Assembly (NCBI RefSeq): GCF_052425735.1
Contig: NC_135763.1
Location: 14,632,001 to 14,696,000, forward strand
Length of the DNA stretch: 64,000 bases
Reading direction: 5' to 3'
Origin: Oculina patagonica
Taxonomy: Eukaryota
Shown: one piece after another, positions 1 through 64,000 of the stretch
Numbering within the stretch: the stretch's first letter is position 1
How the letters are laid out: each line of letters starts with the position of its first letter
Position numbers and translations under genes: made by a program
Notes under the pieces: generated by a model
What the model was told of the DNA's origin: nothing
What the model saw: only the letters and a program-made list of their open reading frames with translations
Databases searched by the model: none

Positions 1-14
1 ATGATCCATAAGGA

Positions 15-281
15 ATCCCATCAGGCCAGAGGAGCTTATCCCAGTTTCCATAGCATAAAGCAACTAGGAACAAAATGATTTCTACTCCCCCTTGGATGGG
101 ATGCTACATGCAGTCCATCACAGGGTACCCCCTAGCATTAAAATTTGCTGGTACCCATTAATACACCTGGGTGAAGACAGACACTACGAGAGTGTCTTGC
201 CCAAGAACACACTGCAGTGCCCCGGCCAGAGCCCAAACCTGTCCAGCACACTAACCATTAATTAGGCCACAGCGTCTCCCA
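15..281 (-). mobile_element. tRNA-derived SINE; related copies at about 38500-38665 (-), 56765-57030 (+), 58095-58280 (+) and 58955-59057 (+)
   Basis: Shared body (GTGTTCTTGGGCAA..CACAGTG.CTCTCTCCACCCAG..GCATCCCATCCAGGGGGAGTAG) and a tRNA-like head with GGTTCGAG B-box in the 56765 copy. Confidence 0.7.
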
Positions 282-388
282 TAAGAGGAATGGAAGTACT
301 CCTAGTTCATTTCTTCCATAAAAGTCAAGTTACAGCTGCATGGTGTCATTTCATGAATATTATCTTGAGCTCCAGTTCCTTTTCATAG

Positions 389-3300
389 ATCCAAACATGC
401 CTGGAGATCCTGGAAAGTATTTTATTGTTCACTGCAGAAGAAAGCCAACTTTCCACAAGAACAGGGATGTCAATAGTCCAACGAGTCCTGCAAAGTCACT
501 TAAAGCTGTTATATTCATGTTTGAATCCATCGAGTCCTCCTGAAGTTATCAAGTCTGCTTTGAAACTACTCACAGCCATGGTCACACAAGGTGCTTCAGC
601 TGCGAGAGAAGTTCAAAGGTCATTTGACTTTACCTTAAAGTGGCTATCCTCACTACCAAACAAACGTGACAGGAAGGTATGTTATTATAAATTCCAATTG
701 GATCTGTCTGAAAACGGTGAGCAAAGAGCCACTCAAGAATATGCCACTGCAAACTTTTTAATATTTGTTTCGTTATTTAATATTTTTTTAATCATCAGTT
801 AAGTACTGCCATATATGGAAAAATTCTATTTACAGGTAGGAGTACAGGGAGGTACATGTAGATTTATTTAAGCCAGGTAAAATACCCTTCTTTTGTATGA
901 ATTTTACCACCTATGAAGAATAGTACCGGTAAATGGAGAAATAGTGAAGGTTTGGAAGCCTTTTCCTTGACTAATTTGTGGTTTTACCTTTGAATGTTTT
1001 GTGTTTCAGTCTTTGCAAGATGTAAGGACTTGTTTCATATACTTCTGTCTCTCATTTCTGATGTTTGGTGACTTGGCTGTCATGAAACAGATCTTAGAAC
1101 TGAAAGGTATTTTGCATTCACTTACAGTGCGGCTACTGTTACCGTGGTCACCCGGACAAAGTTAACCAATCACAAAGCAGAACGGGAACATACATTCCAA
1201 CATTTTTACTCCAGCCAATGAAATATTGAGTACAGAACAAAGAAATTTCAACTTGTTCACTTGTGAAGCTTAATAATGTAAATACAGCGTTAGCTATCAT
1301 TGACTTTCAATTTAAACATTTGAGTAGTTTCACATGCTACACAAATGAATTTGTCATGCAAGTGAGCTAGAACTGATTTCAAACTGAATGAAAGCAGTGG
1401 ACGCAACGGCCGTACATGTATATTTGGGCAATTTGCGCAGCGGATTTAAATAAAAAATCAACTGCCGGCGGTTTCCGCTCCAGGGAGTTGTATTTTATAC
1501 TGTTTTGAATTGTTCAGAAAATAATAACTCGACTGCGGAATTGGAATATCGGTTATTTTTTCAACAATGGTTTACATACAAGTGAAATCGTGCTATAAAC
1601 TTTTTTTCCGAAATAAATTTCTTCACTTTAATTTTGGGTTGTTGAGGAAACCATTGAAGTGCTCAAGAGAGCCGACAGTTAGTTTGAGAATTCAAATACA
1701 CCACGCACTTTGCTTTCAAAACAATTTTAAAGTACTCTTTTACAACAAAGTGAACCGGTAATAAATTTTCTTTTTCACCTTAATCGTACTGCCAGAACCC
1801 AGCACGTGAAACTCAAAGTTTTTGTCAAATTTTCATAATACGGTGGAGAACAAATATCCGACAGCAAACAAGCCGTGTTTTCGTTGTTAACAAATCCGAC
1901 ACGCACTTTTATGTCTAGATAGACATAAGGTACGTTTGTCGCTTCCCCTTTTTTAATACAGTTTGAAGCTGATCTCTTTCATAAACATCGCTGATATTGG
2001 CCTTCCAGCTTGTGCAGTCAAAACTAGTCAAGAAAGGGAAGGAATCGAAGCTATTTGAAGACCCAACACTTTATAGCGAAAATTTGTACTGATCTGTTTT
2101 CGTGGCGAATGAACAAGTTGAAATTTTTTTTGTTCTGTACATGACATTTCATTGGCTGAAATTAAAAATGTTGGAATCTATTGTTACCGTTCTGCGTTGT
2201 GATTCATTAACTTTGTCTGGGTGACCCCGTTAACAGTAGCCGCACTGTAAAAGAAATCTTCTGCATGTCGAAGAGGAGAGGGAAATAATTATCTTAAGTA
2301 AAAATTGAATGTTGTTTAATGTTCCTGTGAAGCTAAATCATAAAAAAATCTGTGCTAAATTAGAATAAATTTTCAATGATTTGGCTTTACAGGAACATTC
2401 AACAACATTCAATTTTATTAAATTTTATTGATATTACATATCCAAGTGTTTCAATAAAATTTGAAGTATACACTGTATGTAGGCAGCTGGTTTGAGTAGA
2501 GTAACCAACTGTTTGATAGATTTTTTTAATTACTTCTCAATTCAGGAAAAAAAGTAGCTGACTTCTCTCAGAGAAGTAGAAAAAGTAGCTAATGCATTTT
2601 TTGCTGTTGGTTCTAGTTGATAGCACTGCACATCCAAACCAGTTTCACAGTTATGATTTCTTTAATTAGTGTTATGTATTATGCACAAGTTTGATGTGTA
2701 ATATGGATAAATAAATCTACAATGTTATCTCCCTGGAGAAAATTCTACATGGGATGGAAATTGGAAGGGGGGGGGGTGGGGAAGGGGGGGTATCTTAAGA
2801 AGACCTACACTTTGATTAATAATATTGATGTGACTGATGTGACAAGATCAGTAAATTACTACATCAACAGAGGACTAATTTATTTTTTCTTGTCATTTTT
2901 TCTCATCACTGTAGGATTTCTACAGTCAGTTATGAAAGGTTTGCAGTTTGATGCACCAGATGTGGTTCATGCTGTGTTGTCAACTCTTCAAGGAAGAGTG
3001 AGTGTCAATTATATTGCTTGTGTAAAATTCCATTGAAACAACTGCCCATTGCGATAAATTTCCCAAATTGATGCAGATTTCAGTGGGACAGTCATATCTC
3101 ATAACTTTGGCTCTTACATGTATCTTTCATACATTTTGCCAATTCAACATCTCACTATTTCGCCACTTTGTGTTTTAAACACTCCCCTTCCGTTTTGCAT
3201 TTTTATTGACACTTTATTACCTGTAATATTGTTATTAAAGGGTTAACATGAGTTTTTAAAAACTTCATGAGGTTGTAAAACTAATGAAAAAATTGCCCTT

Positions 3301-6300
3301 ATAATAATCAGATTCTTAATCTAATAGGTGGTACAAAATTCTGGGCTAACAAAGAAAACCAAAGTGCAGTTCTTTAATGCCTATGTCCTCTCGCAACTGG
3401 CAACTCTTTATCAATACACCAAGGATGCTGAGGAGGAAAACAACAGTGATGAACATAAATCTGATCAAACAGTGCGGCAAAAAGTGCATGATCTGCTGCT
3501 GAAAATCTGTGGGTCATTTAAACTTGGAATTTGTTTTTCAAATACTGCGGGAGCATTTTCTACCAGGTACAGAATGTAAATATGTGTGTACATGTCCCGG
3601 GGGGGGGGGGGTACTCCCTATAATGGCCTATACGGGGAGGCTCCGCCCGAAAGGGGTACCTTTTTCAGGCTTCAGGTATACAAAAGGGTAGGGATTTCAC
3701 ACGTTTAAGTATATGAAAGGGTATGGAAATATGTCATTTGGCTATTTAACTCTTTCGCTGCGGTTGTCGAGAAAACTCGACATTTCATTTCGTGACTCTG
3801 AGTGCGGATGTCGAGTTTTCTCGACATGATAAACAATCCCAGATTTCCTTTCGAAACTGTCTCCAATAGGGACGCTATGATCAATAATTACTTCAGATAC
3901 CCTCTAGGAGAACTGGAAAGCGTGACGAGCACGATCTTTTGCCATTTGCATATAATGGCGGAGTATTATCGACAAATTCATGTTACACTGTTGCTGTTTA
4001 CGGCCAAAGGACATTTAAACATGGCATCGAATGAGAATTTTTCAATTGAGGAGTGCTTCGGAGAAGATTCTAACCGACTTTCGCCGAGAATATAACAGTT
4101 GTGGTTTACGAATCAAGTGATTTCAATGAACAGATTGAGTATCTGAGACGCGGCTGTTGCAAAACAATGGTTTCAACCTTCACGCTTGGGAAGGAAGCTA
4201 TCAGATGGCGAACGAAATTGCTGAAAGGACCAAAATGCAATGAATTTATGAAAAGGTTGCTTTTTACGATGTAGAATTATGTTAGGCACAATTCCTGAAA
4301 ATCTTAATTAAATTGCTTGAATAGAACGAAAGATATTGTTGAATATGATGCGTGACTGTGTGATTCAACGCACTGTGAAAAAAATGCAGCACTGCGGGGG
4401 AGTAAGGTCAACAGAAAAGTCAGCAGCGAAAGAGTTAAAAGGGCCTTTAATTAAAAATAATATTTCGAACAGACGCAATTTATGGCTGTATTATTTTAAT
4501 TTATTAAGCGCTACATAAAATTGACAAGAAAACATCCTATTTTAAGTCCATGCCATGTCTCTTAGGTATATGAAAGGGGTACCTTTTTCAGTTAAAGGTA
4601 TACAAAAGGGGTACAATTTCTGTCAAAAATGGTATAAAAGGGTAAGGGGTTAGAACTTGGGGCGGAGCCTCCCCGTATAAAACTTTTTGGAGTATCCCCC
4701 CCCCCCCCCCCGGTACATGAATGACTTGTTATGATTTTTTTCCTGTCCTGCCCCTGTCCCATTTCCCCTGTCCCCGTGCTTGGTGCCCTGTACCGTACAG
4801 AACCGTGCCGTGCTGTGCCGTCTTTATACTGTCTTGTACTGTACACAAAACTGTTGGTATCTAAATTAAAGTAATACATGTAATTTCTTTTATCATTGTC
4901 TATTTTAAATAAATAAAAAAATGTTTTCTCTAGGAGTAACAACCCAGTGTTGTTAAAGTTCCTTCAGAGTTTATCTTCAGTGACAACAGATGTACTCATC
5001 CAAGAACTAGTCATCACTGTGTTATCCTGCTGTCAAGATGTTGTGAGGCCTTTTCTCTCAAGCTTGACAGCAATATACGAGCCCAGACTTTCCATGCCGT
5101 GGATTGCAAATATGAACTTGGTTACAAAGGTGAGAAAATGATTATGCAAAGTGCAAGACACAAGAAATATCTAAGAGTAGCTTGAAATCAGTGATAATAC
5201 AATGTCAATTCTAAGTACTAAGCCTTGACGATGATGCAATAAAACCATTTCTAGCTAGGTTAAGTAACCATTACAATGACTCTTGTGTGGTGTGTGTCTG
5301 ATGAAGAATGCCAGTTGCAAGCCTAGCCATTGCTCCCTTGCTCTTAGGTTTTGTTCATAGGTAAGACTATTTACTCAGTGCCTCGACTTTTCACTCGGTC
5401 AAGTGAATTAAAAGGGTTCTTAGCCTGGTTTCCATAATTTATTATTATGATAGCAGATGATTGCAGTGGATCACAGACGGTCGCAAAATTGAAGAAATTT
5501 ACTGAACCATGTGATCGCAATGATCGCAGAGCGAACTGTTTCCATATGATTGCAGGCGATCGCAGAATTGTTGAATGATATGATTGATTATCTTAATGGA
5601 TCAACCCCAGGGGCCGGGGTACTTCAGCTTGTAAATGACAGTGAAGATCAAAGGATTTTTTGGGGTTTGAAATTTTTGATTCCGGGATTTTTGGGGGGTT
5701 GGAAAATTTGGCAAGTATTTTTTTGGGTGATTTGATTTAATTAGGGGATTTTTTTGGTATTGGAGGATCATTGCAATATTTTATTGACTGTGTTCCCATA
5801 TGACCGCAGCGATTGCAGACAATCACAGCCAATCACAAGCAATTGCAGATAGTCGCAGGGAAGAGAACTTGGTTCTATTTTCTGCAATTGTTTGCGACCG
5901 TCTGCGATCGACTGCAGATAATCGCAATGGATTGCAAACAGTGGACTAGAAATGGCATGTTTCGGCATAAGTGATTTGAGGCCCTGTTGTGGCAAAAAAT
6001 AAACTTGACCTTGTCCCACATCAGACCTGCTCCTTCCTTTCTGTTATAATATTGTGCTTTTCAATTGTGTAGATTTATGTGGTACTGCCACAGCCTTCAC
6101 AAATGCTGGAGAAATCTGGTTTGAAGATTACAGCAGAAATGCTACCATCCTTGATCAACATGGTAGTTCCAGTGGGAATTAGTAGGACAGGTTTAAATCA
6201 TGGAGTTCAGGTAATTCAATCATTTATTTTAGTTTAGTGTACCTTAAGAATGTCTTGGAACTGTAGGTAAAAAGTTTAAAAGAAAAATCCCAGCCAAATC

Positions 6301-9300
6301 CTGGCTAAAGCATTGTCAAAGCATGGTCAAAGCATGGCAAAAAACTGGCCAAATCCCTGCCAATTGGTCAAATCTCTGCCATTTTCTGGCAAATGCATGA
6401 CCCAAAACATGGCCAAGACATTGCTAAAGCCTGGCTGAAGCCTGGCCAAAGCCTGACCAAAGCCTGGCCAAAACCTGATCAAAGCCTGACCAAAGCCTGG
6501 CCAAAGCCTGATCAAAGCCTGACCAAAGCCTGGCCAAAGTGTGGCCAAAGCATTACCAAAACACAGCCAAAGCATGGCTAAAGCCTGACCAAAGCAAGGC
6601 CGAAGCATCGCCAAACCCTGACCAAAGCGTGGCTAAAGCCCGGGGGGGGGGGGGACTCCCATATTAAAGGGACGGGGATGCTCGTCGAAAACTTTGAAAA
6701 GAACCCCTAAAAGAGACCAATCTGGGCATGCTCAAGCTATTTTAGACCCCTAAAAGATACCAAAATTCTGAGAAAAAGAACTTATATTTGTATATTTCAT
6801 CGTGTGCAACCCTAAACGAGACCCTGACAGCTAAAAATATTGTCATTTTCTTGCATTTTCCCCAGAACACCCTAAGCGAGACCCAAAGTCCGAAATTTAT
6901 ACCCCTAAGCGAGACGACGAGCATCCCCGTCACTCTCATATGGAAGTCCCCCCCCCCCCCCGGGGGCTAAAGCGCAGCTAAAGCATGGCCAAAGCCTGAC
7001 CAATGCATGGCCAAAGCGGGACAAAATCCTGGCCAAAGCGCAGTGAAAGCATGACAAAAACTCACCTGACAAAATATTTGCTAATTCGCCAACAATTGTG
7101 AGTCGAACTCTCTGCAAATTTCTGGCCAAAGCATGGCCGAAGTCTGCCCACTGCATGGCCAAAGCTTGGCCAACGTCTGGCCAAAGCATGGCAAAAGCAT
7201 GGCCAAAGCATGGCCAAAGCATGACCAAATCCTGACCAAAGCCTGACCAAAGGGTGGCCAAAGCATGGCCAACCCTGACCAAAGTGCGGCCAAGCCTGAG
7301 AAAAGCGTAGCAAAGGCGCGCCCAAAGCACAGCCAAAGCGTGGCCAAAGCACGGCCAAAGCATAGCCAAAGCATGGCCAAAGCCTGACCAAAGCGCGGCT
7401 AAAGCGCAGCCAAAGCACGGCCAAAGCGTGGCCAAAGCACGGCCAAAGCGCGGCCAAAGCATGGCCAAAGCCTGACGAAAACATGGACTAAATGCGGCCA
7501 AATCCTGGCTTAAGCACCGTCAATGCATGGTCTAAGCCTGGCCAAAGCCTGGTCAAAGCCTGAACAACACATAGCCAAAGCTTGACAAAAGTCTGACCAA
7601 AGCACAGCCAAAGGGTGGCCAAAGCACAGCCAATGGCCGGGCAAAACGTAGCCAAAGCATGGCCAAACCGCGGCCAAAGCGTGCCCAAAGGGCAGCCAAA
7701 GCGCAGTCAAAGTGCAGCAAAAGCATGACCAAAACTCAGCAAAAGAATGGCCAAACCTGACCAAATATTTGCTAATTCGCCACCAATTGTGAGTCAAAAT
7801 CCTGCCAATTTCTGGCCAAAGCATGGCCAAAGTCTGCCCACTGCGTGGCCAAAGCTTGGCCAACGTCTGGCCAAAGCATGGCATAAGCATAGCCAAAGCA
7901 TGGCCAAATCCTGACCAAAGCCTGACCAAAGGGTGGCCAAAGCATGGCCAAAGCCTGACCAAAGTGCGGCCAAAGCCTAGCCTAAGCCTGGCCAAAACCT
8001 GACCAAAGCATGGCCAAAGCGTGGCCAAATCCTGACCAAAGCATGGCGAAAGCCTGACCAAAGCATAGCCAAAGCATGGACAAAGGATGGACTAAGCCTG
8101 GCCAAGGCACAGCCAAAGCCTGACCAAAGCATGGTCAAAGCGTGGCGAAAGAAAGCCTGACCAAAGCATGGCCTTAGCATGGCCAAAGCCTGACCAAAGC
8201 ATGGCCAAAGCGTGGCCAAATCCTGATCAAAGCATGGCCAAAGCCTTACCAAAGCACCGCCAAAGCATTGGCCAAAGGATAGACTAAGCCTGGCCAAGGC
8301 ATGGCCAAAGCCTGACCAAACCATGGCCAAAGCCTGACAAAAAAAGCATGGCCAAAGTGCGGCCAAAGCATCGCCAAAGCGCAGCCAACGCATGGCCAAA
8401 GCACAGCCAAAGCAAGGCCAAAGCACAGCCAAAGCATGGTCTAAGCCTGGTCAAAGCATGGCCAAAGCCTGACCAAAGCGTAGCCAAAGCATGGCCAAGC
8501 ATGGCTAAAGCCTGGCCAATGCGCAGCGAAGGATTGGCCAAAGTGCAGCCAAAGCATTGCCAAAGCCTGGTCAAACCCTCACCAAAGCATAGCCTAAGCA
8601 TTACAAAAGCCTGACCAAAGTGGGGCCAAAGCACAGCCAAAGCACAGCAAAAGTGTGGCCAAAGCGCAGCCAAAGCATGGCCAAAGCCTGACCAAAGCGT
8701 AGCCAAAGCATGACCAAGCATGGCTAAAGCCTGGCCAATGCGCAGCGAAGGATTGGCCAAAGTGCAGCCAAAGCATTGCCAAAGCCTGGCCAAACCCTCA
8801 CCAAAGCATAGCCTAAGCATTACAAAAGCCTGACCAAAGTGGGGCCAAAGCACAGCCAAAGCACAGCAAAAGTGTGGCCAAAGCGCAGCCAAAGCATGGC
8901 CAAAGCCTGACCAAAGCGTGGCCAAAGCACGGCGAAAGCACGGCAAAAGCATGACCTAAGCCTGGCCAAAGCATGGCCAAAGCCTTACCAAAGCATGGAC
9001 AAAACTTAACCAAAGCGTACCCAAAGCGCGCCCAAAACACAGCCAAAGCATGGCCAAAGCGTAGCCAAGGCATGGCCACAGCATGGCCAAAGCCTGAGCA
9101 AAGCTTAGCAAAGGCCTGCCCAAAGCACAGCCAAAGCACGGCCAAAGCACGCCCAAAGCATAGCCAAAGCATGGCGAAAGGATGAACTAAGCCTGGCCAA
9201 GGCACGGCCAAAGCCTGACCAAAGCATGGTCAAAGCGCGGCGAAAGCCTGACCAAAGCCTGACCAAAGCATGGCCTTAGCATGGCCAAAGCCTGACCAAA

Positions 9301-12300
9301 GTGTGGCCAAAGCATGGCCAAATCCTGATCAATGCATGGCCAAATCCTGACCAAAGCACCGCCAAAGCATGACCAAAGCATGGCCAAAGCCTGACCAAAG
9401 CATGGCCAAAGCGGGGCCAAAGCGTGGCCAAATCCTGATCAATGCATGGCCAAAGCCTGACCAAAGCACCGCCAAAGCATGACCAAAGGATGGACTAAGC
9501 CTGGCCAAGGCACTGCCAAAGCCTGACCAAACCATGGCCAAAGCCTGACAAAAGCAAGACCAAAGCGCAGCCAAAGCATGGCCTAAGCCTGGTCAAAGCA
9601 TGGCCTAAGCCTGACCAAAGCGTAGCCAAAGCATGGCAAAGCATGGCTAAAGCCTGACCAATGCATAGCAAAGGCGCGCCCAAAGTGCAGCCAAAGCGCG
9701 GCCAAAGCACGGCCAAAGCATAGCCAAAGCATGGCGAAAGCCTGACCAAAGCACCGCCAAAGCATGGCCAAAGGATGAACTAAGCCTGGCCAAGGCACGG
9801 CCAAAGCCTGACCAAAGCCTGAACAAAGCATGGCCTTAGCATGGCCAAAGCCTGACCAAAGCATGGCCAAAGCCTGACCAAAGCATGGCCAAAGCGTGGC
9901 CAAAGCGTGGCCAAATCCTGATCAATGCATGGCCAAAGCCTGACCAAACCATGGCCTAAGCCTGGTCAAAGCATGGCCAAAGCCTGACCAAAGCGTAGCC
10001 AAAGCATGGCCAAGCATGGCTAAAGCCTGACCAATGCACGGCGAAGGCTTGGCCAAAGTGCAGCCAAAGCATCGCCAAAGGCTGGACAAACCCTCACCAA
10101 AGCATAGCCTAAGCATGACAAAAGCCTGACCAAAGTGCGGCCAAAGCACAGCCAAAGCGCAGCCAAAGCATGGCCAAAGTGCAGCAAAAGTGTGGCCAAA
10201 GCGCAGCCAAAGCATGGCCAAAGTGCAGGAAAAGTGTGGCCAAAGCGCAGCCAAAGCATGACCTAAACCTGGCCAAAGCATGGCCAAAGCATGGCCAAAG
10301 CCTGACCAAAGCATGGACAAAACTTAACCAAAGCATACCCAAAGCGCACCCAAAACACAGCCAAAACGTGGCCAAAGCGTAGCCAAGGCATGGCCAAAGC
10401 CTGAGCAAAGCTTAGCAAAGGCGCGCCCAAAGCACAGCCAAAGCGCGGCCAAAGCACGGCCAAAGCATAGCCAAAGCATGGCCAAAGCCTGACCAAAGCG
10501 TAGCCAAAGCGCGGCCAAAGCACGGCCAAAGCGTGGCCAAAGAACAGCCAAAGTGCAGGCAAAGCATGACTAAAGCCTGACCAAAGCATGGCCAAAGGCA
10601 GTCAGAGAATGGAAAAACCTGGCCAAATCCCCACCAATTTTGGGTCAAATCTCTGCCAATTTCTGGCCAAAGCATTGCCATAGTCTGCACACTGCATGGC
10701 CAAAGCATGGCCAAATGCATGGCCAAATCACAACCCAATCCTTAACAAGTCCCAGCTAATTCCTGGCCAAATGCTGGCCTCATCCTAGAGAGCCAAATAC
10801 AAATGACAAATCTTGGCGAATTCCCATACAAATGTTCTGGCCAAATCCTGGCCAATTCCCAGCCAACTAATGGCCAAAACCCTGCCCATTCCTGGGGTCA
10901 ATTTAATAAAACAATTACGGTACATGTGTAATGAACAAGTGAAGCTTTTGTTTTTCTGAAGGCCTGGATCCACCACTGCATAGTAGAATCACTGAAAAAC
11001 TTGTGGCCCTCTATCCTAACAAATTATTCAATACTTGAAATACATCTTCTTTTTATTCTTATGTAGGCACAGTAGGTTACAAAACTATCAATTTAAATGC
11101 TTTGATGCCAAGAATCATTATTTTGAACTTGTAGCCCATTCTGGCCAAATCCCAGTCATAGTCCTGTTTAATCTCATTAATTAACCTTCTCTTAATAGCA
11201 TGCAAGTTCCCTAGTAAAACATACAACATTATCATTGGTAGTAGTGATCCTCAATAGAGCACAGAATGCTGCAGGATGGCTGGCTTTCAAAAGTGGAACA
11301 GTATTGCATCAAACGAACATTACTACACAGACAGAAGCACCATTACTGCAACAGTTTAGGGAAGGTGTTATCAAGGCACTACCTGATGTGACGACCATTA
11401 TCTCGCTGAGACAAAACCTTATTAAAGCAAAGACAGAGTCCCAGGAAGAAGGTTTGTTGTGGATATAATTCTACAATTTTACATCAAATGGAAAGATAAA
11501 AAGTCACTCTGAATCTTCAGTAGTGCTACAAGAAAAAACCCTCTAGCTTGGGGCTTAATTATCAAATTAAATCATTCTTCTTTAAACTCAGTTCACCCCT
11601 CCCTGTTCAAATAATTCTTATTTGAACAGTGGATAAATGTATAGTAAAGAAGTGATCCTTGTATTGAAATTAGAAATTGCAAGTAAAAAGGCCTGAAAAA
11701 AAATCAAAAAAATATATTCAGGGCTTCATTCCTGGCAATTTCTTTTATTGCAACTTTACTGCCAGGATCACTTCTTTACTTTTGTACCATTACTCAGTAC
11801 CTTTTGATTTATGGTTACTTTTATGTACAGAAGTGGCAAGTCCCACAGTTCTTCTTGCACAAAGTCTGAAAGTAATCCATGGGTTCCAGATGCTATGGCC
11901 ATCAGCCCTGTCTCGTGGTAACTTTGACCTGAGGAAATTGTTACCAGGACATCAAGAGATGACATTGCCACCCATTGCACAGCATTTGACTTTACAGATT
12001 CTACTTCAGGCCCCACTTGGGAGCCTTAAATGGTATCAGCAGGTCAGTTTTACCCTAGCCTGCAGAGCAGGCGTATTAAGTGAGCGCATTCGAATGCATT
12101 TTGATTGGGCGCCATCTTGGATTCTTATTGGGGAGAGGATTGGGAATAGGAGAAACGTGTCCTAGGGTAGTAGGAGTGAGGCAGAAAAGTAGGGGAGGGG
12201 GAGGGGAAGGAAAAATACGCTTGCCAAGCCTCTCTCTGTCCTCATCCAACATGGCGGCGAATCTACTCGATCGCGAACTAATACTACGTGCACCCACGGA

Positions 12301-15300
12301 AAACGCCTGCACTGCAGGCTAGTTTTACCCAGGAAATTTCATTTAATGCATGAATAGTGAAAAAGTGAAAGAGGCTTTAAGTGCCAAGGCAGGGAGAATA
12401 CATGAAGCAGTGTAGTGGACCAGTCCAAGATTGTCCTTTTTTCCTCTAGTCTCCCGCAAACTCAAACCTTTTTTGATACCCTCCAGGTCATTTTTTTTTT
12501 ACTGATTTTACCCATGATAACTCAAATTGAACCTTTTCAATTTTCTTTGAAGGTTCAAATTATCAGGATTCAGCTCTATTCATGTCTTGTACATTCTTCT
12601 TACCCTGGGGGGTATAAATAGATACAATCTAGTTATTTACTGGAAAATGCCTGGTAAATTTGCTGGGGTAGCCTGTGATTAACCCTAGTGCCCCACCCAT
12701 CTTGTCACTTCATGCCCCAAAGCCTGAGCCACTGGGCTTGGTAGCAGATTTTGTTTTTGAAGAAGAAAGATACGGTTATATATCTGGCATATCTTGGATG
12801 GTGGAAAGGGTAATATGCAAAGTAAATAATGTACATGTGTGTCTGTATTTCCAGTAAATTTGTGAATTATATTAAACAGTTTTCCTTTTTATTTTCTTTA
12901 GAAAGGGAAAGCATCAACATCCTTTGTATACTCAGTGCTCAACTTGTATACATCGGTTAGAACTGAAAATATCAAGAATGATGCTAAGCAACTTCTACAA
13001 AAGGTACGTTATGAGGAAAAAACGTTGTGTTCTAAAATACTAAATAAAATGCAAGTTCTTACAGATAAAAAATATATTCCTTGATGTAAGCACTCAAAAA
13101 ATGTTATTGCAATGTTTAATTTCATCAGTGGAGTGACGTGCTAAGTTGCTTGATCAACAGACAGACATGTTGATGGTTGAAAGAAGAGAGAGGGGGGATA
13201 AACTGGCAGACTGACTGACTGACTGACTGATGGGCAGACTGAAAGACTAAGGTTTTATTGCTAAACGGATGGACCACCAACTGACTGACCAATGAACTGA
13301 GTGATGGCAGTAATGATGATGTGTTTTGGAGGAATAAAAAGAGAGATTTTCAAGTATTACTTTATAAGCTGTGCTTAAATCTGGGCATGGTTTGTTAAGG
13401 CATTGTGTTATCAAAACGCAAATGAGTTTAGGGATCCAAGTCCAGAAGTCTCTGCATATTCATGTCTTTTGATATTTTTCACAGCTTCTTGGTGAAACAG
13501 GACTAGTCAACAGCAATACCCATTCCAATGAAGTAGAAATTTGGCTGAGTCATCTGTGCCACAGCCGAATATATGAAGGACACAGGGAGACACTTCTAAT
13601 GTTTTTAGATGAAGTATTCACTGCAGTTGCTGCTGAGCCCTATGTGTACACAGACATTGCAGTTGACATGCAGACTGAAGCAGTTGCACAAGAAGCAAGT
13701 GTGGCACAGTCTGGCATGGACTCTACAGAATGGAACTGGTCCTCTGATGCAAGGTTTGACTTGAATTGCCATAACATAAGTTAACCCAACAGTGGTAGAA
13801 ATAGAAATGCCGCCATCCAACCGGGTTTCCATTACATGACTAAGACAAATAACTGAAACCAGCCAATCATTGCTTTATTGCTGACCAGTGTAATATTATT
13901 TTTCTAAGTATTGGACTGGGCTGAATTATCAAGTAGTGTACATGTTGTAATTCTCTTATTAACCAAGCTTGCAGGTCTGTACTGGGATAATAACATTCCA
14001 TGGTCTTTTCTTTAGTGACCTTGCTGGATTTCGATCTACATGTATGTGTATACCATCAAATACCTATGGCTGATATTTTCCCTGTGCCGCTGTCATGCTT
14101 GTGTAATAAAATTATATTTTTTTAAATCTTTAATCTTTAATGTACTCTTGGACTTACATGAAGATTAATACAATTAATAAATACAACTAATTAAATTAAT
14201 ACAATTAAGGGTAATATTAATCTATTGAAACAGATGCTCGTTTTCATTTTGTTTTCTTGAAAGAAATGGTGGAATAGTGAATTACAGATACAAAACTGAT
14301 TGTGATTTGATTTTGTTCCAGTGTGCCAGTTAGTCTACTGCTTGTTGGAGCTTTAAAGCAGTATTCTCAGATGGTCTCCAAGGTTACTGATTCAGACAAA
14401 AAGGCAGCCCTGGGTAGTCTAGGTGGGTACAATCAGTGTTCAATCAATCAATCATGTTAGGGGTGCAGTGGAGAATTGTTGTGATATGGAAGTCTTCAAC
14501 TAATACAATGTATGATACAGAGTTTGTGCATTGGGACTTGGAAGTGTTTTACTAACATTAGTTATGTAATGTTTAATAAATGAGCAGCAGTGTTTTATCA
14601 AGTTTAAAAGACTTGATAAAACACGAATGTGAATTTGTTGAATGGCTTAAAACTCTTCTGATGTAGATCAACTCATTCTTGCACTAATATTTACATTTGG
14701 GGTTATTTTGGCCTAGAAAATTGGACGTACTGTAAAGTTTAGCCCTGTCTTTATCAGATATAAAGACACTCATTAAACATTAGTTTCCTTTGTATTTTCT
14801 TTATGAATTATTAATGAGTTTTTTAAAAGCATAATAATTTATACGTGTACTAAAGACTAGTCACAGAATCCGCAAGAGGAAAAGAAAAAATATCTAGGAC
14901 TGAATAGTTCTTCTAAAATATTTTAATTATTTTTTTACTGCACCATGCATATAGAGACCAATTACATGTACTATCAAAGGCAAGTACTTTCATTTGTAAC
15001 TTTTTTACATCAGTTTTTCCCTTGATTTCAGATTGCATATCCCGATACATGAACTGTGTGATCTTTGATATGATTCACAGTGCACTGAACCCAACCACTC
15101 TGTGCTTTGCTGTGTTTCATTATTATGGTAGCATTGAAGTGCCAGAACATTTGACTGCCATAAGAACTTTGCACAAAGCCTTGCTACAGTATGTGAGCTA
15201 CTGGCTGCCTGCTTCGATACAAGTTCAAAGCATAATTGGTTGTTTAAAGGTATTAAATAGAATGTACTTGTTGTTTCTTCCCCTTAAAGTTACAAATGTT

Positions 15301-18300
15301 AACAAAGTCACAGGGTGATCTTTCTTTCTTTCCTTGTTATAATTATTTAGAAAACATTTCTGATTTTGTTTTTGCACTTCTGTCTTCCTGAAAAAGATAA
15401 GCTTGTAAATTAGGCTGTTATCGTTCATACAAAGAAAGCACTGTAGATGTCATGTGACAGTCAGTAGGACAAATCAAAATGTGAATTATTTTTTTTAAAT
15501 GTTGTTGCCTCACTTTTGTTGTATTCCTATTCTGTAACAGTTTTGTAAAAGAAATAAAACCTTGCACTTGAATGGGCAAGAGCAAGGGGTAGCGAATGGT
15601 CTGATATTCACTAACATGCCAAGACCCTGTTCAAAAAATCTGAGACTGAGACTTCACAAATACTAGACTACCAGACAAAAATAAATACACACAAACTAGA
15701 CTACATGACTCATCACAAAGGCTTCTAAGATTTCAAGATGAGTTCAGAAGATTCCAAGATCCATGATTTTCTTGGTACCATTCGACACCCCTTGAGTATA
15801 AATGTGGAAAAACTGAAGTTTTATTCCTTGATTAGTCGGTTAAGTATGTTGTTATATAAAAAGTAATCATAATGTTATCTGACACTCACTTTTTTACTGC
15901 ATTTTAAATTATTGCATATTTGCCAGGAACAACCAAAGGGCAGTGACAAAAGCTTGATGGAGCTGCACAGCTTTTTGGACGGGACTACTGTGCACAGTAA
16001 ACAAGGTAATAAACTCTTTATTGTCACCATAGCAGTGAGTTGCACAGATGTACATGTAAGTCTGAGGTGTTTCAATATGCCAGCAGGCGAGATCTGTTGG
16101 CATGCAATAGCCTCGGAAATAAAAATGAGATGTGTGAGTCGTCACTGTGAAAATAACAACAGTGCTGAGCGATTCATCTCAGATATTTTGAAAATGGAAG
16201 TACATTTTTACTGCTTAACTACTTTAGATACTGGAAAACATTTTTTTATCATACATTTAAGTTATATGTACATGCTGTGTTTTTTTTTGTGGAGGCAGAG
16301 TGTCATTCTGACCATCTCCAGTTTTACACTGGTTTTAAACTGAATGGTCAGAAGTAAAACATTGGACAGTGACAGGAATAGATTAAAACATCCAAACTTT
16401 GAAATCGTTTTTTACTTAATACAGTATACAATAAGGAGCCAATGTTAGCAAGTGACTGTTTTTCAGAGACCCAGTTATTTTTAATGTTATTGGAAAGAGA
16501 TTTACCAAAACCCTTAAAATTTATAAATATTTAGTTGAGTTTATGACTTATGCAAAATCTGGTAATCTTATGCAAAATCTAGTAAATCTAGTAGGCATAA
16601 CCACACAAAAACACTAAATACCAAACAGTGAAAAAGAACACGCAATAGCCATGTTTTTAAGTATAGGATACCAAAAGTATCAAAGGACGTTTTTAAGAGT
16701 GTGTCCATAAGAGGACCAGGCAACATGTGATACAGCTCATGTCACCGATTTCGCCCAAACTTAGCATAAATGTTGGGTATGGTGAGCTATTTACTGTGGC
16801 AAAACATCAACTCAAAATATATTATTCCCTTCAAGTTATGGCACCTTTTGAAAAAATGGCCATTTTTCACTAATTTATGCATATTTAATTAGCTGACTTT
16901 GATTGACCAGTTCCACAAGATAAAAAGACTTCTGAAAATAAAATTCACTGCGTTATATTCTGTGGTTATTAGGCTTTAAGTACAATAACTCACTTCAACC
17001 GTCTGATTTGATTTCTTCTCCTCAAACGGTCTTTTGGAAGGTACACATTTCGTACTGTTGGAAATAGCCTTTAACTAGTGCCCAATATCTCCCATGAGCA
17101 ACAACTTATATACATTATTCTTACATGGGTAATGAAATCCATCATTAAACTTCACAAAAATGCCACAAAATGTCTGGGGACTTTAATATTCTATTAGTAT
17201 TGAGGAACTAAACACACGTGACTTAACGATTTCTTGCTATTTCATCAAAATTCACCGAAACACAGAAGCCATTTATTTGCCTCAATTTGGCATAAAATCG
17301 GTACGAAATAGCTAATCAAGCATAAATCTATAGATAACAATCAAAATATTGGCGAAGATTGGCAGTTAGGGCATTTTTCGGAGCGTTTTCAGAGCCATAT
17401 AATTCGGCAATGTTGTGATAGTAAATGTAAAAATAGCAGCGAAAGATTTTCTTCAAAAGCTCGCTCAATTCAACATTTAGGCACATCAAAGTTAAGAAAC
17501 AAGAAAGTAATACTACATACATGCCACTTATCGACACACAGATGCTTTCTTTTGAAGAATTTGTTCTTCCTCGCTGCACTTCGATCCTTCGATCGATCTC
17601 AATTGACACGTACTGTTGCTTTGAGGCGCGCTGAACTTAGCCAATACATCGTGGTTCATTCTTCGTGAAAGGTGTAAACAGGTTGTCAATAAAGTCATTC
17701 AAAGAGCTGTTCAAAGTTCACGGAAGGACACTTTTCTCAGCCAGTTTGCATGAAATAAATTTAACTGGAAAATAAACAGCCGCCATGTTGTATTTCTACC
17801 TTTGAGCCTGCCGTTTCAGTCAGCGGTACGGGCGTTCACTGGGGCAAGTACGTAGTGTAGTCATCATATAGTTGTTTGACTAAATCCTATATAGGGATAT
17901 TCATAAAAGGGATACCGTATTTTCTCAATTAAACGCCCCCGGCGTTTATTTCAAACTTGGCTTCGTGCATCCGGCGTTTATTTGAATGGTGCAGTTTATT
18001 CGAACAAAATGTGTATTACGCAAGGGCTTTTAATCATTATTTGTGACATGAATGTATCTTGCGATTGTACCTGAAGCATGTAACACCTCGAATTAATACC
18101 TGAAAGGCTTATTCACCACTCCACCTTGGAGACCCGGCGTTTATTCGGGGCCCGGCGTTTAATCGAGAAAATACGGTACATAGCCTAGCCCTACACAGCT
18201 ATACACGCCTATACATAGCCCAACACAGCTATACACAGCTATACACACGCGTGTTCATTTGCTTTTCCTCCGCAAATGTTTGTTTTTGTCGGAATAAGTA

Positions 18301-21300
18301 GCGGATGGCGTTATCTACCCTCTGAACAACCGGGGCTTGATCTTAAACTTATAAGTAGTGTGCGTTTCTTGTAAAAGTGAGAATTTTTTTTCAACTTCTC
18401 CATTGAATTTTTTTGATAAATAGTTGAAGAGAAATACACTGGATGCAGTGTAATGTATGCGATGCAATCGGTTTTGATGCTCTGAAATTGAGCTCTGAAA
18501 TGTCGGAAACCATTAAATAATCAGAGCAAGTTTTTCCATCTTATATCAGGTTAAAACTAGTATGTTTATTGTTTTTTTGTTTCTGTCTTTTTTGGGAGGT
18601 GGGGGAGGGGGTGAATATGGACATTCGAAGAAATGGCGGTCAGGTTGTTAGCCTGGCCTGTGTACATCTATTCCTTCTGTTCAAATCGTCTATATTATAT
18701 TACACTTTGGTAGCTAGGAGACTGAATTTGTACCCACTCTCTTTTTCGGGATCCCACAAAGTTCTCCATCTGTCCATTTACCGATAAACGTCATTACTGC
18801 AGTTTTGTTTTAGAAAAGGGCTTTTATGGGGACAAATTTTTCCTCTTGAGTGCCCACATTGCAAGTGACGAATTGCGGCTTCAAATGATAATTTTCTTCA
18901 TCACCGACTCAATTTAAGTGGCTATGTGAGTTACAAAGACGCGAATGCAGACTTTTGTAGAGTGCTTAAACCCCGCATTAAAACTAAACAAATTTATTGC
19001 AAGACTAGGACTACGCAAGACGGCCAAACTTATTAGCTAATGTTTCAACCAGCACAGGTAGTCTTCTGTCTTTTTCGAGGTCAACGCGAGGAAAACCCGT
19101 TTTATTCTTTGTTGTTTTCTCTCTCTACATTCACACCTTTATAGATATATGTATATATTTGCTGCGCCATATAGACTGCGTCGCTAAAGGCATTTCGTAC
19201 GTGAATACTTTGTTCAGTTCAGCACAGACGCTCCCCCAACTAAAGCACTTGCGCAAGAAACGATTACAAAACCTACCTCGCTATCCACCGTATAGTGATT
19301 TATCCCGTGGTAAACGTTATTCTCCAATTTTGCTGAGTTATTCATTTTTCCCCATTTATGCCCCAGGGGTAGGGGAATTTGGTCAAAAAATGTAATCGTT
19401 ATGCGCGGTATTAATCACTATTTCCGCCAGGGGAGGGGAATTTGAACAAGCTATAAAAAAAATACAAATGTCTGAAAAGTAACTGGGAGACGTTGACATT
19501 TTGATTTGTTTAACTGTGTAGCGTCTTTTATGCTAAAAATAATTGTTTATGCTCCAAAATGACGCTAAATGGCGGTATAAAACTGCTCCGACGTTTCGGC
19601 AATACTGCCTTCTTCAGGGTGCCACCCCAAAAAAGGCAGTATTGTCGAGACGTCGGAGCAGTTTTATACCGCCATTTAGCGTCATTTTGGAACATAAACA
19701 ATTATTTTGATTTGGTTGCCGTGCATGCCGACCGTTGAACAGAAAAATCAAGAACTCTGTTTCGGTGAAAGTCAAATGGAACAGTTTTTTTTCTGGAAAA
19801 TCTCTTTGGAAATTGACGGAACGTCAGAAATTTTCTTACCATTTGTAAGGTTTCCCAGTTCTAGTCTCTCATCCTTCAAGTCTCCCACCAACGGAAAGAA
19901 ATAACAGGAAACTGAGCTACAAATGGTAAGCGACATCTATTTCGGTTAGTTTGCTAATTTTGGAAAGAAGCCTTTCCATTTTTCAGTGGTCATTCCAACC
20001 GGTTCTCTCCAACAAATGGTAAGCACCCTAGAGTTCGTTCAGCATCACATTGCGGTAAACACTTGGAGCTGTAGCGTAGGAAATTGTTTTCCCTACGACA
20101 ATTTGAAAATATTTTCATTTTCATCACAAACGCATCCAACGAACACTCGCGGAGGAAAAGCAAATGATCGCGCGTGTGGTCACGCGTGATGGACGCGTGA
20201 TACCCAGTGAACGGCCGTACCGCTGACTGAAACGGCAGGCTCAAAGGTAGAAATTCAACATGGCGGCTGTTTATTTTCCAGTTAAATTTATTTCATGCAA
20301 ACTGGCTGAGACAAGTGTCCTTCCGTGAACTTTGAACAGCTCTTTGAATGACTTTATTGACATCCTGTTTACACCTTTCACGAAGGATGAACCACGATGG
20401 ATTGACTAAGTTCAGCGCGCCTCAAAGCAACAGTACATGTCAATTGAGATCGATCGAAGAATCGAAGTGCAGCGAGGAAGAACAAATTCTTCAAAAGAAA
20501 GCATCTGTGTGTCGATAAGTGGCATGTATGTAGTATTACTTTCTTGTTTCTTAACTTTGATGTGCCTAATGTTGAATTGAGCGAGCTTTTGAAGAAAATC
20601 TTTCGCTGCTATTTTTACATTTGCTATCACAACATTGCCGAATTATAAGCTTATGGTTCTGAAAACGCTCCGAAAAATGTCCTAACTGCCTTTTCTTCGC
20701 CAATATTTTGATTGTTATCTATAGATTTATGCTTGATTAGCTATTTCGTACCGATTTTATGCCAAATTGAGGCAAATAAATGGCTTTTGTGTTTCGGTGA
20801 ATTTTGATGAAATAGCAAGAAATCGTTAAGTCACGTGTGTTTAGTTCCTCAATACTAATAGAATATTAAAGTCCCCAGACATTTTGTGGCATTTTTGTGA
20901 AGTTTAATGATGGATTTCATTACCCATGTAAGAATAATGTATATAAGTTGTTGCTCATGGGAGATATTGGGCACTAGTTAAAGGCTATTTCCAACAGTAC
21001 GAAATGTGTACCTTCCAAAAGACCGTTTGAGGAGAAGAAATCAAATCGGACGGTTGAAGGGAATTATTGTACTTAAAGCCTAATAACCAAAGAATATAGT
21101 GCAGTGAATTTTATTTTCAGAAGTCTTTTTTTCTTGTGGAACTGGTCAATCAAAGTCAGCTAATTAAATATGCATAAATTAGTGAAAAATGGCCATTTTT
21201 TCAAAAGGTGCCATAACTTGAAGGGAATAAAATATTTTGAGTTAATGTTTTGCCACAGTAAATAGCTCACCATACCCAACATTTATGCTAAGTTTGGGCG

Positions 21301-24300
21301 AAATCGGTGATATGAGCTGTATCACTTGTTACCTGGTTCTGCCCTGTTCTCTCACGGGCACACTCTTAAGTTTTCTTTTTTTCATAGATCAATAACAGAG
21401 TGGAACTTACAGCCCACTGACTTAGTGAATTGCAAGCCATTATCTGATTTTAAATTAAATTTAGGGAAGCATGTGAAATAAGTAATAAAAGTAAATTGTA
21501 ATTGCAAATTAGTTATTCCACATGGATATGGTAGTCTTACATTGCCATCTTTGTTGTTCCCAAACGTGTCCGTGAAAGGGGAAAATTGAAGCTGTTGTCA
21601 ATCTCTAGGTAAATTAAAAAAGCTCAAGAGGTCACTCTAGGTCAGTTACTAGTTTCTTCGCGATCACAGTATTATTTTGTTCGTTTGTTGTTCGCAGAGA
21701 AAGAAACAGCATTGACAGACTTGTATCGTCATCTAGAGCCCCTAAATGAAGTGCAGCTCAAGACTGTTATTGTTGACAGTGTAGACTTTTGCAAGCACCA
21801 ACTTTCAGAGGATTTCTCACCTCTTGTCCAAGTTTTGCAAGTCAAGAATTACAGAATCACAGGTGATCAAATAAACATGAATTAGTTTCCAAATTCTTCA
21901 CTTGATAGTTGTTGTCTACAGCCTGAGTTAGAATGAATTTGGTGGTGGCTCCGTAGTTATTCCAGGCGCACTCGTCGATGTCAAACTTTGCGTCATAACT
22001 TTTTCGGCTTTAGCGCGATGGCTATGAAACTTTGGGAAAACTTTCGCCTATCATTCAGTAATGATATAATTTAATTTGATTTCACTGGTGAAAATTATTT
22101 TCAATGTTACTGGCGTTTAACTGGACCCCACTTTTTGGACAAAATCGAGTCCAGTAAAAAAAATTGCTGATATATTTTTACTAAATTTCTAGAATCATCT
22201 TATATTCACTTAAAACACACCATTTTTTGATGTTGTTATCTGACTTAAAATAAATTTTAATTAAAACAAGAAACAAAAAACAGACTGTTCGCCCCATTGG
22301 TCACAAAGCCTTTTTCTCCCATACTATCGAATGTGTAACCTATTTTTGTGAATGTTTTTGTCTTTTATTTTAAAGGTTCTACAGACGCTGAAAACATCGC
22401 TTCTTTGTTACAAACCCTTCCATTTAATGCTCTCCTGTGGCAGGTACTTGGAGAAGCTATTCAAAGTACAAATAAAACAACTGCAAATGAGGCACAGCTA
22501 ACGACGCAACTGGAAACTTCTTCCCTTGAGAACAACACTTCAAGCTTTCTTCACAATTCATGGATGCAGAGTCTGTTATTGTCTACCTTAGAAAAGGAAC
22601 CTTTGTCGAGGACTGTTCCACTCTGCTGTCATCTCCTGCTGTATCTGCGTTCACTCAAAACAAAACTTGTGACTGTTTCTAGCTCAGCTGAACAAGGCAG
22701 ACTGCAGTATGCAATACAGCTATGCTTTCAGTTGATTCAGTATCTGTTGCAGCGGTTAGTGTTGTTCCAGCAAAAAGAAGACAAAGGCGAGAGAAATGAA
22801 GTTGAAGAGATACTAACTGATGAACATGGTATGTTTTCCCACAAACCTGACAAACAGGGATTGGATCACATGGAAGACATGTGCTGTACTGTTCTTCATC
22901 ATCCTGTGATCCTAAACTGCTTTCTGTGGAAAACAGAGCAGCCTCTGTCTCGGGACATTTCCCATGATGCAGGCGTTGAGTTGACGTATAATGTGGCTAA
23001 CCTTCTGTTAGCTGTACTGCCAAGCCTAACATTGCAACAGAAGAAGATTCTGATGGGACCTTTTGTCAACAAGCTATGCAGTGATGGGAAGCTGGAAATT
23101 CGAACTGCACAAAATGGAACTGGTAAGTGGGATTAGATTAGAATCTGAAGCCATTCTCAACTGCTCTCTCCTGGGAACGGTCTGGTGTGCCACACAGTTT
23201 TGACAGTTTTTTGAATTGAGAAGTGTTAATGTTGCCTAATTGTGCTGAGTGTCGTGAATGTCATGAAAATGCTGAGTGGCATTATCACTTGCCCCCGTCC
23301 TTTGACATGATTGGCATGTGCTCCTTATCAGTTTTTTTTTTCCATTCATTGATAGTGGCTATGGTCGAGTCACATTTCAACTTTTCAGTTAAGTAATTTT
23401 AAAAACAGTTGAAAAAAATTCTGATAACTTATTCGAGTCTTGTTCCATATTTTTTTCTTTTTTATAGTGGTGCCATCATCTCAAGTTCTTTATCTACTTG
23501 GCCTCTTTCATGATTTCTGTGACAAAGAACACAAAGCAGAATTCATTTCAAGTTTGGCCCAACTTCCTTCCAACATGCTAGTTACAACTGAACCTGTATC
23601 TAAAGAGACAATGCCATCTGTGTTTCTGGTTACTCTGCTAATGTTGCTTGAAGGAGAACCGCTTGGTGAGCGTGATGAAGAAAAGCTTTCACATTCATCA
23701 TCTGCACTGTTAAGAGACGCGGTTCCAGTTAAGACAGAGGAGCCACTTTCTGTGTTGCATTTCAAGCAGCTGATCAAGATTTCTGAGGATGTGAACTGTC
23801 CACAGTTGGATTCCACTATATTAAAACTATTGCAGAAGTCTTTGCTGTATGTGCTTGCCTCAACAACTTCTCTTCTAGATGCGTGTCTCAACCATCCAAC
23901 AGAAATCAAGGTTTCTGTTGCAGCATATTTAGTTGTACATTCCCCAGCACTGCGGTCACATTTTGAAACGCGCTGTTTGAGTGCACCAAAAACAAAGAAG
24001 GTGAAAACTCAAGACAAGCCCTCGTCAACTGTTGCAATAGAATTCGAGAATCATCTGATAGAATACCTTCCTCTCGTATCATCATACTTGATTTGTATCC
24101 AAGGAATGAAGGAAGGAACTTTAGGTAGGTAATATTTTGTGCAATATTGTGTAATATTGTCTCCGTACGATGTTAAAAACTGGTTTCAACAAGGATGAAA
24201 TTTAGTTGCTGCGGCCCTGTGGTTGTGCACTGTACCCTTAAGGGGTGGGAGAGGGAGGTGGGTCGGGTCCTTCTTAACTACAGATTCAGAGTAGTTGCTA

Positions 24301-27300
24301 AAAGATCGCTCAATTCAGAAAATGGAATTTTAATGGCAATCGATTTTGAAGCGTTTTTGGGGAACGCCTGCTTTGAAAAAAATATCATTGCATGTGTGTA
24401 ACTAGCGCACGTGCGGATAGCGTGTGTGCGTAACTAATTCAATAGATAAATCCCTGTTATGATGGTTGCAAAGTGCTGCAACCCATTGTAGTGCAAACTA
24501 AAATTGGGCGATTCCTTTTCATAACTGGCAAGTTTAGCCCTTTGATATAGGTCCCAGATTGTCGTTATCTGACGTGTTGTTTTCCATTTGGGAGGACTTC
24601 CCAAGTTGGGTTAAGGCCTATTTTATAATACTTATTCCAATTATTTTTCTTTATAATTTGTTGCTAGATAATACCAGAACACAAGCTGTGGTTTCACGTT
24701 TGGTTCAAGCTTACTGGGCACCATTGTGGGAGTGGCTTTCTGGTGATAGGGATGGAATTTTCAAAAACTCTGAGGTGAACAGCGAGTTAGTGATGTGTAC
24801 GATTTCTTTGACATTTTATTCAATGTTAAAAATTAAACAGTTTGTGAAATCGCTGAACTCACTTTGGACCAAATGAGAGACTAACGAAGCCCGCGTGGAA
24901 AGTGATTTGGCAAATAACTGTTAATTTAGACAAGTGCAGTTGTTTGTGAAATATTTAATTTTTAATGAAGTTTGAACGAGTAAGAAAAGAAGTACAGTAC
25001 TCAAAGAGCGCCCAACCGGTATCTGGGAGGCCATGGGTTCGATTCCCGCCGGGGACTCAGATTTTTTCTTTGTCCCATGCTCGTGTCATGTTGAACACTT
25101 CATCTTCATTATTTATTACCGAGCTTAAAATTTAACATCTTTAATATTTACTACAAACTTGATGATTTCGACATTGCTGATCCTAGCAGTATGCAGGACG
25201 CGTGTCACTTATCAACCTAGTAAATGGCCCAGCTCACAACGAGTCTCTCGTAGCTCAGTTGGTTAGAGCGCCCAACCGGTATCTGGGAGGCCATGGGTTC
25301 GATTCCCGTCGGGGACTCAGATTTTTTCTTTGTCCAATGCTCGTGTCATGTTAAACACTTCATCTTCATTATTCAGAGTATATTTCTGTTTTCTATTATA
25401 GGAGTTATGTATGGAGCTGCTTACTGCTCTCATTCACACAATGCAAAGAGGTTAGTTTTATAGGTGAATGATTCATTAGACGTTTTTGTCATACTGAGCA
25501 ATGTAAGAATGTTTATATGCTTGGCTTACTGGTCTCATTTGTTGTTTGAACACAAAGAGTATTTGGATAACGTGAAATTAAACTTTTTTGCACTGTACAA
25601 GGTTATAGAGTGTAACTTTTACATGCATTTAAAACGATTTTTAATTGCGTGTTGAAAGTAATTTGCGTTTGCTTTTGCTTGCATTACTACGCTAAGTAAT
25701 TGGTTAAAACAACTTGGCGCCACTTTCTCAACCAATCAAAATTAAAACCAGAACCAATCGTGCCTCGCTTACACACCTTTTTTCGTCGCTTCGTTCCGGC
25801 TACATATATTTACTTCGAGGTTTGATTGGTTAACTGGATTGTCTGTGTCCTTTGTGATTTGCCAAAGTGATAACTTACTTCCATAGTACATCTGTGTAAC
25901 AATTCTTTATTGCTCAGGTACCATTTATGTCATAAGATATGTGACAAGCCGATATTCTCGGTTTTTTTTTTCTGCTTGGGCTTCTTTTTTAGATGGCAGT
26001 CTCAGCGAAAGGCTCCAGGAACTTTTGATGAAAGCCTCTTTGTGGGACAGGTAGGAGCGTGCCTTCACATGCATACATTGAATTGTCTTGTATGCTTTTA
26101 TAATGCAGTTCTGTTAATTTTCTTTTGACGTTTTTGTGTTTTCAGCTACCAGTTGAGAATCTGTCACCAACTGGTAACAAGTCAGTGTCGTGACGTTTCT
26201 ACCAATCAGCAGAGAGTAGATGTCATGAGCAAATTCTGCTTTGCCTGTATGGAGTTCTTGTCAAGTGTTCTAGATGGAATAGGTAACATTCTTTTTCTTT
26301 TCCTTCCTCTCTGACCAACGTTTGTTAGGTTTACTGGTAGTGTTGGTAGGTTTGTTGCTGGTAAAGGCTGGTTTCTATGTAATTGATAAAGGTCCTAAAT
26401 TCTGGTGATTTAGTTTACCTAACTTGGCTTAAATGTACCAAACCTTTCCTGCGTAATTTCCGGCCCTGTTAAAAGCATATGCCGCAAAAGATGTTCAATC
26501 TGGGTTCAGCTTTTGAATGCCCTGCAATTTGTCTTGATCGCCACTGATTATTTTTAAAATGAGCCTTGAACTGAAAGACTGCATTTGACTGAAATACACC
26601 TATGGTTAGTGAGTGTGAGAATCTCGAATATGACAATTTACTGGGAATATTAGTATGACAGAAGGTTTGATGGTTGCTTGAATGATTTTAGGAAGCAAGG
26701 AAGATGATGAACCCGTGATAAAGGATACTTTGTGTCACATGGAATCGATTTGCAAGGTATGTGACAACATGATTTCTCATTACAGTGACAAAATCAGACA
26801 ATATCCACTGAAAGCAAGAATTTCTCACAACTGATTTTTGGATTCTACATTGCAGAATAGAATAACTACATGTTATATTGATGTTGATGTTTTCATCTTT
26901 CTTGTTTAGAATGCTGGTGCCATCAGTGCCATTGATGAACGTTGCATTTCAACGTGGAACAGCTTTGTAACTAATTGTTTAAGGTATTTTATGAAATAGC
27001 TTATCTTGATCAGTGTGAAAAGAATAGTTATGGCATAACCATTGGTGGAGGTGCTTAAAAGTTTAGCCATAAAGAATGTAAGAACTTTCAAAGAATAATT
27101 CCGTTTCTGTCACATACTCTGATAAGAATTTAACGCATCGTTTACACTGGAATTATTGAGAAAATTCCTATTCCCAAAGCTCGGAAATGTCTTATACAGT
27201 TCTTACCCGCTTATAAGAACCCATTTTTTCAAATTTAGCCTAAACGGGTTCTTATGTAAATGGTGCTTAGTGGAATTTTAGGCTACGCAGGTTCTTAAAT

Positions 27301-30300
27301 AGGTTCTTATTTAATGAGAAATATATTATACACCTGTGAATGGTAGAAAGGTGGCATGTATATTAATTTAATGCCAAAACCGGCCTGGCCTTTAGACAGT
27401 ACACTATGTGGCCATGACCCATTTTAGTAGATATTTTAATTCTCAGTATCAGGCTAAAAGTTGATTTAATGATATATATCTAATGAAATATATACATATA
27501 TGAAGATTTTTTTAGGTTAATTTCTCTAAGAACCTTTCTACAAGAACCTGTTTCAAATTTTAGGCTAAATAGGTTCTTATGTAAATGGGGTCTAAATTGA
27601 TATTTTTAGGCTAACAGGTTCTTAAATTGCAGGTTCTTATAAGCGGGTAAGTACTGTATGACATTTCAACCCCAACCCATTCCATACAATTATTGATATG
27701 ACCTAACAAACTCCCAAATTTCAACGTTTTCGTATTTTCCTTAGGTACAAATTTGAAAATGTTCAGGTTCTGACAGCTTTGAGATTCATGATCAAGGCAC
27801 TCTACAAGGAGCAGGGTGGTAACAAGAGTCTCGCTGGTGATCTCTTGTCCCTGGACACTTTGTATGAAATGGTGTTAAGCCATTCTCAGTTCTTGGATGT
27901 TTTCCTCAATAATGATGAAAAGAGAGACACAAAAGGTAAGATTCTTGTAAATTTTAAAGGGACATGGTCAGCGTTCATGTTTTGAAAAAAGTCCACCTTA
28001 ACCCGAAATCAAAATACGCGTAGAAACCCTTCACCTTCTCGGTGTATTTTTTTCTCTAAATTTTCTTATTTAGTGAAACACTGAGAAGATTGCAGCAGAT
28101 TTCTCAAGGTTCGTTTTAAAAAAAATTCCATCATGGACTATTTTCAAAACGTGTAAACTAGTGTCCAGGTCAGCGCGGTAAGAACGCTGACCATGTCCCT
28201 TGTAACAATATATCTAGGAGAGCCGCGCAACCAAAGTCAGTTTACGTCAGTCAGCAAATCACTTCGCCAGAAATTCGTGAGTTTTGATGTACATTTCCAC
28301 CGGCAATGTCATAAAACAACTGGTTCATGCTTTAAGCTGTGCATTATCGAGTTATGGTGCACGCGGAAAGTTTGGAGAGCACTCAAGAACGAGCAACGCT
28401 TGTGCTAAACTCGATGGTGCATGCTAAAGCATGAACCATCTGTTACTCGTGGAAAACCCAGCAATAGGTTGAGTGTGTAAAATACTTTAAAAGAAAGGAA
28501 AGAACCCCATTGGGAAGTGGGGATGACTACTGCTGGCGAGGATAGAAGTGGATTAATTTGGTAGTCCGGCGGCTTAGCTCCTGAATTGTGCGATTTTTGA
28601 TACAAGCACCAAACTTTGCGGGATTACAAGCATTTGTATACTTATCAATTCTTGATATAGTGCCAACGCCAATTTCCTATTTTCAGCTAGTAAACAGCAA
28701 TGAAATTTTCAGCCGAGAGGCCCCTCCCCCACGAAGTACTTTTTCTTGTACTTTTATAAACCTTTTATTGTGGATTTTTATTCATAAATACAGATGTGAA
28801 TGCTTTAAATTAGCCTTACAATTGTCATTCTTTACCATCTGTTTGATACCAATAATTTACTAGGAAATTATTGCATGGGAAAAGATTTTTTCGCTCCCCG
28901 CCCTCTGTTCCCTGGCATCTTTCGTTTTGCGCTAGCGTCCAGGTCTCTCGCGATTGGTGAACCGTTCGCTAACAGAAGAAAAATAGGAAAATATAGGGCT
29001 GTAAACAGTGACTGAATTACAGCATTTCATACTTAATTTTGTATGTGCGACTTGATATCACTTCCTGACATAATAGCATTTGTCTATAAACCAGGACAAA
29101 CAAATATTTCACGAAATTTCGTTGATTTTAATAAATTACGGTTTCCATGGAAGCCGATGTTTGTCGGGCTTGGCACTATATCTGAAAAATTTTCTGTTGG
29201 TGACCACTTTCATTGTGCACAATTCAACTAAAATTTCGAGCTAAGCCGCCGGACTATGGGACACTTTATATTTGGGAGTCCCGTTCTCAAGTTTGCCCTA
29301 AATTTTATTGTAAAGTTGCTTCATGAAACTTCTCTAAGAAATTGCTCACGGTGTTCAGTTAGAGTCTAAACTGTTAAGCGGAAAGCTCTTCAGTGACCGT
29401 GCTTCATAAGACAGTTTACGTTACAAGATCCTTAATTAATCTTTATTCGCAGAAACCCTTGTTGAGCTGATGGTTACAGTTGTGGAGTTGAGTCCTAACT
29501 GCTGCAAGTCGTCACACCTGCCTGTACTATTTGCAGCTTACTCTGCATCACTATCGACTACAGGTGAAAAAATTCGCTTTGTTTTAAGCTGTTACTTGGT
29601 GTGATGTAAGTAAAAGGTTTCAGCAACACTCAATCCCACGTCATACTATTTGGCGTCTTTCTTTCTTTTAAATGGTGCTAATTTTGTTTTATTTCACATT
29701 GATACTATAGCGTTTTTCACTTGAGTGTTCAAAGTAAATTGCGTTTGTTTTGGTTTTGAATTGTGAATTGCGTAGTGATTGGTTTAAAAAAACTCGTGTC
29801 ATTTTCTTATCCAATCAGAAGTAAAACCAAAATCAATCGTGACTCGCTCACACACGTTTTTCCTCGCTTCGTGCCGGCTTCATGTATTTGTTTCGAGTTT
29901 AATTGGTTCACTGGATTGTCTTCTTCCTTTGTGATTGGTTGAGGTGATTGCTTTGGTTTTACGACACTCATTTCCATTTCCACTCCAAAGAAGTTTCGAA
30001 TATTTAGGTCGAAAACAATTCTTGAAGAAGTAGTAGTATTTTCCTTGTAATTGCCCATTCTGTGTTTCTCTTATATTTAATTAATATCTTAGCGACACCT
30101 TTCATGGAAGCTAGTGATGGTACGGTGAAATGCTCGAGCTACAAACATGTGGCTCCTTGCAACGTAACCAACTCTCGTGTCTGAAATTGAACGTTATACA
30201 CGTTGAGTTGCTATTGTGTTTGTTTTTAGATCAATCCATTCTGTACCTGTTGAATCTGTATGAGAAAAACCACGCATCGTTCAAGAATTACAGGTATTGT

Positions 30301-33300
30301 AATGAAACTATCACTAACTGTACTTGGTGTGTGGGGGCCTAAAATTTTGAAAAAAAAGGCCGGGGGGCAAAAAAAAACGAAATAAAAGTAAATCTTTGTG
30401 TTGGCTGTCGGGCCCTTGGTCCGCTCGCCGGTAGCTACGGAGATTTGATCAGACTAAAATTACTGCAGTTTAAAAAGAATTTTAGGGGATTCTGTTCAAT
30501 TTATTTAAGTCTCATCCAAACAAACTTGCAAAGACTTTTAAAAGGAAAATCTTCTTGTGTTAAGGATTCTCGAAATTAAAAAGAATTTAAACTGGTGTAA
30601 GAATGGAATGAAATTCGAAATTTTTTGAATAATAGGAGGCAATAGAAACACTACGAAACTGCATAACAGAGTGGAAATGCGTTTGTTTAATTTGTATTTC
30701 CCGATTTTATCTTTTCACAGACCTTTTCTGTGGGGCCCAGCCGCTGCACAGCATCACCAAACCGCCAAGAGCCTGGGACCCTCCCTATGGCAACAACCAA
30801 GTGTCAGTGAAGTGCTGGAACAAATGGATGCCAGCAAAATGTATCAGTCAGCGGTGGCATTTCCACAGAGCAGGCTACTGCAGGTTTGTGAAGGTTTTGA
30901 TGCATTTCCCGCCGGCTGCAACTCTGTGGAGGTGTTACACATGATACCGGGGATGACTTTCATACGGCTGCGAGTTCAACCCGGTCCCCGTATCGGTCGA
31001 GATTTTCTTACCTTTGGTACACGACGAACGCCCACTCGGTATGAAATCATTCTCCTGGTAGACTGGAACGGGTAACATGCGTAGTTTTAATCACTCCAAG
31101 ATGGCGTCGCGTGAGCCGCGTTGGATGAAGGTTGAAGACAAAAAAAACTTTGAAGTGTCTCTTAATGTAAACGCGGTCTGAACTCGCCTTGCTACAAGAT
31201 ATAAAATGTAATGGAATCGACTAATTTACCGAGGACGTAGATACACATGCTCCAAAAACCATCTATTATACAGTTAACATTTAGAACTAAGGATGTATTA
31301 TTTTTAATTTCTCTTTTAGCCACAAGTCCAGAGTGAGCTTTCTCGCCAGACACTCCAAGATGTTTACGACCCTTGTTTCCTCCTGCCGTTATTCAGCTGC
31401 CTTTTAGCTCCAAGTTAGTATTGACTATTAATAGTGTGTTCAGGCGGTCAGGTGGTTGACCGGTACGATAATCAATGTTATTTTAATAATCAAGGCGCGC
31501 AATGTCGTCAGATGAGTGTGATTGTATAAAACCCAGTAGTAGTCAGAATGTCTCCATCCTTACTAAGTTACGTCTAAGCTGACATTTGAGTTCGACTATC
31601 GCCTTTACACTACCGGTCTTGTTGGACTAGTGGCCTTGTACAGGCAACTTGAATGAAATAGCAATCAACCTATCAATCAACTTATCAACCTAGTAAATGG
31701 CCTAGCTCACAGCGAGTCTCACGTAGCTCAGTTGGTTAGAGCGCCCAACCGGTATCTGGGAGGCCATGGGTTCGATTCCCGTCGGGGACTCAGATTTTTT
31801 CTTTTTTTTTTCTTTGTCCCACGCGCGTGTCATGTAGAATAATTTCTTCACTATTTATCACCGAGCTTAAAATCTACCATCTTTATTATTTACTACAAAT
31901 TTGATGATTTCGACATTGCTGATCCTAGCAGTATGCAGGACGCGTGTCACTTATCAACCTAGTAAATGGCCTAGCTCACAGCGAGTCTCGCGTAGCTCAG
32001 TTGGTTAGAGCGCCTAACCGGTATCTGGGAGGCCATGGGTTCGATTCCCGTCGGGGACTCAGATTTTTTCTTTGTCCCATGCTCGTGTCATGTAGAATAA
32101 TTTCTTCACTATTTATCACCGAGCTTAAAATCTACCATCTTTATTATTTACTAAATATTTGTTTTGTTTGCTAGATTATCAAGTGGACTGTCGAAAGTTC
32201 CTGGAGCAAGGCTGCTTGAGTTTCGCAGTAGCCTCGTTGTCCTCACGTGATGTGCATGTGCGGCAAGCGGGATATCACTTGCTTAGCAGATACATGATGC
32301 ATCTTGAAGGGGCCAGATTCAAAGAGAGAAAACAGGTCAGTGCAATATGCCAGCCAGTGTGTCCGAGTATACAGGCAGTTAGACTAACCGGCATACAATT
32401 AAGAGATTTGTTCACTTTAGAAAAGCGCATCTTGTTTCAAGCTTTCAGGTATTGGGTAAGGTGATGTGTAAAAATGAACGAAAGGTCCCAGGAGATTGAA
32501 AACAGAGAAATGAGGGAAAAAACGTGACGGGGTGAGGAAGATGCTCACCCTTTCTCTCTTCATCCCGCTCTCCTTGTTTCCTGCTTGCTTTTGTTTTCCG
32601 TTCACTGGCTTTCACTTTTACCCCGCATCCTGAGGACCTGAACATAAGAAGCTAAATTAATACACGAGGATACACGAGTACTTCTTGTCACTGAGTAAAT
32701 AGGTGTAATAACTTGCTTGACTGATATTTTTTCTTTCTCAGATTTTCCATCTGTTGACATGTTTGAAGAATGGTATTACAGAAGCGAATTGCCGCATATC
32801 AAGTTTGATGGTGTGCTTTATAGCTCGTGTGGCCTACATTCTATTAAAACCAGGTTAGATCTGATTTGAAACTTGTCGTTACCACCCTTCCAATGGCCTA
32901 GGTATGCTTTTTAGCTTCTCTTGTGCGAAAAAATGATAACTGTACCCCTGTAATTCTTTGTTTACTCTCCGCAGAGCATCCTTTCTACATAATGATGAAC
33001 AGCTTCCTACTTCAGAGACCTGCTTTGGATCTCAGAGATTTACCACTGTTTTTCACAATGTTCAATAGTAGCACCATGCAGGTAAAACTTGACTCTAGCT
33101 ATCACAAAATTTTTTCTAAAATAGCCCTTTGCTAACGGTCACCTGGCACAAAATCCGCCATGCTGGAGGACAAGCTACGCTCTAGGCTATTCAAAACAAA
33201 GGAAAGCAAGCTGACTTGTTTAAGTCGCTTTGTTTTGGATGTCTCTCCAACAAGGTGTTATTTTGTAGCATGCGACCGTTTGCTGCATTGGGCCCATCTG

Positions 33301-36300
33301 CAATACGTGCACAGGAAATATTGTAGTCTCCCAGGACACGATGAGGTTTCCCTTTTTACCGACTAATAGAGCAGTTTTCAATTGAGTGTCGTAAAACCAA
33401 AACCAAAGTAATTACTCTGGCCAATCACAAAGGACACAGGCAATCCAGTGAACCAATCAAAACTCGAAGCAAATACATGTAGCTGGCACGAAGCGCGGGA
33501 AGCCGTGCGCGAGCGAGTCACGATTGGTTTTGGTTTTAGTTCTGATTGACTGAGAAAGTGGCGCGAGATTTTTAAGCCAATCAATAAGCGTAGTAATGCA
33601 AAACCAAAGCAAACGCAATTTACTTTCGACACTCAAGTGAAAACCGGTCTAAACGCTGCATTGGTTTGTCTCCTAGCACGTGACCGAGCGTTCCTGGATG
33701 CTACAGTTGCTGGTGGATGGAATGAAGGACAGTCCTGATTACTATCTGTATAAACGGCGTCACGTGATTGAATTAGCCCTGAGTTATCACGATTCACCGG
33801 TCAGCGATCATCACTCTCAGGTTTGAATACCTCATGTGGTAAAACATCAAACATAACCCTTGAAAGTGTACTGCAGATTGCAGTGACCAAATTGCGTTCC
33901 GAAGTGATCAGTATTTAATTTCTTGCAAATATCAAGAATGAATACTTTCGTGGCTGGTCTGACACGCATGTTTCGTCTCCGCCAAGAGACTCATCAGAGA
34001 CCTTTCGGTGAAAGCTAACTCGTCGAACATCGCGTTTGAAGTCCCGCTAGCGTCGAAATGATGGTGCAATCTGGCCTTACATCGCGTAACCATTCCCAAT
34101 TGCGTAACGTGTAAATTGTTATATCAAGAATATAGAAAATAATCAACTAGGAGTAGTGTACCACCACCATATTCTCGAGCGAACGTACAAAGACATGTAT
34201 GGCATTTAGGAAAAGAATTGTTATTTTTAAGGTTAAGAGTTTAATGGTTAATTAAGTACTTAATGCTTTTGTTTGTTTGTGTAGAACTTAGTTACTCAAT
34301 TGTTGCTATCAGCTCTGAAGATTCATCCAGCAGCTTATGATCTTACTAAAAACTACGGCATTGTAGCCTGGATCCACTCCTTGTGTTACAAGAGGTTAGT
34401 TAACTGACTCACTAAATGCCTTTGGTTTTTGTAACAAGTTTGTCGTGCACTTTTCATCGCGATTGAAACAAGTTGTTTCTTAGAGCACTTTTCTGTTACC
34501 ACCAAACTTTCTACTTAAGTTTTGCGTTTGTGAAGCTCTGTAACGAGTCTTTTTGTTGCTGTCGTTGTTGTTTTTTGCTTCCTTTTACTAGTCCTGAAAG
34601 AACTGGTATAAGTCTGAACTTGCTTCAAATCCTTTGGTTTACACTACATGCTACCGACAAGAGCAGCAAAGACTTGGATGGGGAAGAAAAATCTGTTCGT
34701 CTACCTCCAAACGTAGCTCAAGAGTGCGCTTTAGTCTGCTGGACTCTTCTTGAGCAACTCAGGTAAACAAACTACTGTCAGAGACTGTGACTACAAAAAG
34801 TGACAAAAGTGTTGACACATTGTCATTTTAGCCTCCTTTTATTGCAAAACAATATTTTTTCACCCCTTCCCCCATATCAATTCTGTAGTTTGTTTCTGGA
34901 AGTCCTTTGCTGCGATCATGTAAAATTGGACGTGGGGAGGAGGGGGGGGGGGTACTTTGTTGTAGTGAAATTGAAAAACTTCAATGAGAAGTCAATGTGT
35001 CAACTACATTTGTCCAACATGGTAATTCCTCACTCAGTTCAGTTCATCTAGTAACCACATACTGTCTTTATTTTCCAGATCTTGCCCAAATGTGACTGAT
35101 TCCTGTAGCTATTTCAAACTACTGGCATCCGTCATCACTTACCTAGCAGCCAATGAGCAGCCTTTTGGCTTGTCATGTGACCGTATTTTGAGCCTGTTAG
35201 GTTTGTGGTGTGCGGCATTTGACGAGACTTTGACACTGAATCAACTTCTGTCTTCACTAAACTTGAATGAAATGCTGAGCAGTAACGTCAAAACTGGTTC
35301 ACCATCCGAGCCTGAGTATACCAAGCTGAAGACAGAAAGCTTGTGTTCGTTGTTAGAAATTCGCACATCATGGCAGCCGTCGGGCACAGAAACAAACCAG
35401 ACTTCATTACAACAGACAATTCTTGTTGTCTTGCACTTTGGACTGATGTGCTGCCGTGATTCATCCTTGGTTAACAAGCTTGATATTGATTGTTCTTCAA
35501 GCAGTGAAAGCCAAACACCAATTTGCCTGCTTGCACTTCTACGTTGGTTTAGAAGATGTCTAGTAAAAGGCCGTGCACTTCAAGATCGTCTTGTAACAGA
35601 GAGCTCTTCCTCTGAAGTTAAACTTCTCTTACAGCTGTACCAGGTTGGTCCGTCCAACAAGTCGAGCTGCTCGCTACAACAAACTGAACACGACAAACGC
35701 GTTGAGAACTCTGGCTTTGCAGTGACAAGGGAGCTCAACACCATTTGTCTGGTCATACTTGCTGCTGCTCAGCGAGTTAAGCGGGAGGGCGATGAAAAAG
35801 GATCACTGCAGCCAGCGGTCTGCCAGCTTATCTCTAAGGAGCCATATGTTGAGGTTATCACTAAAGGACTGGAGAAAGTGATTCTTCCTTTGCTACCTGA
35901 CCCCTGTAGCGACTTCAAGGAGAGTTGTCATCAGGATCAAGGCGAGTATAATCTTTATCTTGGAAAACAAGAACGTCTGTAAAGTACTCTAAAGTGTTCT
36001 GTCGAGAAATGTCAACCCTTGGCTTCAAAATTGTCTCAAAATTTCATACGGTTTCACATTTTTTCAGCCTTGGACTTGACTGAATTACTGGTAGAACACC
36101 TTCTATTTGCACTCTCTTAATGTGATTACTTTAGAAAATTAAACTTAGTAGGGGATTAGCAGATTAAAAGCCCACATCTCCCATATTAAGTTTGTGTGAC
36201 AGCCTGATCAGACTGAGTTTGCTTTATTTGAAATAGATAGGAGGGGAGATTTTCCTGCCTGGATTTTTGACCATCCAATAAAAAACACAGATCCATACGT

Positions 36301-36805
36301 AGTCTAAGAATAGCTAAGTCGTCGCAGGCCTTGGTTCACGTTCCCCACTCCTGGGTTTGAGCTCCTTTCCTATAGACTAGTGTGGAAGTGGCAGCTAATG
36401 GTCACATGGTAGAAAATAACACTTTGCTGGAGGGCAACCAAATTTCTGGGACATCCAAAACAAAGCGACTTCAACCAGTCATGCTTGAACTTTGTTTTGA
36501 ATGTCCTAGAGAAGAGCCTGCCCTCAGGCATGTCGGATTTTGAACCATGTTATCTAAGCTACATAGGGCCCATTTTAACCTTCTGTATGCTAACCACCGC
36601 TTGTTGTTTTGCCACAGATCTTGTCCTGCACGAGCTGGTGTCTCTTTTAATGCAAGAGCTGTGGTTAGAAAGACCCATTCCTCACCAGTTCCTCTCACAC
36701 GTGCTCAGTCAGTGTCACAGTGGGTACCCTGTGGTGGAGGAACTGATGCAGTCGCTTGGTGGGACAAAGATCATTACAAAGTGGATACAGAAAGATAGAG
36801 GCTGA
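389..36805 (+). CDS. URB1: Nucleolar pre-ribosomal-associated protein 1 (URB1/NPA1), multi-exon, 5' end upstream of the window
   Basis: Phase-consistent spliced exons read by eye: 389-676, 1010-1106, 2915-2997, 3328-3566, 4934-5129, 6073-6210, 11199-11451, 11831-12042, 12902-13003, 13485-13753, 14322-~14422, 15032-~15249, 15927-16005, 21698-21862, 22376-23122, 23468-24124, 24668-24774, 25402-25450, 25993-26050, 26146-26282, 26692-26756, 26910-26983, 27745-27935, 29453-29563, 30230-30293, 30721-30883, 31320-31413, 32175-32335, 32742-32853, 32975-33081, 33677-33820, 34285-34393, 34592-34762, 35079-35941, and a last exon ending at 36805 (junction unresolved). Recognised motifs: Npa1 N-terminal region (ALKLLTAMVTQG..AAREVQRSFDF; QDVRTCFIYFCLSFL) and NopRA1 C-terminal region (YDPCFLLPLFS, CRKFLEQGCLSFAVASLSSRD, FLLQRPALDLRDLPLFFTMFNSS, ERSWMLQLLVDGMKD). 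Confidence 0.9.
1125..2247. mobile_element. Non-autonomous Tc1/mariner-like element
   Basis: TIR CAGTGCGGCTACTGTTA.., imperfect to about 135 bp; TA on both sides. Confidence 0.8.
3596..4713. mobile_element. CCCGGG-poly(G)-terminated MITE-like element interrupted by a piggyBac-like insertion
   Basis: Ends CCCGG(G)n GTACTCC..ATACGGGGAGGCTCCGCCC / GGGCGGAGCCTCCCCGTAT..(C)nGG; near-match 8-bp flanks GTACATGT / GTACATGA. Confidence 0.75.
3750..4434. mobile_element. Non-autonomous piggyBac-like element
   Basis: TTAA|CTCTTTCGCTGC ... GCAGCGAAAGAG|TTAA, with a subterminal inverted pair TGTCGAGAAAACTCGACAT / ATGTCGAGTTTTCTCGACA. Confidence 0.8.
6290..10890. repeat. Intronic satellite of ~11-bp units (CCAAAGCATGG / CCAAAGCCTGA / CCAAAGCGTGG variants)
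   Basis: Hundreds of direct tandem units with a CCAAAG core, degenerating at both ends; lies in URB1 intron 6211-11198. Confidence 0.97.
6639..6964. mobile_element. CCCGGG-poly(G) MITE inserted in the satellite
   Basis: Perfect 8-bp TSD GGCTAAAG (6631-6638, 6965-6972); TIR includes GACTCCCATAT..GACGGGGATGCTCGTCG. Confidence 0.85.
12056..12321. mobile_element. MITE with 9-bp TSD (AcademH-like)
   Basis: TIR TAGCCTGCAG.GCAGGCGT; TSD GTTTTACCC at 12047-12055 and 12322-12330. Confidence 0.85.
17915..18176. mobile_element. Tc1/mariner-type MITE nested in the foldback element
   Basis: TA|CCGTATTTTCTC.ATTAAACGCC ... GGCGTTTAATCGAGAAAATACGG|TA. Confidence 0.85.
19536..19708. repeat. ~170-bp palindrome carrying a hammerhead-like core; possible Penelope-like element remnant
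   Basis: Arms of about 80 bp are inverted copies; the minus strand of the left arm reads CCCTGAAGAAGGCAGTATTGCCGAAACGTCGG. Confidence 0.6.
25003..25372 (+). repeat. tRNA-derived tandem repeat (~260-bp period, ~1.4 units)
   Basis: A-box TAGCTCAGTTGG and B-box GGGTTCGATTCCC; the segment AGAGCGCCCAACCGG recurs at 25005 and 25265. Confidence 0.8.
27197..27656. mobile_element. Tc1/mariner-type MITE
   Basis: TA|CAGTTCTTACCCGCTTATAAGAACC ... GGTTCTTATAAGCGGGTAAGTACTG|TA. Confidence 0.85.
27958..28200. mobile_element. Kolobok-like MITE
   Basis: 19-bp TIR AGGGACATGGTCAGCGTTC; TTAA on the left, degenerate on the right. Confidence 0.7.
28562..29256. mobile_element. Academ-like non-autonomous element
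   Basis: TIR TAGTCCGGCGGCTTAGCTC; 3-bp TSD TGG. Confidence 0.8.
31681..32152 (+). repeat. tRNA-derived tandem repeat (~269-bp period, ~1.75 units), same family as 25003-25372
   Basis: Same A/B boxes and body sequence, in two head-to-tail copies. Confidence 0.8.
33368..33651. mobile_element. High-copy dispersed MITE-like family (TAGAGCAGTTTTCAATTGAGTGTCG...); other copies at about 25630-25870, 29708-29970, 58460-58705 and 62140-62440
   Basis: The same ~280-bp imperfect palindrome recurs several times in the window in both orientations. Confidence 0.75.
33956..34002 (-). ncRNA. Minimal type I hammerhead ribozyme
   Basis: Minus strand reads GGTCT-CTGATGA-GTCTC(TTGGCG)GAGAC-GAA-ACA(TGCG)TGT-C^AGACC. 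This gives stem I GGUCU/AGACC, an intact CUGAUGA and GAAA core, a 5-bp stem II, a 3-bp stem III and a GUC cleavage triplet. Confidence 0.85.
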
Positions 36806-36976
36806 TAGCTAGTGCTTTTTATAGCGTAACATCACGTGTGCTAGACAAGAACGAAAGTGTCAGTGAAGATGCCCCGTACTCCAACCATGGAGACTAACTG
36901 AAGTAATCACGTGCAAGGATTTTGAAAAAAAAACTATCACTTTGCCGGTCGAAGAACTTTAACTCGAACAAGTTTA

Positions 36977-37204
36977 GGGACGGACCATTTTTTTTTTGGA
37001 GAGAGGGGGATAAACTTTTTTAAAGACAAACAATTTTTTTTTTCAGTGTCGTTGTCTGTGCAAATAATTGTTTCCGGCTGCATCTTCCTGCAGACAATGT
37101 TTTTTTATGTCTGCAATCAATTTTTGGGCTTGTTTGCTTTTGCAAACAATTTATTTTTAGGATTTTTTATTTCCCCCACCCTCCAAAAAATAATGGTCGG
37201 TCCC
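36977..37204. mobile_element. PIF/Harbinger-type MITE between the URB1 and CTU1 stop codons
   Basis: TTA|GGGACGGACCATT ... AATGGTCGGTCCC|TTA. Confidence 0.75.
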
Positions 37205-37344
37205 TTACATGCTATTTATACTTGCGCACGACGCTTGCTTCCCATACAACTCCCACAATTTCAAGCCTTGATAACTGAAAATAGAACCACATCGTCGCCT
37301 TTGAATTTCAGATCTATTTATTGTTTTATATACAATGTATTGTA

Positions 37345-40300
37345 TCAAAAGTCTAGAGACTTCGCAGCGCTGCTGTTGTCTCCACTAGCGGACGGACTGG
37401 AAACACTATCAGCATTGCTCAGGACTTCTATCTGGAAGAAGAAAATACAAGTAAATATAAATTCTGATTGGTATATTTATTCTTTTGCCTCCAAAGATCG
37501 AAGAGAAATGTATGTTGAATCAATGAAAATTATCCTTAAGTGGGGTTGATATATAGAGGATATTACATGGTTGCGCGGAGATATGAAATTTATCTTCGAG
37601 TGTTCAAATCGATATCTCAGAGTGAGCACAGCAAACGAGTGGGATATCGATTTGAACACGAGAAGATAAATTTCATATCTCCAAGCAACCATGTAATATT
37701 CTGTTTATTATATAAACCTACTACTTACGATGTTTTTGACGATTTTCCGAAGATTACCGACCATTTTCCGAAGATTTGCAAAATGTTGTCCGAAGGTCGT
37801 ACGAATGTTTCCGAACATTTTCCGAACTTTTCCGAACTTTTCCGAAGATTGCCAAAGATGTTCGAGGAAGATCCGAAAATGTTTCGACTTAATATCGATT
37901 TACTTTGGCTCATTCAGCATTGAAACAGGGCAAACTGGTCATAAAATGTTTGGAAATCGATATCTTCACATGTGAAAATAACATTTTATTTTCACGTGTG
38001 AAGATATGATTTTTTCGTGCGAAAGATTTCCTGGTATTTCACTGATGTTTATATAATAAAGAATACTACAAAGAGATGGAACTTACCTGGGCTTTGGTTG
38101 TTTTGCCGATACCCAACCTAAGGATCAGAAATGCCATTAGAAATAGCTGAGTAAACAGACAACATTTCGCGGCGCTGCGAAACGACGTCCATTTAATTAC
38201 TCGGGATAGTCGCCTACAACAGTCTCTCAAGACTACCCACACTACTAGTCAAACTACTGATGGCTCTGTTGTGGTTTAAATTTATCTGTGGTTAAAATTT
38301 TTCAAACCAGTTTTATTTTAATTTCCTTTTGTTTCACATTATGATAATGAATATGAAACAATGTTAGTTTGAAAATTATTAAACCAAAGGTAAATTTTAA
38401 CCACAACAGCTCCAACCATTAAGAATGCGTGATTGCATATGGTTGTAAGAAAATTAAAGTCTTTTCGAAGGCTTTTTCGTATAGCTACTCCCCAAAGATA
38501 GGAAGCTAGTCCAGGTTACCCCCAAAATTCTGTCAAGTTGCCCTCACAGTTCAGCGGCACTCACACTTGGAAAGAGGCACTGTGAGAGTAGTGTCTCTCC
38601 CAAGAGACCGCTTTCAGGGCTCTAATCTGAGTCCAACGCGCTAAAAATTGGGCCACCGCGCCTCGTACAGTTGGAAAACGCAATAGTCTTTTTAAAGTAA
38701 TAGTCTTTACCTGGGTAGTCCCTTGTTAAGCCCTTCCAGCAGTACACACGCCTTACACAATGGTTGACTGGAAATATATCCACATCTCTTACAAATACCT
38801 GCAATAAGAAAACGAATTATCATCGATCGCCCAAGTAACTTCATGGAAAGCAAAGATCACTTTCCGTTAACGTCCACAAATCATGAACAGAACTGTTTTG
38901 CCTCGCGTCACCGCTGTGATCTTCGACAACTCGTTCAGGACAAACGCTACTTGATTTACATGTAGGTATTGATATTCCAACACATTCTCTTACTTATAAC
39001 GATAAGAAATGCATTGACTCCAATTGGAGAATTTCTATTCTGATATTAGGGGGTTAATATGGTAGTGTAAGTACAAGCTAGAGCTAGTCTGGACAAAAAT
39101 GTCGAGACGGCCAAATTTTGACTGATTTGGGTACCGTACAGTAGCTATAAATAATACCTTGTACAGGCATCTTGACATCCTTTTTCACAGACAAGCTTTC
39201 TCCGGAGTGGATTATATCTGTAAGATGCAGAAAGTGATACAACTTAAGTTCTTCGTTAGCCCAGGAGTTATTTGGAGACCTAGGGGTTGGTAACTTACGG
39301 GCAGATACCAATTTGAAGTTCTTGAATTAGGCTATCAGTACGTAAATAAGGTCCAACTTGAAGTTCGTCAACCTCGTTACTAGGGTCTCTCCCTGGGAAC
39401 GAGGTTGGAAGTTCGTCCTTTAGGTTCCAAGGTTAGGTTCGTTAATCAGGTACTCATTCGAGTAACAACAACAAAACAACCATTTTATTTTGCCAAAATA
39501 AAAAGAAATAATTACAGCATAAAATAAATTAAAATAGGCAAAAAATACTACCCAGAATCAAAATAAACTAAACGAGCTGAGTTGCGATATTTAGGTTCGC
39601 ATTTGTAGTTAGTGACTAAAGCTTATTAAATGAGGAACTCATTCTAGAACCGTAAAATTAGTTGCTCAATCTGAAGTTCATCGTCTTGGGGACACATGTA
39701 GTTAAAAAGCGAGGAAAGAGATCGAGAAGATGAGACCCGGGGGGGGCACCCTGTATATTTTTGGGTGGGGGTGTGCCGCTGGGAATTTGAAGCCCTTGCC
39801 CTATACCAGACCATGTTCAGCTGATTTTTGCAACCCTATACCAGACTAGACACCGTAAATCCCTACCCTATCCCAGACTTGCAGTTTTTTAGAACTGCAT
39901 CACTATCAGTGTTTCAATGGAAAACCATCTGTCAACAACGATGTTGCGATGATTTTATTTACGTTTAGGAAAGCCTCTTTCTCTTCTGAGTTTCTATTCC
40001 TATTCTGGACTAAATTCGTCATAACACAGATCAGTTTTCCGGCAAATGCTACCCTTTTCTAGACCAAAACTTTCTGATTTCTTAACCCTATCCCAGACTA
40101 AACTGCTTGAAAACCCTACCCTTCACAGCGGCACATACCTATATAGCTCATATATGGGAGTGCCCCCCCCCCCCCGGGAGATGAGACTTATACAATCGAA
40201 AAGCACAGTTACCTTCGTTTCTCAAATTAATACTTACCCAAGATTGAGCTCGGACGTATTTTTTCTAAATCCTTGAGAAAGGTTCTGGCATGACCCCTGT

Positions 40301-43300
40301 TGGGAAAGGACGGTGTTAACTATATGTCAACATAACATGGAACTAATTGATGATTTTCGTTATTCTCTTTATTTTGTTTGACTATTTACTATACTATTAC
40401 TATTCGGAAACGATAGATTGCCCTTGAGGCGCAAAAGTAAAAGACAGCACATGCTCACCTGTAGGCATTTGGAGAATAAATACACTCTGTTGAAAAGTAG
40501 TCCAATTTTTTGAAGTAAGCATACCTGTGCATCACGAAAATGAAAAAAAAAATATTTTTAGGTGGCGATTTAACATGAAAGAAAAAAATAAAACGTGAAC
40601 AAAGCCATATTCACAACTTCCACGAAAAAACTCTCCTCATTTTCTTGTTCCTGGTTGTTCGTAAAAATCACAAAAAAACACTACCAATAAGCCAAAAGCT
40701 TTTCTTTTATCAACCTTCCCGTTACAGCAGTGACGAAAAACCCACAAATTTTTGGCAATTGCGGCAACACAAATCCGGCACCTCTGTTACGGTAGTGGCT
40801 TTTTCTAAAGAGATTGTTAAATAATAAAATAAATAACTGGGCACTCGTTCTGGCAACAACAAGAGGCCGTAATAACGAGGTGTTGTTATTATTAACGCAT
40901 GTATATGTTCCGAGTCTGAAATTAACCCTGGTCGTGATACTTACATTACAATTTCTTTTTCATAAGTGTACTTGAATGGTTTACAACGTGGGATTGCACC
41001 GTCGGTTCCCTAAGACAAACGGAAAATCATTCTTATAAATAACGAAAAAAAAAAAAACTTTCTCACTCTTTCATACGGACAGGCATTATCATATACACAG
41101 GTAGAAAGTTTGTCATACCGTCACAATAGCTGTACAGCGCCTGAGTCTTGCTATGTCCCCTCGTAAAACTGAAGCGCAAAACAAATTTTATACGTACGTC
41201 AAGTATTCATACCTAGCCTTTTAATTAAACGAAAAGAAAATTCTAAGAAATCCATATTCATGCATGGTTAGAAATGGTAGTGGGACCATTTTGATATTGC
41301 TAAAAATATTATATTTTGCGAATTGATAACTGGAGGCCAAATTTTGACAGCCATGATGCCTCCGTTTATGTTGCTCAACCTATACAGTACAGTGAAACTT
41401 TGCAGATAATTTTTTTATTATAAGTAGTTTTAAACCGCTGCTCTCATTTTGGTTTAGTATAGAGAACAGTAGATTTCTAACAGATTGTTGTTGAAGGAGT
41501 GGTGACTGCCGTGACACAGTTGTATTCTTACTTGTTTATCAACCTTCTTTGTGTCTCCGATAAATAATACTTTAAGGGCCCACTGACGGATTTCTCGCGC
41601 GTTGCTAAGGTGCTAAAAGAGCGCGCGCTGTATTGCGTGTACGCTATCTGTACGCGCCAGATGTGCGAAAAAATTTCCTTTCGAACACTTCTTCAAACTC
41701 ACCAAATAAGATGAAACAATAAGAACTACCGAAAACTTCCTGACTAACAGTTGACTTCACATCTGAGAATCAGTCAGATTAAATTGAACCAGGAAAAGCA
41801 GTTTTTTTACACATGCAAATAATCTCAAAAGCGTACGCGTACAACTAGCGCGCGCACTGTTCTCTTGTCAGATGAATTACGCATGCGTAAACAAAATGAT
41901 TTCCGGTTTGCAGAAAAAATCTAAATACTTGGCGGTCTTTAATTTGATTCACTTTTTTTCGACGTTATATTTTTCAGACCTGGGTCGGGAACATAACTAA
42001 GTATTCCTTTGCTTAAATCATTTTTAATAAAAATTTTATGGACAAATCAATATTTTAAATCTCTCTAAAAAAATTATTTTCCATAATGAAATGAAACCCA
42101 TACTTACCAAGATACAAAAACAAATAAAGATCATGACACCATGAATGATTTTCTGATAACATGCAAAACATCAAAAATTTTAGACTTTTTCTTTATTAGT
42201 CACGTGATCATGGGCGTGGCCCGATGACGTCATATTTACGCAATGAGCTGAGTAAAAGATTCAACCATAACTAAACAAGAAAAATTGCTAAAACAATATA
42301 ACCGTGAATGTCCCTAGCAACGGGTCCAAATATATACGTCAGTGGGCCCTTAACATTCCAAATGCAAGTTACTTAAGTGTTAATAAAAGGACTTACCATT
42401 CATAATTACTGTTTCTGCTATGTCATCTGCATTGTGACCTGCAATTGTTAATTTAATTTAAAACAACAAGATTATCCCAAACATATAGTTTATTTTGTAT
42501 TGTACTTTGTTGTTACAGTATGTTCAGCAACTTTGGGTGTTTGCTTAATGACTAAAGAACTTGTATTGTTTTTCATATTAGAATGTTTTTGATGATCAAT
42601 ACCGTAGAATTCCGGTTATAAGCCCCCCCACTTATAAGCCCCCCCGGTTATAGGCCCATCTACCTGGAAACAAAAAAATACATCCGATTATAAGCCCCCC
42701 CGGATATAAGCCCCCTCTGCCGGATGACAGTACTGAACAAGGCTAAATTTTGCTTTATTATGCGTTTTCAACTTAAAAACGTATTTCGATCAACACTCCC
42801 GAGACTCGTTTCGAAACGTTTTTTTCATTCCGCTTATAAGCCCTCCCGGATATAAGCCCCTCCACTTATAAGCCCACCCAAAATCTCTTACGAAGTTGTA
42901 TAAGCCCAGGGCTTATAACCGGAATTCTACGGTATGTTACTTTAAAGCATACTTCGTTTTTATAACATCGTGACAAGTTGTTGTCATTACAGTGCGACGC
43001 GTCTTACCGTGGACACCCAACAAACTCGTTTACAAGTGTGCTTTCTAATAACATCCAAGAAACAACCTGTACAAACCTGTTACTATTTTATCAACCTTTA
43101 AAGCCATAGCTCCCCTGTCCAGAGCTTGCCGTCTAAATACTCCACAAAATGTACCTATAAACCACAACACAGAATTTAATAGCCTATTCTGTCAGTCTTG
43201 TAATGCGTAAGAAACTTTACTAATTGTTTCTTAACTCTACGCATGCATCAACTGGAGACGTTAATCTTGTTCTTGACTTAACAATCAGTTTAGTTTTGTT

Positions 43301-46300
43301 GTTGAATTTAACAATAACGTTCTCATCCTCACTTACAATTATTTTTCAGTCCTATCTGCTTGACAATAGCATCCATGGTCCAGCCATAGAGTTCCTAAAA
43401 TTACCAGTAGTAAGAAGATAATCAATGTGTGACATTTTTTTGACAACTTCAAAATAATAAATGGGTTTCATTTATGGATTCTGTTTGATAACATGTAAAT
43501 GGTTTTTGATTACTGTATCAGTGAATCGAGTTAGTGCCTGGGACACTTTTTAATTTGGGAACCCAAGGGAGGTGGGGGGTGGGTGTAATTGAATCGTGGA
43601 AGTGGCTATGCACTGTTGCCTCAGTAAGGGTTTTTGTTTGGCTATGGCGCTGTACACCAATTAAAAGGAAAATGAACCACAGACGATTTCAATGTACCAT
43701 GATGGATCTGTAATAGAAACAGAATAGGGATACGTATTGGAATAGGGGTGATTACCTACATTAGTATAGGGGTGCTTATTGGAATAGGGGTGCTTATATA
43801 GGGGTTAACATGTATAAGGGTAGTTATTGGTATGGAACCTTGAATGGCAAAAACACATTGAAAGGGGATGCATATTAAAAGAAGGGGGGCTAAATTGAAT
43901 CATTGTCGTAATAGGTTAATTAAATGAACAATCAAAAAGTCAACAGTGAGGAAGTGGGGATTAAATGGAAGGTGTTAGATTTCTTGCCAGTGACATGTTG
44001 CTTTAATTTAATGTCAGTTTCGGTGATACACTGTTTCGGTTTTGATTGGCATCAAATTAAATGGAACCCATCAGAAACACAAGTCGCTGTCATGGTCTGG
44101 AAAACTGATGTTAAAATGTACCAGTTACCAGGACTAAACTATTCTTACCTCATAGGAAACAATCTTCAATGGCAGCTCATACTGCATTTCATTTCTCTTC
44201 ACAGTCTGTCATTAAACACATGTTGATTCAGTTCATTGCCTTTTGATATGTTACGTACTACACGTAACATAGGTAATTAATATATTCAATACCGTATCCA
44301 AATAAGGATTTCTGATTTGCATTATTTCATTCACATACATGACTTTGTATATCACATATCAGGACATGATCCTTTTTCTCATACAGAAGCAATATTGACC
44401 TTGCTCCAAATCCTGTTGAGACCCTAAATCATGCTAAACAGCTTTCAGGTAAGTTTATTGGCCCACAAGCACCAGTGGGTTGCAAGCCAATCGCAGGTTA
44501 GCACCCCAGAAAAAACAGTACCCAATTATACTCTTGGGTAATCAATATCTCTCAAATTGTGTATCATACATGGACATCCCATTTGCATTTATTAATTAAG
44601 GCAAAAACACCACTTGCCTTGGGGCTCAAAGGGTTCATCAATAGTCATAATAAAATTAATTTGGATTGTTTTTCCATGTACCTCTAGAGAATCATCCCTG
44701 TAACCAGTTATTCCCTCATCCACAGATAATAAAATCAACTTTAATCCATAGTCGTATTCTTCATTAAGCTTTTTCAGTACATAAGCCAACACAGTAGAAT
44801 CTGAAGAATAAACAACAGTGTCAGAAACACCGATATAGTGACAAAAGAGCACATGTTAATGCAGTCATCTACATTTAAATAAAAGTTTCTACAGATACAA
44901 TAATGGTAAGTTAGCTAGCATTTCCTCCTCTTGGAATAGTCAGCAATTCCAAGCCTGAACGACATTTCAGTTTCAAGCTGGCAAGAGTAGCGGTTGAGTA
45001 GCAGTTCTTAGTGCCCCCCATTTGGGAGGTATACACTTACATGGATATACAGTGTACATCCCTTATTGGAGATGTCCACTAAGAGAGGGGGACCCCTTAT
45101 AAGAAATGTCCCAACCTCAGTAGTAGACTGACTGTTGAAAGGATTTACCTTTTCCACCAGATGCACCAATAGCAACAACTTGTCCTTTTGCAAAGAGTTT
45201 GTTGGAGATTATTGTGTGGTGGACTTCTGTCTCAAATGTGATGTAAAAACAATCCTTGCAAAGAGCATCACCCTGATTTTGAAAAAAAGTACAAGAAATT
45301 AAAAACTACTACATACAACTAAAACATGTTAAAAAACAGTACTGTCAATATATTGATCTTAAAATTTTGGGGTATCTAATCGAATGTCGTCAATTGTACC
45401 CAATAGAACACTGATCATCCAATTGGGTTCAGTAATCGAACATGATCAATCTCACAATACAATTTGGTGAATCAAACACAATTGAAGGTTCAATTATCCA
45501 ACAGTCAACAATCATACCACACTCCTGTTTGTTTGATTTTGTTGTCTGTTTTTTGGACAGTCTTCTGCTTATTGCATTTAATACAAAAATTTACAAAATA
45601 AAGATTGATTGTGATTTCTCCTGAGTGATTTACAGTCAACTCTCTCTATAACGGACACCTTCGGGACCCGCTCCAACTGTTCCTCTTGGAGAGGTGTCCA
45701 TTATATAGGAAGTTCAGTTACAGTAAAATGACTAAAAACAACAGGGAAAGGACCAACACCAGGTGTCTGTCTTATTGAAGTGTCTGTTAAGAGAGAGTTG
45801 ACTGTACTTATTTTCATGTGCCAAGAAAAGTATTACAAACTAAATCAAATCAGATTAATTTGATTGTGTTTAATGTTGTTTCATTGGTTTGTTTCGTTTG
45901 ATAATCAAACTCACTGCAAATTGGAGTTTGATTTTTGTTTGATTATTGAACCCAATCATTATTGATTAGATACCACAGGTAAAATTATTTGAACTTATAA
46001 TATTCTCTTGGGAATGCGCTCCCAAGAGAATATAATAAAGACAGATACAGCTATGTCACTGACAAGATCGAAGAATACAGTTCACCAGGGCAAAACTAAA
46101 TTACAGTTCTACAAGTATGGAATAACACTGGCAAAATATTAAGACTTACTTACTAGTTTATGATATAAAAGTTGAGTCCAGACCATGATGCAATGATAGG
46201 TCATGATATGCAAGGTCAATTCAGCCTCTTTTGAATTTATCCGAAACTAACTGGAGAGTGTAGCAATAAAGGCAACTTACCGTTTTTGGTCGCTTTAAAA

Positions 46301-46337
46301 TCGCCTTATTTCCACAGATCTTACAACAAAGAGGCAT
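37345..46337 (-). CDS. CTU1: Cytoplasmic tRNA 2-thiolation protein 1 (CTU1/NCS6/ATPBD3), 15 coding exons
   Basis: Minus-strand exons 46337-46281, 45272-45149, 44800-44682, 44205-44149, 43394-43337, 43154-43077, 42438-42397, 41168-41119, 41009-40945, 40524-40459, 40296-40238, 39217-39158, 38798-38711, 38117-38087, 37431-37345, all GT-AG. The translation has the N-terminal CxxC zinc motifs, PP-loop [87 protein letters not shown]-terminal [16 protein letters not shown] and a terminal LDF. Confidence 0.96.
37548..38060. repeat. Dispersed repeat with an internal palindrome and TTCCGAA-type short repeats (unclassified)
   Basis: ATTACATGGTTGC..GAGATATGAAATTTATCTTCG.GTGTTCAAATCGATATC mirrors GATATCGATTTGAACACGAGAAGATAAATTTCATATCTCC..GCAACCATGTAAT. 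Confidence 0.6.
39369..39407. mobile_element. 39-bp miniature element with 9-bp TSD
   Basis: GAAGTTCGT|CAACCTCGTT...AACGAGGTTG|GAAGTTCGT. Confidence 0.8.
39736..40178. mobile_element. CCCGGG-poly(G) MITE
   Basis: Perfect 8-bp TSD AGATGAGA; termini CCCGGGGGGGGCAC / GTGCCCC..CCCGGG. Confidence 0.85.
41576..42349. mobile_element. Kolobok-like non-autonomous element
   Basis: TTAA|GGGCCCACTGACG ... CGTCAGTGGGCCC|TTAA. Confidence 0.85.
42602..42932. mobile_element. Tc1/mariner-type MITE with TATAAGCCC subterminal repeats
   Basis: TA|CCGTAGAATTCCGGTTATAAGCCC ... GGGCTTATAACCGGAATTCTACGG|TA. Confidence 0.88.
45633..45804. mobile_element. pogo/Tigger-like MITE
   Basis: TA|CAGTCAACTCTCTCT ... AGAGAGAGTTGACTG|TA. 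Confidence 0.8.
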
Positions 46338-46537
46338 CCTGTCTTTGAAAAAAAATAAATTAGTCTACCGGTTGGAGAAACCACGAGAATCAACCATCCG
46401 CCATGTTGGTTTGTTTTCAATCCCAGTCTCCTTTCGGTCACGTCACAAAATACGAAGCCTGGTTGATTTTGCTTCGTCGACAGTTTTCAATTTGCTTGTG
46501 GCTGTAAAACAAGTTTTTGATGTCTTTCAGCGTAAAA
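46338..46537. promoter_or_regulatory. Bidirectional promoter region shared by CTU1 and ERCC8
   Basis: Divergent ATGs only about 200 bp apart; contains YY1-like CCGCCATGTT (46398-46407) and a CRE/E-box-like GGTCACGTCA (46436-46445). Confidence 0.7.
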
Positions 46538-47746
46538 ATGTTTCATTCCTTGTACATGAGAGAACAAGCGACACTTTCTGCCTATCTGTTCTCCCAAGCT
46601 GAACGAACGAAACGAGTGCGATCCATAAAGCTGAGTCAAAATGGGGAAATGGAACAAGTCCACAAATCTGGGATAAACTGCGTTGACATCGACACAGGCG
46701 AGGGAAAATATCTTTTGTCTTCCGGTTCAAATGGACGAATAACCGTTCATGATATAGAGGAATGTTTCTTTCGTGACACGTTCAAATGCATGTCAGTCGC
46801 TACAGTGGAAAGAACGTTTAAAGACAGCCACAAACACAGTGTGGAAACTGTTCAATGGTACCCAAATGACACAGGCATGTTTTTATCTAGTTCGGTTGAC
46901 TCGACACTCAAAGTATGGGATACAAACGCACTTGAAGTTGTCGAGAACTTTCGGCTCGAAGGGATGGTCTACCATCATCAAATGCCAAAGAATGCCACGA
47001 AACATTGCCTGGTGGCGACAGCATGCGAGGACTCAAGAGTGTATCTTTGTGATTTGAAATCAGGTTCTGCGATTCATATTTTAAAGGGACATTCCAAGGC
47101 AGTTGTTTCTGTGGCCTGGTCACCAAGAAATGAATATTTTTTAGCTACTGGTAGTCGCGACAATAAAGTGCTTCTGTGGGATGTGCGAAAAGCTGTTGGG
47201 AGTCTCCTCTCATTAGATCAACACAACGGCAAAGGCGGGGCCAGATCATCAACAATAAGTACAGCTCATAATGGTCATGTGAACGGTATTTCCTTCTCAC
47301 ATGATGGATTGCACTTATTGACTTATGGAACAGATGATCGTTTAAGGTTGTGGGATACATTCACTGGAAAGAACACCCTTGTTAATTTCGGCGGCGTCCA
47401 CAATCCCAGTCGGAAGGCAGTTAAGCTTTGCCTATCCAGTGGAACTACAGAAGAGGTGGCATTTGTTCCTTCTGGTAGTAATATTGAAGTTTATGACCTT
47501 GTTACAGGAAGGCATGTAGCCACTCTTGGTGGTCATTACAATAATGTAAACTGCTGCACATTTCATCAGCATTTTCAAGCTCTCTTCAGTGGATCAAATG
47601 ATACAAGTCTTTTAGTATGGCTTCCTAAAATGAATCGGACTGGAGATATAAAGGCAGGTCAGTCAACAGAGGCTGTCATTAGTGCTGCAGATAAAGTTGA
47701 TAATCCTTATCAGGACTCATGGAGCAGCGATGAAGAGGAAACATGA
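46538..47746 (+). CDS. ERCC8: DNA excision repair protein ERCC-8 (CSA), WD40 repeat protein, single coding exon
   Basis: Uninterrupted ORF; likely ATG at 46538 (MFHSLYMREQ, matching the N-terminus of vertebrate CSA as recalled). Motifs: HKSGINCVDID..EGKYLLS, HKHSVETVQWYPNDTGMFLSSS.D.TLKVWDTN, HCLVA, LCDLKSGS, AHNGHVNG, LTYGTDDRLRLW, GHYNNVNCC, and C-terminal DSWSSDEEE. Confidence 0.96.
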   Translation: MFHSLYMREQATLSAYLFSQAERTKRVRSIKLSQNGEMEQVHKSGINCVDIDTGEGKYLLSSGSNGRITVHDIEECFFRDTFKCMSVATVERTFKDSHKHSVETVQWYPNDTGMFLSSSVDSTLKVWDTNALEVVENFRLEGMVYHHQMPKNATKHCLVATACEDSRVYLCDLKSGSAIHILKGHSKAVVSVAWSPRNEYFLATGSRDNKVLLWDVRKAVGSLLSLDQHNGKGGARSSTISTAHNGHVNGISFSHDGLHLLTYGTDDRLRLWDTFTGKNTLVNFGGVHNPSRKAVKLCLSSGTTEEVAFVPSGSNIEVYDLVTGRHVATLGGHYNNVNCCTFHQHFQALFSGSNDTSLLVWLPKMNRTGDIKAGQSTEAVISAADKVDNPYQDSWSSDEEET

Positions 47747-47863
47747 AAAAAACACCAACAACAGCATGTTTAGTCTACAGCATGTTAAGAAAGGACAATT
47801 ATGTTGGCTTGCCCATAACCTTCGCCCAGAATTCATATCAGAGTGGGGCACGTCTTCCTTCCC

Positions 47864-47947
47864 CAACCTCATACCCAGGTCTCTCCCCCACCCTCCCCCT
47901 TCTCTGGCTCTGGGGGGCGGGGAGGAGAGACCCTGGGAACAAGGTTG
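47864..47947. mobile_element. Short CAACCTC-type MITE in the probable ERCC8 3' UTR
   Basis: CAACCTCATACCCAGG...CCTGGGAACAAGGTTG with near-identical 9-bp flanks TTCCTTCCC / TTCCTTCCG. Confidence 0.75.
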
Positions 47948-49488
47948 TTCCTTCCGAACTTTAAACAGCTTGACAATGTAAAAAATATATAAAAAGGTAG
48001 ACATAAGTGGAACCTCTACTTTGGGCTACCTCCTTTAGGTGACATAACATTTTTTGTAGCAAAATGGTCAAATGCTCTGTGTATCAACCACTTCTATAGC
48101 CTAAATTTCAGATGTCTTCCTCTGGTTGCTTACTCCAAAATAGTCACTGATACTGTCAAGTGATGTCACTACACTTTGATTTAATTCATGCAGAAAATAT
48201 TCTGTCAAGGCCATCACTTTGGAAAACAAAGGGCCGCTGCATGAAAAACAAAAGCAGCAGTTGATCGACATAAAAAAGTACAGCAGGATTAATGCTGTTA
48301 CAAAGGAACAAAATTTTTATATAAATATCATACTCATTAAAAATGAGCTACATTTGTCTGTTATATCATTAAAGAATTATCTGTAACTTTAAGAGACACA
48401 GCTTTCAATTCATGAAAACCAGGACTAGGTTAATTAATTAGTATTTAGATAAGTACGTGTACTTAGATTTTGAATTTTTAATAGTTAGAATCCTGATGTA
48501 TTCTACCGTGTATAAAGAAGTGTAAAAAATAATCAAGATATTTCAACAGGGAGCCCACGTCACATAAAGTGGTTTTCATTGGGGCCCTGCATAAAATAAA
48601 TTACAAATATTATAAAAATGATTAAGTTAATTCCCCAGTATTGATTGTGCATCCCGTACTGTGCATAATTTTACACATGATTAGCATGAGCATATTAAGA
48701 AAATGGTGGCTTTTTCTATACAGCTTGGCTCCCTGGAACCTATCATTTTTTTTTATTTTTCTAAGTCTTGCAATCACCTTTCTATAAAATAAATATGAAC
48801 AAATTTGTATAATTTGTAGAAAAACAAACAAAAATCAGTACTCTTGATTATATAATTGCTGATATTGTTTGAGGAATTATGGGGTATTTTCAAGGTCTTC
48901 TTGCCCTAAACTAATACTGGGTCCCCTTCCTTTTTATTATAAAAATTAAGTTCTCTTAGGATTAACAACCAGTAAGTAGGCAGAGTTTGAGCAAAAATCT
49001 GTTGTCAGTTCTATTTCAATGAAATGGCCTTAAAAAGTAAAGGTTAAAAACTTGATGACTAAAAAGCTAAAAAATTAAGAAATGAAGGTAACTAAAAACT
49101 CACTAAATGTCTAATATGCCTTTTAAATTTAAATGTCAGAAGAGCTTTTAGCTTTGTCTGATATATAAAATGTTCCAGTCATCAGTCATTGAACGGCTTG
49201 ATGAATCACTCGGTTTTGGCCCCAGGAGCGACATGTCTTGGGCCTACAAATGTTATTTCCACTTTGAGTGAAATAAATAAATAAATAAAAACCCTCGTAT
49301 GGAAACTGCTCACTCCCCCTCTCCCTTCCCCCTATCCCACCTCCGGGAATATTCTACTTCCAAGAAGTTCTTGCAAATTTCCAGCTATTATTTTTACTTA
49401 GATTTTCTGACGGCGGTATTAACATTGCAAGGTATTACTGTAAAGGATGCTCTCGCAATGTTTTTTCGATGCACGTTGCCAGCTGCAC

Positions 49489-49982
49489 CATTCTCGTCCC
49501 CATACACCACTTTCATAATGGCGGCCAATTTATTTATTCTTTTATATGTATGTTAATTAGCCCTACTGGCCTCGTTTTAGAGTAAAAATTCTTTTGAATT
49601 TTTCACATGCTGACGAGGCCAGTAGGGCTAATTAACATACATATAAAAGAATAAATAAATTGGCCGCCATTATGAAAGTGGTGTATAGCCCTTTCGTTTC
49701 TCTTAGCCGCTTGGCACGAGAAAACGGAGGGCTCTGGGGACATAGGATTTTTGAATTAATTCGAATTTTTATGATTGGCTGTTTGGAACAAAGAATTCCT
49801 AAACGGAAGTCGAAAACGTATCGACTCTCTCATACATTCTCTTGAAACATCATTACTGCATACATGAAGACCGGAAGTCCTAGAATCTAGGACCGGAAAT
49901 CCTGTGTCCCCGGAGCCCTTTGTTTCCTCGTGCCAAGGCCTAGCCGGCTAAGAGAAACGAAAGGGCTATGGGGACGAGAATG
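49489..49982. mobile_element. 9-bp-TSD MITE containing a nested palindromic element (49503-49685)
   Basis: TSD CAGCTGCAC; the TIR CATTCTCGTCCCCATAGCCCTTTCGTTTCTCTTAGCC is split on the left by an inserted palindrome with perfect arms of about 70 bp. Confidence 0.85.
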
Positions 49983-50093
49983 CAGCTGCACGTGCCTTGT
50001 TTGACCTGCCGGCCGACCTCATTCCCAGGGCCCTCCCGGTATCTCCTCAGATGAGCGTGACCCAAACACCAAAACACGTTTTGCGTGTTTTTG

Positions 50094-50176
50094 TTATGTA
50101 ACAAACCGTGAACATGAAACGTGACGCGACGAAATTCTGCAGTATAAAACAAAGTTCGTTTCGTGTTATATCAGTT
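50094..50176 (+). promoter_or_regulatory. Candidate core promoter: D-box-like TTATGTAA, CRE-like GTGACG, TATA box and initiator
   Basis: TTATGTAA 50094-50101; GTGACGCG 50121; TATAAAA starts at 50143, 30 nt before the A of TCAGTT at 50173. Confidence 0.5.
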
Positions 50177-50223
50177 GTAGTTCCCAGCCAAGCAAAGATA
50201 AGCCCAGATTGTTTTCTGCTCTA

Positions 50224-50673
50224 ATGGAAAACCGCTCGATCCAGTGTAAGCCTGGAGAGGAAAGCTTGCTGAAAAGAGCCAGCCAAACACGTAGTCAAGC
50301 TCTCGACAAAAATAAATACATGGACATCGACGAATTCATGAATGTTTTGCGAGAAGTAGAGCTGATAACACCCTTTGGAAAGGTACAAGAAACAAGTCAT
50401 ACAGGCCTGCACCAGGTTAATTTTCAAACTCTAGAACTGCTCACTCGATCTCGAGATAAGGAACGGAACGACTTCAGAACAGGGAGAATTATTCCCCGGA
50501 CTCCTACTGTTATGCAAGTACTAGAAACTGAGAGAATATTACGTGATGTACATCCGTGCAAACCGCTACCTTACTCGAAACAGCACAGTGAAAAAATTGT
50601 GGAGGATTCTGTCATGACAAACTACCTATCCTTGCTTCTAAGTCAAAACAGAACAGCGACTGGATCAAGTTGA
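50224..50673 (+). CDS. Putative single-exon protein of unknown function (149 aa)
   Basis: Non-repetitive ORF from ATG 50224, with TATAAAA at 50143 and an Inr-like TCAGTT at 50171-50176 upstream and ATTAAA signals near 50972 and 51018. No recognised domain. Confidence 0.5.
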   Translation: MENRSIQCKPGEESLLKRASQTRSQALDKNKYMDIDEFMNVLREVELITPFGKVQETSHTGLHQVNFQTLELLTRSRDKERNDFRTGRIIPRTPTVMQVLETERILRDVHPCKPLPYSKQHSEKIVEDSVMTNYLSLLLSQNRTATGSS

Positions 50674-52538
50674 TAAATATCAGTCTGTGAATTCGTGGCA
50701 AAATTCGACGAAGGTTTCGCTCCAGTTCAACGATTACATAACGTTCCTTCCATTCGTCAGCTCGTAGGAAGCGTTTTGAATACCGTTATCCTCCCGAGAG
50801 TAAAGCATTTAACTGTGATGTTGCTTGCAAAGGATAGGAAGTATTAATAATTTTCTCTGGTGCGAACGAATTTAAGAGTCACGGAAGAATGACATTGTGG
50901 ATACCCGTTGTGCTGCGTACTATGTTGTAAATTTCTTAGCCATCGTTCAGTACTGAATGTCTTTGATTTTTATTAAACTAAAGCTGGCGTTGTTGGTTAT
51001 TGCATTGCAATATTTAATTAAAACTCAATCTTAGTATTACATTTTTATCCCAGTTTTCAATTTCTGCCGAGCAACAATCTTGCCTGCAAATTTCACCGTG
51101 TTCTTAATTATCTTTTGATATAGCTCACGCGTTCACTCACTCACCGGCGATCAGTTTTATGTTATGTAATTGATGTACGCCGGAGTATTTCAAATTTATG
51201 CGTGAATCTTACCAAAATTTGAATTGTTTGATCGAATTGCTTTATTGTCAACAAGCCGGTCAGATCAATAATTTGCAATCATAAAAAAGTGTAAATTATT
51301 TTGAAACAATAGTGGGTTTATGGTTGATTGTTGCTCAGCCTGTCAGCTGGTTTCGCGAAGGGCATTTTCGCCTACTCAGATTTACTAATAAACGTTGTCA
51401 TAGATTTGCATTATAGAGCGGTTTTACGCTACGACTTCTTATTAGTTCTTATTTTTCCAGTTTAATTAGTAGTTCTTTTGTTTTTCTGCTCTCTGTTGTT
51501 TGTGTACCACGCAGTTACACTAAGTAGTAAGCACTATATGACACACTATTTTAAAGAACAATTTCTGTTTCACGGGCTGAGTAGAATAACTTCAAAGACG
51601 AGAACGTTTGTTTTTTTTAGCTTTATTATTCGCTTTAGTGCAAAGTCATAGACAGAAACAACTTCGTGCGGCTTGTCTCGCAGTTATATAATGACAAATA
51701 GCACGACTAAAATATTAATTTCCGGAACATTCAATTCGCCATGAGGACCCACTTCTTAACATTTGTAACTTCCCGCAATTTCGCAGCGATGCTTAAGCGC
51801 TTAAAAGTTTGGGACAAAGTTCTGGAACCTTCTCCAAAGTGAAAGAAACTGAACGTGTAAACAACAATTTCGGCAATGTTCGAACAGACCTTAATTCAAT
51901 TATAACATTAGCATTGCAGGTATAGATCGCGCGAAATGATCCTTCGCGCGTGAGCAGGCACGTGAGATAGCACAGGTGAATACACTTGCCTCGTGATCTT
52001 TTGGTAACGTGAGTAGCCGGGGACGTGAATTGGATCGGAAAGCTCTCGTCTTTAAAGTTTTACAACCTCGTCTTTTTGATGAAAAGTCGATAATACGGGC
52101 CAAGAACACAATATTTGACTTCCGGTTGGCATTTGTGATTTAAAGTCGTCATTTAGCGGTGATTTAAAGTCGTCAATAGCGGTATCATTTTAATCTGAAA
52201 ACTTTTTCACGGCATACCCTTAAAAAATATATCCTCCCAGTCCATTTCCATGGCCTTTCTTTCCGTGGACCTTGATTTCTTTCCGTGGGCCTTCCTTCAA
52301 TCAAACCATGCTAGGGACTATGCTGAGAGAACGATTGATCCTACGCAAACGCTAGCTCGCTTATCAGGAACTTATGGTTTCGATAGCGTGAAGTTACCAG
52401 TAATATTGCTATTTCCTGGATGGGATGGTAGTCTATCGCAGGTTACTCCCCAGCATTGTCACTGGTTCTCCCAAAAAGTTCAAGAGGAGTGACTTATTAG
52501 CGAGAGGGCGGGGGATACTGTTACTTGCGTTATTAAAG

Positions 52539-53751
52539 GAGGGTCTGGATGGGGGGTACAAAATGTCAGTTGTCAGTTAAATTTTAGGCCATTTATCAGT
52601 TGTCAGTTAATTAACAATGAAGCTTAATTATTTTCTTCTCACGCAAAATTTAGCTAAAAAGGCACATATAATGTAAATTATATCATTAATTTATAAATTG
52701 ATAAAATAATAACTTATTTTTCTCAATATTCACTTTGATGTTGAAATCATTGCAACTGGCCTTCTATAAAAGTCGTCACTCTAGATCTCCTCCACACAAT
52801 ACTAAAAATATTGTTGTTTTAGCGGCGGCTTTCGCCAGTGTTTAGCACTTGAGTTATAACTGAACAACTGATACGACAGAAATGTGACGTGTAACGATCG
52901 CGAACACTGAGTGGCGCCCAGAAGCAAGCTCACTCGGTTGTTCACACCGCCGCAACGCTTCAAAATTTAGTTATCCACAGGGCCACCGGAATGATCTCAT
53001 AAATTATAGTACACTCAACGAAATAACTTGATCGTGATTGGACGAGAGCATTACCTATTACTCTTTCGATACTCTTCTTTCCAAAGTTGACACGAACTCT
53101 TCCGAAGCGGGCGCGAAGTCTTCCAAAAACGTCCGAAGTTAGTCCCTGGACTTCGAAGATTTCCGAAGTTGACCCAGAGTCTTTCGAAGATTTACGATGT
53201 TGGTGCGAAGACTTGCGAAGGTTTCTGAAGTTTACAGCCAAAGTGGTCTAAAGACGAACCGTTTATCATTTCCGAATCAGTGGTCATGATTCATAGTACA
53301 GAAATGTGCTCGTAACTTTGTACTATAAATTAAAAATAAAGGCTTGTGTAATTTTGAGAATTTTCAAACATCACTTGCACCTATTAATCACGAATTGCAC
53401 GAGAAGGTCGTGCGATTTCCTTTATTAATTTCAAGACAAATCAGTGCCATACGCTATGTGAAATGCGTACATGGACATAAGGTAAGTTATTAACAAAACA
53501 TGACACTCTAGTGTCCTGCAGCTAGGATTTAGTATAAAAACGTACATTTCTGACATTTGTTTAACGAAAAAGGTCTAACAATGTTATTTACAAAAGGTTT
53601 TGTAGGATATAAAGGACAACTTGGTCTTTTGTCAGTTGTCAGTAAAGCCCACTACAAATGTCAGTTGTCAGTAAAATTTTAGGCGATTTGTCAGTTGTCA
53701 GTTAAAATTTTGGTCATTTGTCAGTTGTCAGTTAACCCCATCCAGACCCTC
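52539..53751. mobile_element. Non-autonomous DNA element with GAGGGTCTGGATGGGG TIRs and TGTCAGT subterminal repeats (possibly Sola-like)
   Basis: 16-bp TIR; TSD not clean; a probable nested repeat lies at about 52960-53430. Confidence 0.65.
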
Positions 53752-54494
53752 TAAAAGTACTGAGATATTTGCAACTCAACACATTATATGAATAACAATT
53801 ATAAAAATAGCTTCTTCCAAAAAAAATATACCTTACTGCTGACTACAGTTTCTACCCCATTTCTGACCAAAATGGTTAAACGACTTAAAATCCATTCGCC
53901 CATACTTTCGCTCCTATCAAAATCATCTAAAATCTCTACCCGGTCTATTTTAGAGCAAAACAACTTGAAAACCAAACCTTTTGGCGCCACACATACCTGT
54001 AAAGATTATGTAAGGAAGCACTCACCCTCCTGGTGTAATTTCATTTCTTAAGTTCGTTGTGCGAACAAGTTTTAAAAAAGAAAGAGAAATGTCCGCGCGC
54101 GAACTGCGCGCAACAACCTCGTTCCCAGATCTCTTTTCTTCCCGAGGTTGCATACGGGACAGAAAGATTACTTTACGAAAATAATCTCTCTGTTCCACTG
54201 GCTGTAAATGCCGCACTCCAATTTGCAGGAACGACATGATTGGCTCAAAATATTGCGGCTGTCCTTTGTAATACAGAAAAAAGGAAACCTTACCTTTACT
54301 CAGGCAGGCATTAAAGACATAAAACAATAATGATGACGTCAATGAAATTCACAGAAGGCCGCTCAATTAATTATTTCACTGCTTGTTGCTTTTAGAAAGA
54401 CCATGTCGTAGGGGCAAAATGCTCTGTGTTGTGTTTTAATAATTTCTGATTGTGTGAAAGAAAAGCTTTTCTAGACTGCAGTTAGTTTCACAAA

Positions 54495-57400
54495 ATGAGA
54501 ATTTTTCTTTCGGAAATTTTCGCGGCGGGTTTGTTGCTATTATTGTCAGGCCCTTATGAAGGTAAAGGCGAGCATGGTGTCAAAGATGTGAAAATTGGAG
54601 TTTTGCTGCCAATGACCGGTTACTGGCCGATTGGCAAAACGTCTGCGTCCGCTATTACTATCGCAGTGGATAAAATAAACAAGGACCCCACGCTGCTACT
54701 GGGCTATAACATAAGTTTCATGTGGAATGATTCCATGTGCTTGGCCGCCGAAGGACTTAACCAGGCCGTGGAGTTTCGAATCTCCGGAGTTGACGCCATT
54801 ATAGGAGACGGCTGTGACATTATTTGTGAACCGGCTGCTATTTTAGCGGCGTCCTGGAACCTGCCCATGATCTCCTGGGGCTGCGAATCGAGTAAGTTGT
54901 CAGAGAAGAGCATTTACCAAACGTTCGCCAGGACAGTGGGATCATTCTCCAAGATGGGCGGTCTCTTCATGTCGGTGCTCGGCTACTTCAAGTGGAAAAG
55001 TATCGGGATCATTGCGTCAACAGAGAGCATATGGCAGCTGGCAATGAGTGGTCTGATGAAGGTGTTTTTGGAGAATGATATCAATATTCGTTATATTCAC
55101 ACGCTCAATCCGGGGCACGTGTTGGTAACAGAGAGAGAGGAGTACAAAAGCATGTTGGCGCTCGCTAAGGAAACTGCTCGAAGTAAGTCAACCTTAACAT
55201 TATTGCCAAAATGTTTCAATTTCTTCCGTAAATATAAATGTAAATGTCTTTATTTCGCTCATTAAAATACATAACAAACGTTACAGTACAAATCGTAAAA
55301 ATCGCCCAAATTATTTACATATAACTTACTAAGATGTCATACTACATTGTTAAATGGCTAAATTATATTTGAACCTTATTCTGTCAAAATAACTATTCTT
55401 AAAACGTTCCGTTCCAAACTTAGTCTTTTCTAAAAAAAACCTGGCTTTTATGATGTTTTAATTGCTGTCGTTTCAAATTTTCTTTATAGTCGATCACAGC
55501 GTTGTTACCTTTCATAATCAATCGTTAATATAACAGAAAATAATTTTAACTTAACAACCCTCGCTAGTAGCTCGATTTTACTTGGAAAACTCGAAACATG
55601 CATGGTGGCTTGTTTAGCCTCGCCAGTAAACCGGTTTGTTAAAAATGACCGTGCATGAGTGTTTCCTAAGCCTGCATACAGTCGTTTCCTTTTTTTTTTT
55701 TTTAGTTAGAAAATTTGGCAGGGCCACCCAGCGGATCATTTCGGTGAATATCTTTTAAAGAAGGCTTGTTATTCCTTCGGATTCAGTTCTTTGGTGAAAT
55801 GTCACCTCGAACCTTCATATTATGGGATTTCCTCGTTGGGCCCCTAATTTGGGCAAGCAAGTACTGATTTGAATGACTAAGTAAATTTAAATAAAATTAA
55901 TAAAAAATCTAAACAATCTTAAGTTCCTCTCTAAGGACCTGGAATGTCAGCCTATTTTATATCAGCGTGCCTGCATTAAAGGAAAAGTTTTAATAGGGAA
56001 TGAAAGGAAAACTCGCGAAGCCGACTCCTCCCCCCGATTTTACACATTTTTCTTTCTGAATTAACTCTTTGATACCGCTTTCTTGTTACAAAAATTTTAA
56101 TTTATGGTTTCATTTTCAAAATTGATTAACAAACGCCCTTACTGCCATGAGCTTTTTCTCTAATCGGAAAGCCGGTAGAAAACACGCGCGGAAAAAATGG
56201 TTGTCTTACTCACAGACTATGCTTGCATTGCAGTCTTTATAATGCTGTGTTACGGCGGTGATATGCGTGCATTAATGCTCTACGCCTACGATCTGGGCAT
56301 GCTCAATGGGGACTACGCTTTTCTGACTGTCAATCTGCTGCCGTCCGCTGCCATTGGCAACAACACGTTCATGGGCAATGACGGCAGAGATGCTGAGGCC
56401 GCCCTGGCGTTCAGAGGGATCTTGAGCATACATGTTAGAGAACCGACCACAGATCTATGGAGATTATTCACGAAAGATGTGCGACAGAAAATGAACGATT
56501 ATCCGTTCCACATTCAGCTGGATGACCAGGAGAAGGTACTTCTTAATGGGGGTGGGGAGGGTGGGGAGAAAAGGAGGACAACCAACGGGAGGAAATTAAA
56601 AGTACACCGGACCGGGATTTTGTAGAGAGGACTATGAACGAGTGAAAGTTACAGGCGAAAAATGGTTTTTCATAGTAGATGTTAAGCGTGAGATAAATAG
56701 GCAAATAGATTTATTGTTTAGTTAAACGGAAACGTATTTTTGTTGTCGCTCTCTTTTCCGTCTTTTTGTGGTTAGAGCTCTAGACTGCAGATCGAGCGAT
56801 GTGGGTTCGAGCCCTAGCCGGGGTCATCATGTTGTGTTCTTGGGCAAAATTCTCACAGTGTCTCTCTCCACCCAGTAGTATAAATAGATTCTGGCGAATT
56901 GTCGGGACAATCTGACAGAACGTTGAGGAGCAACCTGTAATAAACTAGCATCCCATCCAGGGGGAGTAGCAGTACTTCTATCCGCTACACGCGATAAAAT
57001 TCGGACTTAAGCGTCGAAAGCTACGAACCACTTAAGAGGCTTTGCATTTAAAACGCAGTTTCAATATTTGAATTCAGCGGTAGAGAAGGGAACAAAAAGC
57101 TGAAAGACTGATCGACTTGTTATTATGATTATTTAATTTGTCGTCGAACGAAGTTTTGAAATCGTTTCCGGGGTGTTCTTCGTGTTTTGTAGGTTGAAGT
57201 GTACGCTGGAGCCATATACGATGCCATTTACCTGTATGCCATTGCACTGAATGAAACTTTAGCTGCTGGAGGGGACAAGAAAGATGGGCGAGCCATAGTG
57301 CACAGAATGCTAAACAAGGAGTTTGAAGGTCTGTGACCCTGTAGCAATAGCGATAATATTCTTTTACAGTAAACAATTCACCGTGCCGTCAAAGTGCACT

Positions 57401-60400
57401 CGATGCAATCGATTTTTTTTCATATTGTTTTGTTTTAAATTGTTTGTTTTGATTGCTTTTGGGATCGAAAACCAGGCAGCTAAGCTAGTATAGCTAGCGG
57501 ATCTGGATTCTCAATTTTATTGGTCATGATAAAGGGGCTTTGTCAAGGATTTTAACAGATATATGAAAAGCCAAAATTTATATTTATGTCGTAGGAAAAC
57601 TTACAATAAAAGTCCATTTTCATTAAAAATTGCTACATTAGAGCACTGAAACTGTTAACAAGCGTCTTTGGCTGCAGATAGCTAGGATGGAAATGGATTC
57701 CAACTTGAAAAATTGAGGCTAAACCGTTTAACTTGTTCCGCGCGACATAAAAAAAAATCGATATTTATAGCCGAAGTTTTATTTCTATCCACAAAATAAG
57801 GTTAATATATCTTCCTTTAGATATTCAAAGATAATGTTTTTTATGGGTTTAGTTGCCTACCACTAATTTCAAAACAGTTTAGACCAAAAATCTATTAACT
57901 GTTTTAACTGTTTTTTTTTTCTAGGTGCCTCAGGAACTGTGCGAATCGACGAATCAGGAGATCGTGATCCTGATTACTCCCTCAAGTATTACGTGAATGG
58001 TAGTTTTCAGAACATCGCCGATTACAATCACTCCACGGGTGGATTCAATTTAAGAGGTAAGTTTTTAGATGTAACGTAAAGGTCCCATTATCGTGGAAGG
58101 CGGGGCGGCCTTTATGGCTAGTGTGTTGGAACAAATTAAAAAAATGCTAGAAGGAATTAGGGTAACCTTGCAATGGACCAGCATCTTATCCCGTGATGAA
58201 AAGGATAGCAATGCTACTCCTCATTACTTTATGTGATATGATGAGCCATCTGGCTCATCAATACCCAGGAATGGAACAGACTTAAACGTAACCACTGAGA
58301 AAATCTTGGGAACAAAGTTGTCGACCATTTAGAAATTGGCTGGAATTCTTTGTATTTGAAAACGGCCATTTTAGTTATACTATCTGTAAAAGGCTAAGTT
58401 TTTCCGGCGAGCCAATGAAATTCAAAGCAAGCGTGGCAAGGGGAGCTAATTACCTACATTAGAGCGATTTTTGATTGAGTGTCGTAAAATTAAAACCAAA
58501 GTAATCATTCTGGCCCTTCACAAAGGACACAGACAATCCAGTGAACCGGCACGAAGTTTGAGAAAACTGGCGCGAGTGATTGGTTTTGGTTTTACTTCCG
58601 ATTGGCGGAGAACGTGGCGCAAGTTTTTTAAACCAATCACTATGTGAAGTAAAGCAAAACAAAGCAAACGCGAATTATTTCCGGCATTCAAGTGAAAATC
58701 GTTCTGAAAAAATAACTTTATACTTTGCTTGACAGATGTCAGAGTGATTTGGGCCGGAGGTCGTACAAATCCTCCACTTGACAAACCGAAGTGTGGATGG
58801 GAGAATGAGTTGTGTATAGAACAAGACAGACACGGTAAGAAAGTGGGATCTTACATACGCGACAACTCTTCTTGCGAGATTTACAAGTCTATGCTAAAAC
58901 CCCGGGCTAAAACTGGCTTTATGACATTCTCCGAATATACATTAAAAGAGATGTACGCGTTGGCCTTAGTGCTGTGGACTCTGAATCGAGTAACCCAGAT
59001 TTGGCCCTGGCAGAGGGCGCTGTGTTGTGTTCATGGGCTAGATACTTTACTCTCACACATAGGCGGCGGAGTAAGGGGGTGCAGGGGCGGCTGTAGCCCC
59101 CTCGTCCTCCTCCAAAACAAAAGTTGGTGGGGAAGGGGGCTCAGCCTCTCACATTTCAGTGTCAAAAGTATCGCTTGCGCGGCATAAAATTGGTTTCTTA
59201 ACACACAAATCGTTTTATCAGGATCGTGCTTGGTGGGATAATATGGTGTATGACAGATTGCGAACCTATTCTAAATTACCTTACCACATTACAGTACCAA
59301 ATTACCTCTGGCATTGGCGACTTCAGAGCGCTCATTTTCTGCCCTCCGACGTCAAAAGAACAACCCAAAAAGCACCATGAAGCAAGATCGTCTTTACTGC
59401 CTAGTTATGCATTGTCACAAATCCATTACAGACAAACTGGGGGTATGCGCTTGGCTTGGAGTACGATGGGCACCCACCAAAATGGTTTCGCACAAATCGC
59501 GGGGGAGTTTAAAACATAAAAACAATACACTCGGAAAAAACAACGTAAATATAAGATTTGGCCAACCACTGACCGTTGTAATCTTGGTTGTAATGAACAA
59601 GTTTAAGGATTTTAGGGCCCAGATACAGTGGAACCTCGATATAACGAAGGGCCAAGGGTCTGGCAAAATGTGTTCGCTATATCGAGGTTCTTTTTCATAT
59701 ATTTTGCTATTACTGGGACGAAAAATATCGTTCGTTATATCGAGGACTTCGTTGTATAGAGGTTTGTTAAATCGAGGTTCCACTGTAGGCACCCTGGCGA
59801 CAGCTGGCTGGGGGTCACCCCTGCGATCGGCTATCATTACATCTAGCTAGGGGGAGGGGGGGGGGGAGGAGAAGAGTTCTTGCTAGAGTTGCTTCTTGTC
59901 ACTAAAACTGGGGAAAAGCACCGACCTGATGGGCCAATAGGCTCGAACGCAGAATTTGTTTAACCTTTTAAATTAAGAATAGTAGAAAATGGACCTCTCA
60001 TTTTAATGGAATACCATGACTTTTTTATTTCATTCTAGCCACTATTCAATTAGTCAAGGTCGTGATTGGGGCGTCCACCGCTGGTGTTTTTGTGTTGGCA
60101 TTTATGTTTTTTCTCATCATCAGGTAAATAATTTTCTTATAGCATGAAACCTTGTGCGGTTTTTACTTTGCAACATGGTTATTATGATTCATTTACATAG
60201 GATGAGCAATCATCCCCGTCTCTTTTATAAGGAAGTCTCTGCGCTGGGCTGCTCTCCTCGTTCTCTTACAAACCGAATCCCTGTTATCTATCTTACTTAG
60301 CGAAATTTTCTGTTTAAAACAGCGATGAGAAATGTAAAGGACAAATGATGTTATTAACTTGTTAATTTACAGGAAGCTTCGCTACGAGACAGATCTGGCA

Positions 60401-62596
60401 CAGAACAAGTCTTGGAAGCTCCGTTATGAAGACCTGCACATTCAGGACTCTGCTGGAACAGAACCGACGGAAACTCAATCGTTGGGACTGCCGACTTTCA
60501 AGCGAGAAAAGAGGACGCCATTCGCAGCTCGTCAAATTGCAGTAACGTTCTATATTCGTTACTCTGTGTTTTAATGAAGCTAGTTAGGGTCTTCTTTCAG
60601 TGTTCCATGTAGAGATCTTTATCGAGCTCCGGAGATACACTATTTTTGTTCGTTGCATTTGAAAAGTTGTTACTGTTATCATTTATTGACGGCGCGGTGG
60701 ACCCTGGGTCGAGCGCTCCAGGATGGAGGGCTGACCGGGATTTCACCGCGGTGAAACGTCTTAGCAACCTCGTTCCTTCGTCTTGGTTTCAAAAAACTCT
60801 TGTCTCCATTGTGTCACGGATTTTAGGCAAATTTAGGCATGAGAAATGAGCATCAAATTCGGTGAAATATAAAAATAAGTTCTCCAAACAGTGAAGGAAC
60901 ATTTCCATAACGCAACAAAGACAAAAGTAGGTACAGATTGCCAAAAGTGACAAAGATTGAAACGGATTGCGATATGGATTTCTGAAATGTTGTTGGGTTG
61001 AACAGTTTTCAAAGTTAATCTCGTTTGCTTGTAACCTTAAATTATAATAACCAGGAGACAAATTTGGCTGCAATGAAGCTATGGTTTTGTCACTTATCCA
61101 GATAAGTAATTTCTTTTTAAAAAAGAAATTTCAGAGCTAGTTTCGGTAAAACTTAATAAAGTAAACTTTTAAGTTAAAACTCAGCCGTGACACAGTCCCT
61201 TATGTCTTACAGCATACTGAAAACAATAAAGAGTTGAATGTAGACTCGATCAAAGTGAAGACTTTCAACGGTCCTCTGAATCACGATGAGCCCTCACCAG
61301 GAACCTCCAACTCGACAGCAAACCCGGAGCAAATCTTCACAACCATTGGAAACTACCAAGTAAGACATAGCTTAATTACGCTTATCTGGAGCTGGAAAGT
61401 GTAAACTACGAGCCGTCCCGGCTCTTTTCTTCTATCTCCTACCTCACTGATCGAGACGCGAGACGCGAGACGCGAGACGCGAGACGCGAGACGCGAGACG
61501 CGAGAGTAACACTGAAGAGATAAAATGAGAAGTCAGCCTGCAAATGACAGCCTGTCATACATAACACAAAATTAATTGGCTTGTCTACTTCATCTTTGCT
61601 AACTGAGTGACACAGGATGTTAAACAAATTTGATATTCATTTTCAACGTATTTCACGGTATAGGTGGATCATTGTCTACATTCTATGATTTGATTTGATT
61701 TTTTTATTTGTTTTAGGGTCGAACTGTGGCAATAAAACGCCTGAACAAGAAAAGTGTTCATTTGACTCGAGAAGTACTTATTCAGCTCAAACAGGTACAT
61801 GATACAGCAAAATACCAAAACCACACATCACCGGTTTTAGACATCCCAACTTTTCTCATTAAGGAAGGGGTGTTTCATTCGCCTGATAACTAATCTACGT
61901 ACGTGTTTACAAAGCTCTTCAGTAAATAGTTTTTGACCAATCAGAGTGTGAGTTAGATCAGGTTTATTTCATGACACGACTTTCTTTTTGTGTCAGGTGC
62001 GTGACATAAGCCACGAAAACCTGAATCCGTTCATCGGAGCATGCATCGAGTCACCCAACATTTTGATGGTTTGGTCATACTGCAAAAAGGGAAGCTTGCA
62101 GGTACGTACTCATCAAACTACTTAACTATAACAGTAATGGTTTTGTTTTGTTTCGATTGAAGTTGAATGTTACAAAAACACCAGAACAATGAACTAATCA
62201 GAATATAAAGTAAAACCCGGCGCTAAGCGTGAAAAAACTGGCGCCGTAAACTAAGTTAAACCAAAGCAAATCGAAACTTGTCTTACAGAGCAATTTTTTC
62301 ACGTTAAATCGCTGGTTATATGTTTTTTGTAACGAGTTTTGTTTTGTTTCTTACTTTTCCTGTGCTTACTCTTGATTGGTTCATTGTTTTTTATTCGAGT
62401 TCTGATTGGCTAGCCGTTTTTATTGCTTTGAAGTCTGGTGGTTCCAGTGGGACTATTTTTTTCCAGCAACAAGCACAGGAAAACAGAATATACTGTCTAA
62501 CTTTTTTTTTCTTTCTCCGAATAGGACGTTTTGGCCAACGACGAGTACAAGATTGACTATGGATTCAAATTGTCGATGGCAATCGACATAGCAGCG
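54495..62596 (+). CDS. Receptor-type (membrane) guanylyl cyclase, natriuretic peptide receptor/speract receptor-like; 3' part lies beyond the window
   Basis: Exons 54495-55182 (signal peptide and ANF-receptor domain: KIGVLLP, AIIGDGC, WNLPMISWGC, TFART), 56234-56535, 57193-57328 (AIYDAIYLYAIALNETL), 57925-58056 (GASGTVRIDESGDRDPDY), 58736-58834 (WAGGRTNPPLDKPKCGW), 60039-60123 (transmembrane helix), 60373-60541 (RKLRYETDL..SWK), 61213-61359, 61717-61794 (VAIK), 61997-62101 (HENLNPFIGAC..YCKKGSLQ), 62525-62596 (DVL..FKLSMAIDIA; kinase-homology domain). The cyclase domain is not in the window. Confidence 0.9.
59250..59450 (+). pseudogene. Degenerate hAT transposase fragment (C-terminal dimerisation region)
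   Basis: The ORF at 59314 encodes ATSERSFSALRR..KSTMKQDRL..LVMHCHKSITDKL, matching the hAT dimerisation motif S.ERSFS.LRR.K..LRSTM.QDRL. Confidence 0.7.
59626..59785. mobile_element. pogo/Tigger-like MITE
   Basis: TA|CAGTGGAACCTCGAT ... ATCGAGGTTCCACTG|TA. Confidence 0.85.
61452..61505. repeat. (CGAGACG)n heptamer microsatellite
   Basis: About 7.5 perfect copies in an intron of the guanylyl cyclase gene. Confidence 0.95.
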
Positions 62597-62765
62597 GTAA
62601 AATGTTTCTTCATTTGTTCTTCAAGCCCCTTCTCCTTACCAACCAATAAAAAAAACTAAGTTAAGTGATCTTTTTTGTTCGTCTCTCTTCAATAGTGAAA
62701 GGTGAACTGCCTTAGTCCATTATACTTTGTACACAACAAGAATACTGTATTTTTAAGGCCGTCAC

Positions 62766-62953
62766 AATAGACCATTTAATTTTACTGATAGACCTGATAT
62801 GCGGCCATTTTGAATTCTATTGTCTCAAATAGTTATTATGGGATGTCCAGGGGCAAATACATAGTTTACATTTGCCCACCTGAACATCCAATAATGTCCT
62901 TCAGAACAATAGATATCATAATGGCCGCCGTTAGTATCGATAAAAAGATGTAT
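62766..62953. mobile_element. Palindromic MITE-like element whose right arm seeds the 122-bp array
   Basis: GCGGCCATTTTGAATTCTATTG..TTATGGGATG..GGGCAAAT mirrors ATTTGCCC..CATCCAATAA..CAATAGATATCATAATGGCCGC. Confidence 0.7.
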
Positions 62954-63610
62954 TTCTTTGCGTGGAAGGTAAATTCGAGTCCCAAGTACTCCCTGAAATC
63001 CCTGAACATCCAATAATGACCTTCAGAACAATAGATATCATAATGGCCGCCGTTAGTGTCGATAAAAAGATGTATTTCTTTGCGTGGAAGGTAAATTCGA
63101 GTCCCAAGTACTCCCTGAAATCCCTGAACATCCAATAATGACCTTCAGAACAATAGATATCATAATGGCCGCCGTTAGTATCGATAAAAAGATGTATTTC
63201 TTTGCGTGGAAGGTAAATTCGAGTCCCAAGTACTCCCTGAAATTGCTGAACATCCAATAATGCCCTTCAGAACAATAGATATCATAATGGCCGCCGTTAG
63301 TGTCGATAAAAAGATGTATTTCTTTGCGTGGAAGGTAAATTCGAGTCCCAAGTACTCCCTGAAATTGCTGAACATCCAATAATGCCCTTCAGAACAATAG
63401 ATATCATAATGGCCGCCGTTAGTGTCGATAAAAAGATGTATTTCTTTGCGTGGAAGGTAAATTCGAGTCCCAAGTACTCCCTGAAATCCCTGAACATCCA
63501 ATAATGACCTTCAGAACAATAGATATCATAATGGCCGCCGTTAGTGTCGATAAAAAGATGTATTCCTTTGCGTCGAAGGTAAATTCGAGTCCCAAGTACT
63601 CCCTGAAATT
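62879..63610. repeat. Tandem array of six 122-bp units
   Basis: Unit starts at 62879, 63001, 63123, 63245, 63367 and 63489; copies are near-identical with no spacers. Confidence 0.97.
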
Positions 63611-64000
63611 GCTTTAAATCAGCACAACAGGCCTTCACTTATAGAAAGTAAACCCACTTCCGTAGTGTCACGTGACTGCAACGTAGTCGAATCAAATAAT
63701 ACCAGCGAGACCTATGCGCCTGGATCACATATGATGTATCGCCTTGGATAGTCAGGACCTTACTAAGGGTTTCAATAATTTTTTCTTTTCAAAAACTGAC
63801 GTTTTAATTCTGTTGGTTTTGTATTTCTTTCAGCGAATCAAACAAAAATACAACCAATCGCCCATGCAATTTTCCAAATCCAACTTTCAATCTAATTTGA
63901 TTTTTTTTAAACTTTGTCTTGTCAAACTTAAAATTACGTTAGAGAATTATACCTGTATAAAAGTTCTATTTTCAGTGGTGACGCTAAAAGGCAGTATTCC

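Follow-up and report, generated by a model that had tools for sequence, protein, structure and literature searches.

A probable non-LTR retrozyme copy in a coral URB1 intron, and insertion ends suggesting that its family spreads through hammerhead-cut RNA

Non-LTR retrozymes are short tandem repeats that carry type I hammerhead ribozymes, with no LTR, PBS or PPT, a G+C content below 50%, target-site duplications of more than 4 bp and a published unit range of 170–400 nt, and they include a retrozyme of Acropora millepora with units of 220–245 nt (PMC7229834). According to a published statement, metazoan retrozymes contain no motif that betrays the helper element. Minimal hammerheads also occur in the flanking repeats of Penelope-like element (PLE) genes and are mass-produced in invertebrate genomes that hold many PLEs (Cervera & de la Pena 2014, PMC4209133). 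Newt satellite 2 and Schistosoma Sm-alpha are tandemly arranged repeats, a few hundred nucleotides in length, in which helix III is too weak for activity of a single motif; in the account given in PMC4209133, which cites Forster et al. 1988 for the double-hammerhead model, these repeats are transcribed into self-cleaving multimers.

In a 64-kb window of a coral genome (the window being the whole stretch of DNA that was analysed), a unit containing a hammerhead lies between two copies of a short direct repeat inside an intron of URB1 (Table 1). The unit is very probably a single young, 5′-truncated and protein-free copy of the non-LTR retrozyme type, from a family that would have spread through hammerhead-cut RNA. 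The 181/184-nt family itself is new, while its kind, the non-LTR retrozymes, is already known, including from corals, and is common in the present genome. Like the metazoan non-LTR retrozymes (Cervera & de la Pena 2020, PMC7229834), it is found in a stony coral, is protein-free, carries one type I hammerhead per unit and ranges from monomers to arrays. Specifically, hammerhead repeats of this type measure ~150–450 bp and occur as monomers to large multimers, and here the unit period is 181 or 184 nt and the loci contain 1 to 21 units. The G+C content is below one half, coding capacity is absent (an artificial trimer of the unit has no stop-free stretch longer than 91 aa), and the copies have no LTR, PBS or PPT and are bounded directly by target duplications, of 11 bp in the window and 5–13 bp in the sister copies. 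The unit is shorter than that of the A. millepora retrozyme and, as far as the searches reach, unrelated in sequence: its hammerhead sequence was not found in the supplementary text of PMC7229834 or in the wider literature searched. Furthermore, a single motif of the published coral retrozyme cleaves efficiently, whereas the present hammerhead, with its weak helix III, is predicted to need pairing, a need that resembles that of amphibian and PLE hammerhead variants. Circular RNA has been shown for the published families.

The motif shares with the PLE minimal hammerheads (PMC4209133) an open helix I of 4–5 bp, a short palindromic helix III suggestive of a dimer, the G10.1-C11.1 pair, low scores with standard models and mass production in an invertebrate genome that holds many PLEs. 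It differs from them in lying outside the flanking repeat of a PLE gene, in having a helix II of 5 bp instead of 6–8 bp, in lacking their extra unpaired nucleotide after position 9 and in keeping a looped helix III of 3 bp. With newt satellite 2 and Sm-alpha the family has in common the length and tandem arrangement of the repeats and the weakness of helix III, whereas host phylum and sequence are different. Scattered copies with target duplications and with ends at the cut site, documented here, are not addressed in the classical descriptions of the newt and Schistosoma repeats.

Table 1. Positions in the window of the retrozyme unit, its hammerhead, the target-site duplications and the host intron, with the tail of the family RNA.
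Feature	Position	Strand	Description
URB1 intron	33821-34284	+	GT..AG, 464 nt; flanks 33% G+C; splits NopRA1 domain
Left target-site duplication	33929-33939		11 bp, ATATCAAGAAT
Retrozyme unit	33940-34120	-	181 nt, 48.6% G+C; RNA-sense 3′ end 33940, 5′ end 34120
Right target-site duplication	34121-34131		11 bp, ATATCAAGAAT
Hammerhead, sense strand	34002->33956	-	GGUCU-CUGAUGA-GUCUC-uuggcg-GAGAC-GAAA-CAUGCGUGUC^AGACC
Core CUGAUGA	33997-33991	-	
Core GAAA	33974-33971	-	
Core GUC^A	33963-33960	-	
Family RNA tail			...CCACGAAAGUAUU(CAUU)

The hammerhead is a complete type I motif by sequence reading, with the full set of core nucleotides (C3 U4 G5 A6 N7 G8 A9, G12 A13 A14, the A15.1-U16.1 pair and H17), and the motif is real as the earlier note described it, intact on the minus strand with helices of 5, 5 and 3 bp. 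Helix I is open, as in type I topology; helix II includes G10.1-C11.1 and carries a 6-nt loop; helix III consists of A15.1-U16.1, C-G and A-U with the loop UGCG; and the predicted cut falls between 33961 (C17) and 33960 (A1.1). The 10-nt helix III stretch, ACAUGCGUGU, is entirely self-complementary with two G-U pairs. A scan of both strands of the window with our own descriptor (core plus three helices) found only this one site, and 200 dinucleotide-preserving shuffles gave 0 matches. The earlier note had also proposed a search with the Rfam Hammerhead_1 model (RF00163, clan CL00010), and the outcome is divided: in a permissive scan the full model (positions 1–45) matched at 19.6 bits (E = 0.049), but this is below the gathering score of 34 bits, and the gathering-threshold Rfam scan of the window returned no hammerhead. 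Other hammerhead families in the same genome score 36–52 bits with RF00163. The 47-mer of the window is the commonest form among the scattered copies and is identical in 19 others.

Predicted folding energies agree with the proposal that the ribozyme may act as a dimer. In particular, the duplex of the ACAUGCGUGU palindrome is predicted at −12.5 kcal/mol versus +1.0 for the helix III hairpin, and the double hammerhead at −33.1 versus −17.2 for two monomer folds. In a lone copy, the active fold (predicted −8.6 kcal/mol, versus −11.6 for a competing fold) is not the minimum-energy one, and an alternative 7-bp helix competes with it. With a weak helix III hairpin and a less stable active fold, a lone copy would need a second family RNA in trans, and cutting of every antisense or read-through transcript at this site is thus unsupported. 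When the 61-nt stretch was folded as a single strand, z was 0.28 and the hammerhead fold was not recovered; thermodynamic stability is therefore not used as support here. A candidate extension of helix I (CUUUC 34014–34010 with GAAAG 33949–33945) was dropped, with a competing local hairpin and no covariation.

The direct repeat and the intron that had been proposed from the window were both recovered at the positions in Table 1, and the contigs of three RNA-like runs (X10, X9 and X12) skip the intron and contain its splice joint. The assignment of the host gene to URB1 holds as well: the gene matches Npa1 and NopRA1 domains, and the exon immediately preceding the intron (33677–33820) covers NopRA1 profile positions 124–169 (47.8 bits, E = 1.6e-12). 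The last 3 nt of the left duplication, AAT, also match the family sequence and constitute a microhomology, and other family copies align from query position 9–13 in the search of the coral's own genome. Compared with copies that start at the cut site, the window copy lacks ~24 nt at its 5′ end. An orthologous empty site was also sought in a second species, where DNA run X18, at 88% likeness, covers the URB1 exons and not the intron flanks.

The search of the coral's own genome with the insert gave 121 matches with 90–99% identity, and a family 13-mer occurs 121 times in the genome; the family is taken to have some 120 copies or more. Target duplications accompany at least 50 scattered insertions, and tandem arrays with the period of the family were found, as the earlier note had anticipated, whereas the PLE-linked copies that it had also suggested looking for were seen at none of 56 loci. 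Its proposal of a solo retrozyme or PLE pseudo-LTR (pLTR) monomer is strongly supported for the retrozyme and unsupported for the pLTR. Among copies within the genome, the hammerhead shows no extra conservation over the rest of the unit (1.5% versus 1.1% divergence), as expected for neutral decay after insertion. A relative family, ~80% identical, is present in metagenomes Ga0126343 and Ga0126342; its copies have 90% identity at hammerhead positions outside the search pattern versus 78% elsewhere in the unit, a comparison in which an exact core was the criterion for choosing loci and the copies are non-independent, so that its significance is overstated. The coral assembly comprises 14 large, chromosome-sized contigs.

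The ends of the insertions were compared in 56 independent loci. In 48 of them, the sense 3′ end occupies unit positions 9–18, which are 15–24 nt beyond the cut site. In 12 loci the sense 5′ end coincides with the nucleotide that immediately follows the predicted cut (binomial P = 3e-16), and in 15 it is no more than 1 nt away from that nucleotide, while the remaining 5′ ends are scattered truncations. The fixed 3′ end, the variable 5′ truncation and the 5–13-bp duplications are scars of target-primed reverse transcription, and the piling of 5′ ends on the cut site gives indirect evidence for in vivo cutting by the ribozyme and for RNA-mediated spread of the family. Insertion scars are thus cheap, sequence-only evidence on in vivo cutting, and they define both ends of the copied RNA, making the copying mechanism and the search for a helper reverse transcriptase directly testable.

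A mechanism consistent with these scars would start with array transcripts that are cut by hammerheads paired through the palindromic helix III. A reverse transcriptase from another element would prime at a nicked target, on the A/U-rich stretch 15–24 nt downstream of the cut site, and would copy one or more units from a template that may be multimeric, circular or re-joined. Copying would run off where self-cleavage has left the RNA 5′ end, or would halt earlier, as in the window copy, whose antisense insertion into the URB1 intron would have generated the 11-bp target duplication. We put forward only tentatively, and consider rather doubtful, the broader claim that this family's scars document for the first time in a genome how retrotransposition makes use of a weak, dimer-type hammerhead in an animal, with a 5′ end self-cleaved in vivo and an internal start of reverse transcription. 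If the claim is true, reverse transcription would start inside the A/U-rich stretch and not at the RNA 3′ end, and each copy would therefore have a terminal redundancy of ~20 nt that rebuilds a complete ribozyme. Copying would then be run-off along linear RNA produced by self-cleavage, combined with template jumping or re-circularisation between units, and not simple rolling-circle copying of a closed circle, and a sequence handle on the helper reverse transcriptase would be gained.

Among the other explanations, one would make the unit a piece of an autonomous PLE's pseudo-LTR and not a separate non-autonomous element. It draws on the abundance of PLEs in the genome (at least 860 candidate GIY-YIG sites, many as inverted pairs), on one PLE-linked locus pair whose minimal hammerhead has a palindromic helix III, on the 5′-truncated partial tandems formed by PLE insertions (PMC8557442) and on a 2026 preprint that ties vertebrate retrozymes to PLE pLTRs. 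At the 56 loci, however, target duplications directly flank the copies, with no reverse transcriptase or GIY-YIG beside them, and the inverted partner piece typical of PLEs accompanies one locus of the 56, so that neither continuity with these domains nor an inverted partner marks the family as part of a PLE pseudo-LTR. Furthermore, the unit has no significant similarity (best E = 0.64) to 30 PLE loci taken around GIY-YIG matches with 1.5 kb of flank on each side, a comparison that represents four or five PLE families and is not an exclusion. We consider this reading very unlikely.

Equally improbable in our estimate is that the family is ordinary satellite DNA that multiplied as DNA, for instance through excised circles or segmental duplication, with the hammerhead as a relic that has no role in this spread. 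Long arrays do exist, dead cores (G12>A or G5>A) are present in 40 of their 62 units, and three pairs of loci are segmental duplicates (L030/L042, L037/L043 and L045/L046). Of 40 units in scattered or short copies, however, 34 retain an intact hammerhead, compared with 22 of 62 units of long arrays, and the scars of target-primed reverse transcription described above do not fit the satellite explanation, which has no DNA-level account of the 12 ends on the predicted cut bond.

A third explanation, for which we see very little probability, is that the hammerhead has been domesticated within the intron, where it would regulate URB1 or trim read-through transcripts from a convergent CTU1-like gene. 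Conserved intronic hammerheads exist in amniotes, as PMC7229834 mentions, the motif in the window is intact, and the CTU1-like gene runs on the minus strand, the ribozyme strand, ~10 kb off. The gene behind the CTU1 read-through of the earlier note is present, but its identity as CTU1 is weakly supported: the PP-loop motif is split by an intron, the match to an archaeal U34-tRNA thiolase has E = 0.053, and Pfam ATP_bind_3 gave no match, genome-wide or on the two exons. Against domestication, the window copy is one among more than 50 similar insertions and departs from the family majority only at 34090 and 34037, 2 of its 181 positions (98.9% identity), indicating that it is young and without sign of local selection; poor folding is predicted for a lone copy, and the intron is spliced normally in the three runs. 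The retrozyme copy is probably inert at its locus, since a lone ribozyme would need a partner to fold and a single cut site is unable to release unit-length RNA, and the ribozyme strand lies outside the URB1 pre-mRNA. The copy is of little import for the window itself, being a further young, probably harmless insertion in an intron of URB1, an essential ribosome-biogenesis gene. Finally, a chance hammerhead-like sequence, to which the sub-threshold Rfam score and the unremarkable fold of the 61-nt stretch might point, has a negligible probability and is refuted in practice by the family data, namely the empty shuffles, the 19 identical 47-mers, the conservation of the motif in the relative family and the coincidence of insertion ends with the cut site.

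The unit and the 184-nt 'goes back' joint are present in the contigs of RNA-like runs of three organisms, and the joint is also present in a DNA run. In the RNA-like runs, the family depth is 30–100x the summed depth of the URB1-exon contigs, a ratio for which DNA carry-over of a high-copy repeat may account. The core-dead G12>A variant predominates in the RNA-like runs.

The hammerhead-bearing insert in the URB1 intron belongs to a sizeable repeat family. A search of the coral's own genome with the 203-nt segment 33929–34131 returns 121 matches at 90–99% identity, and an exact family 13-mer also occurs 121 times. This search, proposed as a check in the earlier note, reveals long tandem arrays, reaching 21 units, on contigs C5, C3 and C2, short arrays of 2–6 units and dozens of scattered single copies, with periods in two classes of 181 and 184 nt. 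The 11-mer ATATCAAGAAT is present at 33929–33939 and again at 34121–34131, as had been claimed. The other copies align to the query from positions 9–13 to positions 192–196, which are the inner edges of both copies of the 11-mer, indicating that the 11-mer is a target-site duplication lying outside the retrozyme unit. Of the unit of about 190 bp that the earlier note saw bracketed within the 464-bp intron (33821–34284), the insert proper makes up 181 nt; the spacing of the direct repeat, 192 nt, is also unequal to the period of the family. Only 2 of the 181 positions depart from the family majority, indicating that the insert is young. It is a solo, 5′-truncated insertion of a non-LTR retrozyme family, and the solo monomer envisaged from the sequence is strongly supported by the 121 matches, which include tandem arrays and scattered copies with target duplications of their own.

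Features of the window discussed in the text
Feature	Position	Strand	Description
Insert proper	33940–34120	−	181 nt, 48.6% G+C; intron flanks 33% G+C
Hammerhead motif	34002–33956	−	GGUCU CUGAUGA GUCUC uuggcg GAGAC GAAA CAUGCGUGUC^AGACC
Npa1 (PF11707) matches	389–799 and 4917–5138	+	profile match
NopRA1 (PF16201) match	32129–32461	+	profile match
NopRA1 match	exon ending 33820	+	profile positions 124–169, 47.8 bits
CTU1/Ncs6-like exons	45305–45120 and 44855–44595	−	jointly resemble PP-loop region; convergent with URB1

The hammerhead core is complete (C3–A9, G12–A14, the A15.1–U16.1 pair and C17). Helix I comprises 5 bp and is open, giving a type I topology, helix II comprises 5 bp with G10.1–C11.1 as its first pair and a 6-nt loop, and helix III comprises 3 bp only with the loop UGCG; the minus strand thus has the full core, the two 5-bp stems and the very short stem III first reported for it. 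The 10-nt helix III sequence ACAUGCGUGU is perfectly self-complementary if two G–U pairs are counted, again as described. The canonical cut is predicted between 33961 and 33960. A descriptor scan demanding the core and all three helices finds this as the sole site on both strands of the window, and finds 0 sites in 200 dinucleotide-preserving shuffles of the window. In a comparison with Rfam Hammerhead_1, the motif matches the whole of the model yet reaches just 19.6 bits (E = 0.049), where the gathering score is 34; helix I and helix III account for most of the shortfall. Together, the complete core and helices, the unique descriptor site and the sub-gathering score indicate that the motif is real in sequence terms, yet no textbook high scorer.

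The predicted folding energies favor the paired form. Specifically, the active fold of a single 47-nt motif is predicted at −8.6 kcal/mol, a competing fold in which GUCUCUG pairs with CGGAGAC at −11.6 kcal/mol, and the 3-bp helix III hairpin alone at +1.0 kcal/mol, while the palindrome duplex of two copies is predicted at −12.5 kcal/mol, the full double hammerhead at −33.1 kcal/mol (two monomer active folds sum to −17.2 kcal/mol), and the dimer minimum free energy at −36.9 kcal/mol. These energies agree with published work, according to which animal type I hammerheads whose helix III is short and palindromic mostly work in pairs, for example in tandem transcripts (PMC4209133). They also suggest that the lone window copy would be a poor self-cleaver, whose cleavage would require pairing with a second RNA of the family. 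Cleavage of any antisense transcript, as the earlier note had it, is unlikely for such a lone copy; its proposal that the antisense orientation would protect URB1 is reasonable as a suggestion.

We surveyed the ribozyme in 102 aligned units (40 from scattered or short copies and 62 from long arrays), counting as intact those with core and helices. The hammerhead is intact in 34 of the 40 scattered or short-copy units, 19 of which share the window 47-mer, the commonest form, but in only 22 of the 62 long-array units, the others having core changes such as G12>A and G5>A. Within this genome, divergence of scattered copies from the majority is about equal in the hammerhead (1.5%) and in the rest of the unit (1.1%), as neutral decay of inserted copies would predict. 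The comparison between species gives a different result. When public metagenomes were scanned with a pattern, 14 contigs (Ga0126343 and Ga0126342) proved to carry a related family, with the same fixed 3′ end as in the coral family. In nine long alignments to the window copy, identity is 90% at hammerhead positions unfixed by the pattern versus 78% elsewhere in the unit (nominal P = 1.7e-5, overstated as the copies share ancestry), and recurrent hammerhead changes are confined to loop 2 and the final pair of helix II.

Family sequence, together with a 184-nt 'goes back' joint, the signature of tandem or circular forms, appears in contigs of RNA-like public runs from three organisms, at a summed depth 30–100 times that of URB1 exons. 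The same joint occurs in a DNA run, in which the unit reaches roughly 1200–1700 times single-copy depth, so a small carry-over of DNA could account for the RNA-run signal. The core-dead G12>A change (33974, C>T on the plus strand) accounts for 62% of contig depth in RNA-like run X10 and 77% in X9; its share is 26% among assembled units and 11.5% by depth in a DNA run of another species.

Across the family, some insertion ends fall on the predicted cut site, and this mapping is the one aspect that may be useful to a specialist. Ends are given here for the sense strand, meaning the one with the ribozyme. In 48 of 56 independent loci (overlapping fetches and obvious segmental duplicates removed), the sense 3′ end falls at query positions 9–18, an A/T-rich stretch 15–24 nt downstream of the predicted cut, where microhomology with the target over a few nucleotides is frequent. 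Sense 5′ ends vary, as in 5′-truncated retrocopies; the 5′ end lies exactly at position 32 (window 33960, the nucleotide 3′ of the predicted cut) in 12 loci (P = 3e-16, for a null uniform over 184 positions) and no more than 1 nt from it in 15. Target duplications of 5–13 bp are seen at most loci (e.g. AAGTGATATTTA, ATCTGCAATGT and AGTGGTAA), and the inverted partner piece typical of Penelope-like elements (PLEs) in only one. With a 3′ end fixed past the cut and a 5′ end on it, a full-length insertion is made up of N complete units and a terminal redundancy of about 20 nt, which rebuilds a complete hammerhead on the 3′ side. The window copy spans query positions 12–192; it has the usual 3′ end, but its 5′ end stops about 24 nt before the cut-site end is reached, making it a truncated single unit.

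We propose, with somewhat better than even confidence in its details, a five-step copying mechanism. Arrays would be transcribed, and paired hammerheads would cut the transcripts; the reverse transcriptase of another element, primed at a nicked target, would start on the A/U-rich stretch that closely follows a cut site, would copy a single unit or several from a template that is multimeric, circularised or jumped between, and would run off at a self-cleaved 5′ end or halt earlier. The pile-up of 5′ ends at the cut site is the key, though indirect, evidence for ribozyme cleavage in vivo. The internally fixed start of copying, and the finding that none of the 56 insertions has a 3′ boundary at the cut site itself, speak against a model in which a linear monomer is simply copied from its 3′ end. 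As for the helper, PLEs are favored in the literature and are very abundant in this genome (at least 860 candidate GIY-YIG sites); 30 sampled PLE loci gave no similarity to the retrozyme unit.

Several further observations concern individual loci. In six independent insertions (L020, L027, L039, L081, L090 and L094), the sense 5′ end lies 8–12 nt upstream of the cut (unit positions 40–44), just 3′ of helix II, which may be a reverse-transcriptase stop. The segmental duplicates L042 (G000:C9:22094057-22094332) and L030 (G000:C9:22129606-22129818) contain three copies and one copy, respectively, of a 32-nt piece, every copy of which terminates at the cut-site nucleotide. Two separate retrozyme copies, L079 + L080 (G000:C2:8713732-8716992) and L082 (G000:C4, ~16386000), harbor a second transposon at the same spot, with TGGTGCAATC (unit positions 134–144) duplicated in both; one insert measures about 3.1 kb and has terminal inverted repeats of 20 bp (CAGGCATAACTAATCGATGA), and the other measures about 180 bp. 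The PLE-linked pair L053 and L055 has, at about 1119 (+), a minimal hammerhead whose helix III is palindromic (CTGATGA GGCC..GGCC GAAAC AGCTGTC), about 380 nt upstream of a GIY-YIG match.

Non-LTR retrozymes with type I hammerheads are known from stony corals, and Acropora millepora has more than 6000 hammerhead motifs in 16 families (PMC7229834). The present genome has at least 71 Rfam-significant hammerheads from other families. The window family has the structural hallmarks of the non-LTR retrozyme class and is a further family of this known kind; its hammerhead sequence was not found in the literature searched for it.

The host gene, on the plus strand, is a URB1/NPA1 orthologue. In contigs of three RNA-like runs, which represent three coded organisms, exactly 464 nt with GT..AG ends are missing between 33820 and 34285, indicating that the intron is real and is spliced with the insert present. 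The left junction is confirmed independently by a contig of run X10 that covers exon sequence, the left intron flank and the adjoining 16 nt of the insert. In the CTU1/Ncs6-like exons, the PP-loop is interrupted by an intron between SGGK and DS; their sole database support is a U34-tRNA thiolase from archaea, matched weakly (6scy, E = 0.053), a Pfam search having returned no match. Three near-identical tRNA-like matches in URB1 introns (25247–25313, 31722–31784 and 31991–32053, all +; Rfam tRNA, 36–41 bits) look like copies of a tRNA-derived SINE, and a long series of degenerate 'KAWPKHGQS'-type repeat reading frames at ~6300–10700 (+) suggests a tandem repeat within a URB1 intron. Elsewhere on the plus strand lie a single-exon gene for a 412-aa WD40 protein (46508–47743), an exon encoding an ANF_receptor ligand-binding domain (54486–55262), and a tandem repeat of about 122 nt (~62900–63750) in which one reading frame (KDVFLCVEGKFESQVLPEI...) recurs seven times.
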